Source: a bacterium (GTDB lineage: Bacteria > Bdellovibrionota_C > UBA2361 > OMII01). Taken from it: 50,758 nucleotides of DNA. Position numbers and translations under genes: made by a program. How positions within the stretch are numbered: the stretch's first letter is position 1; each line of letters opens with the position of its first letter. Location of the stretch: contig JAFMJG010000003.1 in the NCBI GenBank assembly GCA_017853605.1, positions 1-50,758 of the forward strand, given 5' to 3'. The notes below the pieces were generated by a model. The model did no database searches, was not told where the DNA came from, and worked only from the letters and a program-made list of their open reading frames with translations. Below, one piece after another: positions 1 to 50,758 of this stretch.

Positions 1-140
1 GCGGCGCCACCGCCTCAGGCCTCCCGATCGGGCTGCAGCTCATCGGCAAGCACTGGGACGAGGAGTCGCTCTTCGCCACGGCAGCCGCGTATGAGCAGGC
101 GACCGAGTGGCACAAGCGCACGCCGTCGATGGCGGGGTAA
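1..140 (+). CDS. gatA: Asp/Glu-tRNA(Asn/Gln) amidotransferase subunit A, 3' partial
   Basis: Frame from nt 3 reads [41 protein letters not shown]...stop (140), the amidase/GatA C-terminus; directly upstream of gatB. Confidence 0.9.
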
Positions 141-167
141 GAAACAGTCTGCAGGAGGCACACCACC

Positions 168-1607
168 ATGGAATTTGAGACCGTCATAGGGCTTGAGGTT
201 CACGTCCAGCTCTCAACCCAGTCAAAGATGTTCTGCGGCGCCTCAGCCGCCTACGGCGGAGAGCCAAACGAGTACATCGACCCAGTCACGCTCGGGCTGC
301 CCGGCGCCCTTCCCGTGGCAAACAGGCGGGCCGTTGAGTTTGCGATTATGCTCGGCCTCGCAACGAGCTCCGAGATTCGGCGGTTCAACCGGTTCTCGCG
401 CAAGCACTACTTCTACCCGGACCTGCCAAAGGGCTACCAGATATCGCAGTTCGACGAGCCGATCTGCGAGCGCGGCAGCGTTGAGTTCTACATGGGCGAG
501 ACCAAGCGCATGATCGGGCTCAAGCGCATCCACATGGAGGAGGACGCCGGAAAGAACATCCACGACTCTCGCACGCAGTCGTCCCTCGTAGACCTCAACC
601 GCGCGGGCGTGCCGCTGCTCGAGATCGTCTCTGAGCCGGAGCTTCGCTCTCCTGCTGAGGCGGCCGCCTACCTGCGCTCGATCCGCCAGCTCGTCCGCTA
701 CCTCGGCGTGAGCGACGGGAACATGGAGGAAGGCAGCCTGCGCTGTGACGCCAACATCTCGCTCCGCCCTGTAGGGCAGCTCAAGTTCGGCACCCGGACT
801 GAGATCAAGAACCTCAACTCCTTCAAGTTCGTCGAGCGCGCCCTCGAGTACGAAGTGGCCCGGCAGATGGCGCTCCTCAAGAATGGGCAGCCGATCGTCC
901 AGGAGACCCTGCTCTTCGACAGCGCTTCAGGGGTAACGCGCCCGATGCGGTCCAAGGAAGAGAGCTCAGACTACCGCTACTTCCCCGATCCAGACCTCCC
1001 TCCCGTAGTGGTTGAGGAGAGCTGGGTGCGGGAAGTGGAGTCCAAGCTTCCGAAGCTCCCGTCAAAGTGGATAAACGACCTGGTCAGCGAGTACGGGCTC
1101 TCGCTGTACGACGCCACCGTGCTGACTGGGGAGAAGGCCGCTGTGGAGTTCTTCAACGATGTCGTGAGCGCCTGCAGCAACCCAAAGGCCGCCTGCAACT
1201 GGGTGACCTCAGAGCTCTTCGGCGCCCTCAATCGGGCCGGGATTGAGCTTGAGAAGTCCCCTGTGAGCGCCGGCGCCCTCGGTGATCTCATAAAGGTGGT
1301 CGACAGCGGAGAGCTCTCTGGCAAGATGGCCAAGGCAGTCTTCGAGGAGATGTTCTCGTCCGGAAAGGGCGCTGCGGCGGTTATCGCCGACAAGGGGCTC
1401 AAGCAGATCAGCGATGATGATTCGATCCTGGCGATCATTAGGCGCGAGTTCGATGCCAACGAGAAGCAGCTAGCCGGGTACCTCGCCGGAAACGAAAGGC
1501 TGCACGGATTCTTCGTTGGCCAGGTCATGAAAGCCACCGAGGGGGCAGCCAACCCCAAGAAGGTCAATGACCTGATCCGCCAAGAGGCGGCGCAACGGAA
1601 GGGCTAG
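168..1607 (+). CDS. gatB: Asp/Glu-tRNA(Asn/Gln) amidotransferase subunit B
   Basis: VIGLEVHVQL, YFYPDLPKGYQISQ, IHMEEDAGK, EEGSLRCDANIS, YRYFPDPDL, GFFVGQVMK motifs; AGGAGG RBS. Confidence 0.99.
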   Translation: MEFETVIGLEVHVQLSTQSKMFCGASAAYGGEPNEYIDPVTLGLPGALPVANRRAVEFAIMLGLATSSEIRRFNRFSRKHYFYPDLPKGYQISQFDEPICERGSVEFYMGETKRMIGLKRIHMEEDAGKNIHDSRTQSSLVDLNRAGVPLLEIVSEPELRSPAEAAAYLRSIRQLVRYLGVSDGNMEEGSLRCDANISLRPVGQLKFGTRTEIKNLNSFKFVERALEYEVARQMALLKNGQPIVQETLLFDSASGVTRPMRSKEESSDYRYFPDPDLPPVVVEESWVREVESKLPKLPSKWINDLVSEYGLSLYDATVLTGEKAAVEFFNDVVSACSNPKAACNWVTSELFGALNRAGIELEKSPVSAGALGDLIKVVDSGELSGKMAKAVFEEMFSSGKGAAAVIADKGLKQISDDDSILAIIRREFDANEKQLAGYLAGNERLHGFFVGQVMKATEGAANPKKVNDLIRQEAAQRKG

Positions 1608-1612
1608 TCCGC

Positions 1613-1900
1613 ATGACGGAACGTGCCCTCTGCGAGTCAGCCGTCGAGCTCGACCCTGCCCTTGTCGCTTGGTATCTTGAGGTTCCCCGGCCCCAGATAG
1701 TACTTTTGCAAGCGTACTTTGAGCTGTACGATGGTGTCGGAACTGTCCGGACGCTTGAGGGGCAGGATGAGGTCGTGACGGTCCTCACCACTCCCTCACA
1801 GAAGGGCGACTGCATCGGTGTCCTCAATGCTATCCGGGAGCAGGTCAGCTGGCGAATTTGCGCCACGCTGCCTGACGACCCCCTGCGCGGCGCACCGTAG
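1613..1900 (+). CDS. small conserved protein, DUF4911-like
   Basis: 95 aa; IVLLQAYFELYDGVGTVRTL resembles the DUF4911 pattern; starts 5 nt after the gatB stop. Confidence 0.65.
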   Translation: MTERALCESAVELDPALVAWYLEVPRPQIVLLQAYFELYDGVGTVRTLEGQDEVVTVLTTPSQKGDCIGVLNAIREQVSWRICATLPDDPLRGAP

Positions 1901-1948
1901 GCCGCGCCGGGTATTCCCGTTATTTTTCCGCTGTCCTGCGAGACGACT

Positions 1949-3880
1949 ATGATCAAGCTGATCCACAAGTACAAGCGCTCAATCACCATCATCTTTATCC
2001 TCTTGGCATTCTGCTTTGCGCTGAGCGGTGTTGGCATCGACACGCTACACGACGGCAACCGCGCCCAGCGCCCCGCCATCTCCGTCAATGACCGGCAAAT
2101 TTCCCAGGTCGAGTTTCAGCGCACCGAGCGCAGCATCGAGGAGCGCTACCGCAGGATGTTTGGCACAAACTTTGAGCAGTTCGTGCAGGCATTCGGGGTC
2201 AACATCGCCCAGCAGGCGATCGACCAGAGTATCGACTCTGCGCTCCTCAACCAGGAGGCTGCCGGCATCGGCTTCGCTGCAGACGACGAGGTTGTGAGGC
2301 GCTTTATCCTCGAGAAGGTTTTCGCCGACGTGCCGTACGACGAGGGGAGATTTCGCGCCATCCTGCAGTCAGCCGGGCTGACCTACCGGGAGTTTGGCAG
2401 CGAGATTAAGGACGAGTACTCCAGGGAGACTCTCGCAAACGTCCTCCGGGACTCTGCCTACGTGAGCAAGCGGGACGTGGATGCGCAGATGGCGCGCCAA
2501 GAGACCGCCTACTCGGTGCTAGGGGCAGTCGTGCGAACTTCGAAACTGCTGGCCTCCGCACCGCAGCCCTCTGAGGAGCAGCTGAAGGCCTTCTACAGCG
2601 CTAACGGCTCGCGCTTTGAGGTTCCTGCCCAGGTGTCGTACAGCTTCATTGAGCTGGCACCCTCATCGTTCGAGAAGGAGGTCCAGGTCTCGCAGCAGGA
2701 TATCGAGGTGTACTACACCGAGAACTCTGGAAGCTTCACAAACCCAGAGCAGGTAAAGGTGCGCGAGATCACGGTTCTCTACCCAAAGGGCGCCGATGAC
2801 AAGGCGAAGGAATCGGCAAAAGCGCGCGCCAAGCAGGCCCGCGACGAGGCTGTCGCGGGAAAGGTCTTTGCGGATCTCGTGGCGAAGTATAGCGACAATG
2901 CGGACCTCAAGCGCTCGGGCGGCGATCGCGGCTGGGTCTCGCGGGGCCAAGAGTCGCCACAGTTTGAGCGCGTTGCCTTCGCCGCTGAGCCGGGAAGCGT
3001 GGCGGAGCTGATTGAGACTCCCGAAGGGTTGCGAGTCATCAAGGTTGAGGAGCGGAAGGCTTCCAGCCTAAAGCCGCTCGACTCCGTCCGGGCGCAAATT
3101 GAGTCCGCGATCCGCAAGGCTGAGGCCCCCTCGTACGCAGCAGCCAGGGCGCAGGAGATCCTCAAGGCTGCGCGCCGGGATGGCAAGCCTATCCTCGAGG
3201 TCGGTGGCGCTGCGGGCTTGCCGGTCAAGGACTCTGGCGGCTTGGTCGCGTCAGGCAAGGATCCCTCGCCCTCGCTTGCAGGGCTCTCTGCAAAAGTTCT
3301 CGACCTGTCTAGCAGTGATCGCGCGGGGCTTTCTCTCGTTGAGGCAGGAGACACCTCGGTCATCGTTCAGGTGAAGGAGTACAAGGAACCGTCAGTGGCG
3401 CCCTTCGCCGAGGTGCGCCCAAAGATCCTTGAGGCGGTAAAGGCTCAAGAGGCGCAAGGTGCGGCGGAGAAGCTGTCGCAGCAGATCTTGGCTGCCGTCC
3501 AGGGAAATCCTGCGAGCTTTGAGGCTGAAGCGAAGAAGCTTGGCGCTGAGATTGTGGGGCCAGTGGAGCTCTCGCGGGCCAATCCTAAGAGCTCTGAGCT
3601 GCAGGATCTTCCCAACCAGGCGTTCAACGCGATCTTCGCCACGGAAGCAGCCCCGTCGGTGCTGCAGCAGGCCTACCAGACCGAGTCGGGCTACGTAGCG
3701 CTCTCAGTTGTGAGCGTCAAAAAGCCTGATCCAACCAGGAAGCGAACCGCTGCTGAGGTGGCTAAGTTCCGCGCTGAAGCGAAGCAGCAAGCCGTGCGGG
3801 ATGCCATGGAATCGGCCCTAACCGTCCTCAAGACCTCCTCTGTAATCGACGTAGATCCAGCGCTCCAGCTCAAGCAGTGA
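1949..3880 (+). CDS. ppiD: PpiD-like periplasmic chaperone / parvulin-type peptidyl-prolyl isomerase
   Basis: N-terminal TM anchor, SurA-N-like region, parvulin motif FADLVAKYSD..SGGDRGWVSRGQ...FERVAF...IETPEG; 643 aa is typical. Confidence 0.9.
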   Translation: MIKLIHKYKRSITIIFILLAFCFALSGVGIDTLHDGNRAQRPAISVNDRQISQVEFQRTERSIEERYRRMFGTNFEQFVQAFGVNIAQQAIDQSIDSALLNQEAAGIGFAADDEVVRRFILEKVFADVPYDEGRFRAILQSAGLTYREFGSEIKDEYSRETLANVLRDSAYVSKRDVDAQMARQETAYSVLGAVVRTSKLLASAPQPSEEQLKAFYSANGSRFEVPAQVSYSFIELAPSSFEKEVQVSQQDIEVYYTENSGSFTNPEQVKVREITVLYPKGADDKAKESAKARAKQARDEAVAGKVFADLVAKYSDNADLKRSGGDRGWVSRGQESPQFERVAFAAEPGSVAELIETPEGLRVIKVEERKASSLKPLDSVRAQIESAIRKAEAPSYAAARAQEILKAARRDGKPILEVGGAAGLPVKDSGGLVASGKDPSPSLAGLSAKVLDLSSSDRAGLSLVEAGDTSVIVQVKEYKEPSVAPFAEVRPKILEAVKAQEAQGAAEKLSQQILAAVQGNPASFEAEAKKLGAEIVGPVELSRANPKSSELQDLPNQAFNAIFATEAAPSVLQQAYQTESGYVALSVVSVKKPDPTRKRTAAEVAKFRAEAKQQAVRDAMESALTVLKTSSVIDVDPALQLKQ

Positions 3881-3948
3881 GGCGCCTTGGATCGCGTTGT
3901 TAGCCCCGTTAAGCGGCATTTCTGGCCCGGCCTGCCATACCTGGGGGT

Positions 3949-4560
3949 ATGCATGACACCAGAAACTTCCCACGATTGTACAGAGGCGAGGGCTCAGACT
4001 CGGCCCCTATCGACAGGCCCAAGCGCCTGCCAGGCGAGCAGCCCAAACTGAAGATCTTCCGCCCGGATGAGCCCGAGACAGGGGCGTCGGACGGCGCTGC
4101 TGTGCTTCCAAAGGCTCCCGCTGCGGCACAACAGCCACACCCTACTCCATCTTCGCCGATGCCGATCAGTGCGCTGCTTGAGGCTAAAAGCAACCTGAGC
4201 TTCCTGAAAGAAGAGCTCTTGGCCTTTGAAAAAGATCCTCTCCCATCTCCCGGGCAGTTCGAGGTGCCATTTGCTGATGGGCTCTCACGCCTCGTAGTCA
4301 CCGTGCTGCCTGAGGGCGCCGGCTATGTCCTTTTGATACCCTCTGGGGTTATTCCCCAGCTCCGGGGTGATGTTGAGGCAATTCTCTCCGCAACGGGGGA
4401 GGTTGTAGGCGGGACGATCGGCGGCCATGAGCCTGCCACAGCGAAGACGCTTCGCCAGGCGGTGCAGCACGTGGTTAGCCAGCGAATAGCAGAGTACACC
4501 GAGCACAAGTTTTTCCAGGCGCCGCTGTATCAGGCACGAAGGCTCGGAGCTGCCGGGTAA
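3949..4560 (+). CDS. hypothetical protein, Pro-rich N-terminus
   Basis: 203-aa ORF filling the gap between ppiD and a convergent gene; no recognised motif. Confidence 0.6.
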   Translation: MHDTRNFPRLYRGEGSDSAPIDRPKRLPGEQPKLKIFRPDEPETGASDGAAVLPKAPAAAQQPHPTPSSPMPISALLEAKSNLSFLKEELLAFEKDPLPSPGQFEVPFADGLSRLVVTVLPEGAGYVLLIPSGVIPQLRGDVEAILSATGEVVGGTIGGHEPATAKTLRQAVQHVVSQRIAEYTEHKFFQAPLYQARRLGAAG

Positions 4561-4583
4561 CATGGTGGCCGACTTCCGCAACC

Positions 4584-5294
4584 CTACTCGACAGGGAGCG
4601 CTCGATTAAGCTCATCGAAGAGCTTCACAAAGCTCTCGCTCGAGGCTGGGTAGCTCCGGCCAAACCGGCGAATGACAAGCGAATAAAGCTCCTCTGGGCT
4701 CGTTGCAACGATGAGCTCCATCCTGCGAAAGAGCGGGTGCTGGTCGAGAAGCGCCCGGCGCTTGCTGAAGTAATTTGCCTTGAGCCGTGTCTCCATCGAC
4801 TCCTGAAAGAAGCGCCGTGACTCGCCCTTGAGCGCGTGCATCGCCCGCGTGTAGCCCCGGTACTCCTCGCGGTCACGAAAGTCCCCATATCCCTTCTTGT
4901 TTCGGTAGAAGCGAACCGGGTGGTACTCCAGGAGCACCCCGTCCACAAGAAAGTCGACGCTGTAGGTGTTTCCCCTGCCGTCGGCGCCGATCGCGACCTG
5001 AAACGTGAGCCCAAGCTTGAGCTCAAATCCGGGCACGAAGCGCCGAAGCAGCTCTGCGCAGATCGCCTCGGAACGCGAGCAGAAGCCAGGCTGCGCCCGC
5101 GGTGGTGGCGTCATCTCAAAATGGGCGGGGCTGTCGAGGGGCCTGTCGCGGTTTTCGCTGTGCAGGCGCTTGAACTTTTTTCGGAGATGTCTGCGGGAGA
5201 AGTGCCGGGGCGCCTCAAGGGGGCCGGGGTCCACGGGGCTCGGCAGCTCGGGGGAGGAATCTTCAGCGCGTGCCGCTGTCTGCTCTTCTTTCAA
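4584..5294 (-). CDS. hypothetical protein, probable PD-(D/E)XK (Vsr/DUF559-like) nuclease fold
   Basis: TTG start with AAGAGGAG RBS; SRSEAICAELL...YSVDFLVDGVLLEYH matches the S-x-x-E...DF...EY pattern. Confidence 0.6.
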   Translation of the reverse strand: MKEEQTAARAEDSSPELPSPVDPGPLEAPRHFSRRHLRKKFKRLHSENRDRPLDSPAHFEMTPPPRAQPGFCSRSEAICAELLRRFVPGFELKLGLTFQVAIGADGRGNTYSVDFLVDGVLLEYHPVRFYRNKKGYGDFRDREEYRGYTRAMHALKGESRRFFQESMETRLKANYFSKRRALLDQHPLFRRMELIVATSPEELYSLVIRRFGRSYPASSESFVKLFDELNRALPVE

Positions 5295-5478
5295 CCGCTG
5301 CTCCTCTTGAACGACGAGGACGTTAAACCGCTAAAACTTCTAACACCTACCTATTCTGATGAAGCTTGCGGCCCGGGGGGTTCAGGAACGGCGCGAAAAG
5401 ATTGCAGGCTGGCTATCTGCCATCGTTCTGGCGGCTTAGCCTCATCCTGCCCGGCAAAATCCTGGCAGCGCCAGCGCC

Positions 5479-6198
5479 CTAGGGCTCAAGATCCGTCAGC
5501 ACCACGCAGCGCTTGGCCTTCTCGGCAAAGAGCGCGGGACACTCCTGCGGCGCAACCTTGCCCGCCCTCAGGGTCTCCCACGCTTGCCGCTTTCCCTCCC
5601 CAAGAACGAGCACAACGCTCAAGTCAGCGCTTGTGATCAGGGGCACGCTCGCCGTCATGCGCGCCGGCGGCGGCTTTGGGGAGTCAAAAAACGAAAAGAA
5701 GCCGGGCTCCGCGTGCTCAAGGGCCGGGTGGCGCGGAAAGAGCCCGGCGATGTGCCCGTCCTCGCCCACTCCCAGCACCACAACGGTGAATCGCCCGCCG
5801 AAGGTCGCCAGCTCCACGCCGTACCCGGCGCAGCCGTGGTCGCGCTCCCGATCGTGCTGCACAAAGGGGTGAAGCTGATCTTCACGGATCGTGCCGTCCT
5901 TGACGAGCTTGTCGAAGAAGAGCTTTTTGAGGCCGCCAAAGTTGCTCTGATCATCGGAGAGCGGGACGAGGCGCTCATCGACCATGAAGAACTGCACCCG
6001 AGAGAGCAGCTCACGGGGCTGCGAGCGAGACTCCTTCTCCATCGCCGACAGCAGCCCGACAACGCTTCGGCCTCCGCACAGCCCAATCACGAGCGGAACA
6101 TCTGGCTCCTGGGACTTGAGCGCGGCGAATACCCGGCGGGCGGCCTCATGAAGCGCCTCATCGAGCGCGCTTCCAGCCTTTATGATTTCTACCGTCAT
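5479..6198 (-). CDS. pgl: 6-phosphogluconolactonase (NagB/Pgl family)
   Basis: GLCGGRS, MVDERLVPLSDDQSN, VLGVGEDGHIAGLFP, DSPKPPPARMT, GEGKRQA motifs; ATG abuts the cyclase TGA. Confidence 0.88.
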   Translation of the reverse strand: MTVEIIKAGSALDEALHEAARRVFAALKSQEPDVPLVIGLCGGRSVVGLLSAMEKESRSQPRELLSRVQFFMVDERLVPLSDDQSNFGGLKKLFFDKLVKDGTIREDQLHPFVQHDRERDHGCAGYGVELATFGGRFTVVVLGVGEDGHIAGLFPRHPALEHAEPGFFSFFDSPKPPPARMTASVPLITSADLSVVLVLGEGKRQAWETLRAGKVAPQECPALFAEKAKRCVVLTDLEP

Positions 6199-8298
6199 TC
6201 ACTTCTCCGTCAGGTTCCAAACCGGCGAGAAGCCGGTTTCGCCAAGCTGCTTACTAGATGCTATCCGGGCGCAATATGCCCGACTGACGGGGTCATCGGC
6301 AAATGTCGCGAAGAGCTCCCCTGCTTCCACGACGTTGCCAGCCTCAAAGAGCTGCCTCGCCCGGTCGAATTCGCCGAGGCGCGAGAGGATCGCGCCATCA
6401 AGCCGGGGATGAAGCGGCTCGAAGAGCTGCACAGGCTCCTGGCGGCCAACAACCCTCGCCTGGCCCACCGTTCGCCATGCAAGCTCGTCTCCCGCCCGCC
6501 GGCGGGTGCTTCCTGAGACGAGCACATTCGTCCCGAAGACCTTGTTGACGCCCTCGAGGCGCGATGCAAGGTTGGCGGCGTCGCCGATAACGGTGTAGTT
6601 GAAACGGGTCGATGAGCCGAAGTTTCCCACGGTCACCGGCCCGGTGTGGATCCCTATGCGCATGCGGAGCGAGACGCCAAAATCCCGCTGAAACATCTGG
6701 CCGAGCTCCCGAAGGCGAAGCTGGCACTGGATTGCCGCATTCACAGCCCGCTTCTCGTGGTCGTGCACCTGCAGGGGCGCGTTCCAAAAGGCGATAATTG
6801 CGTCCCCCTCGTACTTGTCGATCGTCCCACCGGAGGCCAGAAGGATGTCTGTCATCTCGGAAAGGAACGTGTTGAGGAACGCCACGAGCTTCGCCGGCTC
6901 CATGCGCTCAGAGATGCTCGTGAACCCGGCGATGTCGGAGAAGAAGATCGTCAGCTCCCGCCTCTCGCCCCCCAGCGCCAGGCTCGAAGGGTCCTTAACG
7001 ATCTGGTTTATCACCTCTGGAGTGACGTAGTGCTGGAACGCTGCCTTTATGAATCGGTGCTGCCGGCCCTCAACCCGGTACTGGAGCAGAAACACCAACA
7101 GGAGCAGGTAGAGGCTCGAAAGGAGCGGGGCAACGACCGGAAGCCACCACCCCTGGGCAGCAAACGCGAAGCTTGCGCCCGCCCAAGCAAGCACGGCACC
7201 CAAGATGATCGCGGCCTGGTAGCGCGTTGCCCTCAGGCTGACAAGGGCAACGAGCCCGAGAAAGAGCGCCGTGAGCGCGAGTGCCGCTGCAGGCGGCACC
7301 TCACGGTAAAAGCTCGTGTGGAGGAGGTTGTCGAGAACCGTCGCATTGAGCTCAACCCCCGGATAGTTTCCCGCCACAGGAACCGGCCGCAGGTCGAGCA
7401 GCCCCGGTGCGTTCGTGCCGACAAAAACGTACGCATCCTTAAACACTTCAAGGGGGATGTCGGGCCTCTTTCCCTCACCGAGCTTCAGCCAGCTGTTGAT
7501 GACCGCCGCTATTGAGTACGTGTCGTAGGTCGCCTCCGGGCCGAAGAACCTGACCAGGAGCTTTCCGCCCTCTCCGGCCAGCGGCGCAACCTCCTCGCCC
7601 TTCCCAGACCCGGGATGCACGAGGGCATAGAGCGCCGCAGGAAGGCTCAGGACCGGTGTCTCGCCGACTCGCGCCCCGAGAGCAGCGTGCCGGAAGATCT
7701 TGTCGGCATCAGCCTCGGCAGACACGTTGCCGAGCGCTGGGCTAGCCTCGATAAGCATCGGTATCGGCAGGGTTGCCGACGGAAAGCGGGGGGACGCAAG
7801 GGAGGCGAGGAGGCGCTCGATCTCTCCCCTTCTCCTCTCTTGCGAGGACCGGAAGAGCTCCTCTGTTGCGGGATCACCATCGACGGAGTCACGCCGGGCG
7901 GATACCGCGCTCACAACCGGCAGTGAGCTCGCCACCACGTCAGCAAACTCCTTGTCGTCTCCGACGTGGGTTGAGCTCTCAGTAAAGAGCATGTCAAACG
8001 CCACGCCCCGCGCGCCGGCCCGCGCCAGGTAGAGGAGGACGGGATTGTACAGTGATCGCGGCCACGGCCAGTAGATCTGCTCTGTGCGCGCATAGTGGTC
8101 GATTGAGCTCTGGTCGACCATGATGATCTTAATCTTTGGGTCGTGAGCCTCCGGGCGAACAAGGGCCTGCTGCCGCATGTCCCAGGTCTTGCTCTCAATG
8201 TCCGCAAGCAGCCCTGAGCTGAGCAGAAGCCACGCCAGCAGCGCGGCAGAGAGCCATATAAAAAACACCCCCCGCTGTAGCTGTCTCGCCGCGCTCAT
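6199..8298 (-). CDS. CHASE2-domain class III adenylate cyclase
   Basis: CHASE2 motifs (WPWPRS, AFDMLF, YPGVELNAT), three TM helices, catalytic FSDIAGFT, DKYEGDAI, RIGIHTG, YTVIGDAANLASRLEG. Start placed at ATG 8298 behind AAGGAG. Confidence 0.93.
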   Translation of the reverse strand: MSAARQLQRGVFFIWLSAALLAWLLLSSGLLADIESKTWDMRQQALVRPEAHDPKIKIIMVDQSSIDHYARTEQIYWPWPRSLYNPVLLYLARAGARGVAFDMLFTESSTHVGDDKEFADVVASSLPVVSAVSARRDSVDGDPATEELFRSSQERRRGEIERLLASLASPRFPSATLPIPMLIEASPALGNVSAEADADKIFRHAALGARVGETPVLSLPAALYALVHPGSGKGEEVAPLAGEGGKLLVRFFGPEATYDTYSIAAVINSWLKLGEGKRPDIPLEVFKDAYVFVGTNAPGLLDLRPVPVAGNYPGVELNATVLDNLLHTSFYREVPPAAALALTALFLGLVALVSLRATRYQAAIILGAVLAWAGASFAFAAQGWWLPVVAPLLSSLYLLLLVFLLQYRVEGRQHRFIKAAFQHYVTPEVINQIVKDPSSLALGGERRELTIFFSDIAGFTSISERMEPAKLVAFLNTFLSEMTDILLASGGTIDKYEGDAIIAFWNAPLQVHDHEKRAVNAAIQCQLRLRELGQMFQRDFGVSLRMRIGIHTGPVTVGNFGSSTRFNYTVIGDAANLASRLEGVNKVFGTNVLVSGSTRRRAGDELAWRTVGQARVVGRQEPVQLFEPLHPRLDGAILSRLGEFDRARQLFEAGNVVEAGELFATFADDPVSRAYCARIASSKQLGETGFSPVWNLTEK

Positions 8299-8404
8299 GA
8301 TCGCCATCTCCTTGGGGCGCGAGCCCCTCAGAGCAGGGCATACCACGCCTCAGCCACCCTCACCAGGAGGGTAGGAGCGCGAGCTCCTGCTATCTACCGG
8401 CGCG

Positions 8405-9547
8405 CTACTTGCCGTGCGAGAGGCGAAGCTTGTCCGCCAAGAGGTCCTCGTGGGGAATCTCGCTCCACTCCTGGGACGTTATGTGCACGACCTCGAGGCC
8501 GTGCTCCTCAACGATCTTGCGCTGCAGCTCGTCACGCCCGAATCGCCTGCCCCCGTCCGGCCCAGAGGAGAAGTGATAGTGGTACCCGTCGGCCTCGATG
8601 GCGATGAGGCGCCCGCTGCTCCTCAGGTGCACGACGAAATCAACGAGAACCCCCCCGATGCTCTGCTCCTCACGAATCTCATGATCTGTGCCGTAGAGAA
8701 AGCTCCGTAGCGCCCCCCCAACCGAGGCCTGCAGCGCTGACTCCCTGCCGAGCTGCCCATCGGTGATTCTCGCGCCGGCCCACCCCGTGAAGCCGGCTTC
8801 CGTTGGTGAGCACATTCCTGCGGCAACGAGCGTTTGGTAGATAAGCTGGTACACCTCCGGGTCGCAATCCTCCTCCCTAAGCATGGACTCCGACATCAGC
8901 GTGCGGAGCTTTTCAGGCGCCAGGCGCGCCAGGGGCCAAGCGATGCGGGCCCTCGACTCGATTGGAAGCTCGTCGATTCTTGAGATCCTGAGAGCGCTAC
9001 GCAGCAGCGCCTTGGTCAGCTTTGGGTCGTCGATGTCGAGGTGATTGAGCGACCACAAGAGGTTGGCGATCTGCGCCTGTGTCAGCTGCTTTTGCTTCTC
9101 CTGCACCTGCTGGCCGATGAGCGAAAAGAGGGCCTCATCCCGATAGCCAAGCATCGCAAGAGCCCTGGAGATCTTGGATGACATGTAGGTCGAGAGGTGC
9201 GGCGCATGCTTGGCGATATCGAGGCAGCTTTGGGCGAGCACGCTGTACTCGAAGCTCTCCCGATCACAGAGCCGCTTGCGCAGGCTGCCCGCCTCATGGT
9301 CCTGCAGCCTGGCCAGGTCACTCAAGCCATGGCCGAGCAGCTCGAGCGCGTACCACTCGCTGGAAGCGCGGCTGGCGTTCTGCCGGACAAGCTCCATCGC
9401 CATCACGGGATCTTCATGAAAGTGTCGGAGGACGAGGTCGGTGTCCCGATGGGGCATCTCTGGCTGCTCGCCCAGCGCGGCAGGCGGCTTGGCGCAATCG
9501 TGCTCTCTCTTCAGCTGCTGCCTGTACTCTTGCCGACGAAACCCCAT
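8405..9547 (-). CDS. helical-repeat (HPR/OPR-like) plus RAP-domain protein, FASTK-like
   Basis: Repeats SKISRALAML / ANLLWSLNHL / ARIAWPLARL spaced 37 and 39 aa; C-terminal VDFVV...IAIEADGYHYH...QRKIVEEHGLEVVHITSQEW is RAP-like. Confidence 0.78.
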   Translation of the reverse strand: MGFRRQEYRQQLKREHDCAKPPAALGEQPEMPHRDTDLVLRHFHEDPVMAMELVRQNASRASSEWYALELLGHGLSDLARLQDHEAGSLRKRLCDRESFEYSVLAQSCLDIAKHAPHLSTYMSSKISRALAMLGYRDEALFSLIGQQVQEKQKQLTQAQIANLLWSLNHLDIDDPKLTKALLRSALRISRIDELPIESRARIAWPLARLAPEKLRTLMSESMLREEDCDPEVYQLIYQTLVAAGMCSPTEAGFTGWAGARITDGQLGRESALQASVGGALRSFLYGTDHEIREEQSIGGVLVDFVVHLRSSGRLIAIEADGYHYHFSSGPDGGRRFGRDELQRKIVEEHGLEVVHITSQEWSEIPHEDLLADKLRLSHGK

Positions 9548-9556
9548 AGGCTCGCT

Positions 9557-9586
9557 AGTGTACCAACCCGAAGAGCCTTACTCCAA
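9557..9586 (-). promoter_or_regulatory. putative sigma70 promoter of the RAP gene (near-leaderless)
   Basis: TTGGAG-N18-TACACT with TGn extension; ATG 9 nt downstream; no SD. Confidence 0.4.
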
Positions 9587-9645
9587 ACTGGGGGAAGCGC
9601 GGCGCGTGCTGGGCGGGCCTAAAACGAACTCCTCCGATCCCGTCG

Positions 9646-10557
9646 CTACTTTAGGGCCGCGAAACGGGCTTTCCGGGAAGCCGGGACATCCGTGGCCGGC
9701 GGAAAGGTAAAGTCGCTGTTTAGCTCCTCAATTCTGTCTGCCGGCCGTGGGTGAGTGGCAAACCACCCGTCGTGCTCACCCTTCGCGTGGGTCTCCAGGA
9801 TCGCCAGCACCCGCACCAAGGCATTCGGGTCGTAGCCTGCCCGCTGCAAGAGCTCTGCAGCATACAGGTCTGCCTCATACTCCTGGCTTCGGTCGAACCC
9901 CTTGGTCAAGAGGGTGTCCACCACGCCGGAGACACTTTCAGCAAATACTCCGGTGATCGGCCCAAGGTTGACGGGGCTCGAAACTTTGCTCGCCGCGATG
10001 GAGGCCCCAGCCTGCGAAGCCTCTGTCAGCGCCGAAAAGAGCTGAGCATTTGAGATTGCGTTTATTCCGTGGCGCTTCACGACATGAGCTATCTCATGTG
10101 CCAGGACAGCAGCCGTGGCGTCCTCATCGGGCAGCTCGGAGACAAAGGCCGAGGATATGTAGACGAAGCCTCCCGGGGCCGAGAACGCATTAATCTCGCG
10201 CGACTCAACAACCGCAAAACGGTACCCTGCAAAGGTCTCCGGCGTGTCAGACACGCTCACGAGGCTCATCCCGATCTCGTTAAGGTAACGGCTCGCCGGC
10301 GCGCTGCGGCGCGGCGGGAACTTTGCGAGGAGGCTCGCAGAGACAGCCCGACCCAGGTAGTACTCCTGCTCTGGAGTGAGATCCTCCTGGGACTTCACCA
10401 GGCCGGTGCCCGCTGACAGGAGCCCGTTGGCCTGATCCGTTGTGACGTACCCGGTGGAGGCAAGGACCCCCGCTCCCATCTGCTGCAGGCCCGGGTGCGA
10501 GCACCCGGTGCCAAGCACAAAGACCATCGCTGTGACTAGCCCTCTGCGTGACATCAC
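9646..10557 (-). CDS. M48 family Zn metalloprotease, lipoprotein
   Basis: Lipobox-like LGTGC; INAFSAPGG, VLAHEIAH, QEYEAD, FATHP motifs. Confidence 0.92.
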   Translation of the reverse strand: MMSRRGLVTAMVFVLGTGCSHPGLQQMGAGVLASTGYVTTDQANGLLSAGTGLVKSQEDLTPEQEYYLGRAVSASLLAKFPPRRSAPASRYLNEIGMSLVSVSDTPETFAGYRFAVVESREINAFSAPGGFVYISSAFVSELPDEDATAAVLAHEIAHVVKRHGINAISNAQLFSALTEASQAGASIAASKVSSPVNLGPITGVFAESVSGVVDTLLTKGFDRSQEYEADLYAAELLQRAGYDPNALVRVLAILETHAKGEHDGWFATHPRPADRIEELNSDFTFPPATDVPASRKARFAALK

Positions 10558-11009
10558 TTGCCGAGCCCTCCCTGCTTCATGAACTGCTGCACCTCTGCCG
10601 GCGAAACTCGCGAGCTCTGCTCTACGTAATCGACGAGGTCGTAGCGGGAGCCCGACGCTTCGGAGCGGTAGCGCTGCTCCACCTCCTTGCTGAAGCCCTT
10701 GCCAGCAAGAACCACCTCTGCCGAGTCCGCACGCACCTTAAGCAGCTCCGCGCTTGAGAGGACGATCTGGTCTTGCGACACCGCAGAGAGGGGCAGGTAC
10801 CCCTGTTTCGCGGCGAGCTGGACCTTAACCCAGCCCCCATCTTCTGAGAGCTTCTCAAGGCGCTCGCCGTAGCGCACCGGGCCGAGCGACTGCGCATAGA
10901 ATTTCGGCTGGGACCGAACCTGTGACTGCCGGACCTGCACCCAGATGGGCTCTGCGTGCGCCTGGGATGCGGCCAGCATGCAGATAGCCGCAACGATGCA
11001 TCTCTTCAT
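10554..11009 (-). CDS. secreted SH3b-like domain protein
   Basis: Signal peptide (AHA|EP); SH3b-like VRSQP...GWVKVQL...QGYL; LAGKGFSKEVE tail; 4-nt overlap with the M48 gene. Confidence 0.78.
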   Translation of the reverse strand: MKRCIVAAICMLAASQAHAEPIWVQVRQSQVRSQPKFYAQSLGPVRYGERLEKLSEDGGWVKVQLAAKQGYLPLSAVSQDQIVLSSAELLKVRADSAEVVLAGKGFSKEVEQRYRSEASGSRYDLVDYVEQSSRVSPAEVQQFMKQGGLGK

Positions 11010-11069
11010 GGTACCCCTCGTTCGTGGCGGTGCCCGATGGGCCCCGCACCCTACGGAGGGGAGTATAGC

Positions 11070-12419
<1,350 letters not shown>

Positions 12420-12558
12420 CTAAACGCGCCATGTATAGCGGATTATCCAACTATTTGAAATAATTCCCGGGGTGATCTACGGTCGGGAGGGCTCGCTGTG
12501 CGCGAGCGGCTCATAACCGGTTTTGTAGGCAAAACAACAACTTCTGCAAGCCACAGCG

Positions 12559-13899
12559 ATGTCAACTCCCGCCCCAACCTTCAACAAGCTGGCCGAAGCC
12601 CTGAACATCCCAACCCTCGCCACCGCCCTGCCCCAGATTGCGATGCTGGGCATCGAATGTCTCGACAACGCCTGCGCCAAGCGCGGCGGCCCGGCCTGTG
12701 CCTGGGACTCAAGCCAGATTCCCCTGCCAGATCCCGCTGAGGAGGAGCAGCCGCACCCGTGCGTGCTGATTGACGTCGGCGGCACCCAGACAAAGGTTGG
12801 ATTTCAAAACGGGGATGGGGAGCTGCGCAGCCTCTTTGATCACCCTAACACCTGGTTCAAGAGAGAGGCTGCTGCAGGCGACGCCCCTCTTGAGGGCTTC
12901 CTCGCGACGCTTATCGCTGAGATCCAACGCGCCCTCCCTGGTGTTGAGCAGGGGTGTAGGCTGGGGCTCATCTGGTCTAACCAAGTGCTGTGCGTCCCGA
13001 TAGAGACTCCCCATACGCGCGGCGTTTCGGGGATAGTGCAGGGCACCAAGAGCGGCGGATACCGCAAGGGCGAGTGGTTTCTGCAGGGCGTCCGAGACGG
13101 TGACGACGTCGGCGCCCTCTTCCTGCGGGCGCTCGGCAAGGTTGGCTGGCGGCCCTCTGTGTTTCTGCTGGGGAACGACACTGTTTTTACGCTCTTTGCC
13201 ATCTCTCACTCAACGGCCGGAGTTGTCATGTCCTCGGGGGGCAACTGCACCGCGATCGGCGAGGCGGGAGGGGAGAAGGGCCACATCATCAACACCGAAC
13301 TTGGCGGGCACCTAAAAATTCCAGGCTCGCTGCTCTCTGATGGCGACCGGTTCTTCGCCGAGTCTCGTGGAGTCTCCTCGCTCTCGCTCGAAGAGCTGGC
13401 TGCTGGCACATGGTTTCCGGGGCTCGTGTATGCCCACGTGTGTGCCGCGGCCCAGATACCCGAGGGCGAGGGTCTCGTGCCGCTGCGCGATGCGCTCGTG
13501 TCCGGCGAAGTGACGCTCAATAACCGCATGCTCGTGGCCTCTCTGTGTGAAGCAAGCCCGGACAGGGTGCCCACGGCTATTCTGGATGCCGGCAGCCTCT
13601 TTACAGAGCTGCTGACCGCCCTCGTGCTTCGTGGAGGCAGCCTTGCGGGTGTCCTCTGCTACCTCTCTGTTGCCTCCCAGCTGGCCAATCCTATTCGGCC
13701 CGTTGTTGTCGCTCTCGACAGCTCGATGTCGCGGCACTTTCCGGGCTTTTATGATGCGGCAACGAGCGCATTCAGGTTGCTGTGCGCAGGCAAGGCTGCG
13801 GAGGTTCACCTCGTTCGCCCCCTCGAAACCCGAGGGGGGAGCGACATCTCTGTCCCGATGCAGGGCATGGCTCGCGCGCTCAACACCTTTTGTCCCTAG
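12559..13899 (+). CDS. eukaryote-type hexokinase family protein (divergent)
   Basis: Motifs in canonical order: IDVGGT, LGLIWS, GNDTVFTL, VVMSSGGN, IINTELG, LEELAAG.WFP, VALDSSM..HFPGF. Confidence 0.72.
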   Translation: MSTPAPTFNKLAEALNIPTLATALPQIAMLGIECLDNACAKRGGPACAWDSSQIPLPDPAEEEQPHPCVLIDVGGTQTKVGFQNGDGELRSLFDHPNTWFKREAAAGDAPLEGFLATLIAEIQRALPGVEQGCRLGLIWSNQVLCVPIETPHTRGVSGIVQGTKSGGYRKGEWFLQGVRDGDDVGALFLRALGKVGWRPSVFLLGNDTVFTLFAISHSTAGVVMSSGGNCTAIGEAGGEKGHIINTELGGHLKIPGSLLSDGDRFFAESRGVSSLSLEELAAGTWFPGLVYAHVCAAAQIPEGEGLVPLRDALVSGEVTLNNRMLVASLCEASPDRVPTAILDAGSLFTELLTALVLRGGSLAGVLCYLSVASQLANPIRPVVVALDSSMSRHFPGFYDAATSAFRLLCAGKAAEVHLVRPLETRGGSDISVPMQGMARALNTFCP

Positions 13900-14015
13900 C
13901 CTCATTCTCCCGGCACCGGGCTGTGCCACTTGGGCTCCCGCCGTGGCGACTGCTGGCCCTTGCCCGCCCAGCGGTTGCGGTGTAACGATTCAAGGGCCGG
14001 ATCACGGAGGCTGCC

Positions 14016-14816
14016 ATCGAAGTCATTATCAGCAAAACTGCCGAAACGGCGAGCGCCCTCGTGGCAGAGCTTATCGCCGCAACCGTTCGCTCAAAGCCTC
14101 GCGCCGTCTTGGGCCTCGCGACGGGCCGAACACCAGAGACTGTGTACAAAATTTTGGGCGAGAAGCACCGAATTGAGGGGCTCGATTTCTCGCGCACGGT
14201 CACCTTTAACCTCGATGAGTACATCGGCATCCCTGCGGAGGATCCTCGCTCCTACCGAGGCACTATGGAGGAATCCCTCTTTCGCCACGTCAACATCAAG
14301 CCGGGCAACACACACCTACCGGACGGCATGGCTGTTGATCTCGACGCCGAGTGCCGGCGCTATGAGGAGAAGATCGCCGCAGCCGGAGGGATCGACCTGC
14401 AGCTGCTCGGCATCGGCCTCAACGGCCACCTGGCATTCAACGAGCCGCTTTCTTCGCTGACCTCAAGAACGAGGACGAAATCGCTGACTCCGGAAACGCG
14501 CGCGCAAAATGCCACCTTCTTCGGCGGGGCAGAGAATGTCCCGTCGCGCGCAATAACGATGGGGGTTGGAACGATCCTTGAGAGCCGGTGGTGCATTATG
14601 CTCGCTACTGGCGAGTCCAAGGCCGGAATACTGAGGGAAGCGATCGAGGGGCCCGTGCGCTCGGTGGTGACAGCGAGCGCGCTGCAGATGCACCAGCGCT
14701 GCACCGTCGTTGTTGATGAGCTCGCCGCAGCCCGGCTTGAGCACAAAGAGTACTACCGCTGGGTGTTTCAGAATGAGCCGGAGTGGCTGCCCTTTAGGCC
14801 GATCCTGTCTCGCTAG
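14016..14816 (+). CDS. nagB: glucosamine-6-phosphate deaminase
   Basis: VLGLATGRTP, TFNLDEYIG, GGIDLQLLGIGLNGHLAFNEP, AITMGVGTI. Frame extended to ATC 14016 (GGAGG 5 nt upstream, reads xEVII); first canonical start is GTG 14061. Confidence 0.95.
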   Translation: MEVIISKTAETASALVAELIAATVRSKPRAVLGLATGRTPETVYKILGEKHRIEGLDFSRTVTFNLDEYIGIPAEDPRSYRGTMEESLFRHVNIKPGNTHLPDGMAVDLDAECRRYEEKIAAAGGIDLQLLGIGLNGHLAFNEPLSSLTSRTRTKSLTPETRAQNATFFGGAENVPSRAITMGVGTILESRWCIMLATGESKAGILREAIEGPVRSVVTASALQMHQRCTVVVDELAAARLEHKEYYRWVFQNEPEWLPFRPILSR

Positions 14817-14934
14817 GCAGAACGGCGTTAACACACAGAGCGTTATGACTAATTTCGGTATTGTTCCGGGGGATGGGGCTGAGATAGCCTCTCTGACGGG
14901 TAATCAATCCCATTATTCAATAAGGAAAGAGAAG

Positions 14935-15600
14935 ATGAAGAAGATACTGTCTTTGTTCACGCTTGCTGTAGCATTCAGCGCTACCGCAGCTTCCGCTGAT
15001 CCGCTCATGAAGTATAACTTCTTGGATGTCGCCTACCAGTGGAATGACTCCAAGGGTTATGGGCCGGTTACGCCGACTAACGGCATCGATACCCGCCTCT
15101 CTATCAGCCCTTTTGAGTACTTCGCTCTCGAAGGCGGCTACAACTACTCCCAGGGCGACTTCTCACAGACCGCCCAGAATGAGGTGGCCCCTATTTCGCT
15201 CGGAAGCATTAACTACAACACCTGGACGTACGGAGCTCTCGGCTACTACCACATCTGCCCAGGGTTCGACATCCTTGGCCGTGTGGGTGGCGCTCACTAC
15301 AACGTGAACAGCTCCGCTTCAGTTGACGTTGAGGACATCAACTTCAGCGAGGACTACACGCTGGTTGGCAAGGATCGCGTGTACGCTGGTGTAGGAACTC
15401 GTTACCTGCTCCTCGACGACGTGGAAGTTGACGCTAACATCCTGTACCAGAACGGCAATGCGGCTAAGGACACTGCCGTATGGTCGTACTCTGGCACCGC
15501 CCTCTACACCATCCTCGACAACGTAGCCCTCAAGGCTGACGCGGGCATCGACAGCGACTCAGCTGTTACGCTCGGAGCTGGTGTGCGCTTGGCGATGTAA
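14935..15600 (+). CDS. small outer-membrane beta-barrel protein
   Basis: Signal peptide MKKILSLFTLAVAFSATAASA, alternating amphipathic strands, ends GAGVRLAM; AAGGA RBS; own terminator. Confidence 0.8.
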   Translation: MKKILSLFTLAVAFSATAASADPLMKYNFLDVAYQWNDSKGYGPVTPTNGIDTRLSISPFEYFALEGGYNYSQGDFSQTAQNEVAPISLGSINYNTWTYGALGYYHICPGFDILGRVGGAHYNVNSSASVDVEDINFSEDYTLVGKDRVYAGVGTRYLLLDDVEVDANILYQNGNAAKDTAVWSYSGTALYTILDNVALKADAGIDSDSAVTLGAGVRLAM

Positions 15601-15624
15601 TCGAGCTGATTACTGCCAATCCGG

Positions 15625-15657
15625 AAAGCGCCTCCCGAAAGGGGGGCGCTTTTTTTT
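15625..15657 (+). terminator. rho-independent terminator
   Basis: AAAGCGCCTCCC-GAAA-GGGGGGCGCTTT stem-loop running into a T8 tract, 24 nt after the OMP stop. Confidence 0.92.
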
Positions 15658-15852
15658 GCCGTAGCGGCGGCAAGAGAGGGAGCGATGGCTAAATCTCTGC
15701 GGGAGACTCGGGCTCTCGGCCAGATACCAATGCCGCGCTGCAACCCGAACACACCCAGGCCCACCGCAGCTGCCCAAACAGGGCGGGATGCCTTTAGGAA
15801 CGCACGGACGGGATCGCAGGCTCGCCTGCACCCCGCTCCTGTGCCGCCTTGC

Positions 15853-18800
15853 CTAGTCTACTGTCCAAACCTTGCCTTCACTGTTGAGGAACATCTTTTT
15901 CATCTCGTCGAGGGTGAAGGGCCGGGAGCCGAGGCGCCCTAGGACGCTTACCTGGTTGCCGGTCTCGTCAACCGCACGATCACGATCGAGGGGCTTTGAG
16001 ATCGCGAGTGCCGGTCCGGCCATCTGCTTGCGCGCGATCACGATCGGCCTGACTGGGGGAGAGAATCCGTAGAACCCAGGAACCCGGTCCGGGTCGGTAA
16101 GCTGGATGACAACGAGCCCGTTTCTTCCGTCAGCAACGTAAGCAAAGAGACTCGCGTTGGTGCTCGCTACTTTGACGTCGTGCGTGTCGTTGAGCCTGCC
16201 TCCATCCGTAAACTTCTCGTGCACGAAGGGGGATTCCGGCCTCTCAATGTCGACTATCACAAGCCCCTCGGCCCCGCCGGCGACATACGCGTACGTGCGC
16301 GCCACGTAGAGATTTCTGGCGTCAGCGAGGGGGACCGAAGCCGCCGGGACAACTCTTGGCGCTGAAGGATGGGTGATGTCGATGACGTGGAAGCCCTCTT
16401 CATCGGTCATAAAGGCGTAGCGGAACTGGATGGCGACCGCCGAAGGGCGTTTCGCCGGCCACGCTGCCTCCACCCGAGGCTCAAGAGGGTCATCGATGTT
16501 TAGGACAACCACTTTGTCCTCGGTGCCAATAAAGGCACGCGCGCCTGCGAGGGTGATACACCGGGCTCCTGTGAGAATGCCGTCCTTGTTCCAGGTCAGC
16601 TCCCGCTCCAGGAAGTTGTTGCGGGGCTCCCCATCCTGCAGGGTATCGACATTGACAACGATCAGCCCCTCCTCGCTGTCTGAGATGAATGCGTAGTGGT
16701 AGATCGGGTGCATCGGCGCCTCAAGGTTCTCAGGGAGCTGCTTCTTGAACGGCGCTACAGGCATGGTGGTGGGAAGCGCGACACCGGTCGCATTTTCGCT
16801 TGCAACGTGCGTGTCCTGCCCAAGCGGAGAGACAGGGCTGGTCACGATGCGCTCCGAAAATCCCTTGTTCGCGATGTTTGCGATGTCGTACACCCGGAAA
16901 CCGTCCGAGCCAGCCGCCGTGTAGAGGTACTCCCCGCGCATCTGTATCGAGCGCGTGCTGCCCCCGGCTCCGTGGTGGCGGTGGCTCTCCTCAAGCTCCA
17001 TCCCACGCTCCCGGTGGGCCTTGTAGTAGTCAGGGTAGGCGTAGCGGTGCAGGTAGCTTCCGATAACTGCCTGTGGCTCGTCCCACTCGGTCACCTGGAC
17101 GGCCTCAAGCCCCTCCTCGCCGGCCGCAACCCAGGCGTAGTGACCCATAAAGTTGACGAAGTTTGTTCCGAGCAGCAGGAGCTGGGCCATGATGGCGTTG
17201 TTGTCGTTCTCCTTCGACACATGGCAGTCCTTGCATTCCTTGGTCTCGCGGGTGCGGACGGTGTGCGGAAAGTGCGGCGCGAAGGCCTGCGAGCTGTGCC
17301 CGCTCCCCGAGGTCGGCGGCTGCTGGATGTAGATCTTTTGGCGATTGGTGTCGGTTGAGCTCAACATCAGGGCGCTGGATGAGCGGACCGGAACGATCTT
17401 GCCGTTCTTGGCCGGGCCATGGCGGCCGAGCTGGTACATATCGTCTCGCGCAACCTGAGGGTTGTAGGTAGCCCAGTTGCGCGTGACCTTTCCTTCGTAG
17501 TGCTTGGTACGGCTCTTCCAGTTTGCCTGAATCGGCAGGTGGCACCCGCCACAGGCCGTTGTCCACGAGCTGTGGCAGGCGAAGCACGACATGTCGCCAT
17601 TAGGGTGCGCAAGCTTCTCGTTGGCGTTGGGCTGCGCGGCCTCCCTGCTCGACGCGAACGAGTACGTGACCGCGCCATCCTCAAGCTTCTTTACCAGCTT
17701 GGCCCGGGCTGACTTGCGGTTGTAGTCGCTGCTCCCGGGGTTAATTGAGTCCACTACCTGCTTGACCCGCCACTCGAGCCCCTTGGTGACCATCGAGCGC
17801 TGCATGAGCTGGTCGCCCTTCCAGACAAAGAGCCGCTCGCCCCATGGTGTGCGCTTGAGGGAGAGATCCTCGCCCCCCTCTGGGGCCGCTGGTCCAGAGG
17901 TGCGGAGCGTTGCCCGCCTAGAGACGTCACCATGGCAGTCTTCGCACCCGATCTGGACAGCCTGTGCCACCTCTCCGTATATATTGCCGTCCCCGTGCAC
18001 ATCCTGAGCGAAGTGGCAGTCAGAGCACTGCATCCCGAAGTCCACGTGTATGTCCTGAAGGTGAACCGCCCTCTTGAACTTCTCGGGATCGTCAAACGGG
18101 ACGATCTTGCCATCCTTGTCGAGCAGATGGCCTTTGCGGTCGCGCTTGAACACCGCCCGGAAGTTCCAGCCGTGGCCGTGGTAGTCAGCAAACTGGGTCG
18201 TCTTGAGCTTCGGGTTGAGGTCGGCAACCCTCCTGAGGAAATCAATGTCAGTCCACTTGCCGCGTATCGCAGCCTCCTCGGGATTGTGGCTGATAGAGGT
18301 GAAGGCCTCCTCATCCGTTGGGTAGCGCTGCTTTTCAGGCCACATCGCCGGCGCGTCTGCCTCGTAGTCCCACATGGTGTAGCCAACGTACGTGTTGAGG
18401 AACATGTTAGGCTGGTGCATGTGGCACACCATGCACTGGCTCGTCGGGATCGCCCGAGTAAAGACGTGCTTCAGCGGGTGCCCCTCCTCGTTCTTGGGTA
18501 TCGTGGGATCAACGGAAACCGACTTTCCGTCATGCCCATACTTCGCGTACGGCCCCGAGTGGGCAGGCGCCCGGTCATTTGCGTACACCGCGTGACACGC
18601 CGTGCACCCGCTGCTTCGGTAGTCTCCGGGGTGATCGTTGGTGCCGAGGAAGCTTAAGTGGGGATCATTGAGGCGGGTCTTGTGAATGTTGAGGAGCGGC
18701 ACGGCTATGCGCGCGCCAGTGCCCGGGCCGCGATTTGAGGCCTTCACGTCCGGCTTGCCGGAGTCCTCGAGGGGGTTGGGAACGCCGATGTCGGAGAACT

Positions 18801-19590
18801 GGCTACGAATAAAGATGCCGCCCCGCTCAAAGACGCGAAAGATGTCGGCCGGCGCAAATACCTCCCAGGTGGGCAGCGGCAAGAGCTTTCCAAGCGCCCC
18901 GCGCGCCCGCATCTGCGGGGTGAGAGGGCGATGATGGTCATGCAAGATTGATGCAGGCTCGCCCTGCTGCGTGTACGCCTCGCCGAGCAGGTAGACCTTG
19001 TTCGGGAGCAGCCCATTATTGTAGGCGGCCCCGCCAAACAGCATCGCCGACGTTGTCATGAGGCTCTTCTTGACGGCAGTGGTGATCTGCGAGTGGCACC
19101 CTCCGCACGCCTGGGGCGCGGCACGAAGGTCTCCGGGGTTGATGAATCGCGCGAAGTCCAGCGACTCCTTCGTGAGCTCAGTGTACGAGCCGCGCGGATT
19201 CGCCGATGTGGGCCACCATTCGGGGTGGCGCGGCTGCACGTGGGCCACCCTCTTGGCAGCTTCGTAGGCCACGCTGCCAGCTTTGAGGCCCTCCGCCCTC
19301 GCCGTGGGATCGCCCCCATGGCATTCAGCACATCCGATGTGAACCGCGGGGTTCTCGTGCATGGTGGGGGCGTCCGTCTTTGTGTGGCAATCGAGGCACC
19401 CGGTGCTGGACGACCTCATCACCTCGGGGCTTCCCCAGGGCTGAAGCACATTCTCGTACGGGTCCTCCGCGCCCGCCTGTTGCACGACTGCGGCAAGCTG
19501 GCAAGCAAGGGCGAGCACAACGGGAGCAACCGCTGCCCTGCTCCAACTTCCTAGCCGTGATCCCTCCTGTTTCGCCATCCTGTGCACCAT
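15853..19590 (-). CDS. secreted decaheme c-type cytochrome with C-terminal LVIVD-repeat beta-propeller
   Basis: Signal peptide; ten CXXCH motifs (CLDCH, CAECH, CGGCH, CTACH, CMVCH, CSDCH, CEDCH, CFACH, CGGCH, CKDCH); repeats FRVYDI, LIVVNV, FHVIDI, LVIVDI; start overlaps the upstream stop (TAATG). Confidence 0.9.
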   Translation of the reverse strand: MVHRMAKQEGSRLGSWSRAAVAPVVLALACQLAAVVQQAGAEDPYENVLQPWGSPEVMRSSSTGCLDCHTKTDAPTMHENPAVHIGCAECHGGDPTARAEGLKAGSVAYEAAKRVAHVQPRHPEWWPTSANPRGSYTELTKESLDFARFINPGDLRAAPQACGGCHSQITTAVKKSLMTTSAMLFGGAAYNNGLLPNKVYLLGEAYTQQGEPASILHDHHRPLTPQMRARGALGKLLPLPTWEVFAPADIFRVFERGGIFIRSQFSDIGVPNPLEDSGKPDVKASNRGPGTGARIAVPLLNIHKTRLNDPHLSFLGTNDHPGDYRSSGCTACHAVYANDRAPAHSGPYAKYGHDGKSVSVDPTIPKNEEGHPLKHVFTRAIPTSQCMVCHMHQPNMFLNTYVGYTMWDYEADAPAMWPEKQRYPTDEEAFTSISHNPEEAAIRGKWTDIDFLRRVADLNPKLKTTQFADYHGHGWNFRAVFKRDRKGHLLDKDGKIVPFDDPEKFKRAVHLQDIHVDFGMQCSDCHFAQDVHGDGNIYGEVAQAVQIGCEDCHGDVSRRATLRTSGPAAPEGGEDLSLKRTPWGERLFVWKGDQLMQRSMVTKGLEWRVKQVVDSINPGSSDYNRKSARAKLVKKLEDGAVTYSFASSREAAQPNANEKLAHPNGDMSCFACHSSWTTACGGCHLPIQANWKSRTKHYEGKVTRNWATYNPQVARDDMYQLGRHGPAKNGKIVPVRSSSALMLSSTDTNRQKIYIQQPPTSGSGHSSQAFAPHFPHTVRTRETKECKDCHVSKENDNNAIMAQLLLLGTNFVNFMGHYAWVAAGEEGLEAVQVTEWDEPQAVIGSYLHRYAYPDYYKAHRERGMELEESHRHHGAGGSTRSIQMRGEYLYTAAGSDGFRVYDIANIANKGFSERIVTSPVSPLGQDTHVASENATGVALPTTMPVAPFKKQLPENLEAPMHPIYHYAFISDSEEGLIVVNVDTLQDGEPRNNFLERELTWNKDGILTGARCITLAGARAFIGTEDKVVVLNIDDPLEPRVEAAWPAKRPSAVAIQFRYAFMTDEEGFHVIDITHPSAPRVVPAASVPLADARNLYVARTYAYVAGGAEGLVIVDIERPESPFVHEKFTDGGRLNDTHDVKVASTNASLFAYVADGRNGLVVIQLTDPDRVPGFYGFSPPVRPIVIARKQMAGPALAISKPLDRDRAVDETGNQVSVLGRLGSRPFTLDEMKKMFLNSEGKVWTVD

Positions 19591-21398
19591 TAGTACTGAA
19601 GTATGAGGTTCGTAAAGGTGTCGTACAGCGTCTGGCTGCCGAAGAGGTTCTCCTGGCCGCTGCCGGGGAGGAGAACCGCAACGCCAGTGCGGATGATGAC
19701 GTTATTGTTGAGAAACGGGCGGTAGACGAAGCCGGCAGAGAGATCTACGCCGATGTCCCTCGTGATCGACCCGTCTTGGCGAAGGTCCTGAAGGACCGCC
19801 ACCTGGTCGAACTGCAGGAAGCTCGTGTTGGTGACGAGCTTGAGCTCGGGGAGCAGATCGAAGTCGACGCCCACGTTGTACACCCGTATGCCCGGGTTGA
19901 CGAAGTTGGCTTGGCCGAGCTCCTTGCCGGCCTTCAGGTCGGGCAGCAAGCTGTTCCTGTTGACGAGGTTGACTCCGCCGCCGCCCACGAAGGGGATCGC
20001 CTCGCGCTGAAAGAACCCCAGGTCTCCCCCTGCAAAGTTCGGGTTGTCAAAGATTGAGTCGAACCCGGTACCGCGGCTGTCGTAAGGATCGCTGTCACCC
20101 GATGCCCAAAAGAATGAGGCACGGAACCTGACATAGTCTAGGTCGTACGAGAGCTCCTGGGCGAACATCTGCGCGCTGATGTCGACCTGCCGGTTTGCGA
20201 TAGGGTTGTGGCTCTCCGAGCCCATCACGTAGTAGTACTGGGTCGTCGTGTTGACGCGCCCAATATGGCCGTCGCCGCCGACGCCAAAATAGGTGGAATT
20301 GAGGTTCTTAAATCGCTCATCGCCGATCGGGGCGGGGCGCACGAGGAACCCGTTCCGGTCGTACGTGTAGCCCGCGTCCCCTGCGTTGTCCCGCCGGTTG
20401 ACCACGCTAAAGAGCATCGTGTGGCCGGGGGCAATCATGTCCTGGCGGTACATGTTTGCCACAAAGACATCCTGGTGCCTGTAGTCGAAGGTCGTGTTGA
20501 TGCCGGTGTTGGTGTCCTTGTCGAGCAAGAAGAATGCCGCTGCGTTAAACTGAGTCCTGTTATTGTCATAGTTTCCGAACACTCGGACACCGGGCTCGTT
20601 GTCGTTGAACAGGAACCCCCGGAAGTCAGCGTTGAACTGCTGGATTCCGAGCCGTGTCGAGACAAAGTCATAGCGCTCTGAGAGGTTTGCCAGGTGAATG
20701 TCAGCAAAGAGCTCCTGGAAGCCAAACGCCTGGGCGGTTCGGGTGTCGCCGAAGGCAGGATCCGCCTTGAGAAGGCCGTCCTCTTGCGCGTACAGCCGGT
20801 TGACCTGGAAGATCGGCGCAATTCGCAGCTCAAAGTCTGGCGGCTTGAAGGCTGTGTCGCCCTTTATGAGGCTGAAGGATGCGATGACGTTCTCGGCAAA
20901 GAAGTTCTGGTCCCCGTCGCCAAAAACGTTGTTGCTGTTGGGCCTCTTGGTGCTCGCCTGGCCCACCGGCACCGGTATGCGCCGCGCCTCGAAGAGGGTG
21001 TCCGAGATAACCGAGACCTCCGTAAACCATTCCTCTCCAGGCTTCCCAAAGGCTGGTATGTCGGCCTTGAGCGCGTTTTGGTTGTAGGGATCATAGTACT
21101 TGCCCGCGTAAAACATGCGCCAGCGATCCGGCACGGCGATGAACTCTGTGGCAGAATCATGAACGGGCTGGATCGACTCATAGATCGTGTCTGGAAACGG
21201 TGCCGGCTCGCTGTCGGGCATGCGGCGTGGCGCCTCGCTGGTCACCGACAGGCCGCCAAGAGATCCCGCTTCCTCCTGGGCGAGCGCCGGCCGCACAGAG
21301 GCCCCAAGAGCGAGCACGAGCACGGCACCCAGCAGTGCGTCGGCCGACGCCCGGCGGGAAGCCCCCTCGCCCGACTGTCTCGGAGCCCGCTGCCCCAT
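19590..21398 (-). CDS. large outer-membrane beta-barrel (porin-like) protein
   Basis: Signal peptide ending ALA|Q; aromatic/Gly/Asn-rich amphipathic strands; terminal NLILQY beta-signal. Confidence 0.78.
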   Translation of the reverse strand: MGQRAPRQSGEGASRRASADALLGAVLVLALGASVRPALAQEEAGSLGGLSVTSEAPRRMPDSEPAPFPDTIYESIQPVHDSATEFIAVPDRWRMFYAGKYYDPYNQNALKADIPAFGKPGEEWFTEVSVISDTLFEARRIPVPVGQASTKRPNSNNVFGDGDQNFFAENVIASFSLIKGDTAFKPPDFELRIAPIFQVNRLYAQEDGLLKADPAFGDTRTAQAFGFQELFADIHLANLSERYDFVSTRLGIQQFNADFRGFLFNDNEPGVRVFGNYDNNRTQFNAAAFFLLDKDTNTGINTTFDYRHQDVFVANMYRQDMIAPGHTMLFSVVNRRDNAGDAGYTYDRNGFLVRPAPIGDERFKNLNSTYFGVGGDGHIGRVNTTTQYYYVMGSESHNPIANRQVDISAQMFAQELSYDLDYVRFRASFFWASGDSDPYDSRGTGFDSIFDNPNFAGGDLGFFQREAIPFVGGGGVNLVNRNSLLPDLKAGKELGQANFVNPGIRVYNVGVDFDLLPELKLVTNTSFLQFDQVAVLQDLRQDGSITRDIGVDLSAGFVYRPFLNNNVIIRTGVAVLLPGSGQENLFGSQTLYDTFTNLILQY

Positions 21399-21403
21399 CT
21401 CCG

Positions 21404-23284
21404 CTACCCTTCCGTGCAGACACCCTGTTCATTGCTGCCACTGAAGGGGGCTTCAGGACAGTTGACGTAGCGAAGCCGCGAATTGCGCTGAGGAACGATC
21501 TGGTCCGCCCGTATCTCAAGCGGCGCGTTGAAGCCAAGGTAGGGATCACCGACGGTGGTGTACCCAACGTAGTCGAGCCCCCGGCGGCTCGCGCCATAGA
21601 AGGCCACCATGTCATCCTGGTCCACGCCGTCTCCGCTGACGCCGATCGCCCCAATCAGCACCCCGCCCCGGTACAGCGGCACGGCGCCGGGGAAGATCTG
21701 AATGCCGTTCCTCAAGCGGCCCCCAAAAACCGCGCTCGTGCACGAGCTGGGCACGGTGCCGGGCTGCAGTATCGGACCAACGAGACTGCCAAACACGAGG
21801 TCGAGCTGCAGGCCGGTATTGAAGACCGACCAGCTCGGGCCTGCCGCTGTCCCGGGGAACGGCAGCGAGAAGGGGCCGTTGGCGGTGCCGTTGATTCCAT
21901 CCGGGAAGAAGGGCCGTGAAACGTTTCCCACCGAGCGGTTGGCGAATGCGTGGCTGCCATCGAGCGAGACACCCGTGAACGCCGCGAAGCTCGCTGCGTA
22001 GTTCGGCGAAACGCCGGCAGCAAGCAGGGTGCCGGCGCTCGCGGAGCTCATGAAAGCCGCCGTGCGCGCCTTCTGGAGCGAAACGTCCACGCCAAACACG
22101 GGGGCATCCTGGGAGCGGATAAAGCCCAGCGGGTTTCCGCTCTCATCAACCACAAAGATCGACACCCGCGCAGAGGTGTCGAGCGGCTGACGTATCGCGG
22201 CCCGGGCGCGGTAGGCGGTGGTGAGCGCCGAGTCGAGCAGGGCGTTCACATCGCTGGCAGAGAGCTGGGCTCCGCCAGGCAGGGGCCTGCCCCCGATGGT
22301 TGGGAACCTCCCAACCAGCACAGCCGCAGGAATTCCCGCCTTCTCTGTTGCGACGATGCCGGAAGGGGCTGTGCCAAACGTGGTGCCGGCCCTGATCTGG
22401 CCATTGGTGTACGAGGGCTGTGACTTGAAGCCTGCCGGGTCGAGGGGCTCAAGCTCCGCAGGCGCCACGATCTCGTTGTACGTCGTGTCTGAGTAGCGCA
22501 GAGACCGGCCCGCCAGCGAGATGCTGTTGCCCGTCCGTTGCGCAGGCGCCTCAAACCCGAGGCTCGCCGTCATGGCCACAACTTCCTCAGGCGACTCCTG
22601 GTAGTCCTGCAGGTTTGGATCGATGGTGTAAAGCCCGTCGAACTCTGCGCTGACACCGCCAACCACGTCTCCCTGCTTGTAGAGCGGGAATCCCCCTGGA
22701 TCGGCCGAAAGCCCAAGCGGCAACGGCCTAGGCCCCACAGGGCCGTTTGCCCTGGTGATGTCGCTGCATATCAGCTGCGAAAACTGAACCCCAAAGAGCG
22801 GCCCGCCCGGCTGGTCGTTCTGGCCGGGAAGGTAGTTCTGCTGGATAATCTGCCCCGCCGTCCGGGAGGAGAATGCGTTTCCCTGCGAGCTTAGGTAGGC
22901 TCCGGTTCCAGCTTTTGAAATCGCGGCAAGCGTCGAGGGAACTGCTATCCCTTCAAGCCCGCCGCTGGCTCCCGTCTGCCCATTAATGGTCGTTGTCTGG
23001 GGCGCTCCGCTCATCTGGTACAGGGCGAGAACATTGCCGGTCCGGTCAGTGATGGCGAACGTCGCTGCCGTCCCCATCCCCTTTGCCGCTGCGACCCCCT
23101 GCTGCAAAATAGTGGTCACCTCCTCAACCGACAGGGACTGGTTAGCGCAGCTGCCATCACAATTAAAGTTGGCAGCGGGGTCCCCGCCGCTCGTCTCGCC
23201 CGCACTTCCGCTGCCGCCCCCGCAGCCGAGCAGCGCCGTCATGAGGGCAGTGGCAGAGATCATCGTCAGTTTCTTGTGGGCCAT
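21404..23284 (-). CDS. lipoprotein with two HbpS/GlcG-like heme-binding domains
   Basis: Lipobox LLGC; two copies of the family signature (AISKAGTG...GGFPLYKQGDVVGGVS and SLQKARTA...GAVPLYRGGVLIGAIGVSG). Confidence 0.82.
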   Translation of the reverse strand: MAHKKLTMISATALMTALLGCGGGSGSAGETSGGDPAANFNCDGSCANQSLSVEEVTTILQQGVAAAKGMGTAATFAITDRTGNVLALYQMSGAPQTTTINGQTGASGGLEGIAVPSTLAAISKAGTGAYLSSQGNAFSSRTAGQIIQQNYLPGQNDQPGGPLFGVQFSQLICSDITRANGPVGPRPLPLGLSADPGGFPLYKQGDVVGGVSAEFDGLYTIDPNLQDYQESPEEVVAMTASLGFEAPAQRTGNSISLAGRSLRYSDTTYNEIVAPAELEPLDPAGFKSQPSYTNGQIRAGTTFGTAPSGIVATEKAGIPAAVLVGRFPTIGGRPLPGGAQLSASDVNALLDSALTTAYRARAAIRQPLDTSARVSIFVVDESGNPLGFIRSQDAPVFGVDVSLQKARTAAFMSSASAGTLLAAGVSPNYAASFAAFTGVSLDGSHAFANRSVGNVSRPFFPDGINGTANGPFSLPFPGTAAGPSWSVFNTGLQLDLVFGSLVGPILQPGTVPSSCTSAVFGGRLRNGIQIFPGAVPLYRGGVLIGAIGVSGDGVDQDDMVAFYGASRRGLDYVGYTTVGDPYLGFNAPLEIRADQIVPQRNSRLRYVNCPEAPFSGSNEQGVCTEG

Positions 23285-23296
23285 GTGCGGTGATTC

Positions 23297-24970
23297 CTAG
23301 CGAGTTAGGCTTTTAAGGTACGAGGCGATATCTTCCTTTCTTTCGCCCGGAAAACCAAGCGAATCGTGGTACGAGTGGCACTCTGTGCAGTCCGAACGCA
23401 CAAAGCCTTCAGTATCCTCGCTGCGGTGGCACTCCTGGCACAGCTGCTTGCGGGGCAGAAGAAGATCTTTTGTCTCTGACGAGCCACGGGCTTTTTCGTG
23501 GCACGACTCGCAGGTGAACTTCTCGTGCGCGCCGTGGCTGAAGTGCGCCTGCGGAAACCACACCGAAGGGATGTTGGGCTCAGCGACAGAGTAATGGGCA
23601 TTCGACACAGTCTGCTCGCTACTTGGCTTTTCGGCTATTGAGTGGCAGAGAAAGCACGCTGTTTTCGTGAAGAGCTGCTTTTCAGCATCTCGGGCGCTGC
23701 CCAGCACCGCAGCGATGCTCTGTGGCACCGGAGCCTCCTCCGCGCCAGGAACGGAGCCAGGCATGTCTCGCGTGGAGTCATGCGCAGGGTTCGGCACCGA
23801 CTCATCTTCCTTAAGCAGCACAACCTTTGAGTATGCGGCAAAGAGCGACTCGAACACAGATTCAGCGTCCCCGTGCGGAACCTCTTCGTACGGAAGTCGC
23901 TCGTCGAAGCCCAGCGAGTGGCAGTCGCGGCAATGCTTGTCAAAGCGTATCGGCTCCAGCTGCCTGAAGTCGGGGCCAAGCCTGTGGCACGCGCCGCATT
24001 CAAGGGTGACAGGCCCCTCTTTGCCCCTCAGGCCGCGCTTGAGGTGAAGCTTATGGTTAAGCTTGATGCGGGACGAGTCGACCGCGCGCTCTTGGTCATC
24101 GAGGCTAACGCGGGACACCGTCCCTTGGGGGCCAGGGACTGAAATTTTGAACTGCGGGTGCAGGTCAAACGACGGCACGTTCTCTGCCGTGGCTCCAGGC
24201 TGCAGAGACGCCATCCTCGCGTGGCACGAGGAGCACTGCCGCGAGTCGTGAGTGATGACCCCTGAGTCCCCGTTGTGCTCCATGTGGCATTGGGCGCAGC
24301 GCGCCTGGAGCGCCGGATGCCGCGCATTGAAATCCCCGATGCCCTTGGCGTGCTCAGTCATGTGGTGGCAGGTGAGGCACTGGGCGTCCTGCACCGGCTG
24401 GAAGGGCTTGGCGTGGCATTGTCCGCAGTCCTCCTCGATGAGCTGGTGCGCCCTCGAGACCGGCCCTGTGCTCCACGCATCTTTTTCGCCAGAGCCAATC
24501 GGCAGGGCGAGGAACACCAGCGAGACCAAGACGGCAGCTGCCAGCGAGAGCATCCTCATCGGCGGCACGTGGGACTCAATCCCGAGCGCCGCGAGGCCCC
24601 TTGCCGCGAGATCCTGATCCTGCGCCGGCTGGGCGAGCCCCTCGACCAGCGTAAGCTCCGCCTCCTGCCCCTGCAGCCGCACGCGAGCCTCAATATCGCC
24701 CAGGGACACCACGTCGCCGTCGGCAAGCGCAGCTCGAGCAACACGCCGCCCATTGACCCGGATTCCCGCAAGGCTCCCTAGGTCAAGCACGGCGAGTGCG
24801 CCCCCTTCCCAGGCGAACCGCGCATGCTCTATTCCGATGCGCTGGCCAACGAGGATGACGTCGGACTCGCCGCCCCTGCCCAAGACTATTTCTTGTTGCT
24901 CAACCCGGGTCTCGCTGCGCTCGACTGAGCCGTTGCTCCCGTGCCTCTCGTGGATGATTCGGAACGCCAT
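23297..24970 (-). CDS. FHA domain, TM helix and decaheme cytochrome c3-like fusion
   Basis: N-terminal IVLGR...EHA...DLGS..GIRVNG (FHA), one TM helix, then ten CXXCH motifs. Confidence 0.88.
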   Translation of the reverse strand: MAFRIIHERHGSNGSVERSETRVEQQEIVLGRGGESDVILVGQRIGIEHARFAWEGGALAVLDLGSLAGIRVNGRRVARAALADGDVVSLGDIEARVRLQGQEAELTLVEGLAQPAQDQDLAARGLAALGIESHVPPMRMLSLAAAVLVSLVFLALPIGSGEKDAWSTGPVSRAHQLIEEDCGQCHAKPFQPVQDAQCLTCHHMTEHAKGIGDFNARHPALQARCAQCHMEHNGDSGVITHDSRQCSSCHARMASLQPGATAENVPSFDLHPQFKISVPGPQGTVSRVSLDDQERAVDSSRIKLNHKLHLKRGLRGKEGPVTLECGACHRLGPDFRQLEPIRFDKHCRDCHSLGFDERLPYEEVPHGDAESVFESLFAAYSKVVLLKEDESVPNPAHDSTRDMPGSVPGAEEAPVPQSIAAVLGSARDAEKQLFTKTACFLCHSIAEKPSSEQTVSNAHYSVAEPNIPSVWFPQAHFSHGAHEKFTCESCHEKARGSSETKDLLLPRKQLCQECHRSEDTEGFVRSDCTECHSYHDSLGFPGERKEDIASYLKSLTR

Positions 24971-24973
24971 ATC

Positions 24974-25789
24974 CTACCGGTAGAAGAGCACGACAACGAT
25001 GTGGATAGCGAGCGCAACACACAGCGCGCACGAGAGGGGGATGTGGGTGTAGAGCCAGAGCTTAAGCAGCGCCTTGATCCGCGCCTGCTCCAGGAGCGAC
25101 CGAATCAGGTCAAGCCGCTGGTCGAGCAGCCCAATCATTGCTATGGCATCACGCTGCTCCGCATCGGAGATAACTGAAAGCATCACTGCTGCCGCTTTTT
25201 GGTTCACCGACGGGTGCCGCTCCTTGACGATAATTGACCAGAGTGAGAGGTCGAGCGGCACATCAAAGGCGTTGTAGACCTGGAGGAAGGCTTCGCTCTT
25301 TCCCGCGCAGAGTGCCTCTGCCTGCTTGCCAAGCTCCCCTATTCGCTCAAGCATTGTCGCGTCCGTTGCCCCTCCCCGGTGCGCCGTGATCTTGCCCGAC
25401 AGCCGCGAGTAATTCACTGCCCCCCAGATGCCGGTGGCGATGGTGCCTACCATCAGGACGTAGGCGGTTGTGTGGACATCAAGCCCGAAGCTAAATCCTG
25501 AGTGGAGGGGCACGAGCAGAATGAGCCCGATACCGATCCAGACGTGGGCAGCAAGCCAGCCTTCGACGGTTCCCAGCGAGGATCTGTAGGCCCGCTTGCG
25601 GGCCGCATACGCCATGAGCAGACCGATGCCGAGAGCGGCGATCGTGCCAAAGGCGTACCCAAGCGCCGTGCCGCCATTGTTGCCGCCCACGGGGCTATTG
25701 AGGGCATACATCGTGGTGCACACAAGCAGCCCAACCGCAGTGATCCACAGCCACCTAAACCGCTTGTAGGAAATGAACGTCTCCTGCAT
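24974..25789 (-). CDS. integral membrane protein, putative di-heme b (ferric-reductase/NOX-like) module
   Basis: About 5 TM helices; H-VWIGIGLILLVPL-H and H-IPLSCALCVALAI-H (both H-X13-H); start ATG 25789 with GAGGGG RBS. Confidence 0.75.
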   Translation of the reverse strand: MQETFISYKRFRWLWITAVGLLVCTTMYALNSPVGGNNGGTALGYAFGTIAALGIGLLMAYAARKRAYRSSLGTVEGWLAAHVWIGIGLILLVPLHSGFSFGLDVHTTAYVLMVGTIATGIWGAVNYSRLSGKITAHRGGATDATMLERIGELGKQAEALCAGKSEAFLQVYNAFDVPLDLSLWSIIVKERHPSVNQKAAAVMLSVISDAEQRDAIAMIGLLDQRLDLIRSLLEQARIKALLKLWLYTHIPLSCALCVALAIHIVVVLFYR

Positions 25790-25797
25790 CTCGCCCC

Positions 25798-28140
25798 TCA
25801 AATCCTCTTTAGGCCGGCTATCTCCACCAGCTTGCTCGAGTGCACTCGCATGGCGGCGCCCGTTGGGCATGCCCGCACGCACGCCGGGCCGCCTGGCAAG
25901 CTGGCGCACATGTCGCACTTTGCCGCTTTTGCTGGCCCCTTCTCCTTCTTCGCCAGGCCCAAAAGTGCCCGGAGCGAGAAGCCGTCACTGGCCTTGTCGT
26001 ACACGATCTTGATTACGCCGTAGGGGCAGTTAGTGACGCAGTTCCCGCAGCCGATGCACGAGTCGCGGATGATCACCTCGCCACTTGGAGTGCGGGTGAG
26101 CGCATCCGGAGGGCAGTCGGTCATGCACAGGGGATTCTCGCAGTGGCGGCACGAGATCGGAACCTGAATCGAGGCGAAGCTCTTGCCCCCCTTCCGATCG
26201 AGGCGAGAGTACCCGTTGTGGGTCGCGGCGCACGCAGCCTCGCAGTTGTCGCACGAGACGCAGAGGTCTGAGTTGATGAGAAGCACGTTCTCGGCATCCG
26301 AGAGCCCCTGCTGCATCATGAAGTCGAGGAGCGAGCCTGCTTCCTCGCTCCAGTCCGCCATCGCATTCTGCACCCGACGGCGGTCCACCTCGCGATGGAT
26401 GGATGCGCGCGTGTCCGGGAACTCCCGCAGCAGCTGGATCACGTCGTCCTTTTTTAGGGCGATCAGGTCGCATGCAACAGCAGCCGTGCATGTTGCCGAC
26501 CTCGGGGTGGGCTCCTCACTGACTACGGCCATCTCGCCGATGTAGCTGCCGGCCGGGACATAGGTGCGCGCGATGTCCTTGCCGGACGGCGCGAGCCGCG
26601 ACACCTTGACTGAGCCCTTGCGGATAACGTACGCCGCATCTCCGAGATCCCCCTCCCTGAAGATGACCTCCCCCTTCTTGAAGCTCTTCATCTCGGCACG
26701 CTTCACGAGCGCCTGGAGGAATGGCTCTGGCGTGTCCGGGAACACGGCGGTCTGGAGGGCGCGAAACATGAAGAGCTCATCGAGGGCGCGCTTGACCGAT
26801 CCAACTGAGGCGATCAGCTTGAGGACCTGCTTGCGGGGCGTCTCAAGCAGGAGCGTTCCGGGCGCAGCCACGCGAACCGTTGCCACACGGCGCCTTCCAG
26901 AGAGGAGGCCCATCTCGCCGAAGAACTGCCCCTGCCCGAGCTTGATTGTGCGCCCTAGCCCTATCTCTATCTCGACCGCGCCTGACACAACGCTGAAGAA
27001 CGTGTCGGTGTAGTCGTTCCTCTCAAAGACAACTGCCCCAGGCTCCTTAAGGTGCAGCGTCGAGTCGATCAGCATTTCACGAAGCTGGGGCGCGCTGAGA
27101 TCCTTAAAGAGCGGAAGGTTTGCCGATATTTTCGGGAAGTTTTCGGCAAACCCTCCTGGCAGGCCCACGAACCGCTCCTCAAGAAGCGGCTGGTCGGCAG
27201 GCTGCACCGGCTCGCCGCGAATGTGCTCGATAACCTCGTAGCCCTGGTTCATGGCCTGCTTAATAAGCGGATAGCCGATCAAGGCGCCGAGCACATAGAG
27301 GCCTGGAACGCTCGACTCGTACCGGTGGCTCACGGACGGCACAGCATTGGGATCAGGGCTTGGGAAGGTGATGCCCGCTGTCTCAAGAAACTTGCGCGGC
27401 AGGACGCAGCCGAGGCGGGCGATGATGTGGTCACACGGCACCGTGACCTCGCCATCGGGGGTGTTGATATGGGCGGACTGGGGCTCGATTCGCGCCACCG
27501 TCGCGCCATAGAAGCACCGTATCTTGCCGCCCTCAATTGCCCCCAGGATCAGCTTCGAGTTGGCGTCCTTCGCGCGCGCAAACTCAGTTCCGCGGTTCAC
27601 GAGCGAGACCGTGTTTTTTTCGGCGAGCGCCAGCGCGTTCTCAATAGCGGCGTCTCCGGCGCCAACCACGATGATGTGCTTGCCGCTGAAGGCGCCCGGA
27701 TCTGAGAGCGTGTACGCCACGTTGCCCTGCTCCTCGCCTGGCACCCCGAGCTTGCGCGGGGCACCCTGCACGCCAATCGCCAGAATGACGTGCTTGGCAG
27801 TGCAGGTTCCCCCCTGGTACCCGACCTCAAACGTTTCGCCCTTTTTCTCAATCCGAAGAACCTCTGCCCTCCTGAGGTTGGCCTTCAGCCTTCCCAAGTC
27901 CTCCTGGTACTCCTGCAGGATCTTTTCCCGGCTCCCAGCCTCAAAGCGGCAGTGGGCCCGGAGGGGAAGCCGCCCAGGCTCCGCCATGACATGCTTGCGC
28001 AGCTGGTAGTCATAAATCGTGTTGGCGATCTCGCCCTTCTCGAAAAGGACGTGGGGGAGGCCGTGGTGCGCTGCGCTTGCGGCGGCAGCGAGCCCGGCTG
28101 GGCCGGCTCCGATAATCGCAATCTCAAAATGCTCGGACAT
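25798..28140 (-). CDS. FAD/NAD(P)H oxidoreductase, 2x cyclic-nucleotide-binding, 4x[4Fe-4S] fusion protein
   Basis: GAGPAG and VVGAGDAA Rossmann motifs; cNMP cassettes FFGEMGLLSGRRRVAT and YIGEMAVVSEEPTPRSAT; CVSCDNCEAAC, CRHCENPLCMTDCP, CIGCGNCVTNCP, CDMC..GGPACVRACP. Start may be 28140 or 28173. Confidence 0.92.
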   Translation of the reverse strand: MSEHFEIAIIGAGPAGLAAAASAAHHGLPHVLFEKGEIANTIYDYQLRKHVMAEPGRLPLRAHCRFEAGSREKILQEYQEDLGRLKANLRRAEVLRIEKKGETFEVGYQGGTCTAKHVILAIGVQGAPRKLGVPGEEQGNVAYTLSDPGAFSGKHIIVVGAGDAAIENALALAEKNTVSLVNRGTEFARAKDANSKLILGAIEGGKIRCFYGATVARIEPQSAHINTPDGEVTVPCDHIIARLGCVLPRKFLETAGITFPSPDPNAVPSVSHRYESSVPGLYVLGALIGYPLIKQAMNQGYEVIEHIRGEPVQPADQPLLEERFVGLPGGFAENFPKISANLPLFKDLSAPQLREMLIDSTLHLKEPGAVVFERNDYTDTFFSVVSGAVEIEIGLGRTIKLGQGQFFGEMGLLSGRRRVATVRVAAPGTLLLETPRKQVLKLIASVGSVKRALDELFMFRALQTAVFPDTPEPFLQALVKRAEMKSFKKGEVIFREGDLGDAAYVIRKGSVKVSRLAPSGKDIARTYVPAGSYIGEMAVVSEEPTPRSATCTAAVACDLIALKKDDVIQLLREFPDTRASIHREVDRRRVQNAMADWSEEAGSLLDFMMQQGLSDAENVLLINSDLCVSCDNCEAACAATHNGYSRLDRKGGKSFASIQVPISCRHCENPLCMTDCPPDALTRTPSGEVIIRDSCIGCGNCVTNCPYGVIKIVYDKASDGFSLRALLGLAKKEKGPAKAAKCDMCASLPGGPACVRACPTGAAMRVHSSKLVEIAGLKRI

Positions 28141-28322
28141 GCAGCCTGCCAGCCCCCAGCCGGAATTCTCCATCGGCCGTAATCAGCCGCCAGGAGAGGC
28201 ACAAATATACGTGTGACCGATGATGCGAGGCAATTCAATACGCGAGCTGCAGCATCAATTTGGCGGGCGCCAGACTGCGCAGCGCGCAGCTCCGCAGGCA
28301 CTGGCGGGGGGCTGCGTGAATG

Positions 28323-28352
28323 ATCCTTGAAAAGCGCACCCGTTTCAGGGAT
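28323..28352. promoter_or_regulatory. imperfect inverted repeat in the divergent promoter region
   Basis: ATCCTTGAAA-N10-TTTCAGGGAT, 9/10 symmetric. Confidence 0.35.
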
Positions 28353-28406
28353 ACCTCCGGAAGCCGTTACCGCGCTTGAACACAAGGGTGAAGAGAGGGG
28401 GCTTTT

Positions 28407-29684
28407 ATAGAACGCTTTTTTATCCGACTGATCGCCGTCGTTGCCTGCGTCTTTCCCGCCGCTGCTGAGGGATCGCCCGACACGTACGTGGGCACAGGCT
28501 CCTGCTCGTCATCTACCTGCCACGGCAGCGTGCGCGCCCTGCGGGGATCAAACGTCCTGCAAAACGAGTACTACACCTGGCTGAAGCACGACAAGCACTC
28601 AGGGGCCTTCACGGTGCTCCTCAAGCCTGACGCCCGCCGAATGGCATCGCTGCTTAACCTCGGGGATCCTTCACGCGAGCCCCTCTGTTTACAGTGCCAC
28701 GCCACCTACGTTCCAGACGCCGAGCTGCGCGGCGAGAAGTTTGACATTGAGGACGGGGTCTCGTGCGAGTCGTGCCATGGGGCTGCGGGGCGGTGGCTTG
28801 AGTCGCACGCCGTTGCTGGCGCCACGCATGCGGAGAATCGTGCCCGGGGCCTAACTGACACGGTGTCGCTGACAAGCCGCGCGGCGCTTTGCCTGTCGTG
28901 CCACTACGGGGACGGCGACAAGCGGGTAACGCACGACCTCTACGGAGCCGGACACCCTCGCCTCAGCTTTGAGCTCGACACCTTTGGCGTCATGGAGCCC
29001 AAGCACTGGGTCATAGATGACGATTACCTCAAGCGAAAGGGCCCGTACGTCCCCGTGGCCGCATGGATCATCGGCCAGCAGGCGCTGGCGGAGGGGATCG
29101 TTCGCACCCTCAGCTCGCCTGAGCTTTCGCGCAACGGCATGTTCCCGGAGCTCTCGGTTTTTGACTGCTACTCGTGCCACCACAGCCTCTCTGAGGAGCA
29201 GTGGAAGCGCCGCACCTACGGCGGAAAGCCCGGCCGGCTCGCAGTCAACATAGCTCCGCTCCTCATGATCAGGGAGGCGCTCGTGGCGCTGAACCAGCCG
29301 GATGCGCCGGAGTTTGCAGCCCTCGTATCGACGCTTCATGACTCATACCAGTCTGACGGGGCCCCTCAGGCGCTCGCGCGACTGCAGGCCCTCCTGGCGG
29401 GCAGCGTGGGCGATTTCGCTAGGCGCATGCCGGGAGATGAGGCAGCGTCCCTAGCGATCATGCGGCAGTTGGCTTCCTTCGGCGCACAGGCAGAAGCGCT
29501 AAAGTACGAAGCTGCAGAGCAGATCGGAATGGGCATCCAGGCTGCGATGGCCACCTCGCCCCGCCTTTCAGCGAAGTTTAAGGCTCCGCTAGACAGGCTC
29601 TTTGTCACGCTTGAGAGCGCGCGGAGCTTCAGCCCCGCGAAATTTAAGGAGGCCGCGTCACAGCTCGCCCTTAAGCTTTCCTGA
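28407..29684 (+). CDS. multiheme cytochrome c554-like protein
   Basis: YVGTGSCSSSTCH (CX4CH) plus CLQCH, CESCH, CLSCH, CYSCH; GVSCESCHG motif. An in-frame signal peptide lies upstream of GTG 28488; exact start uncertain. Confidence 0.85.
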   Translation: MERFFIRLIAVVACVFPAAAEGSPDTYVGTGSCSSSTCHGSVRALRGSNVLQNEYYTWLKHDKHSGAFTVLLKPDARRMASLLNLGDPSREPLCLQCHATYVPDAELRGEKFDIEDGVSCESCHGAAGRWLESHAVAGATHAENRARGLTDTVSLTSRAALCLSCHYGDGDKRVTHDLYGAGHPRLSFELDTFGVMEPKHWVIDDDYLKRKGPYVPVAAWIIGQQALAEGIVRTLSSPELSRNGMFPELSVFDCYSCHHSLSEEQWKRRTYGGKPGRLAVNIAPLLMIREALVALNQPDAPEFAALVSTLHDSYQSDGAPQALARLQALLAGSVGDFARRMPGDEAASLAIMRQLASFGAQAEALKYEAAEQIGMGIQAAMATSPRLSAKFKAPLDRLFVTLESARSFSPAKFKEAASQLALKLS

Positions 29685-29689
29685 TCATC

Positions 29690-31006
29690 CTACAGCTGCT
29701 CCGGGGCCAGGGCCCTGTCGGGCAGCGGGGTGAGGCACCCAACCCAGCCCCAAAAGATGCGGAAGCTTGGGCTCGTCTCAGGCGTGAAGTCAAAGTAGGA
29801 GAGGCTAGAGCCGCTCACAAGGATTCTCCCGTCCTCGAGCGCCTGCGCGCTCGAAAGCTGGTCTGACACTGCCAATACCTCGCCAGCGTGCCAACCTATC
29901 CCCTCAACGCGGCGAAGGACGTGGAGCGAATGTCCGGCCTGAACGAGGATCTGCCTGCCCATGAGCGGCTGAAGGCCTCCGATGCTGCGCCCCGCGCCGA
30001 TGCCGGCGGTAGAGCTGATGCCCCACGACCCATCCTCGCTGCGCTGCCAAAACACGATCGTTCCTGAGTTGTCAGGGGCCGCTATCGCTATCGTTCCATC
30101 CGGCAGGACAGAACAGGCGCTGCCAGGCTGCCACACCGGAGTGACACTCTCTGGCACCGTGGTGCGCCCGTCGAGGCGCCAAACCTCCAGGCCCCGCGCC
30201 GCACACGCCGTCAGCACCCGCCCCCTTCCTGCATAGCGCACGAGCTCTATGCCAGTCAGGCCGATCAGCGGCTCTGCCTGAAAGCCCCCCTCAGCGCGGG
30301 GGACCATGCGGAAGATCTCCCGCTCTCCCCCTCCCGCTAAGACGGACCCATCGATGGCAACATCAAACGTGACTATGCCCAGCTCGTCCGTGATTGTGAC
30401 TGGGGCCGCACCGTCGGCGGCGCGCCCCCTGGTCAGCACCAGCCTTGCGATCTGGGCCAGCGGCGTCGGGCTCGTTGTGGGCGCCCCAAGCTCAGGAACT
30501 ACGGAGCCTCCCGCAGGGTAGCGCACAATCCTTCCCATATCGCCGGTTCCAAGCGCGCCACTTCGGGCGCGCTCACTGATAACCTCACGTGACCATGAAC
30601 CGTCAGCTTGCTCTGTGGCAGCCTCAACACACCCACGATTGTTCCAGATTATGACCCCAGGAGACTCATGGCTCGCGAACATCCCAATGCTGCTGCCCCA
30701 CCGCCACGCTGGCGCCGCCGCGGAATCGATGCTACCCCCGAAGAAAAGCTGCTTCATCGAGTATTCCTGCCCATGGCGAATCGGGGCTCCTTGGCTGCAG
30801 AGGAATCGCTCTTCGCCCGCAATCGCCTCCAGCTCCTCCGTGAGCCCCTTGCAGAGCCTGGCGATCTCGGCCGCTGGCTGCTGCTCAAGCTTTGCAGAGA
30901 TCTCCCGCCTGACCTGCTCAACTGCCCCGCCGCACCACAAGGCAGACAGAGCTCCAGCTTCCTGTGTAGCGTCCTGTTGCGGAGCTCCGCTTGGCCCCAT
31001 ATACAT
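29690..31006 (-). CDS. hypothetical protein, WD40-like beta-propeller
   Basis: Repeated blade-like segments (VAIDGSVLAGG, LPDGTIAIA..IVFW, LEDGRILVSG); start 31006 or 31000. Confidence 0.55.
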   Translation of the reverse strand: MYMGPSGAPQQDATQEAGALSALWCGGAVEQVRREISAKLEQQPAAEIARLCKGLTEELEAIAGEERFLCSQGAPIRHGQEYSMKQLFFGGSIDSAAAPAWRWGSSIGMFASHESPGVIIWNNRGCVEAATEQADGSWSREVISERARSGALGTGDMGRIVRYPAGGSVVPELGAPTTSPTPLAQIARLVLTRGRAADGAAPVTITDELGIVTFDVAIDGSVLAGGGEREIFRMVPRAEGGFQAEPLIGLTGIELVRYAGRGRVLTACAARGLEVWRLDGRTTVPESVTPVWQPGSACSVLPDGTIAIAAPDNSGTIVFWQRSEDGSWGISSTAGIGAGRSIGGLQPLMGRQILVQAGHSLHVLRRVEGIGWHAGEVLAVSDQLSSAQALEDGRILVSGSSLSYFDFTPETSPSFRIFWGWVGCLTPLPDRALAPEQL

Positions 31007-31211
31007 ACCTCGCGCGGGAGCCGCTTATGCGGCTCCGTTTAGGCAACCCTGCGAGAGGATACCCCAGGTGGCGGGCGCTCTTAAACTCCCCGAGCGCCTC
31101 CTGAACCCCCATCCACCTTTGACCTCTGAATAGCACCCCACACCCCTGTGCCGATTGCCCCCATCCGGCTGCTTGCCGGGGATAGGGGCTGCCAACCCTA
31201 GGGCTGCAGCG

Positions 31212-34160
31212 CTAGTTAAGGAGCGCTAGCTTGCGCTGCTCATCAGCAGAGAACGCTACCCCGGCAACGCGCGCCAGCATCTGGGCTTGGCTTAGGTCCC
31301 TGAGCGGCAGCCTGTCTGACTGAATGCGCAGGAACTCCTCGCGTGCCTCCGGAAAAAAGCCGCTGGCCGCCAGGGTCATTACAAGCCGCCCGCGGCAGTC
31401 TGCGCTCTCAGCGCGCATATCCCTAAAACACGGCGCCGCATACGCCCTAATCCTCGCAGCATCGAGCGCCAACAGGGGCGCCCCGTACTCAGCGATCCAG
31501 TCAAGCCCCAGCGAAGCTTCCTCAACTCCCACAGCCGGCACAACCGCCTGGCTCGAGCCCGGGGCGAGCGAGAGGAAGAGGTCCTTAACCGGCTGCGTCA
31601 CCGTCTTGTTCGGGGGGATCTCTCCCCGAACTACCATCGCCACGAGCGCCTGCCGGCAGAGCTGCGTCTGCTGGCTCCACGAGCTGTCAGCGCTCGTGTT
31701 GCCGGCTGAGCAGTGAAGCAGCGCCAATGACCGCAGCTTGTCCGCCTCCGCCTCACTGCCGTACGCAATGCCCATGAGGGTCCTGGGAAACGCGCGCCGT
31801 GAGTAACCACGGTGCTCTGGAAGCATCGAGAACCGTGCCGCATCCACAGAGGCCTCCGAAAAGAAGTCTCGCCCAGCCCGGTATGAGAGCGTTGGGTGCC
31901 CCAGCGTTTGGAGCGGCGCGCCGCCTAGCCCCTCCCAAGGCATCGGGACTTCGCGCGCCAGGAGGTCTTTTGGCGCGCTCACGCCGACATCTGAGAGATC
32001 GTCGCGGATTGCATCACGCCCGAACCTCTCTCTCATGCGCTTGAGCGACTGCGCATCGAGGGGCTCCTTAGAGCCGATGAGCACAACATCGCTGTCGCGC
32101 TCAAACAGGTGCACGTTCGGGAAGGAGGCATGGAACGTTTTCAGGACGAGGGCCATAGTGTCCTGCGAAATCGAGTACGTGTGAAACCACTGGGCGTAGA
32201 TCCCTCCGGGAGCAAGCTTGTCCCGGGCGATGTCGAAGAACTCCTTCGAGTAGAGCCGCTCCACTCCGCCAACCCACGGGTTGCTCGGCTCAGAGGCGAT
32301 GATCGCGTAGCCGTCCCGGCTCTCCAGAAGAAACCGGTACGCGTCCCCAAGGTGCCAGGAGATCTTTGGGCTCCGGGATGCGCCGGAGTTCTCGCCATCA
32401 AAGAGGGGCGAGAAGCGCCGCACCGCCGGCGATATCTCCAGTATGTCGATGCGGTCAACCTCATCGTACTTGGCAAGGGATCCCACCGTGATGCCAGTTC
32501 CAAAGCCAACAACCGCAGCGCGCCTGCTCGACGAGGACTGCAGGAGCCCAGGAAGGTGCGCCATCAGCTTCGTGGTAATCCTGTCGCCCGAGCGGGTGCT
32601 GCCGTCTGACTTTCCGTTCACGAGTATCGAGCGCGACCCGTCGCTAGACTCCATCACGGCAACTGTTGTGTTGGGGTCGTCCTTATACGCGAGGATGTCT
32701 TGGGAGCCCATAAATGTGCCGTAGAAGGCGGCGAATCCGCTGTAGCTCTCATCGAGCGCCTTGGTCAGGCGGAAGGTGCCTCGGGCAAATGCGTACTCGG
32801 GCCACGGCATGGCGACCAGAGGGAAGAAGGCTGCTGCCACAGCGCTGGCCCGCATCGCTGAGAACCCCCTCCCGGGCTCCCGCCAAGCGATGGCGAGGAG
32901 CACAAGCCCTGCAGCAACAACACAGCCCAGCAGCACCTCTGCAAGGTTGAGCACGTAGAGCGAGAGGTAGCCGCCAAGGATCGCGCCGACAACGCAGCCA
33001 GCGGTGTTTGCGCCGTACACGAGCCCAACGCGGCGCCCCAGCGACTCCCGGCGATCCCTGCTCTCGCGAAAGAGGATCGGAAGCATGGCGCCAATGCACC
33101 CCACAGGCAGCAGTATTAGCAAGCATAGGGCGACAAAAGCCGCCGCGTTGTACAGCCAGAAGCTGGGGCCAACCGAGGTGAAGAGCGTGCGCAGCATGTG
33201 GCTTCCGTAAGGAAGAAAGGGGGCGGCGAGGTAGATGCCGATGAGGCCTGCCACGATCCCCGCCTGGTTGGCAGCGAGCGAGACCCGCCCGCCGGAGCGC
33301 TCAGCGATTACCCACGCCCCTAGGGCCAGCACGAGGATAAAGGCGCTCAGCACCATCGCAAAGGTGTACACCGACGCACCGAGGGCGAGCGCCGTAATCC
33401 GCAACAGGACCGTCTGCAGCGTGATGGAGATGAAGCCGCCAGCGCACGCAAACCCGGCAAGCGCGGCGATGCGCTGCCTAGAAAGGGGCTCGCCCGAGCC
33501 ATCGGCGCCCTCCGCCCCAGGCTGAGCCCTCCCCTCCGACCCGAGGAAGGAGCCGAGCGCGCCGAAGCACGCCCCCGCCCCAAGGTTCAGGGCGCCCATC
33601 ACGAGCATTGTGCGCTCAAGGCCGAGGGAAGGAATAAGCACAAACCCGCCAAAGAGCGCCCCGAGAAAGGCGCCAAGCGTGTTGACGATGTATATTTTGG
33701 CGTGAAACGGGGCTGCATCCTCAACGCCAAGCGAGAGCCCGTGAGTCAGGAGCGGAAGCGAGGCGCCCATCATGACCGTAGGGGCGCCGATGAGCAGAAC
33801 CGCAATGACGATGTCAGCGAAGAGCGAGCCCTCGAAGGAATGGTGCTCAAAGTGAAGCCGCCACAACACGCGCTCAAGGAGCGGAAAAAGAAGGGCCCAG
33901 GCGCCGATCAGGCCCTCAAGGAGAGCGCACCCCATCACAGACTGGCGCGGTGATCGTCCTGCTGAGCAGCGGCCGAAGAGGGCGTAGCCCGCAGCAAGCC
34001 CTCCGAGAAACGTTGCGACTATCAGCGCTGCAGAGCGCGCTTGGCTGCCGAGCAGATTCGCTAGGTAGTATTGCCAAGTCACCTCGTACACGAGCGCTGT
34101 GAAGCCCGTGATCACCGTTAGGGCCAACGCCGAAACCCGCACTGCCGAGATAGCCTTCAT
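31212..34160 (-). CDS. fused multi-TM / spermidine synthase-like SAM-dependent protein
   Basis: About 12 TM helices (GFTALVYEVTW, YIVNTLGA, YGANTAG) then VNGKSDG, VVGFGTG, LEISPAV, GDAYRFL, SEPSNPW; AAGGAG RBS before ATG 34160. Confidence 0.88.
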   Translation of the reverse strand: MKAISAVRVSALALTVITGFTALVYEVTWQYYLANLLGSQARSAALIVATFLGGLAAGYALFGRCSAGRSPRQSVMGCALLEGLIGAWALLFPLLERVLWRLHFEHHSFEGSLFADIVIAVLLIGAPTVMMGASLPLLTHGLSLGVEDAAPFHAKIYIVNTLGAFLGALFGGFVLIPSLGLERTMLVMGALNLGAGACFGALGSFLGSEGRAQPGAEGADGSGEPLSRQRIAALAGFACAGGFISITLQTVLLRITALALGASVYTFAMVLSAFILVLALGAWVIAERSGGRVSLAANQAGIVAGLIGIYLAAPFLPYGSHMLRTLFTSVGPSFWLYNAAAFVALCLLILLPVGCIGAMLPILFRESRDRRESLGRRVGLVYGANTAGCVVGAILGGYLSLYVLNLAEVLLGCVVAAGLVLLAIAWREPGRGFSAMRASAVAAAFFPLVAMPWPEYAFARGTFRLTKALDESYSGFAAFYGTFMGSQDILAYKDDPNTTVAVMESSDGSRSILVNGKSDGSTRSGDRITTKLMAHLPGLLQSSSSRRAAVVGFGTGITVGSLAKYDEVDRIDILEISPAVRRFSPLFDGENSGASRSPKISWHLGDAYRFLLESRDGYAIIASEPSNPWVGGVERLYSKEFFDIARDKLAPGGIYAQWFHTYSISQDTMALVLKTFHASFPNVHLFERDSDVVLIGSKEPLDAQSLKRMRERFGRDAIRDDLSDVGVSAPKDLLAREVPMPWEGLGGAPLQTLGHPTLSYRAGRDFFSEASVDAARFSMLPEHRGYSRRAFPRTLMGIAYGSEAEADKLRSLALLHCSAGNTSADSSWSQQTQLCRQALVAMVVRGEIPPNKTVTQPVKDLFLSLAPGSSQAVVPAVGVEEASLGLDWIAEYGAPLLALDAARIRAYAAPCFRDMRAESADCRGRLVMTLAASGFFPEAREEFLRIQSDRLPLRDLSQAQMLARVAGVAFSADEQRKLALLN

Positions 34161-34442
34161 GATGTGCGCTCCTTGCCCTCGGGCCTGCTCCACTAATGCC
34201 CTGTTCGCCTAGCCCTCTCGAGGCAGCTTCCCCTAAGTACCCTGAAAACCACGCTCTCGGAAGCTCCGTACCCGACCGTGTTTACCCCCTTTACCTCTCT
34301 CGATAGAATGCCGAAATACCATGAGTACTGGGGCCGCTTTAGCGGCTGCCAGGCAGGTCGGGAGATGGGGTGATGGCGCTCGCTACGTTGTTGCGGTGCG
34401 GAGCCATACAAATAGGCGACGCTGCGCCGCAAGCGCCATCGG

Positions 34443-35321
34443 GTGCCTGTTGTTCGGGAGAGAATCATGGGGAGAGGATCAGGGCTTGAGCATGTGCCTC
34501 GGCGCCAAGCTGCCGTCAGCGGCGCTGCAGCCGCCCCAGCGCGGGAGACACCAGCATCGATCGCCGCTTTCTCCGACGGCAGCGTCCTCATCACAATTCG
34601 TGACTGCCCGTCCCCCGTGCTCTCCACGCTGCTCAAGGAGTCCCTGGGACTCGTCAAAGGCGTGCCATCCGTTACCCTCGACCTGCGGGGCGTGCCGCGC
34701 CTCACCGATGCCGAGTTTGGTCCCATATTCAACCGGGTGTCGAAGGGCAAAACAGCCCTCATCATTAACTCAGAGATCCGCCGCAACCTCGAGGAGAACC
34801 ACACCTTCTCGCTCGTGACCCGCCATACCGGAGGCCGGCTTGAGCTCCACACCGTCTTCGCCGAGGCCACACATGGGCAGCGCGATGAGGCAAGAAGCGC
34901 CGCCCTGGAGGGAGCACTGCAAGAGAGGCTCAGCCCTCATGCAGTTTCCACGCTCGATCTCGCCGAGGCCCGCGCGCCACAGGCGCAGGAGGCTCCAGCG
35001 CTTTCGGTTGACGACACCCCACAGCGCTTCACGCTGAGGCTCCTCGCCCTGCCAGACTCCTCGGATGGAGGCGGCGCGTGGCTGCGCGCGCTCAAGGATC
35101 TTCCACTCGATAATCGCCCCGTTGTGATCGATCTGCGCTCTATCGAAGCTAACCTCAGTGACGTTGCCGGCTATCTTATGGTGGCCGGCAAGGAGCGACA
35201 GAGAGCCGGGGGGGCGCCACTTGAAGTTTGGCTTGCCCCGTCGGCAAAGCGAATCGAGCAGCTGCTGTCGAGGCATGCCGCGGAATTTGGGCTGTTCATA
35301 TCGAGCCCCCGGGACCCCTAG
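34443..35321 (+). CDS. hypothetical protein with two degenerate STAS-like segments
   Basis: VTLDLRGVPRL and PVVIDLRSIE...VAGYLM resemble the STAS core; start uncertain (34443 or 34467). Confidence 0.5.
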   Translation: MPVVRERIMGRGSGLEHVPRRQAAVSGAAAAPARETPASIAAFSDGSVLITIRDCPSPVLSTLLKESLGLVKGVPSVTLDLRGVPRLTDAEFGPIFNRVSKGKTALIINSEIRRNLEENHTFSLVTRHTGGRLELHTVFAEATHGQRDEARSAALEGALQERLSPHAVSTLDLAEARAPQAQEAPALSVDDTPQRFTLRLLALPDSSDGGGAWLRALKDLPLDNRPVVIDLRSIEANLSDVAGYLMVAGKERQRAGGAPLEVWLAPSAKRIEQLLSRHAAEFGLFISSPRDP

Positions 35322-35449
35322 CAGCCGCCTGTTCCCATGCAGATCAGCATGTTGCCCCCTTTGCCCCCGAAATCACTGCCGAGCCTAAGGCACTCCCCTA
35401 CTCGAGCCGACCATACCCCGTAATAGGTGTTCGCCTGGAGGCCCTGCGT

Positions 35450-35911
35450 ATGAACAACTCCCCCACTGGCCTGAGTGCTGAGGCGCTCTTCGCCCAGATG
35501 CAGTCGCTTCAGCAGCGGCGAACCGTGCAACGGAACAAGCAAGAGCTCTCGCTTGCAACTGCGATCGTTCTCCTTGAAATTGCCTCGTCAGACAGCAGGG
35601 TTGACCGCTTTGAGCAGTCGGTGATTCACCATGGGATAAAGGCCCTCTTTGACGTGTCCGACCAGACAACGGCCAGCATCCTGGCTAAGGCGCGTGCACA
35701 CCTGAGCAACATGCGCAGCAGCTCTGCTGAAGCGTCAGTGCTCAAGGAGATGCTCGACTCCGCCACGAAGCGCGCGATGGGAAGTATTATGGACAACCTT
35801 ATCAGGTGCAACGGCGTGGTCGACGGCATGGAGCTGTACCTGCGCAAGCGGTTCAGAGACTTAATCGGGCTCCCTGACGAGCCTCTCGCTCCCCCCTCTC
35901 CCGAAGAGTAG
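35450..35911 (+). CDS. TerB-family protein
   Basis: LATAIVLLEIASSDSRVDRFE and LIRCNGVVDGME..L..FRDLIG; GGAGG RBS before ATG 35450. Confidence 0.75.
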   Translation: MNNSPTGLSAEALFAQMQSLQQRRTVQRNKQELSLATAIVLLEIASSDSRVDRFEQSVIHHGIKALFDVSDQTTASILAKARAHLSNMRSSSAEASVLKEMLDSATKRAMGSIMDNLIRCNGVVDGMELYLRKRFRDLIGLPDEPLAPPSPEE

Positions 35912-36015
35912 CGCCCGCACTCCGCCGGCCCGCCCCTGCCCGCTCCCTCCTGCTGGGCGCTTACGCCCGCACCGGAGTGATTCTGCGAGCAGGCCGATAT
36001 TTCAGCGCCAAAACC

Positions 36016-36042
36016 TTCAGCGCCGCTCCGAAGCGCCGAAAA
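36016..36042 (+). promoter_or_regulatory. putative sigma28 (FliA) promoter
   Basis: TTCAG-N14-GCCGAAAA about 220 nt upstream of the flagellin; a second GCCGATAT at 35993 has no -35. Confidence 0.45.
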
Positions 36043-36054
36043 CAATTACTAGGA

Positions 36055-36252
36055 GGTAATGGGCTCGCGTGTCCTGTTTGGCACGCCATGAGGAGCAGCG
36101 CTTGTGCTTCAGCGCACTTATCTGGTTCCTGCGCGGCGGCACAAGCCATTACCGTTGGGCGAGGTGCCCCCTGGACGCGCTGCGTTCACGGAGTTGGCAT
36201 CGAGTGTGTTGCGTGAATCGGCCCTGGCCGGGGGCGCCTCGCCTATTTTTTT
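36055..36252 (+). ncRNA. candidate structured RNA (flagellin 5' leader or sRNA)
   Basis: Stems 36055-62/36146-53, 36067-73/36080-86, 36091-96/36125-30, 36098-102/36111-15, and a 16-bp stem 36156-71/36230-45 followed by T7. Confidence 0.45.
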
Positions 36253-36260
36253 GTTGACGT

Positions 36261-37082
36261 ATGCCAAAGCTTGGTTCGCTGTCGAACGACATTGGAGGGC
36301 TAAACAACCTCAACAAGGTGCTGTCAGAGCTCTCTGACTCGTACGGGAAGCTCTCGTCCGGCAAGCGGATCACGAAAGCCTCAGACGACGCAGCAGCGCT
36401 CTCTATCGCCGCCCAGCTCGAGTCGTCCCTCGGGGCCTTGGGCCAGGCCTCCCGCAACGTGCGGGATGCTGGCTCGGCGCTCGCGATCGCAGATGGGGCT
36501 GTCGCGCAGATCCAGGAGATCTCGGGGCGCCTCGAGGAGCTGGCGGTGCAGTCAGCCAACGGCACCTACTCTGACCAGCAACGGGCTGCCATCAAGGCAG
36601 AGTACGACTCGCTCGCCCAAGAGGTGGGCCGCATCGCCGGAAGCACCGAATTCAACGGAGTAAAGCTCCTTGATGGCTCACAGCTCTCGATTCAGGTGGG
36701 CACGGGGAGCGGCGCCGAGTCACAGCTCGCGGTCGGTGGCGCAAACATCTCGGCGCTGGTCTCGCAAGTGTCATCGCAGAATATCGGCACCCAGGGCGGC
36801 GCCCAGGCAGCGATCGGCGCCATCCAGCAGTTCTCGCAGAGCCTCGGGGCCGTTCGCACCAAGTCATTCGGCGCGTCACAGGCGCGCCTCGACACCATTG
36901 AGCAGAATATCGGGTCGCAGCGCATCGGGGAGGCCGAAGCCTTCTCGCGCATCGTTGACCTGGACTACGCCTCGCAGGCCGCATACCACACCAATAAGCA
37001 GATTCAGGCGTCCAACAGCGTTGCGCTCCTCGCGCATGGCAAGAGGCTCAACGGCTCAGTGCTGCAGCTGCTCGGCTTCTAG
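36261..37082 (+). CDS. fliC: minimal flagellin (D0/D1 only)
   Basis: KLSSGKRITKASDDAAALSIA, RLEELAVQSANGTYS, TEFNGVKLLDG, IQVG, SRIVDLDYA, VLQLL. Confidence 0.9.
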   Translation: MPKLGSLSNDIGGLNNLNKVLSELSDSYGKLSSGKRITKASDDAAALSIAAQLESSLGALGQASRNVRDAGSALAIADGAVAQIQEISGRLEELAVQSANGTYSDQQRAAIKAEYDSLAQEVGRIAGSTEFNGVKLLDGSQLSIQVGTGSGAESQLAVGGANISALVSQVSSQNIGTQGGAQAAIGAIQQFSQSLGAVRTKSFGASQARLDTIEQNIGSQRIGEAEAFSRIVDLDYASQAAYHTNKQIQASNSVALLAHGKRLNGSVLQLLGF

Positions 37083-37129
37083 CCGTCCCGCCGGGGAAAC
37101 TTTGGCCCCACGCTGCCGAACAGCGGGCC

Positions 37130-37552
37130 ATGAGCACAAATCGGGGCTTCTCCCTCGCGGAACTTGTGGTGTGCATGGCGCTCTCCGGCCTGATCCTCTC
37201 AGCCGCTCTCGCCACCCTTCCAGCGGTCCTCCGCCAAGACCGCGCATGCGGAGAAGCCAAGAGGCTGCAGCTCCTCATTGAGAGGGCCCGCACAGCTAGC
37301 CTTGCCTCATCGCTCCCCGTGACCGTAGAGCTGCGCCCGGGGGAGGCGCTGCTGCGGACCCCCGGAGGGGACGAGGTGGAGCGGCTGCTGCTGCGCAAGG
37401 GGCTTGCCCTCACAACGACGGGCAACGTTGAAGGCTCGCTGACGCTCTTTCCGAGCCACACTGCCACGCCAGCAACGATCACGTTGCAGCTCAACGGCGC
37501 CTCCGCCACTGTCGTTGTCTCGCTCCGCGGCCGCACGAGGGTGGCATGCTGA
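37130..37552 (+). CDS. FimT/GspH-like minor pilin
   Basis: Class III signal NRG|FSLAELVV; ARTAS and terminal GRTRV typical of the family. Confidence 0.82.
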   Translation: MSTNRGFSLAELVVCMALSGLILSAALATLPAVLRQDRACGEAKRLQLLIERARTASLASSLPVTVELRPGEALLRTPGGDEVERLLLRKGLALTTTGNVEGSLTLFPSHTATPATITLQLNGASATVVVSLRGRTRVAC

Positions 37553-37788
37553 GGACGCGCGCACGAAGGGGGCCAGAGGACGGCATCTCACTATTTGAGA
37601 GCCTTGTCACGCTCTGCATCGTTGGCGCGCTCTCTGCAGGGCTTGCAACGTTCGCCACCCGCCTCTCGCGGGCTGCGCTCGCCAACCACCCGCCAAACGG
37701 CCCCGCATGCCCCACGCCCCGGTGCGCCCCCGCTGGCGCAGGGCTCTCCTGCGCATGCGGAACTCGGACCTGGCAGGTTGCTCTCTGA
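37546..37788 (+). CDS. small PilV-like minor pilin
   Basis: DG|ISLFESLVTLCIVG prepilin motif; four Cys in a short C-terminal head. Confidence 0.65.
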   Translation: MLRTRARRGPEDGISLFESLVTLCIVGALSAGLATFATRLSRAALANHPPNGPACPTPRCAPAGAGLSCACGTRTWQVAL

Positions 37789-37798
37789 GGAGGCCAGC

Positions 37799-38641
37799 AT
37801 GAGAGAGAGCGGCACGACTATTCTTGAGTGCCTCGTGGCGATCGGCATGGCCGCCGCGGCAGCAAGCGTGCTCTACGCCGGGGCCTCGGGCTGGCGCAGG
37901 GCGTGCGGTGCGGCCCTTGGCGCCCTGCACGACCATGCTGCGGCAGCGGCGCTGTCAGGTGCGGTTCGGGCGGGCGTGCGTGCGCAGGCAGCATCCCGGC
38001 TTCCATACGCAGTGACTCTCGCCCCCTCAAGCGTTGAGCCCCTGCCCAACGGCGCTCCACACCCGCTCTCCCGCATGCGGGGAGCATCGAGCCCGCGCCC
38101 AGGCTCAGCTGTCGTTACCTTCCTTGAGCTTGATCCCGGCTCTCGCGGCACAGTTCAGGCGAGCAGCGGCGGCCCAAGCCAGCTGGTGATCGAGGTCTGC
38201 GGGCTCAGCGCAGCCGCAACTGGGGCGGCCTTCCGCAGCTACGTGGCGCTCGGCCCTTCTGGGGATGTCCAGGTGTCGGGCTCACTGGCGAGGGCCGCCA
38301 CTGGGTGTGCCACGCTTCGGGGTGCGGCAGTGCCGGGGATCGTCAGCGACCCAGCCCATGTCCTTCCTTCCTCGCTTTCTTCGGTGGCCGGAGTGCTTCG
38401 CGAGTACTCGCTCTTTGTAGACAATTTAGGGCAGCTGCGGCTTGCTTCACACCTTGGCACTCAGGTGCTTGAAAACCAGCCCATCGTGGCTGGCCTCGAC
38501 TCGTTTCAGGCGCGCTGGCTCCGGAGCAGCTGGGGTGCGGTAGGGGTTGCCCTGGAGATTCGGGGGGCTCACGGGCTCTCCTCATCGGATGTCGCGCCCC
38601 TGAGCCTAACCGCCCAGTGGCAGCTGGGGTGGGTACTGTGA
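37799..38641 (+). CDS. PilW/GspJ-like minor pilin
   Basis: MRESG|TTILECLVAIGM; ENQPIVAGLDSFQ; GAGGAGG RBS. Confidence 0.72.
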   Translation: MRESGTTILECLVAIGMAAAAASVLYAGASGWRRACGAALGALHDHAAAAALSGAVRAGVRAQAASRLPYAVTLAPSSVEPLPNGAPHPLSRMRGASSPRPGSAVVTFLELDPGSRGTVQASSGGPSQLVIEVCGLSAAATGAAFRSYVALGPSGDVQVSGSLARAATGCATLRGAAVPGIVSDPAHVLPSSLSSVAGVLREYSLFVDNLGQLRLASHLGTQVLENQPIVAGLDSFQARWLRSSWGAVGVALEIRGAHGLSSSDVAPLSLTAQWQLGWVL

Positions 38642-38644
38642 TCC

Positions 38645-39469
38645 ATGCACACGCTGCAGCCAAGGACAGCACGTGGCTACACCCTTCCGCTTGCGCTCGT
38701 GGCGCTCGTCATCGCGCTCTCGTTGCTGCGGGAGCTGCACGGAACGTCGGTGCACCTGCTCAGAACGTGGAGACTCGAGGCTGCAGGCGAGGCTCTCCAG
38801 CTTGCCTTTTCGCAGGCCATCGCTGCGGCAAGCCTCTCTCCCGGGCCTTGCCAGCAGCAGCCGATACAGGGCCCGCTCGGGGATGCCGCCGCCCTTCTCT
38901 GTCCAGAGCGGCCTAGCGGGCTCTCGTCTGTGCCACCGCTGCCGCTTGCCCCGGGCCGAATCGACTACGAACAGGTTTTTGCCATCGCCCAGCCATGCCC
39001 CGGAACGCTCTCGACTGTGCGGGCACAACGCTTCGTCTCTCCCCAGTCACACCACACCTGCTCTGTGGCCGGGGCGGCACGGTCGCCTCTCGTTGTGTTG
39101 GAGAACCTGGCAGCCCAGGACGTCATCCTCGCGGCCCAGGAGGAATCGCCCAGCAACACGATCGCCTCGCTCGGGTTCGTCACGGTTCGCGGCGTGCTGG
39201 CGGCAACCCGGCCACTGGTCATTCTTGCTGGAGGGGACGTGTCTATCGACGCTATCCAGGCAGCGGGACGGGAGCCCGTGCCCGTCACCGTCATCTCAGC
39301 GCGCGGGGCCGTCGAGGTTCGCGCAGCACGGGGAGTCTCACTCGTTGTCGTCGGCTCGGGCTCGCTTCAGGCGCCACTCAGCCCGCTCCCGCCGCTCCCT
39401 TTTCCATTTCCGCCCACCCGCCCGTACCGCCTCGTCGGTGCGGCCCTCCTTGACAGGAACGGGGCATAG
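38645..39469 (+). CDS. PilX/GspK-like minor pilin
   Basis: ARG|YTLPLALVALVI lacking E5, as in PilX/GspK; fourth gene of the cluster. Confidence 0.65.
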   Translation: MHTLQPRTARGYTLPLALVALVIALSLLRELHGTSVHLLRTWRLEAAGEALQLAFSQAIAAASLSPGPCQQQPIQGPLGDAAALLCPERPSGLSSVPPLPLAPGRIDYEQVFAIAQPCPGTLSTVRAQRFVSPQSHHTCSVAGAARSPLVVLENLAAQDVILAAQEESPSNTIASLGFVTVRGVLAATRPLVILAGGDVSIDAIQAAGREPVPVTVISARGAVEVRAARGVSLVVVGSGSLQAPLSPLPPLPFPFPPTRPYRLVGAALLDRNGA

Positions 39470-40453
39470 CCTGAACACCACCGGAGAGCGCCAGATCGGC
39501 TTGAGCGTTTCGGTGACACGCTCTATCAAAAATGCCTGCTCGGCGGACGATGGGGCCTCTCTGCTCTTGAGGAGGGCGCAGAAGGCCCCTGCACCGTGGC
39601 CATCCTGGGGAAAGAGCCGGTACATCGGCCCATCTGCATGCCCCGACTGAAACGCTGTGAGCAGCCCGACGGGCAGGAGCGAGAGGTGCGGGTGGCCCTT
39701 GAGAAGCCACTCGATTACCTCCTCGTTTTCTTCGCGGGAGAATGTGCACGTTGAGTACAGCAGATGCCCACCCGGCCGCACAAGGCGCGCGGCACATGCG
39801 AGTATCCTCCTCTGCCTGCGGGCATTCATGGAGATGGTTGCGGGATGAAAGGCGCCGGGCGCTGCACGGTCCTTCAGCACTAGGGACTGCCCAGAGCACG
39901 GGGCATCAACGATGACAACGTCTGCCGCCTGCGGCACGGAAGACGCAAGCGCCGCAGGATCTCGCGAGACAACGATCGATGGGTCGATGCCGCACCGCTT
40001 GAAATTTGCGATGAGCTGGCTGCTCCTCTTTCGTATCGCCTCGTTCGCCACCACAAAATCTGGCGACAGGTATCGGCTCGCCAAGATGCTCTTGCCGCCG
40101 GGCGCAGCGCACAGGTCAAGGAGCAGCGGCACCGGGCCACGCACCTCAGAGAGCGCCGCACACGCAAATGTGGATGAGAGGTCGAGGCAGTACACCTCGC
40201 CACTGTCGTGCCGCTCGCTCTTGCCGGGCCGATCGCCGCTGTCGGCAACGATGATCCACTCAGGAAGCCACGGAGGGCGTGGAGAGCCCCCTGAGCCCTG
40301 GTAGGGGCTGCCACGAATCGCCGCCACAGCCGTCCTTGCCCCGTCCCCGCTCGCCAAGGCCGCCAGAAACGCCTCCCGCTCGGCGGAATCTCCGAAGAGG
40401 GAGCGGGCAACCTTCTCGGCGTTGCGGGAGACCGTGCTACCTCTTTCGCGCAT
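39338..40453 (-). CDS. RsmB/RsmF (NOP2-family) RNA cytosine-5 methyltransferase
   Basis: LDLCAAPGGKS, VDAPCSG, YSTCTFSREENE, RLFPQ..HGAGAF motifs. Confidence 0.9.
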   Translation of the reverse strand: MRERGSTVSRNAEKVARSLFGDSAEREAFLAALASGDGARTAVAAIRGSPYQGSGGSPRPPWLPEWIIVADSGDRPGKSERHDSGEVYCLDLSSTFACAALSEVRGPVPLLLDLCAAPGGKSILASRYLSPDFVVANEAIRKRSSQLIANFKRCGIDPSIVVSRDPAALASSVPQAADVVIVDAPCSGQSLVLKDRAAPGAFHPATISMNARRQRRILACAARLVRPGGHLLYSTCTFSREENEEVIEWLLKGHPHLSLLPVGLLTAFQSGHADGPMYRLFPQDGHGAGAFCALLKSREAPSSAEQAFLIERVTETLKPIWRSPVVFRLCPVPVKEGRTDEAVRAGGRKWKRERRERAEWRLKRARADDNE

Positions 40454-41027
40454 GCTCAAACCGCTCAAGCTGGGCGCGAAGATCGTGGAGCGCCTTGACG
40501 CGCATGCTGAACGAAGCCTTCTCTTCCTTCGTCATCTCGCCCATAGTCTTGCTGCTGCCTTCGGGCTGGAAGATTGAGTCCCACCCGAACCCGGTGCCCC
40601 GCGGCGCGACGACCTCGCCCTGCACCACTCCCTCGCCGTAGATGAAGCTCTGCGGGCCAAGCGCAAGCCCAAAGATCGTGCGCACCTCGGCGCGACAGTC
40701 CTGGCGCGAAGCTGCTAGCTGGTGCACCCCCTCCCCCCCGAGCGCCTTAAGAAACCACTTGATGAGCGGCCCTGGCAGCCCGTTGAGCGCGTGTATCGAG
40801 AGCGATGTGTCTTCGATCAAGACGGGCGAGTAGCCCTGCTCGATCGCCGCCTGCGCCTTTGCTATCACCACTTTGCGCGGCTCAAGCTCCTGCACCTCCG
40901 GAAGGTCGAGCTGCACGTGCCTCATCTTGCCCAGCACAGCTTCCGTCTCCTCAAGCTTGAAGCGGTTGCCGGTGACGAAGAAAACGTCCTTGAGCACCTT
41001 GTCGATCTTGTCCCAGCGTCCCGGCAT
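40437..41027 (-). CDS. Ham1/ITPA-family non-canonical purine NTP pyrophosphatase
   Basis: FFVTGNRFKLEE, DLPEVQ, IEDTSL..ALNGLPGPLIKWFL, GFGWDSIFQP. Confidence 0.92.
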   Translation of the reverse strand: MPGRWDKIDKVLKDVFFVTGNRFKLEETEAVLGKMRHVQLDLPEVQELEPRKVVIAKAQAAIEQGYSPVLIEDTSLSIHALNGLPGPLIKWFLKALGGEGVHQLAASRQDCRAEVRTIFGLALGPQSFIYGEGVVQGEVVAPRGTGFGWDSIFQPEGSSKTMGEMTKEEKASFSMRVKALHDLRAQLERFEHARKR

Positions 41028-41349
41028 AATGAATGAGGAGGAGGCGTGCGCGCCCCGCAACGGCAACGCTCAGGATACCCCTTACTTATAAGATGAGGAT
41101 ACCCGCGAAACTGGCGCCTGCCCCCTGCAAGTGCTCAACTATGCGAGGGCAATAGAAAAACAGGGCCCCGAGCGATGTGGTGCCCAGGTCACGGCAAACG
41201 TCTCGCCCATAGGCGCACAGGCCATTACCTCGCTTCCTAACGAACACGGCGGGTTTCCTGCCATGCCGCAACTGGCGCGCTCGGCGGGCACAGTCGGGCA
41301 CAGCGCCCCCCGGCGCTCGGGAGGGACGGCCCGCGCCTGGCGAGGCAGC

Positions 41350-41754
41350 TCAGCTACAGTGCACCACAACCTGCCGCACACCCCCGTGGCGCCGGTGCTC
41401 CCAGACGTAGATCCCCTGCCACGTGCCGAGCGCCAGGTTGCCATTCATCATGGGTATAGAGAGCGAGACATCGGTGAGGATCGACTTAATGTGCGATGGC
41501 ATATCGTCCGGACCCTCCGCAGTGTGGGTAAAGAGCTCGTCGCGCTCCGGCACAAGCCGGTTGAGCCACGCCTCTAGATCTCGCCGTGCAGAGGGATCCG
41601 CATTCTCCTGAATCGTGAGGCTAGCTGAGGTATGCCGGATGAAGACCGTGCAGATTCCCTCGAGCGTGCCCGAGCTGCGCGCGATACTGCCGACCTCCTC
41701 AGTAATCTCGAAGAGACCCTGCCCCGTTGTTCGCACCGAAAACGTCTTTACCAT
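41350..41754 (-). CDS. yjbQ: YjbQ/UPF0047 family protein
   Basis: HTSASLTIQENADP, HTAEGPDDMPSHIK, LGTWQGIYVWEHR. Confidence 0.95.
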   Translation of the reverse strand: MVKTFSVRTTGQGLFEITEEVGSIARSSGTLEGICTVFIRHTSASLTIQENADPSARRDLEAWLNRLVPERDELFTHTAEGPDDMPSHIKSILTDVSLSIPMMNGNLALGTWQGIYVWEHRRHGGVRQVVVHCS

Positions 41755-42051
41755 CGCCTCGCCCCGACCCTCGCTCCCTCAGCGGGGAACGCGCCCCCCA
41801 TTGCCGCACTCTACACGAGCCCGCCCTGCCCCTCCACCGCGCGAAGCGCGACTGTTCACGGCCACTGGCTGCCGTGGCCACCAGGCCTGCGCCTCACCGG
41901 ACTAGCGGCGCGCTGCCGAAGCAGGCCCCTCATCCAGCCCTTCAACCGAGCGAATCCTTATGCTTAGACGCCGAGAGCGGCCTGACTTTAAACTTCCCTA
42001 AGGATCCAATTCCCGGTACACTCCGGGAGCACATTTTTTTGGTGGCAGCCG

Positions 42052-42306
42052 ATGGCAAAGATACCTTGGAGCCAAATTCGGGAAGCTTTCGAAGGTCAGT
42101 GGGTTGAGCTCACCGACTACTCGTGGAAGCCAGAGTCGGTGCACCCGCACGCGGCCAAGGTGCGCCACTTCAGCGAGAGCCGAAACGAGCTGCTTTCAAT
42201 GATTGCCCGCTCGGGGAGCATCGAGGGCGCTGTCGTGCTCTTTGTCGGCCCTGCCTTTCCCGGCATTTACACGACACAACACGGTTCGTTCGCGAGCAAC
42301 TTCTAA
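42052..42306 (+). CDS. small hypothetical protein
   Basis: 84 aa, WSQIREAFEGQWV pattern; co-directional with the GH3 gene. Confidence 0.6.
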   Translation: MAKIPWSQIREAFEGQWVELTDYSWKPESVHPHAAKVRHFSESRNELLSMIARSGSIEGAVVLFVGPAFPGIYTTQHGSFASNF

Positions 42307-42336
42307 TTCTCGCAAAGTTCCCGTATCGTTGCCGGC

Positions 42337-43926
42337 ATGCTAGATGCCACCCCCCTTCTCCGACTGTACTCCCGCTGGCGCAACGAGCAGCTCCAAAGCC
42401 AAAATCCAGCGGATGTCCAGCGCTCGCAGCTCCTCTCGCTCGTGAAGCGCGCGAAAGAGACGCGCTTTGGCGTTGATCATTCGTTCGCCTCAATCCGCTC
42501 TCTTGAGGAGTACCAGCAGCGGGTGCCGCTGCGCAGGTACGAGCAGTTCTGGGAGGAGTACTGGAAGGGAACCTTCCCCGTGCTGAGCGGCTGCACCTGG
42601 CCCGGGACAATCCGCTTCTTTCCCGTCAGCTCGGGGACATCATCTGGAACCACGAAGTACATCCCATGCTCGGGCGAGATGATGCGCTCCAACACAAAGG
42701 CGGGCATCGACCTCCTCGTGCACCACGTCACCAACCGCCCGCGATCGAGCCTACTGGGGGGCAAGAGCTTCATGCTCGGGGGGAGCACAGACCTGACTGA
42801 GCCATCGCCCGGCATCTTCTTTGGGGACCTGAGCGGCATCGCCGTCAAGAACCTTCCGTGGTGGCTTAGGTCGCGCTACTTCCCCCCCGCCAGCCTGGCT
42901 CTCATCAAAAACTGGGAGGAGAAGGTCGACACACTGGCCAAGCTCTCTCTCGACCAGGACATTAGGATGATATCGGGCGTCCCTGCTTGGCTTCTCATCT
43001 TCTTTGACAAGCTGGCCTCGCTGAGGCCCGAGGCAGCCGGAAATATCTGCAAGATCTACGAAAACCTCGAGATGGTGGTTCACGGCGGCGTTAACTTCGC
43101 TCCCTATGTGGACCGCTTCCGGGATGTCCTGGCTGGAGGCACTGCGGAGCTGCGCGAGGTATATCCTGCAAGCGAGGGATTCATCGCCATCGCCGACAGG
43201 GGATACGGTGATGGGCTTCGCTTGAACCTCGACCACGGCATCTTCTATGAGTTCGTGCCGCTTGAGGAGCTTGACTCCCAGTCGCCCTCCAGGCACTGGA
43301 TCGGAAACGTCCAGCCCGACATCAACTACGCCGTCGTGATGACGACCTGTGCAGGGCTCTGGTCGTACGTAATCGGGGACACAGTGCGCTTCGTCGACAC
43401 TGCAACACCGCGCGTCTTGGTGACGGGACGCACATCCTACTACCTCTCCGCGTTCGGCGAGCACCTGATCGCTGAGGAGGTCGAGGACGGCGTGGTCACA
43501 GCCGCCAAGGCGATCGGCGCTGAGGTCGCCGACTTTACAGTTGGGCCGATCTTCCCGGAGCGCCCCGGTGATCTCGGCGGGCACATCTACATTGTCGAGT
43601 TCCGGGGCGAGGTGCCCGCTGCCGGGCGCATTGCATCATTCAGCGAGGCGCTCGACCGCAAGCTCTGCCAGCGCAATGAGGACTACGAATCCCACCGCTC
43701 TGGCGGGTATGGCCTCAAGGCGCCAGCTGTGGTGCCCGTGCCGGATGGCTGCTTCGCCGCCTGGATGAAGCACCGGGGTAAGCTAGGGGGGCAAAACAAG
43801 GTGCCTCGCATCATCACGAGCCGCGAGCTGCTGGCAGATCTGCTCTCGTTTGTCGGGGCTCAGCCGGGGCCCCAGGCGGGTGCCGTGCCGCCAACGCCTG
43901 GCCAGGCTGGCCCGACCAGCGCGTAA
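42337..43926 (+). CDS. GH3-family acyl-acid amido synthetase-like protein
   Basis: SSGTSSGTTKYIP, EVYPASEGF, AGLWSYVIGDTVRF, GKLGGQNKVPR. Confidence 0.92.
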   Translation: MLDATPLLRLYSRWRNEQLQSQNPADVQRSQLLSLVKRAKETRFGVDHSFASIRSLEEYQQRVPLRRYEQFWEEYWKGTFPVLSGCTWPGTIRFFPVSSGTSSGTTKYIPCSGEMMRSNTKAGIDLLVHHVTNRPRSSLLGGKSFMLGGSTDLTEPSPGIFFGDLSGIAVKNLPWWLRSRYFPPASLALIKNWEEKVDTLAKLSLDQDIRMISGVPAWLLIFFDKLASLRPEAAGNICKIYENLEMVVHGGVNFAPYVDRFRDVLAGGTAELREVYPASEGFIAIADRGYGDGLRLNLDHGIFYEFVPLEELDSQSPSRHWIGNVQPDINYAVVMTTCAGLWSYVIGDTVRFVDTATPRVLVTGRTSYYLSAFGEHLIAEEVEDGVVTAAKAIGAEVADFTVGPIFPERPGDLGGHIYIVEFRGEVPAAGRIASFSEALDRKLCQRNEDYESHRSGGYGLKAPAVVPVPDGCFAAWMKHRGKLGGQNKVPRIITSRELLADLLSFVGAQPGPQAGAVPPTPGQAGPTSA

Positions 43927-43939
43927 CGCCGCCGCGCAT

Positions 43940-43969
43940 TTGCAAAAGGGAGCCGCTCGCGCCTAGAAT
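43940..43969 (+). promoter_or_regulatory. sigma70 promoter for a leaderless transcript
   Basis: TTGCAA-N18-TAGAAT, ATG 6 nt downstream, no SD. Confidence 0.6.
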
Positions 43970-43975
43970 CCCCGC

Positions 43976-44707
43976 ATGGACATCGCGGCGGCAGCGTCAG
44001 TCATCATTCTCTACCCACTTGTCCTGCTCGGGGATGGCTGCCTCCTGATCGCCATCGCTGTGGCCAGCACCACCCGCGGGCACTCCCTGCTGTGGGGAGC
44101 CTCCTTCGCCCTCTTCCACGCCCTCTACGGGGTGCTCGGGATCCTGCTGGCTTCGCAGCTCCTCGTATACTCTGGTATCTTGGGCGAGCTCTTCATGCTC
44201 GCCGGAGCTGTCTTCCTCCTCTGGCACTTCGCCCACCATCGGCTGCATCACCGGATGCACCACGACTGCAGCTGCGAGAACCACCCATCGGCGCAGCTCT
44301 CTGCGCTCGGTGTCATCTCTTCCGCGGCCGCGCTCTCCCTGCACGCCCTGGCGGGAGGCGCCATCGTGCAGAGCATCATGCCGGAGGCCTCAACCGCCTC
44401 AACGGTGTCGCTGCTCATCGCAGCTTCCGTCGTGTTAGGGCTCCTCTCATTCGCGATTCTCAAGATAGGGGAGCTTGAGCAACAGCACATACTAAAGCTC
44501 CTTGACCGCCTCCCTGGAATAGTAGGTTTCATCCTCACTGCCCTTTGCTTTGGGGTGCTCTACCACATCATTGATGATGCCCTGGCCTCCTCACCGCTGC
44601 TCCTCTCGGGCTTCATCCTTGTGGCAGCAGTGGCGAGCGCCTGTGTTGGTCGGCTCCTGCATGGAAGACGGGCACCGCCGGTGGTGAAGATCGGCGCGAA
44701 AAAGTAG
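43976..44707 (+). CDS. His-rich integral membrane protein, putative metal transporter
   Basis: About 7 TM helices; loop HFAHHRLHHRMHHDCSCENH; intramembrane SLHALAGG. Confidence 0.7.
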   Translation: MDIAAAASVIILYPLVLLGDGCLLIAIAVASTTRGHSLLWGASFALFHALYGVLGILLASQLLVYSGILGELFMLAGAVFLLWHFAHHRLHHRMHHDCSCENHPSAQLSALGVISSAAALSLHALAGGAIVQSIMPEASTASTVSLLIAASVVLGLLSFAILKIGELEQQHILKLLDRLPGIVGFILTALCFGVLYHIIDDALASSPLLLSGFILVAAVASACVGRLLHGRRAPPVVKIGAKK

Positions 44708-44833
44708 CCAACATGCTGAATTCGTCGGCAAAGGCCGGCATTGATCCGCAACAATCGGCCTACGGAGGGTTTCCAGTGGTGCCTATTTCCTCTACTATCG
44801 CGGCAGCCGTGCAACCCAGGAGCAGTCGCTAGC

Positions 44834-45745
44834 ATGTCAACTCGAGGCCAGCCCTTTCATCCGTTCAATATCGTCAAGCAGAGCGCCTTCTGGGCGATCC
44901 ACCTCGGTTGCTTGGGTGTCTATTGGGTTGGCTGCAGCTGGACTGCCATCACGATCTGTCTCGCCCTGTACGTCATTCGGATGTTTGCGGTAACCGGCGC
45001 GTACCACCGCTACTTCTCCCATCGATCATACCAAACCAGCCGCGTGTTCCAGTTTCTTTTGGCGCTGCTGGGGACTACGGCCGCCCAGAAGGGTCCCATC
45101 TGGTGGGCATCTCACCATCGCCACCACCACAAGCACTCGGACACAGAGGAAGATATCCATCCCCCCGGCATTTACGGCCTGTGGTGGGCGCACGTTGGAT
45201 GGGTCCTCAGCACCCAGTTTATCGAGCCGCGCTCAGAGCTTGTGAAGGACCTCTGCCGATTTCCGGAGCTGCGGGTGCTCGATAAGCACCACATCGTGCC
45301 ACCCCTGCTGCTGATGGGAGCACTGGCCGCCCTCGGCTCGTACCTCGGGGCACACGCGCCCGAGCTGCACACCTCCGCGGGGCAGCTCATCGTGTGGGGA
45401 TTCTGCGTCAGCACAACGCTCCTTTACCACGGCACGTTCTGCATCAACTCGCTCGCGCACGTCATTGGCCGCCCGCGCTTCAAGACCGGCGATGACAGCA
45501 AAAACAGCTTCATCCTCGCCCTGATCACGCTCGGCGAGGGGTGGCACAACAACCACCACCGGTACCCAGGCTCAGAGCGTCAGGGGTTCTACTGGTGGGA
45601 GGTCGACATCTCTCACTACATCCTGAGGGGCCTGTCCCTCTTCGGCCTCGTGTGGGATCTGCGAGAGCCCCCAGCCCGCATCTACCAGGAGGCCCTCGAG
45701 CGGCAAGAACCGCAGGAGCCGCCTCAGATGCCCTTGGCGGCGTAG
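44834..45745 (+). CDS. acyl-CoA/acyl-lipid delta-9 fatty acid desaturase
   Basis: His boxes YHRYFSH, HHRHHH, WHNNHH; AGGAG RBS before ATG 44834. Confidence 0.93.
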   Translation: MSTRGQPFHPFNIVKQSAFWAIHLGCLGVYWVGCSWTAITICLALYVIRMFAVTGAYHRYFSHRSYQTSRVFQFLLALLGTTAAQKGPIWWASHHRHHHKHSDTEEDIHPPGIYGLWWAHVGWVLSTQFIEPRSELVKDLCRFPELRVLDKHHIVPPLLLMGALAALGSYLGAHAPELHTSAGQLIVWGFCVSTTLLYHGTFCINSLAHVIGRPRFKTGDDSKNSFILALITLGEGWHNNHHRYPGSERQGFYWWEVDISHYILRGLSLFGLVWDLREPPARIYQEALERQEPQEPPQMPLAA

Positions 45746-45916
45746 TCCTGTCACTCTCCACAACGCAGCCTCCTGTCTTAAAAAACATCCCTAATTTAGC
45801 CTGTTACAAAGGGATTTTGCGGCCTCCGCCGGCGCAAAATCCTTGGTGCTCTTTTGGGCCGGCAGCCATCTTAAACCTAGCGCCAAAAACGCATCGCAAG
45901 GGCGCAAAAAAACGGC

Positions 45917-47188
45917 ATGAATATCCTGCTCCTCAACCAAGACTGGTTCGCTACAGAGCTCCGCTCCTTTGGCCACTCCGTGCTCACGTGTGGCACTGCC
46001 CCACACCTTGAAGTGCGGCTTCTTCACCCCGTCGTGCAGATACGCGAGCTGCTTGAAAGCCTGCCGGGGGGATTCCAGCCGGATGTCGTCGTATGGTTCG
46101 ACGACAGCGCGCCGGTTATGTTCCTTGGCCTTGAGGACTGCCCCCTTCCAACGGTCTTCTACTCGGTCGACACTCACCACCACTGGGAGCTCCATTCAAG
46201 GCTTGCGCACTGCTTCGATCACGTCTTCGTCGCGCAAAAAGACTACCTGCACCACTTTAGCGCCTCCGGCACCCCGCATTCGTGGCTGCCCCTGTGGGCG
46301 TCGCGGCACGTTGAGGCATCCGACAGCAAGCAGATGGAGCTGTCGTTTGTCGGCACAATGAACCCGAAGCTGAACAAGAAGCGGGTCGATTTCTTTTCTG
46401 CGCTTCAAGAGACACTTCCGATCACTATCCGGCAGGGAAACTACTGGGAGATCTTTCCGTTCTCGGAGATAGTCATCAACCAAACCGTCAGCGGGGACCT
46501 AAACTTCCGCGTCTTTGAGGCGATGATGTGCGGCTGTATGCTCCTTACCGAGAGAAGCTCAAACGGCCTGCTTGAGCTGTTTAATGAAGGCGAGCACCTA
46601 GTAACCTACACCGCAGGAGATGTGCACGACGTGGCAGAAAAGGCGCAGGAGCTCCTTGCGGCCCCTAGCCGCATGCGGGCCATCGCCCGGGCGGGACGGG
46701 ATCGCGTGTTGGCGTCCCACACCGCCCTGCACCGGGCCGGGCAGCTTCATGACGTTCTGCTCTCTCTCTCAAAGCGCCCGAAAAGCCCAAGCCGCCACCT
46801 GCCGATGATGATTAACCATGCCATATCGAGCTCGCTTCATGAGCAGAGGAATCCGCAGCTTGCCGCATATGCGCTGCGAGGCGCGATCGAATGCGCGACT
46901 GCCTCACTGAGGGAGGGAGCAGTGCCTAGCGAGGTAGAAACAGCGCACCTGATCCGCACGTACCTGCGGTGGGACCGCTTCTCCAAGGACCGCTCGGGAT
47001 CCCAGCTGCTCATTCGGCACGCTGAGGCCCTCCCCTCAAACTGCCTGCTGACGCTCGCTCGCGTTAGGGCCCTCCTGAATGGAGGAAATCGTCTTGAGGC
47101 TGAGGTCATCGCCTCGCGGATCTCTGACGAGGGCGCCTCCCATGTCTTCTCAATCGCAGAGGAGACCGTAAACCTCCTGCTGGCGTAG
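45917..47188 (+). CDS. GT-B glycosyltransferase, CgeB-like
   Basis: SVDTHHH, LSFVG, IVINQ..SGDLNFRVFEAMMCG..LLT, GRDRVLASHT..HRA. Confidence 0.85.
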   Translation: MNILLLNQDWFATELRSFGHSVLTCGTAPHLEVRLLHPVVQIRELLESLPGGFQPDVVVWFDDSAPVMFLGLEDCPLPTVFYSVDTHHHWELHSRLAHCFDHVFVAQKDYLHHFSASGTPHSWLPLWASRHVEASDSKQMELSFVGTMNPKLNKKRVDFFSALQETLPITIRQGNYWEIFPFSEIVINQTVSGDLNFRVFEAMMCGCMLLTERSSNGLLELFNEGEHLVTYTAGDVHDVAEKAQELLAAPSRMRAIARAGRDRVLASHTALHRAGQLHDVLLSLSKRPKSPSRHLPMMINHAISSSLHEQRNPQLAAYALRGAIECATASLREGAVPSEVETAHLIRTYLRWDRFSKDRSGSQLLIRHAEALPSNCLLTLARVRALLNGGNRLEAEVIASRISDEGASHVFSIAEETVNLLLA

Positions 47189-47196
47189 GGGCACGG

Positions 47197-47700
47197 CTAC
47201 TGCCTCGGCAGCCGCTGGCTCTCTGCTGTGGCATTTGGAATTAGGTTGCCCACAACAATCGTTCCGCGCTGGTTGATGATGTAAATGGCGAAGGGCTTTT
47301 CTAGCCCCTGTGCGGTCTCAAAGGTGCGAAAGAATGCGAGACCCGGATCCCCCGCAGCATCACGGGTCGTGACGGTGGTGACCGTGTCGGTTAGCCGGGC
47401 AAAATCTGAGAAGAACGGGACGAAACGGGTCTCTATAATCTTGTCGATCGTCAGTCCGCCCTGGCTGCCATGCTTGATGGTCTCCTCGCTCAACATGCCC
47501 TGAAAGCACCGCACATCGCCCCTGACGAGGCACCCAACGGCCCGGTCAACGGCCTCGCTGTAACGGTCAGCCCGTCCAACATCAAGCTCATCGTCCTGAA
47601 CTGGAGCCTGGAGCGCGGTTGGCGTCGCAGCAGGCGCTGCTGCTGCAGCCGGCGGCCCTGCGAACACGAGCGCGGCAGCACATAGAGTTACACGTATCAT
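47197..47700 (-). CDS. hypothetical secreted protein
   Basis: Ala-rich signal peptide from ATG 47700; preceded by TTGCTA-N17-GATACT. Confidence 0.65.
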   Translation of the reverse strand: MIRVTLCAAALVFAGPPAAAAAPAATPTALQAPVQDDELDVGRADRYSEAVDRAVGCLVRGDVRCFQGMLSEETIKHGSQGGLTIDKIIETRFVPFFSDFARLTDTVTTVTTRDAAGDPGLAFFRTFETAQGLEKPFAIYIINQRGTIVVGNLIPNATAESQRLPRQ

Positions 47701-47793
47701 GCGCCCAAGTATCTGCCAGGGCTCCGGGCTTAGCAAGCGATGCTTGCGCCCGGCAGATCGAGCGCAACGCGCCAGCGAGGGGCATCGACGCCG

Positions 47794-50175
47794 CTAGTCA
47801 CGCACAAAGCGCTGCTCAAGCACGCGCGACTCGCTGTGCGCAACGGTCACCGTTTCGGCGCCAAATAGGGCTGAGAGCCGCAGCGGAACCGAGACCTGGG
47901 CGCGCACGCTCACGCTCTGCAGCGAGTGATTGTGGGTCGCCGATACGGTGAGGCAGTGTGCTGGTGACCTGCCAGAGCACGCTGGCTGCCAGCTCGCTTG
48001 GGGATAGGCGGCCTGCACAACGTCAGCGACGCGCCGCTGCGCCCGCTCTACAGACACTCCGTAGGGCTCACTCCGTGGGGCCGCTTGGCTAACCCGAATC
48101 GGGGTGATTGAGCAGCGCCCCGAGAAGCTGGAGCAACACGCCGCCGCCGCATCACCCGTAAGCAGGGAGCCGCACGAGCGCCGCGGGCCGGCCTTGTAGC
48201 TCGGCGTGGAAACGGTGCAGGGGTCTGCCGGAGGCTGCGGCAGGACGGAATCCTCTGCCGGCGCGGATCCCACCGAGATCTGAACCTGTCCAGGAACCCG
48301 GTGCCGGCGTCGATACTCCGCCTCTATATCGGGCGAAGGGCCGCACTTTGATTCCGGCAGGGGGCCAATGACGAGCCGCGGCGGAGAGTGGATCCTTGCC
48401 CGGCTGCACGAAGCGCCTGCCCCTGCATTCCACACATAGCGTGACACCTCTTGGGCATTTGGAGCTGCACACCCCGGCAGGGGCTGGGCGCTGCATCCGA
48501 GGCGGCGCTCCTCCCTGCCAGTCGCGTGCCGCTCGCAGGAAACGCGCACGACCACATCGCGGCCCGGCTGGAACTCAGGGTCCGCGCACCCTGGCGGCAG
48601 GGAGACTCCTCCCTCAACCTCCCGGCACTCCTGGCACCCCTTCAGGTGCTCGCGGAACGCTCCTCTGCACTGAACCCTTCGTCGAAGGGGCGCGCACAAC
48701 CCCCCTGGCCCTTCGCCATCGAGCTGGTAGAACTTCGTGGGCTGCAGCGCCTCGCCACGAGCTGCCTTCGCTGCGAGTCGGCTGAAGAGCTCGCCGGGAT
48801 CGCCCTGGAACCCCTCAGGAGGGGTCCGGGCGCAGGCTGTCTCATCCGTGGCGCGGCTCGTGGGCGCCCTGGCAGCATCAGATGTGGCAAAGAGGGGGCG
48901 CGGATGGCCAGCTTGCTCACATCGGGCCGGGTAAGGCGAGAGCGGGCACGGCACGCTCTCGGGCACGAATGCGAAGGAGGGATAGTAAAGCTCGAGCGCC
49001 TCACCCTGCCATGCAACCTGCCCCCCATTAAGGCTCACCAGATACGCATCCAGGTGCACCGTGGCATCTACCGGCACCAAGAGCTCTGAGCCATGCCGCG
49101 AGATCTCCTCGTGGTATGCACCGCCTGGGGGGCTATAGGGGGCTCGCGCGCTCTTGGCGATGTCATCGAGCGTGGCCCCCCGCACTACGAAGTTTCCGCT
49201 TCCGCCTTGCCCGATGAGCCTGCCCCCCAGCTCCTGCTTTTGCTCCTCCGTGCCCCTCTCCCACCGGATCGAGATGAGTGCCTTGCCCTGCGCCCCCCTG
49301 AGCGTTCCGCGCGTGCTGCCGGACACCCTCAGCATGAGCGGCACATAGAGCTGGCGATCACGCCACAGCTGCTGGCCAGCGCGATATGCGCACGCTGCCG
49401 GAGCCGGGCTTGCGGCCCAGTCAAGCCTAGGCGGCGCGGAACCGCGCACAAGCGTGCCAGCGTAACAAGGGATCCGAATGCCGTGCGCGCCCTCAAGTGA
49501 CTGGATCACAGCCACGTCCTGCTCGCGAGTCGCCCACGCATCAGCGAGCCGAAAGCGCACCGAGCCGATCTTAAACTGGGGCTCAAATCCTCCCTGACTC
49601 CCAACGAGCGAGGCCCTGGTCTTGCCGCTGACAGCTCTCAGGTCGACCGTCTTGTGGGGAGCCACTGGGCGGTGAAATATGCGGTCGCGGAACTCCGGCG
49701 CAAGCGGATCCGAGCCTCCAACCAGCGGAAGCTCTCGCTGCTGAAGGATATGCGGATGGTGCCCCTGAACCGGAAAGAGCACCTCGTGGATCCGGTAACG
49801 GTCGCGCGCCAAGTCAACCTCCGCGACAGAGATGCGCTCCTCCTCGAGCGGGATCGCAAGCTCCGGCTCCGTCATCCATGACGCGCTCGCGCTCCACGTT
49901 GCGTTCCTGACTAGGTACGATGCAGCCTCATCCCACACATCGACGTTGTAGCGCATGAGGGAGGGGGAGAGCTGCTCAGGGATGCTCTGCGAGCACGCTG
50001 CGTCAGTTGGGTAGAGGCACCGCACCCCCTCTCGAACGCCAGCCCGAACCGCGCTTCGGGCGTGAAAGATGCGCGCCACATCAGAAGCGCCAACCAGGAA
50101 GAAGCTCACGCCGAAAACGACGAAGGCCGCCTCTAGGAGGTAGTGTCCACGGGTCCGGGATGGAGGCGAGCGCAT
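47794..50175 (-). CDS. very large TadE-like pseudopilin with Cys-rich insertion
   Basis: RG|HYLLEAAFVV, hydrophobic helix, AGVREGVR; C-terminal VSVRAQVSVPL...F...VTVAHSESRVLE; 24 Cys. Confidence 0.7.
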   Translation of the reverse strand: MRSPPSRTRGHYLLEAAFVVFGVSFFLVGASDVARIFHARSAVRAGVREGVRCLYPTDAACSQSIPEQLSPSLMRYNVDVWDEAASYLVRNATWSASASWMTEPELAIPLEEERISVAEVDLARDRYRIHEVLFPVQGHHPHILQQRELPLVGGSDPLAPEFRDRIFHRPVAPHKTVDLRAVSGKTRASLVGSQGGFEPQFKIGSVRFRLADAWATREQDVAVIQSLEGAHGIRIPCYAGTLVRGSAPPRLDWAASPAPAACAYRAGQQLWRDRQLYVPLMLRVSGSTRGTLRGAQGKALISIRWERGTEEQKQELGGRLIGQGGSGNFVVRGATLDDIAKSARAPYSPPGGAYHEEISRHGSELLVPVDATVHLDAYLVSLNGGQVAWQGEALELYYPSFAFVPESVPCPLSPYPARCEQAGHPRPLFATSDAARAPTSRATDETACARTPPEGFQGDPGELFSRLAAKAARGEALQPTKFYQLDGEGPGGLCAPLRRRVQCRGAFREHLKGCQECREVEGGVSLPPGCADPEFQPGRDVVVRVSCERHATGREERRLGCSAQPLPGCAAPNAQEVSRYVWNAGAGASCSRARIHSPPRLVIGPLPESKCGPSPDIEAEYRRRHRVPGQVQISVGSAPAEDSVLPQPPADPCTVSTPSYKAGPRRSCGSLLTGDAAAACCSSFSGRCSITPIRVSQAAPRSEPYGVSVERAQRRVADVVQAAYPQASWQPACSGRSPAHCLTVSATHNHSLQSVSVRAQVSVPLRLSALFGAETVTVAHSESRVLEQRFVRD

Positions 50176-50303
50176 CACGAGTCTCCAGGGATAGCGCAGG
50201 GCACGGCCGGTAATGGGCCTGCACACTATGAGCCCTGTAGCCCACTTTCAAATGAAAAATTTGAGAAGCCGACCCAAGCCTACAGATCGGCACACCGGTC
50301 CCC

Positions 50304-50758
50304 TCACTGGGGAGGGACGAGAAGCGGGGTTCCCTGGAGGAAGTCATCCATCCCCTCGCGCCAGAGGCAGTACACGTCGCCGTCATCGCCGCCGGTGGTG
50401 ACAACGCACGGCTCACCGTGGCGATCGAGCGCATGGATGATGACTGGGCCGAGGTACCCCCCTTTGAGTTCCCGCAGATCGCCGATCGCCTCGTGGCACG
50501 CCTCGGATACTGATGCGCCCCGCTTCATGTAGAGCACAACCGAACGGGCAGTGCCCGCGCGGATCGTCATCTCTCCGGTGTGGGTGCAGGCAGCTCCACC
50601 GTACCGGTTGTCAACGTACATCCCAGCGCCAACCACAGGAGAGTCGCCAAGACGGCCCGGATACTTGTAGGCCCAGCCTGAAGTGCTGACACCTCCGTAC
50701 AAATGACCATTCCTCTCCCTGACGAGAAAGGTCACGGTGCCCTTCGAGAGGTCCGGCT
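50304..50758 (-). CDS. Ntn-hydrolase, asparaginase-2/glycosylasparaginase family, 5' partial
   Basis: KG|TVTFL nucleophile position, GVSTSGWAYKYPGRLGDSPVVGAGMY, CTHTGE. Confidence 0.9.
   Translation of the reverse strand, partial: PDLSKGTVTFLVRERNGHLYGGVSTSGWAYKYPGRLGDSPVVGAGMYVDNRYGGAACTHTGEMTIRAGTARSVVLYMKRGASVSEACHEAIGDLRELKGGYLGPVIIHALDRHGEPCVVTTGGDDGDVYCLWREGMDDFLQGTPLLVPPQ

Follow-up and report, generated by a model that had tools for sequence, protein, structure and literature searches.

A gene on the minus strand of the window (the whole stretch of 50,758 nucleotides analysed here) encodes a 380-amino-acid protein, present as described earlier (Table 1), which belongs to a bacterial family that joins HPR-type helical repeats to a complete Vsr/EDxHD-type site, the residues of which are found together in 46 of 49 lineage proteins. 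By fold this family is like the HPR-RAP and FASTK proteins, but by Pfam or by motif it is not a member of them. The reading favoured here, with a probability of about 0.4, is that the protein binds and cuts RNA and is exported to a prey or host cell by a non-flagellar type III-like apparatus. In this proposal, which draws on analogy for the repeats and on conserved residues for the nuclease, the 37-residue helical repeats would bind single-stranded RNA, the Vsr-type domain would cut the bound RNA, the N-terminal tail would act as an export signal, and the type III-like apparatus would carry the protein into a prey or host cell, where its target would be foreign. The 380-aa copy, with about 2.5 repeats, would read a short motif or structure, and the long paralogs would read more.

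Table 1. Features of the gene and of the encoded protein, in positions of the window.
Feature	Position	Strand	Remarks
ORF, helical-repeat and Vsr/RAP-fold protein	8405..9547	-	380 aa; same-junction orthologs in 7 further genomes; dN/dS 0.12 (G005 vs G008 orthologs)
N-terminal tail, residues 1-43	9419..9547	-	Hydrophilic, fast-evolving, low confidence (pLDDT <50 at 1-5 and 19-43)
N-terminal capping helices of solenoid, residues 47-113	9209..9409	-	AlphaFold helices 47-59, 64-84, 88-93, 99-113; no repeat-HMM match
Repeat 1, residues 118-154, HPR-like helical hairpin	9086..9196	-	37 aa; repeat HMM E 4e-7; helices 120-133, 138-150
Repeat 2, residues 155-193, with ANLLWSL	8969..9085	-	39 aa; repeat HMM E 6e-4; helices 157-169, 175-190
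Half repeat 3, residues 194-224	8876..8968	-	Repeat HMM E 0.03; helix 196-209
Linker helices, residues 230-264	8756..8860	-	Conserved W.Q.YQAL-type helix; alignment A3, AlphaFold model
Vsr/RAP-fold nuclease domain, residues 268-374	8426..8746	-	D303, E318, D320, H325, D339; Q273
Promoter-like element	9557..9586	-	TTGGAG, 18 nt, TACACT with TG before; 9 nt to ATG; upstream-DNA alignment

Locus, history and distribution of the gene

On one side of the gene stands an M48 peptidase gene (9646-10557) and on the other a CHASE2-cyclase gene (6199-8346), the three sharing the minus strand, and annotation of the flanking ORFs confirms the position given in the preliminary description. No chaperone gene adjoins it, no Rfam match falls within the window, and the gene is free-standing and intergenic, with no intron or intein context seen. 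An ortholog occupies the M48-cyclase junction in the gene's own genome (G000) and in G001, G002, G005, G008, G017, G018 and G021, and in G041 an ortholog stands directly before pgl-surA-gatB, without the cyclase. The preliminary description had also read this arrangement as an insertion and left as a question whether relatives lack the gene. Both points hold: the junction is empty in many relatives, with M48 followed directly by the cyclase in seven of the genomes examined (G016, G019, G023, G025, G035, G038 and G039) and likewise in loci L065, L067 (nearly identical to G019), L069, L070, L072, L073 and L074, while genomes in which the M48 and cyclase genes lie apart (G014, G022, G024, G030, G034) were left unscored. 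Since the junction is empty outside the genus, the insertion is taken as an ancestral event. Other genes sit at the junction in G015 (L023:2059-5876) and G010 (L024:1993-5674), and because these are unrelated, the junction is best regarded as a variable slot; by eye, they are presumably a DTW-domain gene and a mechanosensitive-channel gene.

A functional link to the M48 and cyclase genes was rejected, because the operon exists elsewhere without the gene and G041 has the gene without the cyclase. Recent horizontal import was likewise rejected on GC, GC3 and synteny, the gene having a GC content of 0.626 and a GC3 of 0.80, both like those of its neighbours, whose GC3 is 0.73-0.83. Around the overall dN/dS in Table 1, the values by region for the same pair are 0.40 in the tail, 0.09 in the repeats and 0.09 in the nuclease region. 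The gene has been resident for long, has ameliorated and is under purifying selection. Two further conserved ORFs of the window may be recorded here, neither with a Pfam match. One, of 236 aa (4584-5294, minus strand), is syntenic in G001, G008 and G021 at about 68-73% identity and carries a VDFLVDGVLLEYHP stretch, which in our view resembles a PD-(D/E)xK-type nuclease motif; the other, of 446 aa (12559-13899, plus strand), is conserved beside argG and nagB and looks to us, by eye, like a hexokinase-type sugar kinase.

The gene had also been credited with a promoter-like element of its own, and this is borne out by conservation, though the element is missed by a strict sigma-70 consensus scan, which found 0. 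In 10/10 short-class homologs, which are kin and not independent, a -10-like TAnnnT is found 5-10 nt ahead of the ATG, compared with 115/1168 genome ORFs. By eye, no Shine-Dalgarno-like motif precedes the ATG, and from the sequence the transcript is predicted to be near-leaderless. Another promoter-like motif, TTGACT-N17-(A/G/C)AT(C/A)(C/A)T, is shared across different loci a few bases before the ATG, upstream of L001:7953 (minus strand) and of long paralogs in G001, G003, G023, G046, G048 and G062. A promoter-defined regulon was considered and rejected: in G000 neither motif is found ahead of any gene but the family gene it belongs to, and total counts equal those of shuffles.

Several of these observations bear on another explanation, one that we regard as very improbable: that the protein is an endonuclease acting on DNA, and that its gene may be a selfish, homing-like element, standing free and spreading by means of its own promoter. 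It would account for the full set of EDxHD-type residues, which Vsr and I-Bth0305I also have, for the long paralogs that share an upstream motif at different loci, and for the occupied junctions. These fall in two branches of the genus, each with empty relatives, both in a tree of the locus (25 rows) and in one of the unlinked SctV (21 rows), so that there may have been two insertions. Against this, IQ-TREE neither shows nor rejects a single origin of the site proteins (p-AU 0.465), the tree of the orthologs agrees, inside the G000 branch, with that of the host markers, only one of the order-wide matches listed contains stop codons, searches of phage and plasmid collections with the pure-repeat paralog of G048 gave no match, no intron or intein was seen around the gene, and HPR proteins are reported to bind RNA, not DNA (PMC6212722). 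The site proteins group weakly with G042 in FastTree (0.87 and 0.70 in two trees).

The suggestion that the gene is a stray, of a kind rare in bacteria, did not survive, as it is instead a member of a lineage-wide, multi-copy family. Its own genome holds five family copies (on contigs C105, C205 and C181, and two on C45), and the family profile A3 matches 30/83 order genomes, 32/96 phylum genomes and 4/23 outside the order. Within the genus it matches 23/35 genomes, or 21 once G004 and G006 are removed, where the matches are only short and lie in 1857- and 1455-aa frames. Genomes have 0 to 5 copies, with open frames of about 370 to 1000 aa, and ortholog groups retain neighbourhoods of their own at a number of separate loci. 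A further candidate of the G000 genome (C158:3-2948; L004:3-2948, minus strand) was dropped from the family and used as outgroup, as it encodes part of a superfamily-1 helicase that carries an MTES_1575 nuclease domain; it lies on a contig of 2.9 kb and is a possible defence gene. The C181 paralog has next to it a series of coiled-coil ORFs specific to the lineage (L003:4621-8552), two of them apparently paralogous, and the one that was scanned has no convincing Pfam match.

The long stay at one locus, the host-like GC3, the purifying selection and the conserved promoter-like element would all suit an accessory RNA-binding protein or RNase that works inside the bacterium's own cell, in processing, decay or a dormancy or anti-phage response on its own transcripts, as a bacterial parallel to FASTK. 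The eukaryotic homologs do work on RNA of the organelle in which they reside, and a hydrophobicity analysis of residues 1-43 finds no Sec-type hydrophobic stretch and no signal peptide. This possibility is nevertheless doubtful, since A3 finds no family member in 12/35 genus and 53/83 order genomes (incomplete assemblies, in which a miss means not found), the gene evolves much faster than its neighbours (63% identity between the G008 and G021 orthologs vs 86-95%, with dS saturated), no PADLOC model fits beyond short nuclease-domain matches at E 3e-4 to 1e-3 in 2/6 proteins, and no conserved partner gene is common to the family's different loci.

Helical repeats, predicted fold and kinship

A repeat HMM, seeded from one paralog and refined on 17 paralogs, all at other loci, gives the 380-aa protein 26.9 bits, compared with a maximum of 7.6 among 500 shuffles. 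The repeat cores start at residues 124 (SKISRALAML), 161 (ANLLWSLNHL) and 200 (ARIAWPLARL). The preliminary description had named three repeats with a periodicity of 37 and 39 residues around a core ANLLWSL..L; the spacing stands, but the core is literal only once, and the E values in Table 1 leave two firm repeats and, as the third, a weak half repeat. In the predicted structure two full tandem two-helix repeats lie 37 residues apart, in keeping with the definition of heptatricopeptide repeat (HPR) proteins by two or more 37-aa two-helix repeats in tandem and the lack of a PPPEW motif (PMC6212722), an assignment made here by spacing and helices.

Repeat spacing in the paralogs is mostly exactly 37, with nine such intervals in the G048 paralog (L145:2060-3952, plus strand; G048:C106). 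This protein consists of nine near-identical 37-aa units, which differ from one another at few positions, and a final half unit, followed by an intact nuclease domain. Such near-identity suggests a recent repeat expansion, and the pure array is suited to repeat-code experiments. For the 380-aa copy alone, with its approximately 2.5 repeats, strong sequence specificity is doubtful.

An AlphaFold model built with a 29-sequence alignment (mean pLDDT 87.6, pTM 0.84) replaced a single-sequence model, which was discarded at a pLDDT of 50.7. It places an alpha-solenoid at residues 47-224 after the low-confidence tail (1-43), linker helices at 230-264, which we take as the equivalent of the FAST2 region, and an alpha/beta domain at 271-374. 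This last domain is predicted to have the restriction-endonuclease-like alpha/beta fold, C-terminal to a helical region, that characterizes RAP. In VIA-align the model best matches a chain of the Toxoplasma mitoribosome (9i05_Xr, Z 21.5), with a second Toxoplasma mitoribosomal chain at 20.1, and it matches FAST1-FAST2-RAP of human FASTKD4 over model residues 48-377 (Z 20.5, rmsd 3.4, 261 aligned, 18% identity), while the best beta-catenin and importin rows reach Z <=8.7. Foldseek agrees, with E values of 3e-8 to 1e-4 for its best 10 matches (Toxoplasma mitoribosome chains and FASTKD4).

Sequence profiles give the same kinship. A3 matches RESC6 (2e-36), mL115 (1e-20), FASTKD4 (4e-9) and Toxoplasma RAP-domain proteins, and the top ESM Atlas clusters are RAP, RESC6 and FAST_1 (0.94-0.96). 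By hhalign, the family's nuclease-domain profile matches a clade that holds a haptophyte RAP protein with a probability of 97.8% (E 7.7e-13). Together with the model and the structural searches, these matches bear out the architecture of HPR repeats and a RAP fold, and the kinship with organellar RNA factors, that had been proposed from the sequence. Word-index homolog searches, an insensitive method, returned only the protein itself and nothing among longer proteins, and a full HMM library scan returned 5428 proteins at E<=1e-10. Of the top 149 library proteins and 50 from the own set, 141 have a scorable nuclease core, and in a FastTree of these the lineage proteins stand apart from the clade containing the haptophyte RAP protein (support 0.98), most rows being without a taxon label.

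The family thus resembles FASTKD4 (PDB 9GEK) and FASTK in having helical hairpins, linker helices and a Vsr-like domain. It differs in that it is bacterial and has no mitochondrial context: the gene is not nucleus-encoded with a mitochondrion-targeted product, but lies among bacterial housekeeping genes in conserved synteny. With the apicomplexan and algal HPR/OPR-RAP proteins (Toxoplasma mitoribosome chains of 9I05/9G6K, Chlamydomonas mL115) and trypanosome RESC6 it shares 37-aa two-helix repeats, as well as profile and structure matches. As HPR proteins bind RNA and not DNA, and as models of FASTK seat the RNA in a saddle that leads towards the RAP face (PMC12687428), RNA is by analogy the likelier substrate.

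Nuclease domain and active site

The motifs VDF (302-304) and IEADG (317-321), which had been put forward as marks of a C-terminal RAP-like domain, are present, and they fall in a domain with a RAP/Vsr fold in the confident part of the model. The best Pfam match of the protein is REase_MTES_1575 (residues 283-367, E 3.3e-7), under its cut-off. A search with RAP, HPR and DUF1601 profiles and a look for an alpha-solenoid had been proposed as checks, and their outcome is divided: the AlphaFold model contains the solenoid, whereas Pfam RAP (PF08373, at E<=0.1), FAST_1, FAST_2 and DUF1601 (PF07671) do not match the protein, a negative that the more sensitive tests described above overturn. No NCBIfam model matches the protein at E<=1e-8, and searching the own genome with PF08373 returned 0, an uninformative result, as the control was silent too.

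Among 29 family members, PF08373 weakly matches six (best E 0.0015), FAST_1 matches eight, and MTES_1575 is the commonest Pfam match (23/29), while DUF1601 and FAST_2 match none. FAST_1 is above its cut-off in the G024 paralog (48.2 > 27.4), which FAST_2 also does not match, and P0006, the tree sister of the G048 paralog, passes both PF08373 (30.8 > 24.2) and DUF1601. The 380-aa protein therefore does not show the FAST_1 plus FAST_2 plus RAP architecture by which FASTK is defined in Pfam.

D303, E318, D320 and H325 occur in 49/49 lineage proteins, and the lineage family motif is ExDGxxxH...GxD in 46/49, the same number in which D339 completes the five. The 380-aa protein reads EADGYHYH ... GRDELQRK, and does not carry the eukaryote-type signature EVDGPxHF ... 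TxLKRR. In a comparison clade of 26 proteins of that type the motif is EVDGPxHF, with the His one residue earlier, the position of D339 is T, M, S or A, and the full set occurs in 0/26; this clade and the number of repeats (about 2.5) separate the 380-aa protein from the HPR/OPR-RAP proteins. Asp, Glu, Asp-x-His and Asp make up a Vsr/EDxHD-type site, a correspondence drawn by motif and not by structural superposition. In such sites an Asp binds Mg, a His serves as general base and an Asp is its neighbour, according to two reports (PMC3239194, PMC3384342). Judged by these residues, the family keeps a bacterial Vsr/MTES_1575-type site and not the eukaryotic RAP signature. Its likeness to the Vsr, EDxHD, DUF559 and REase_MTES_1575 proteins lies in the same fold and the composite active-site residues; it differs from them in that the nuclease is fused to HPR-type repeats and not to a helicase or DNA-binding domain, scores below the MTES_1575 cut-off and lies where no intron is seen.

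These comparisons also weigh against the favoured reading of an exported, RNA-cutting protein, as the nuclease motif, by its residues, is closest to DNA-cutting Vsr/EDxHD enzymes. Furthermore, FASTKD4 has been reported to be without nuclease activity (PMC11879112), and FASTKD5 cuts RNA without metal, unlike Vsr (PMC12242768), so the shared fold is no proof of catalysis. At the position that corresponds, from motif, to H69 of Vsr, FASTKD4 has Asn and the family keeps His.

A second point, against cutting by the 380-aa copy in particular, is that this copy alone has Q273 in place of the Glu found in 46/49 of the family, at a position which we take, from Vsr, to be a metal ligand. It is conceivable that this copy, in whatever location, binds RNA or serves as a scaffold without cutting, like FASTKD4 or the mitoribosomal RAP/HPR proteins: Gln is the residue of the eukaryote-type group (21/26), and the structures matched best are those of ribosomal subunits and of FASTKD4, which is reportedly inactive. 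We consider this very unlikely, however, since the five remaining residues of the site are unchanged and the syntenic orthologs all keep Glu at 273.

Proposed export and significance

The proposal of export to a prey or host cell depends in part on the secretion machinery of the lineage. The own genome holds a flagellar FlhA gene and two SctV-like genes, together with three SctR/FliP-type and two strong SctN/FliI-type matches. The two SctV-like genes (L184:9473-11581, minus strand, on C217; L185:6634-11575, plus strand, on C140) are non-flagellar, one lying near a Tad-type ATPase gene and the other near SctJ-like, FliA-like sigma and TPR genes, an arrangement that resembles the T3SS*/Tad pairing of Myxococcus. 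All non-flagellar type III matches (SctV-, SctJ-, SctR- and SctN-like) are under curated cut-offs. Searches of the genome for the needle subunit, TLC and DotH gave no match, with silent controls, and those for VipB and VirB4 gave none, with controls that matched. Most order genomes have three FlhA/SctV matches, and as genes of this type (flagellar FlhA included) occur in 83/83 order genomes and the family in 30/83, no test of co-occurrence is possible. Myxococcus kills prey with a Tad pilus and a needleless T3SS* (PMC12075869), and Kil systems have been reported in 81% of Bdellovibrionota genomes (PMC13200544).

Set beside 1212 genome ORFs, 27 family proteins have N-termini with more S/P/T/Q/N (0.39 vs 0.26) and fewer hydrophobic residues (0.20 vs 0.33), a comparison of related proteins with a crude background. 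The tail of the 380-aa protein itself is not S/P-rich (0.23, 36th percentile), and over residues 1-43 orthologs with an overall identity of 63% share 24-31%. The net charge of the protein, -10, also counts against the favoured reading. A distribution that is patchy and multi-copy, fast evolution, and tails that are hydrophilic and vary would suit effectors; the near-universal presence of the apparatus in the order and the composition of this copy's own tail speak against it.

Comparable proteins have been described in other bacteria. RAP/OPR proteins are published from a few bacterial proteomes (PMC8190603) and from Coxiella (PMC8635915), and RAP-domain repeat proteins from Orientia (PMC7729196) and Rickettsiella (PMC13667924), with structurally similar repeats in type III effectors. 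Compared by description, these and the SKWP proteins are, like the present family, bacterial helical-repeat proteins, some of them with RAP; those bacteria differ in being intracellular or plant-associated, and the SKWP type III effectors have repeats of about 42 aa and no RAP domain. Table S1 of PMC8190603 lists bacterial RAP candidates and may bear on novelty, and the part of PMC13126933 at hand contains nothing on bacteria. A partial literature search, confined to main texts, found no account of this lineage's family.

A broader version of the favoured reading, unlikely as it stands, is that the lineage would maintain a diversified arsenal of repeat-programmed RNA endonucleases delivered to prey or host by a type III-like route, that the family would be the catalytically complete bacterial form ancestral to eukaryotic RAP and FASTK proteins, and that the G048 array would let the HPR code be read. 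According to a 2025 review, it is unresolved whether the RAP fold of FASTK is a working nuclease, and bacteria are said to lack fastk genes (PMC12687428). With this compact family from bacteria, whose predicted architecture is the same and whose Vsr-type site is complete in 46/49 members, the question of the RAP nuclease can be put to a direct test on small single-chain proteins. Repeat numbers in the family run from about 2 to 10, with one nearly perfect array, which suits the study of RNA recognition by 37-aa repeats. If exported, the family would be candidate cargo of a type III-like apparatus whose components occur throughout the order.

Follow-up and report, generated by a model that had tools for sequence, protein, structure and literature searches.

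A seven-gene locus of a Bdellovibrionota_C bacterium encoding a candidate NAD(P)H-driven electron-export chain

The question raised by this locus is whether seven adjacent genes, encoding a cytoplasmic flavoprotein, a membrane protein, three multiheme c-type cytochromes, a lipoprotein, and a probable outer-membrane barrel, act as a single electron-transfer chain, and in which direction and to what end the electrons would move. The genes, designated A to G (Table 1), lie in the window, i.e., the whole stretch of 50,758 nt that was analysed (GCA_017853605.1, contig JAFMJG010000003.1). As originally predicted, all seven are present as ORFs within 15853-29684, and the coordinates and the gaps from A to F on the minus strand (8, 3, 12, 5, and -1 nt, calculated from the coordinates) were found in the DNA. 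The A/B gap of 8 nt requires that B start at the ATG at 25789, and this start was confirmed. The c-heme motifs total 25 (ten CXXCH in C, ten CXXCH in F, and four CXXCH plus one CX4CH in G), as compared with the 'about 25' c-hemes predicted. The predicted domain labels are borne out by Pfam for A, C, D, F, and G, but the label 'beta-barrel' for E has no family match behind it. The host genome also encodes the Ccm cytochrome c maturation genes and a heme-copper oxidase.

Table 1. Features of the window considered in this analysis
Feature	Description	Coordinates	Strand	Basis
A	TrxR-like NAD(P)H flavoprotein, then two cNMP-binding domains, then HycB/HydN-like domain with four [4Fe-4S] motifs; 791 aa; cytoplasmic	25798..28173	-	Pfam
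B	Inner-membrane protein, 271 aa; predicted di-heme cytochrome b	24974..25789	-	Two H-X13-H pairs
C	Cytoplasmic FHA domain at the N-terminus, single membrane helix, decaheme c-type cytochrome in the periplasm; 557 aa	23297..24970	-	Pfam, motifs
D	Lipoprotein with two HbpS/GlcG (DUF336)-like domains; 626 aa	21404..23284	-	Pfam, lipobox
E	Probable outer-membrane beta-barrel of unnamed family; 602 aa	19590..21398	-	Signal peptide, no Cys, C-terminus
F	Exported decaheme c-type cytochrome fused to LVIVD beta-propeller region; 1245 aa	15853..19590	-	Pfam, motifs
G	Periplasmic pentaheme cytochrome, c554/OTR-like N-terminal half; divergent	28407..29684	+	Pfam, motifs
CHASE2 cyclase	Nucleotide cyclase of class III, lying 7.5 kb past F; possible regulator	6199..8346	-	Pfam CHASE2 1e-44, Guanylate_cyc 3e-22

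The Pfam matches of A are to Pyr_redox_3 (3e-35), cNMP_binding (2e-36, in two stretches), and Fer4 dicluster families, and among NCBIfam models it resembles YpdA (1.6e-44, below the cut-off). Its relatives in the PDB are TrxR-like reductases (7a76 and 2zbw) and YpdA (7a7b) and, for the C-terminal part, HycB3/HycB; this part also resembles the four-cluster ferredoxins of the HycB/HydN type. Across 45 sequences the 16 cysteines of the four ferredoxin-type motifs are invariant, and conservation of the GE...R motifs in the two cNMP domains is complete or no lower than 90%. The two cassettes read FGEMG...RRRxAT and GEMA...PRSAT in these sequences, both keeping GE...R(x)A, and the second is the canonical PRSAT. 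A thus carries conserved phosphate-binding cassettes of the CAP/PKA type (Gly-Glu and Arg), for which binding of a nucleotide is predicted. No signal peptide was found in A, and its orthologues align from about residue 12.

B is predicted to have five helices, with an insert of about 115 aa on the cytoplasmic side. Its two H-X13-H pairs, H82/H96 and H249/H263 (numbered from Met1), sit in predicted TM3 and TM5. Three of the four histidines are invariant among 52 sequences, and the other is kept in at least 90% of them. No Pfam family matched B above its cut-off (16 bits for the protein of the window, against 30.1), and the weak matches across the 52 members are to Ni_hydr_CYTB in 45 and to Ferric_reduct in seven. 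From these features B is predicted to be a di-heme cytochrome b.

In a model of the A-B complex, the FeS domain of A sits on the cytoplasmic face of B with a score of 0.66 (0.68, 0.66, and 0.66 in three runs; best control 0.00), passing a mark that was attained by 58 of 80 solved complexes and two of 110 mismatched pairs, although the job is unlike those used to calibrate the tool and the pass may partly reflect a resemblance to solved complexes of FeS subunits with cytochrome b. The runs have at least 87% of contacts in common, with partner pLDDT values of at least 82. On the side of A the predicted interface consists of residues 634-651 and 759-773, which hold the first and fourth cluster motifs; on the side of B it consists of exactly the segments predicted to be cytoplasmic, adjoining H82 and H249.

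The two cytochromes next in line are also well conserved. C matches FHA (4e-11) and cytochrome c7/c3 in Pfam, and all ten CXXCH motifs and ten further histidines are invariant among 44 sequences. In its FHA domain the GR is kept in at least 90% of the sequences, and the consensus includes HA and NG, but the canonical Ser that contacts phospho-threonine is not conserved (GIEH in the window versus SxxH). G matches Cytochrome_C554 (6.8e-12), its nearest PDB relative is 1sp3 (6.7e-4), and all five heme motifs are at least 90% conserved among 58 sequences. The reading frame of G is open from 28395, with no ATG, GTG, or TTG before the signal peptide, and the ORF counted from a canonical start opens only at 28488. 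In the orthologues a signal peptide precedes the CX4CH motif. The start is likely the ATA at 28407, behind the stretch GAGAGGGGG.

We lean, by a little, toward reading the locus as a regulated chain, driven by NAD(P)H, through which cytoplasmic electrons would be exported to a module associated with the outer membrane. In this chain the TrxR-like FAD domain of A would oxidise NAD(P)H and pass the electrons to the four [4Fe-4S] clusters of the same protein. The FeS domain would dock on the cytoplasmic face of B, and the electrons would cross the inner membrane through two bis-His b-hemes, one near each face. From B they would pass to the membrane-anchored decaheme C, and probably to the soluble pentaheme G, and the chain would end in the decaheme-propeller protein F, working with barrel E and lipoprotein D at the outer membrane. 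Since the outward flow would drain both reducing power and membrane potential, such a chain would have to be held under control, which may be exerted by the two cNMP-binding domains between the flavin and FeS parts of A and, in some lineages, additionally by phospho-threonine signalling at the FHA domain of C. We infer which way the electrons flow, their passage from C by way of G to F, the independence of quinone, the gating by cNMP, and the final acceptor, for which the candidates are Fe(III), another extracellular or periplasmic oxidant, or O2.

The original prediction held that no characterised system has this architecture. This still stands, the nearest system, as far as its published description goes, being the ptdABCDEFG operon, a putative porin-cytochrome complex of uncharacterised function according to its authors, which shares the inner module (bioRxiv 10.1101/2023.11.21.568154). 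The parts described are a cNMP-binding 4Fe-4S protein (PtdE), a ferric-reductase-like membrane protein (PtdF), a periplasmic decaheme (PtdG), a tetraheme (PtdD), an FAD/NAD(P) oxidoreductase, and an outer module consisting of a pentaheme with a beta-sandwich (PtdA) and a porin (PtdB) (bioRxiv 10.1101/2023.11.21.568154). A, B, C, and G of the window match PtdE, PtdF, PtdG, and PtdD, respectively, in domain content as described. The sequence similarity, which is weak to moderate, is with ptd-type loci. Against two of these (L114 and L113), which were matched to ptd by the published description and not by the authors' sequences, A, C, and G align in both by tblastn, and B aligns in L113 only. The four histidines of B are also retained in ptd-type relatives, among them the B-like ORF of L114 with its two H-X13-H pairs.

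The ptd-type loci differ from the window in several respects. The decaheme of L114 has no FHA domain. L114 encodes its flavoprotein separately, as an FNR/PDR-like protein that includes a 2Fe-2S domain, in place of the fused TrxR-like domain of A. NAD(P)H as the electron donor is independently supported by this exchange, because the ptd-type cNMP-FeS protein has no TrxR-like domain, its place being taken by a reductase encoded on its own (FAD_binding_6/NAD_binding_1/Fer2). The ptd-type loci have neither an HbpS-like lipoprotein nor an LVIVD protein, and the PtdA-type pentaheme and PtdB-type porin are absent from the window. No relation was detectable by hhalign between F and the pentaheme of L113 (probability 3.6%), or between E and its porin (0.2%). 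For the D-E-F outer module, no published description was found.

D matches HbpS-like in Pfam (1e-20, in three stretches), and its best solved relative is EfgA (6bws, 2.5e-9), which has the GlcG/HbpS fold. EfgA binds a small molecule, formaldehyde. D has no c-heme motif, and its lipobox, LLGC, is retained in most, but not all, orthologues. The orthologues have four conserved cysteines and no conserved histidine; proteins of the HbpS type bind heme or a small ligand, which D may also do. E has a signal peptide, no cysteine, and a C-terminus ending in ...NLILQY, and matched no Pfam or NCBIfam family. An assignment to the MtrB/PioB family was rejected, there being no such match in either collection. 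Among 61 orthologues of E, eight have weak matches to Alginate_exp, a small-pore barrel (best E-value 3e-4), while the protein of the window does not match this model; such a hint would fit a substrate channel as well as a cytochrome sheath. E adjoins F in 89 of 91 loci.

F consists of a decaheme region (about residues 40-830) and an LVIVD region (about 880-1245; Pfam, 1.2e-19), and no solved relative was found in the PDB. It is the most conserved protein of the set, with 55-61% identity across phyla; its 20 motif cysteines, ten motif histidines, and 14 further histidines, which include HGH and HxxH pairs, are all at least 95% conserved among 90 sequences. Some orthologues carry a precomputed match to MtrC domain II/IV. 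The signal peptide is of the SPase-I type, without a conserved lipobox in the orthologues, and therefore F may remain in the periplasm.

These features bear on the strongest alternative, namely that A, B, C, and G feed a periplasmic terminal reductase, F, which acts on a specific soluble or imported substrate taken up through E and bound or delivered by D. The conservation of F and of its non-motif histidines is enzyme-like and would be more readily explained by specificity for a substrate than by a generic role as a surface wire. The missing lipobox, the small-pore hint of E, and the EfgA-like fold of D point the same way, as does the pentaheme of the ptd-type outer module, which the description by its authors assigns to the NrfA COG family (bioRxiv 10.1101/2023.11.21.568154). 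On the other hand, small substrates can usually pass through general porins, so that a dedicated, always adjacent barrel and lipoprotein are not obviously needed; F matched no known reductase family or solved structure in Pfam, NCBIfam, or the PDB, and the neighbouring genes point to no candidate substrate. This alternative is regarded as unlikely.

How the favoured export chain relates to known systems may be seen by comparison. In the NOX/FRD enzymes and the bacterial MsrQ-Fre system, electrons pass from NAD(P)H through a flavin and two stacked bis-His b-hemes on two helices, outward and without quinone. The putative ligands of B are similarly placed, on helices 3 and 5 with X13 spacing. However, B is not a clear Ferric_reduct member, considering its few weak matches, and it has five predicted helices and a large cytoplasmic insert. 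The flavoprotein, A, is a separate TrxR-like Pyr_redox polypeptide and not a fused FNR-like FAD_binding_8/NAD_binding_6 domain; moreover, four FeS clusters and a pair of cNMP domains are inserted, and 25 c-hemes lie downstream. With FdnH-FdnI, HybA-HybB, and HycB the locus has in common the four-cluster type of the C-terminus of A, the best, if weak, Pfam match of B (Ni_hydr_CYTB), and the predicted docking of the two proteins. In contrast to those systems, the FeS module is cytoplasmic and fused to a flavoprotein and cNMP domains, the locus has no catalytic molybdo- or NiFe subunit, and a quinone site is not evident but possible.

The MtrCAB/Pcc systems of Shewanella and Geobacter also pair an outer-membrane barrel with multiheme c-type cytochromes encoded next to it, and have a heme relay that spans the periplasm. 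Among the seven proteins, however, the MtrB/PioB, MtrA/DmsE, and CymA/NapC quinol-dehydrogenase families were not found in Pfam or NCBIfam; TIGR03508 (DmsE family) matches only G (7e-5, 22 bits against a cut-off of 192), and neither C nor F. Nor was a quinol input of the NapC/NirT/CymA or ImcH/CbcL type found among the seven proteins or their conserved neighbours. The input of the window is instead an NAD(P)H flavo-FeS protein and a di-heme b protein, its lipoprotein, D, has no heme motif, and the hosts of such loci, judged by record titles, are mostly aerobes. The original prediction that the locus merges the NOX and porin-cytochrome designs is therefore upheld in part: the succession of flavin, FeS clusters, two b-hemes, and c-hemes fits the conserved cofactor residues and the A-B docking, but E is not an MtrB/PioB barrel and F has no lipobox.

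A bolder form of the export reading would make the locus a widespread bacterial, envelope-spanning counterpart of the NADPH oxidases and ferric reductases, in which a wire gated by cNMP and phospho-threonine would lead from cytoplasmic NAD(P)H by way of FAD, the four FeS clusters, the two b-hemes, and the 25 c-hemes to a decaheme-propeller enzyme at the surface, and with which aerobes would reduce Fe(III) or other oxidants outside the cell, or produce extracellular superoxide, G-A-B-C being a general socket. In this full form it is unlikely. If it were true, G-A-B-C would be a 'periplasmic power socket' that accepts varied outer modules, such as D-E-F, the ptd pentaheme with its porin, and others.

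The second-messenger switch of the original prediction finds support in the conserved cNMP cassettes of A and in the cyclase and phosphodiesterase genes that lie in or by the cluster in other lineages. A CHASE2 cyclase is found in 13 of 91 loci including the window, lying inside or beside the cluster in the 12 others, a CpdA/SpdA-like phosphodiesterase in ten of the 91, and a PP2C gene in seven. In both Halieaceae loci examined (L081 and L085), PP2C is followed by a double-FHA protein, and in L081 also by a Ser/Thr kinase. The cyclase of the window is a possible regulator of the cluster, although its distance of 7.5 kb and the presence of three cyclases in the genome count against this link. 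Such neighbours, together with the HbpS-family domains of D, the FHA domain of C, and the cNMP domains of A, could also be taken to mean that the proteins sense and signal, with few electrons and no sustained metabolic flux, informing the cytoplasm of the redox or heme/iron state outside it or passing information the other way. A sensor, however, would hardly need 25 c-hemes, four FeS clusters, and an NAD(P)H flavoprotein of its own, and no transcription factor or histidine kinase was found to be conserved with the cluster in the neighbourhoods of the 91 loci; this reading is considered improbable.

The export chain could, in principle, run backward, with F taking electrons from a donor outside the cell (Fe(II) or a reduced mineral, for example) and the chain passing them to A, which would form NAD(P)H. 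TrxR-like ferredoxin-NADP reductases are reversible, and metal-oxidising porin-cytochrome systems exist. Inward flow, however, would oppose the membrane potential, and the potentials of most donors are well above that of the NAD(P)+ couple; the hosts are mostly aerobic heterotrophs by their record titles, and the neighbourhoods show no link to carbon fixation. Such uptake is thus very improbable.

That the seven genes belong together, as originally predicted, is indicated by synteny of all seven in eight of ten loci of the same and other genera and of other families, and by the complete set in 23 of 33 public loci (those with full 10-kb flanks), so that the cluster is more than a product of chance. 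D is absent from one otherwise complete locus (L058). Among 41 relatives, 29 have a full-length F and the same 29 have A, neither being found in the remaining 12; among 301 Alphaproteobacteria, F occurs in 14 genomes, all 14 of which have A. The set recurs in Bdellovibrionota, Alpha-, Beta-, and Gammaproteobacteria, Acidobacteriota, and Binatia, with the gene order varying by lineage. The reading that A-B-C-G and D-E-F are unrelated systems lying side by side by chance, for which it may be said that A is on a different contig from D-E-F in two of the 29 genomes (G038 and G039) and that A-B-C-G is found with other outer modules, is disfavoured as the least probable of all, because F never occurs without A in the genomes searched (29/29 and 14/14) and the linkage persists in several phyla despite the shuffled order.

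The interval 15853-29684 of the window, which is contig C105 of a 3.0-Mb assembly in 220 contigs, is filled by seven ORFs, six on the minus strand and a divergent one on the plus strand. The original prediction gave the gaps between the six minus-strand genes as 8, 3, 12, 5 and -1 nt, and these values are recovered, the 8-nt gap requiring that B start at the ATG at 25789. The flavoprotein, cyclic-nucleotide-binding and iron-sulfur content claimed for A is likewise seen, as Pyr_redox_3/Pyr_redox_2, two cNMP_binding stretches and 4Fe-4S dicluster domains.

Genes of the cluster (A to G) and two loci that match the published ptd operon by description (L113 and L114)
Feature	Location	Strand	Length	Content
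A		minus	791 aa	flavoprotein domain, two cNMP_binding, four ferredoxin-type Cys motifs (16 Cys)
B		minus	271 aa	five hydrophobic helices, helices 3 and 5 each with H-X13-H; without family match at default thresholds
C		minus		FHA domain, one helix, 10 CXXCH
D		minus		lipobox, HbpS-like domains
E		minus		signal peptide, zero Cys, aromatic C-terminus
F		minus		signal peptide, 10 CXXCH, LVIVD region
G		plus (divergent)		one CX4CH, four CXXCH
L114	7874-18326 (genome G227, contig C36)			in order: tetraheme, cNMP-FeS protein without flavin domain, B-like protein, decaheme without FHA, pentaheme, 532-aa protein without family, FAD_binding_6/NAD_binding_1/Fer2 reductase
L113	1347-11472 (genome G172, contig C7)			fused A and pentaheme/532-538-aa pair

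Similar unannotated clusters were expected in other genomes, and they are widespread. When one genome per species was scanned for the pattern, 599 stretches encoding relatives of F came up, of which 592 were confirmed, so that F relatives are encoded in at least 592 genome stretches. The F family was matched by 7999 of 8000 scored candidate clusters, and among the 120 matches listed all the source names are 'hypothetical protein'. Eighty stretches were kept from the scan; their record titles name Bdellovibrionota, Alpha-, Beta- and Gammaproteobacteria, Acidobacteriota, Binatia and 'Deltaproteobacteria', a few titles being those of clearly mislabelled bins. According to these titles most of the hosts are aerobes of environmental origin rather than metal reducers of the classic kind. 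The window's own genome contains Ccm genes and a heme-copper oxidase, which marks its host as aerobic and capable of c-type cytochrome synthesis.

The expected conservation of all seven genes together was borne out, the window's order being complete in eight of ten loci from the same genus and other families; the remaining two have D-E-F only. All seven genes are present in 23 of the 33 public loci having full 10-kb flanks, and most of the others end just short of A. D-E-F are adjacent throughout the public loci, and G, A, B and C vary in place and strand. The order is B-C-D-E-F-G-A in Betaproteobacteria, and G-D-E-F followed by convergent A-B-C in Caulobacterales and Sphingomonadales. The Betaproteobacterial type of order is also seen in the metagenome bins of L095, L055 and L059, titled Klebsiella pneumoniae, Bordetella parapertussis and Streptomyces, titles that look mislabelled. 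A complete-looking G-A-B-C-E-F in a Methylobacter-titled MAG (L058, 1004-13666) has no D and a C-E spacing of only about 600 bases; D is therefore not universal.

Among 41 relatives F was matched in 30, one match being a 53-residue fragment (G012), so that full-length F is present in 29. A is found in the same 29, on a different contig in two of them (G038 and G039), and in none of the other 12; since kin are not independent, this co-occurrence is a pattern and not a statistic. Full-length A occurs in 18 and F in 14 of 301 Alphaproteobacteria sampled, and all 14 with F have A.

Loci fitting the ptd operon were found in one of the four Alphaproteobacteria with A but without F, and in one genome with a partial A match. 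In the available text of its founding preprint (bioRxiv 10.1101/2023.11.21.568154), the ptdABCDEFG operon of marine bacteria is stated to have a completely unknown function. PtdA is described there as a pentaheme with a beta-sandwich, PtdB as a porin, PtdC as an FAD/NAD(P) oxidoreductase, PtdD as a tetraheme, PtdE as a cNMP-binding protein with 4Fe-4S clusters, PtdF as a ferric-reductase-like membrane protein and PtdG as a decaheme. The name 'ptdABCDEFG' had no occurrence in the literature search beyond that preprint. In L114 the flavoprotein is separate, FNR/PDR-like and equipped with a 2Fe-2S domain, whereas the window has a TrxR-like domain fused in A; in the ptd-type loci the pentaheme and a 532-538-aa protein without family replace D-E-F. 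Profile comparison found zero similarity between E and F and this pair. G-A-B-C is thus an inner module common to both kinds of locus, to which at least two unrelated outer modules are joined, D-E-F being one of them. Furthermore, the occurrence of two unrelated NAD(P)H flavoproteins with the same cNMP-FeS/di-heme-b core gives independent support for NAD(P)H as donor. In a third context, locus L116 (genome G250, contig C10; 3559-11292), ORFs with 18 and 14 CXXCH lie next to a TrxR-like protein that lacks an FeS domain and to a B-like protein in which both H-X13-H pairs are present.

The cofactor residues of the inner module were followed in alignments that used 44 of 54 references for A (A5), 51 of the 59 available for B (A2) and 43 of 51 for C (A4), and for the outer-module protein E 60 of 82 (A3). 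The rows omitted are near-duplicates from the same genera, and two rows of A (L017 and L080) were left out for an internal stop. In 45 sequences of A all 16 FeS Cys are invariant, and Gly-Glu and Arg are kept in both cNMP cassettes, the second of which reads PRSAT. By sequence comparison its N-terminal third resembles TrxR-like NADPH reductases and YpdA, and its last 160 residues resemble four-cluster HycB/HydN proteins. A role of A as a thiol-disulfide reductase was rejected, because the best matches, YpdA and TrxR-like reductases, fall far short of the cut-offs and because A carries fused FeS domains. In 44 sequences of C the ten heme motifs and ten further His are invariant; G conserves five heme motifs and six further His. 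D, of the outer module, has no conserved His and four conserved Cys.

The two H-X13-H pairs of B comprise four His, of which three never vary in 52 sequences and one is kept in at least 90% of them. Both pairs persist in distant ptd-type homologues, but a fifth conserved His (H106) does not. Weak family matches among the 52 members are to Ni_hydr_CYTB (45), DUF4405 (13) and Ferric_reduct (7), all of them two-heme membrane cytochrome families; the window's own B scores 16 bits versus a cut-off of 30.1. A sequence search of B against solved structures gave chance-level coiled-coil matches only. By the positive-inside rule, the N-terminus, the loop between helices 2 and 3 and a 115-residue insert of B are predicted to be cytoplasmic; H82 and H249 would then lie towards the cytoplasmic side of the membrane, and H96 and H263 towards the periplasmic side.

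A complex of A and B was predicted from residues 615-791 of A (45-row alignment) and B (52-row alignment), with two hemes riding along. The model scores 0.66 (runs 0.68, 0.66 and 0.66) versus 0.00 for the best control; the runs have at least 87% of contacts in common, with partner pLDDT of at least 82. In the calibration jobs, which differ from the A-B job, 58 of 80 solved complexes attain this mark, as do 2 of 110 mismatched pairs. On A the modelled interface comprises 634-651 and 759-773, the first and fourth cluster motifs. On B it comprises residues 1-4, 64-78, 126-134, 142-143, 238 and 241 (add 1 to count from Met1); these coincide exactly with the segments for which a cytoplasmic location is predicted, and they flank H82 and H249. 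The model supports binding of A to B, although likeness to solved FeS/cytochrome-b complexes may raise its score.

The locus most likely exports electrons outward, from NAD(P)H to F, a putative outer-membrane-associated decaheme-propeller protein, a reading to which, in its regulated form, we give slightly better than an even chance. Electrons would pass from NAD(P)H through the inner module to F, and the outward flow would be gated because export costs reductant and membrane potential. Across 90 sequences, F keeps its ten heme motifs, together with another 14 His, at a conservation of 95% or more. Its identity is 66-84% within the order and 55-61% across phyla, higher than for A (41-51% outside the order) and for E, D, G, B and C (24-35% outside the order). 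Conservation of this degree speaks for a specific task of F, in catalysis or in binding, and lends some weight to the rather improbable alternative that F is a periplasmic reductase. Relationship of F to ExtM was rejected, the NCBIfam score being 67 bits versus a cut-off of 800 with a best-scoring stretch of about 50 residues.

Sequence searches among solved structures gave zero matches for F and E. In a crude alternating-hydrophobicity scan the E alignment shows about 30 segments, a number that fits barrels of 18 and of 26 strands alike. E may either sheathe a cytochrome or let a substrate in. The sole family hint for E is the small-pore alginate-export barrel Alginate_exp, in eight of 61 orthologues; this model has zero matches in the window's own genome at E-values up to 10, the window's E included. 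Among 1.84 billion representatives a profile search detected 2064 relatives of E, the best 150 of which include no fusion to D. Some E-family members (P0123, P0129, P0131 and others) are 900-1140 aa long, with N-terminal extensions unrelated to D.

Regulation of the proposed export may be considered from the neighbours of the cluster, for which ORFs from 91 loci (the window and 90 fetched) were clustered. A CHASE2 cyclase recurs in 13 loci, the window counted, a metallophosphoesterase in ten, and an Stp1-like PP2C in seven; Ccm genes adjoin the cluster in 8-12. The metallophosphoesterase is nearest the cyclic-nucleotide phosphodiesterases SpdA and CpdA, though below their cut-offs. In Caulobacterales and related Alphaproteobacteria (L068, L076, L097 and L098) the CpdA/SpdA-like phosphodiesterase and the CHASE2 cyclase lie side by side between F and C-B-A. 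In the Halieaceae loci L081 (14967-18580) and L085 (14889-17023), G is followed by PP2C and a double-FHA protein, with a Ser/Thr kinase also in L081. In the window the CHASE2 cyclase, one of three cyclases of the genome, is separated from F by 7.5 kb, so its own link to the cluster is weak. The A-G intergenic regions of 12 loci align too poorly for a common operator to be recognised.

If the chain works as proposed, it would be a quinone-independent, signal-gated route spending NAD(P)H outside the cytoplasm. It would then bear on iron acquisition by reduction in aerobes, on the source of bacterial extracellular superoxide, and on the supply of redox power to the periplasm. The pairing of a single inner module with two or more unrelated outer ones opens the system to tests in cultured hosts, and supplies a context for the published ptd operon. 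Cultured carriers, by their record titles, include Limnobacter alexandrii, Parahaliea maris, Sphingoaurantiacus capsulatus, Hyphococcus sp. and Fontimonas sp. The inner module is described once in print, without a function, and D-E-F were not found described: family, structure and literature searches found no family name, solved structure or paper covering them. LVIVD and multihemes came up together in one preprint only, on a uet cluster that is, in its available text, unrelated. The accessible portion of a survey of outer-membrane multiheme cytochromes contains none of the terms 'propeller', 'Caulobacter', 'Limnobacter' and 'Bdellovibrio'. The cluster in a Methylobacter anode paper is, from the part available, of MtrA/MtrB type and different from that of the window.

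Promoter-like and terminator-like sites are no commoner than in shuffles. The signal-peptide codons of G are in frame (window 28395-28488) without a preceding ATG, GTG or TTG; an in-frame ATA at 28407, a candidate start, sits behind a purine-rich GAGAGGGGG stretch. G orthologues have a canonical start, and in the same-genus locus L018 a Met codon lies upstream of the signal peptide. Either the window uses a rare start codon here, or its sequence or assembly contains an error. ORFs of 438 aa (29690-31006) and 446 aa (12559-13899), without Pfam or NCBIfam family or counterpart in related loci, flank the cluster region. Beyond G, at 31212-34193, lies a 993-aa protein with a spermine/spermidine-synthase domain, which is not found beside the cluster in other families and adjoins it in the same-genus genome G001 (L018, 64% identity).

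Follow-up and report, generated by a model that had tools for sequence, protein, structure and literature searches.

Within the analysed window, a stretch of 50,758 nucleotides, the open reading frame at 25798..28140 was found to head an operon on the minus strand that encodes multihaem cytochromes. The operon genes are given below in their order, followed by a cytochrome gene on the plus strand and by a cyclase gene. Frequencies refer to a survey of 80 loci from Bdellovibrionota, Alpha-, Beta- and Gammaproteobacteria and Myxococcales.

25798..28140, minus strand: flavo-iron-sulfur protein gene, an open reading frame of 780 aa with Pfam and NCBIfam matches
24974..25789, minus strand: 271-aa inner-membrane protein, a putative dihaem-b transmembrane conduit, with two HX13H pairs (H82/H96 and H249/H263); downstream in 73/80 loci
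23297..24970, minus strand: 557-aa protein with a cytoplasmic FHA domain (E 4e-11), one TM helix (~residues 140-158) and a periplasmic decahaem cytochrome c (10 CXXCH); 69/80 loci
21404..23284, minus strand: 626-aa lipoprotein with an LLGC lipobox and HbpS-like/GlcG repeats (PF03928, three stretches, E 1e-20); 64/80 loci
19590..21398, minus strand: 602-aa secreted protein with no Cys, a signal-like N-terminus and a C-terminal ...NLILQY with aromatic residue, a candidate outer-membrane barrel; 61/80 loci
15853..19590, minus strand: 1245-aa secreted decahaem cytochrome (10 CXXCH) with LVIVD beta-propeller repeats (E 1e-19); 59/80 loci
28407..29684, plus strand: divergent c554-like cytochrome with haem motifs (4 CXXCH and one CX4CH; PF13435, E 7e-12)
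6199..8346, minus strand: CHASE2 class III nucleotidyl cyclase, a candidate messenger source (CHASE2 E 1e-44, Guanylate_cyc E 3e-22)

The flavoprotein and membrane protein genes are separated by 8 nt, and the latter is followed by the FHA-anchored decahaem gene after 3 nt. An alternative in-frame upstream ATG at 28173 would extend the flavoprotein to 791 aa. In the c554-like cytochrome the signal peptide is included only with a start at ATA 28407, in the upstream frame and with a Shine-Dalgarno sequence; a homologue of this protein flanks the flavoprotein in 21/80 loci. In three loci (L020, L021 and L070) the cluster ends with the flavoprotein gene, and neither a membrane protein nor a decahaem cytochrome was found within the DNA examined. 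No RNA run was listed as covering positions 24974-28140, the sequence being present only in water-metagenome DNA runs.

Inspection of the flavoprotein sequence revealed no signal peptide, TM helix or hydrophobic segment, by which the protein is classed as cytoplasmic. The domain order was FAD, CNB-A, CNB-B, FeS, as detailed below.

27226..28140, minus strand: FAD/NAD(P)H two-dinucleotide-binding domain, TrxR/YpdA-like, residues 1-305 (Pyr_redox_3; alignments to 7a76, 2zbw, 7jyp and 7a7b)
26755..27105, minus strand: cyclic-nucleotide-binding domain CNB-A, ~residues 346-462, phosphate-binding cassette FFGEMGLLSGRRRVATV; aligns to CNB-A of PfPKG 5ezr
26371..26754, minus strand: CNB-B, ~residues 463-590, cassette GEMAVVSEEPTPRSAT; best Pfam stretch 485-573, aligns to PKA 5j3u
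25831..26283, minus strand: four-cluster ferredoxin module, residues 620-770, HycB/HydN-like, with 16 Cys in four motifs (Fer4_11 and Fer4_7 over cut-off)

This architecture agrees with the sequence-only reading, which had placed two CNB domains between a FAD and an Fe-S module and had described TrxR-like FAD and NAD(P) motifs without a redox-active CXXC, an Arg after the second Rossmann strand, two intact GE...R cassettes and 16 Cys in a DmsB/NrfC-like pattern. All of these features were recovered in the present analysis, in which residue conservation was evaluated on a set of 76 homologues of 47-77% overall identity.

Pyr_redox_3 was matched over residues 9-285 (Pfam, E 3e-35). The FAD GxGxxG and the NAD(P)H GxGxxA Rossmann motifs are both present, with a basic motif after the second strand, and residues G11, G13, P14, G16, G160, A161, G162, D163, N182, R183 and R189 were kept in at least 98% of the 76 homologues. 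The Arg of ‘VNRG’ belongs to a longer motif, N182-R183-x-x-E186-F187-x-R189-x-K191, in which N182, F187, R189 and K191 were invariant (76/76), while R183 and E186 were each found in 75/76. Judged from this sequence, the electron donor is probably NADPH. The two-dinucleotide-binding fold, the absence of CxxC and the HRR-like NADPH motif are shared with TrxR-type ferredoxin-NADP+ reductases and YpdA/Bdr, the closest structures being 7a76, 2zbw and 7a7b. In contrast to YpdA/Bdr, the flavoprotein lacks the YpdA Cys and carries its ferredoxin partner on the same chain, beyond the two sensor domains. In the alignment to the TrxR 7jyp, the position of the Cys pair is occupied by TLS-D, and the single Cys of YpdA/Bdr (GGGPCG) corresponds to Ala (GAGPAG) in the alignments to 7a76 and 7a7b. 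No invariant Cys was present in the flavin domain among the 76 homologues (C209 in 92%, C236 in 74%). The best NCBIfam match of the N-terminal domain was TIGR04018 (YpdA/Bdr; E 1.6e-44) with 152 bits, below the cut-off of 339.9; TIGR01292, the low-Mr thioredoxin-disulfide reductase family, gave 76 bits, below the cut-off of 343. A role as disulfide reductase of the YpdA or TrxR kind was rejected because the catalytic Cys residues of both are missing.

The PF00027 cNMP_binding family was matched in two stretches (E 2e-36, 124.2 bits; cut-off 27.5). Each of the two phosphate-binding cassettes is complete and can be aligned with its counterparts in PKA and PKG (FGE...R[ST/V]AT), with the pairs E409/R418 and E536/R547. 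In CNB-A, residues F406, F407, G408, E409, G415, R416, R417 and R418 were each conserved in at least 98% of the 76 homologues, and the same was true of G535, E536 and R547 in CNB-B. The latter is the least conserved domain of the flavoprotein (median identity 39%), with two more residues in its cassette loop than PKA has. As in the PKA regulatory subunit and PKG (e.g. 3of1, 4z07 and 7lv3), both CNB domains fall in one continuous alignment and carry canonical FGE...R(S/T/A)A cassettes. Unlike in those proteins, the output is not a kinase, and the tandem lies between two redox modules, an arrangement for which a literature search found no characterised precedent.

In the C-terminal part, Fer4 dicluster families were matched over residues 660-762 (Pfam), with 40.5 bits for Fer4_11 (PF13247) against a cut-off of 26.2. 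All 16 Cys were invariant in the 76 homologues (C627/630/633/637, C664/667/672/676, C695/698/701/705 and C742/745/754/758). The module matched HydN, the AegA N-terminal part, DsrO and FdnH/HybA-like proteins (NCBIfam) as well as 7qv7 HycB3/4 (PDB). It has neither the Tat signal nor the TM anchor of the periplasmic DmsB, NrfC and FdnH, and is thus cytoplasmic like HycB/HydN. A 16-Cys four-cluster ferredoxin adjoining a putative dihaem cytochrome b of the PF01292 kind (here a sub-threshold match) is common to this system and to FdnH-FdnI, HybA and HycB/HydN. In contrast to the FeS subunits of formate dehydrogenase-N and hydrogenases, the module is cytoplasmic and shares its chain with a flavin domain and CNB sensors; a catalytic molybdo- or NiFe subunit is absent from the system.

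The four His residues of the 271-aa membrane protein were invariant among 48 sequences, and W78 and W245 were found in at least 90% of them. These features agree with what has been described for the inner-membrane protein of PCC3/PCC4 (PMC5566968). R64-K65-R66 lies on a predicted cytoplasmic loop. No Pfam family was matched over threshold by any of the 48 members: PF01292 (cytochrome-b561) gave weak, sub-threshold matches in 45/48, and PF01794 (ferric reductase domain) was over cut-off in 0/48 and weak in 4/48 (best E 0.11). The automatic Atlas cluster name of this protein is ‘ferric reductase like’. A complex prediction of the ferredoxin module with the membrane protein resulted in a median score of 0.37, the control giving 0.24. 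Among the other operon proteins, an FHA-like N-terminus was observed in 33/36 homologues of the membrane-anchored decahaem cytochrome. No Pfam or PDB match was found for the 602-aa secreted protein, and PDB sequence searches with the LVIVD cytochrome and with the membrane-protein profile returned nothing usable.

A homologue search yielded more than 7000 near-full-length relatives of the flavoprotein, present in at least 585 species genomes. The hosts belong mostly to aerobic heterotroph-like freshwater and marine lineages and include the cultured Oceanibacterium hippocampi, Zavarzinia sp. and Fontimonas thermophila. Many matches of 300-700 aa could have been taken for natural forms with CNB and FeS parts only; most of them were on short contigs or named ‘partial’. 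Such a family was rejected, since the five matches inspected were all truncated gene calls. These five begin within or just past the C-terminal end of the flavin domain, on contigs of more than 190 kb (four) and of 83 kb (one), and three begin in the last conserved motif of that domain, GALIGYPLIKQAMNQGYEV.

In the NOX/FRE enzymes and in Fre-MsrQ-MsrP, electrons from cytoplasmic NAD(P)H and a flavin cross the membrane through a stack of two b-haems, with no quinone involved; two TM helices bind these haems by His pairs with a spacing of 13 residues. The HX13H pairs are shared by the 271-aa membrane protein. The dehydrogenase of the window, in contrast, has the TrxR fold, is encoded apart from the membrane protein and includes a four-cluster wire as well as the CNB tandem. 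The acceptor would also differ, being a multihaem c chain instead of O2, Fe-chelates or MsrP, and the membrane protein is below the PF01794 threshold.

A literature search on the flavoprotein family returned two comparative-genomics mentions (PMC5566968; bioRxiv 10.1101/2023.11.21.568154) and no experimental study. As described in these sources, part of the operon corresponds to PCC4 and to ptdD-G, whose function is called unknown in both; the match of the flavoprotein to PtdE would follow from the published description. PCC4 subgroup II, or ptdD-E-F-G of ptdABCDEFG, is outlined there as a tetrahaem cytochrome, a cNMP-binding Fe-S protein, a 5-TM protein with two WX3HX13H motifs and a decahaem cytochrome, an order common with the window. 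In the window, the Fe-S (PF13247) gene is followed directly by that of a 5-TM protein with two WX3HX13H motifs, and there are periplasmic cytochromes with 4 and 10 haem motifs. Compared with the systems as outlined, a pentahaem cytochrome and the flavohaemoprotein-like PtdC are missing from the window, which has instead the HbpS-like lipoprotein, the 602-aa secreted protein and the 1245-aa LVIVD decahaem cytochrome. No separate pentahaem gene beside a tetrahaem gene was found in the window cluster or in the 80 loci; the only open reading frame with 5 CXXCH (locus L031) stands at the position of the tetrahaem gene. As for the PCC4/ptd porin, the 602-aa protein of the window may be a barrel. For the Fe-S protein, no TrxR-like flavin domain and no set of four clusters is mentioned in the main text of either publication; the preprint ascribes ‘two 4Fe-4S’ to it. 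A separate preprint, on the Tenderiales ‘uet’ cluster, also mentions an LVIVD protein, but that cluster is a different system. The flavoprotein had at first been regarded as a stand-alone oddity, a view that no longer holds: the family is widespread, heads a conserved multihaem operon and is already in print.

The cyclase gene of the window is located 18.8 kb from the flavoprotein gene, and its orthologues adjoin the operon in relatives, which suggests that the two genes are linked in function. In Bdellovibrionota relatives CHASE2 cyclases adjoin the operon, with FecR-TPR-barrel proteins alongside in three loci. In eight gammaproteobacterial loci a CHASE2 cyclase, a TPR/Slam-like protein, a FecR-like protein and the flavoprotein are encoded in that order on the same strand, the cyclase being just upstream. 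A FecR partner was looked for beside the window's own cyclase and was not found; FecR-cyclase pairs are present on other contigs of the same genome. A class III cyclase was detected in all 50 flavoprotein-bearing genomes picked from the 80 loci, in 66/66 flavoprotein-positive against 19/44 negative genomes of a 110-genome phylum sample, and, in the window's own genus, in 26/26 positives (27 with the window's genome) against 3/6 negatives, counts that overstate independence because the genomes are related to each other. A CHASE2 cyclase was found within 20 kb on the same contig in at least 17 of the 66 positives, and the number expected by chance from simple arithmetic is ~2-3/66.

From the observed domain anatomy, residue conservation, gene linkage and cyclase co-occurrence, we infer the cofactors, direction of flow, docking, ligand and gated step of the following scheme. 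The flavoprotein would be the cytoplasmic electron-input subunit of a conserved inner-membrane conduit. NAD(P)H, probably NADPH, would reduce FAD in the TrxR-like domain, and electrons would then pass through four [4Fe-4S] clusters of the ferredoxin module to the 5-TM protein, where two b-haems held between the HX13H pairs would carry them across the membrane. On the periplasmic side, the membrane-anchored decahaem cytochrome would accept the electrons, and the remaining secreted haem proteins encoded in the operon would receive them from it. Between the flavin and the cluster wire, the two CNB domains, in a PKA/PKG-like tandem, would bind a cyclic nucleotide, the likeliest being cAMP from a CHASE2 adenylate cyclase, and binding may alter geometry or docking and thereby turn the chain on or off. 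A rationale for gating could be that an open, quinone-independent wire from NAD(P)H to the periplasm would cost reducing power and membrane potential. The operon probably serves as an outward route for electrons through the inner membrane, regulated by a second messenger. The full chain, that is, cAMP-gated export from NAD(P)H through FAD, four [4Fe-4S] clusters and dihaem-b to the decahaem cytochrome, with the flavoprotein as input subunit, is given a little better than even chances. Points that count against it are the distance of the window's cyclase and its lack of a FecR neighbour, the cyclases in 19/44 flavoprotein-negative genomes, the low conservation and longer cassette loop of CNB-B, the three loci in which the flavoprotein gene ends the cluster, and the sub-threshold Pfam matches of the membrane protein. 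An extension of the chain is proposed tentatively and is given clearly less than even chances: FecR-TPR-outer-membrane-barrel proteins and a CHASE2 adenylate cyclase would sense an envelope signal, and cAMP on the tandem CNB domains would directly open or close a NOX-like, quinone-independent wire from NAD(P)H to the periplasm. Control of electron flow by cNMP, as first suggested by the sequence-only reading, thus stands as the best-supported interpretation, backed by the constraint on the cassettes, the cyclase co-occurrence and the CHASE2 linkage; binding, the nucleotide and the FAD-to-FeS step as the point of gating keep the status of deductions.

The weak PF01292 matches of 45/48 membrane proteins, a family that holds the cytochromes b of hydrogenases and formate dehydrogenases, would also fit an exchange with the quinone pool. 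In that case the membrane protein would act on quinol/quinone as a cytochrome b comparable to FdnI/HyaC or to the b-domain of Geobacter CbcL. The flavoprotein would not be the sole donor of the decahaem cytochrome; it would serve as a redox valve or as an additional NAD(P)H:quinone entry point. The four-cluster module, with its FdnH/HybA-like matches, belongs to a type that docks on cytochromes b such as these, and a quinone-active inner-membrane protein was proposed for PCC3/PCC4 by He et al. 2017 (PMC5566968). However, all PF01292 matches were below the curated cut-off, quinone-site residues were not identified in the membrane protein, and a quinol oxidase could do without the cytoplasmic NAD(P)H flavoprotein to which the membrane protein is strictly paired (73/80 loci). 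This exchange is considered unlikely. Electrons could also flow inwards from an extracellular or periplasmic donor, e.g. Fe(II) or Mn(II), with the flavoprotein as the sink that reduces NAD(P)+, and it is generally known that TrxR-type ferredoxin-NADP+ reductases are reversible. PCC4 is found in Fe(II) oxidisers, and an inward model was drawn for it in the same source (He et al., PMC5566968). In contrast, the reduction of NAD(P)+ from donors at the level of Fe(II) is uphill, also against the membrane potential, the domain content suggests that no energy-coupling module is encoded, and the hosts are mostly aerobic heterotroph-like. Inward flow is given only a slim chance.

Another question is whether the CNB domains act as cyclic-nucleotide switches at all. 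They could be a fixed scaffold or a dimerisation unit, or bind another ligand, since CNB folds of the CooA, NtcA and CprK type in bacteria bind ligands of other kinds; the electron flow would then be constitutive or controlled, for example, by FHA. The low conservation of CNB-B, the lack of a cyclase adjoining the operon in the window and the FHA domain of the decahaem cytochrome, conserved in 33/36 homologues and offering an alternative regulatory route, point in this direction. Against it, both domains have the Gly-Glu and Arg residues for contact with the cyclic phosphate, in alignment with PKA/PKG and conserved in at least 98% of the 76 homologues, and cyclases co-occur with the flavoprotein and are linked to it. 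This alternative is held to be improbable, with a small chance of being right. The flavoprotein might finally be a soluble NADPH-dependent reductase of disulfides or of a small molecule, placed beside cytochrome genes by chance. Although YpdA/Bdr was the best NCBIfam match of its N-terminal domain, the score was less than half of the cut-off, neither the Bdr Cys nor the TrxR CxxC nor any invariant flavin-domain Cys is present, and the gene order is conserved across phyla. This last option is disfavoured and regarded as very improbable.

The proposed cAMP-gated electron export is directly testable, because the flavoprotein is soluble, probably rich in cofactors and found in cultured strains. 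If it is true, a second messenger would for the first time have been found to control an electron-transfer chain directly, by allostery, in place of targets such as transcription, kinases or channels. At least 585 species of common aerobic bacteria from freshwater, the sea and soil would then possess a regulated, quinone-bypassing route from NAD(P)H to large multihaem proteins, which would widen the known range of extracellular and periplasmic electron transfer.

Eight genes of the window are listed first; the five genes downstream of the flavoprotein gene lie on the same strand with gaps of a few bases.

25798..28140, minus strand: flavoprotein, one open frame of 780 codons
24974..25789, minus strand: first downstream gene, membrane protein of 271 aa
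23297..24970, minus strand: second downstream gene, FHA-decahaem protein of 557 aa (FHA domain, one TM helix, ten CXXCH)
21404..23284, minus strand: third downstream gene, lipoprotein of 626 aa with HbpS-like repeats
19590..21398, minus strand: fourth downstream gene, Cys-free secreted protein of 602 aa with the C-terminus NLILQY
15853..19590, minus strand: fifth downstream gene, secreted decahaem protein of 1245 aa (ten CXXCH, LVIVD repeats)
28407..29684, plus strand: c554-like tetrahaem cytochrome
6199..8346, minus strand: CHASE2 cyclase, 18.8 kb from the flavoprotein gene

An alternative in-frame ATG at 28173 would extend the flavoprotein by 11 residues. In Pfam searches, residues 9-285 matched Pyr_redox_3 (pyridine-nucleotide oxidoreductase; E 3e-35), the middle part contained two cNMP_binding stretches (E 2e-36; score 124 bits, cut-off 27.5), and 4Fe-4S dicluster families covered residues 660-762. 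The tandem CNB-A/CNB-B domains of the PKA regulatory subunit and PKG aligned to the middle part in one piece, while the C-terminal part was similar to HycB/HydN-type four-cluster ferredoxins. The flavin domain, two cNMP domains and Fe-S module of the sequence-only reading were all found where that reading had placed them. The closest solved structures to the flavin domain were YpdA/Bdr (7a76, 7a7b) and a Thermus thermophilus protein deposited as thioredoxin reductase (2zbw), which we take to be a TrxR-type ferredoxin-NADP+ reductase. In alignments to solved relatives, the position of the TrxR Cys pair reads TLS-D, which bears out the earlier observation that a redox-active CXXC is lacking, and the YpdA Cys (GGGPCG) is replaced by Ala (GAGPAG). 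The domain scored far below the NCBIfam cut-offs for YpdA (152 vs 339.9) and TrxR (76 vs 343). Since the flavin domain has no catalytic Cys, a function as disulfide reductase was excluded.

Residue constraint was evaluated in an alignment of the window protein with 75 full-length homologues (47-77% identity to it) out of 80 loci, the genomic neighbourhoods of flavoprotein homologues. All 16 ferredoxin Cys were kept in 76/76 sequences. The NADPH-type motif N182-R183-x-x-E186-F187-x-R189-x-K191 was similarly retained, with N182, F187, R189 and K191 present in all 76 and R183 and E186 in 75. No Cys of the flavin domain was invariant among the 76 sequences (C209, 92%; C236, 74%). In CNB-A, residues F406, F407, G408, E409, G415, R416, R417 and R418 were each kept in at least 98% of the sequences, as were G535, E536 and R547 in CNB-B. 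Median identity to the window protein was 54% for the flavin domain, 51% for CNB-A, 39% for CNB-B and 59% for the Fe-S part; the constraint on CNB-A is therefore close to that on the catalytic domains. CNB-B varies more, yet its ligand-contact residues are retained.

In the protein search there were more than 7000 matches; the best 120 were all 733-814 aa long, with an identical Pfam set and 61-100% identity. In the genome collection the flavoprotein occurs in at least 585 species. Among the matches listed there, the closest came from Bdellovibrionota MAGs (69-77% identity), and next were Woeseiaceae, Steroidobacteraceae, Lysobacterales, several Alpha- and Betaproteobacteria and one Myxococcales MAG. 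In a sample of genomes at least 80% complete it was present in 66 of 110 from the window's phylum, including 26 of 32 from its own genus. Within this uncharacterised and very widespread family the window gene is a typical member. A near-complete relative (G059, 3 contigs) carries two full-length copies, at C1:1914910-1917243 and C1:2519775-2522087. Shorter database entries were considered as a separate form and rejected as fragments: the five inspected (four from contigs above 190 kb, one from an 83-kb contig) all begin within the flavin domain's C-terminal end or just past it, three of them in the last conserved motif of that domain.

Homologues of the membrane protein follow the flavoprotein in 73 of the 80 loci, of the FHA-decahaem in 69, the HbpS-like lipoprotein in 64, the 602-aa protein in 61 and the LVIVD decahaem in 59, many loci stopping short of the distal genes. 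In the membrane protein, H82/H96 and H249/H263, which form two HX13H pairs, and the loop R64-K65-R66 were invariant in 48 sequences. The positive-inside rule would place one His pair close to each membrane face. Weak, below-threshold matches to PF01292 (cytochrome-b561 family) were obtained for 45 of the 48 members, and to PF01794 (ferric-reductase family) for four. Residues 1-100 of the FHA-decahaem, its cytoplasmic N-terminus, correspond to an FHA or YscD-like domain, detected in 33/36 homologues at E ≤ 0.01 and above the FHA cut-off in 26; this domain may provide another point of regulation or serve to dock the flavoprotein. In three loci from Betaproteobacteria MAGs (L020, L021, L070) the order on one strand is HbpS-like, 602-aa, LVIVD decahaem, tetrahaem, flavoprotein, and neither membrane protein nor FHA-decahaem was found 3' of the flavoprotein within the fetched DNA, where type II secretion genes come next in L020. 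The missing partners may be located upstream of the fetched DNA.

The c554-like gene adjoins the flavoprotein gene in 21 of the 80 loci. In the window (28392-28490, plus strand) a clear signal peptide (ERFFIRLIAVVACVFPAAA/EG) is encoded upstream of the first canonical start, GTG 28488, and no ATG, GTG or TTG precedes it. An ATA at 28407 lies 6 nt after the Shine-Dalgarno run GAGAGGGGG, so translation is likely to begin at this non-canonical codon. The cluster is adjoined by a 438-aa ORF (29690-31006, minus strand) that matches no Pfam family and has homologues in none of the 80 loci. The gene beside this ORF (31212-34193, minus strand) encodes a multi-TM protein of 993 aa that includes a spermidine-synthase-like domain; among the 80 loci, only that of the closest relative, L003, has this protein at full length and high identity (the match in L067 was weak and partial). 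A flagellin gene (Flagellin_N/C) is found at 36261-37082 on the plus strand.

In the PCC4 cluster as described by He et al. (2017; PMC5566968), a porin is combined with periplasmic cytochromes carrying 4, 5 and 10 haems and with an inner-membrane 5-TM protein, likened to ferric-reductase domains, that has two WX3HX13H motifs; subgroup II has an Fe-S gene (pfam13247) upstream of the 5-TM protein gene. The related ptdABCDEFG cluster was named in a preprint (10.1101/2023.11.21.568154), which states that its function "remains completely unknown". Compared by these published descriptions, the window cluster has the same order and features as the D-E-F-G part of ptd. It differs from PCC4/ptd in having no pentahaem and no flavohaemoprotein-like gene, and in having HbpS-like, 602-aa and LVIVD genes instead, and is on those descriptions a variant of PCC4/ptd. 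A separate pentahaem gene was found in 0/80 loci; a single 5-CXXCH ORF (L031) occupies the position of the tetrahaem gene. The PCC4 and ptd works were the two relevant ones in the literature searched, and they mention the flavoprotein family no more than briefly.

Each of the 50 genomes from which 50 of the 80 loci came had a class III cyclase scoring above the Pfam cut-off, against 4/14 in a control set. In the phylum sample it was present in 66/66 flavoprotein-positive vs 19/44 negative genomes, and in the window's genus in 26/26 positives (27 with the window's own genome), the negatives being three with and three without; since the genomes are kin, this co-occurrence is an association and not a test. 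Among the matches listed, cyclase and flavoprotein genes shared a contig and were no more than 20 kb apart in at least 17/66 genomes; in at least 9/66 the cyclase was upstream at a distance of up to 10 kb. Both counts are lower bounds because 53 matches are outside those listed and contigs are short; the chance expectation is about 4% (about three cyclases per 3.3 Mb). In eight loci chosen for a near cyclase, all eight enzymes were homologous to the window's CHASE2 cyclase, the three tested had CHASE2 and cyclase domains, and three adjoining proteins of 1091-1212 aa were FecR-TPR fusions, two with a TonB-dependent-receptor-like barrel. In Gammaproteobacteria a class III cyclase was located on the same strand within 8 kb upstream in 10 of the 80 loci (9 of the 48 whose upstream DNA extended to 6 kb or more), eight of them showing the order CHASE2 cyclase, TPR/Slam-like, FecR-like, flavoprotein, the last junction overlapping in L007.

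The operon is repeatedly accompanied by a sensor set made up of a CHASE2 cyclase, a FecR domain and a TPR/Slam-like barrel (L007 2837-8007; L038 3389-7983; L086, L087, L091), as separate genes in Woeseiaceae/Steroidobacteraceae and with FecR-TPR-TonB-barrel fusions of 1091-1212 aa in Bdellovibrionota. No FecR neighbour was found for the window's CHASE2 cyclase. Elsewhere in its genome, FecR-TPR-barrel genes adjoin CHASE2 genes at C104:1472-6628, where the CHASE2 protein is a cyclase, and at C192:24215-29707, where it has no cyclase match. At its purine-specifying position the window cyclase carries Lys (KYEGD), and the second position is occupied by Thr, residues that point to an adenylate cyclase.

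The best-supported reading is a cAMP-gated chain from NAD(P)H to secreted haem. NAD(P)H would reduce the FAD of the flavoprotein, which acts at the inner face given its cytoplasmic ligands and lack of an export signal; electrons would then pass through its four [4Fe-4S] clusters to two b-haems crossing the membrane, and on to the anchored decahaem and the secreted haem proteins, with cAMP gating the chain via the CNB tandem. The working systems that come closest are NOX/FRE and Fre-MsrQ in the membrane step, FdnH-FdnI in the contact between cluster and haem b, and PKA-R/PKG in the sensor.

Real weight has to be given to exchange with the quinone pool instead of a quinone-independent chain, and likewise to inward electron flow. 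The same holds for CNB domains that are not cyclic-nucleotide switches. The cyclase linkage provides independent genomic support for messenger control. The earlier proposal, that cNMP binding switches FAD-to-Fe-S electron transfer, is supported in part, with the genomic linkage of flavoprotein and cyclase now standing behind its messenger component. For the cAMP-gated outward chain, gating may have a plain purpose, as a quinone-independent route left open would let NAD(P)H electrons leak outward, at a cost in reducing power and membrane potential.
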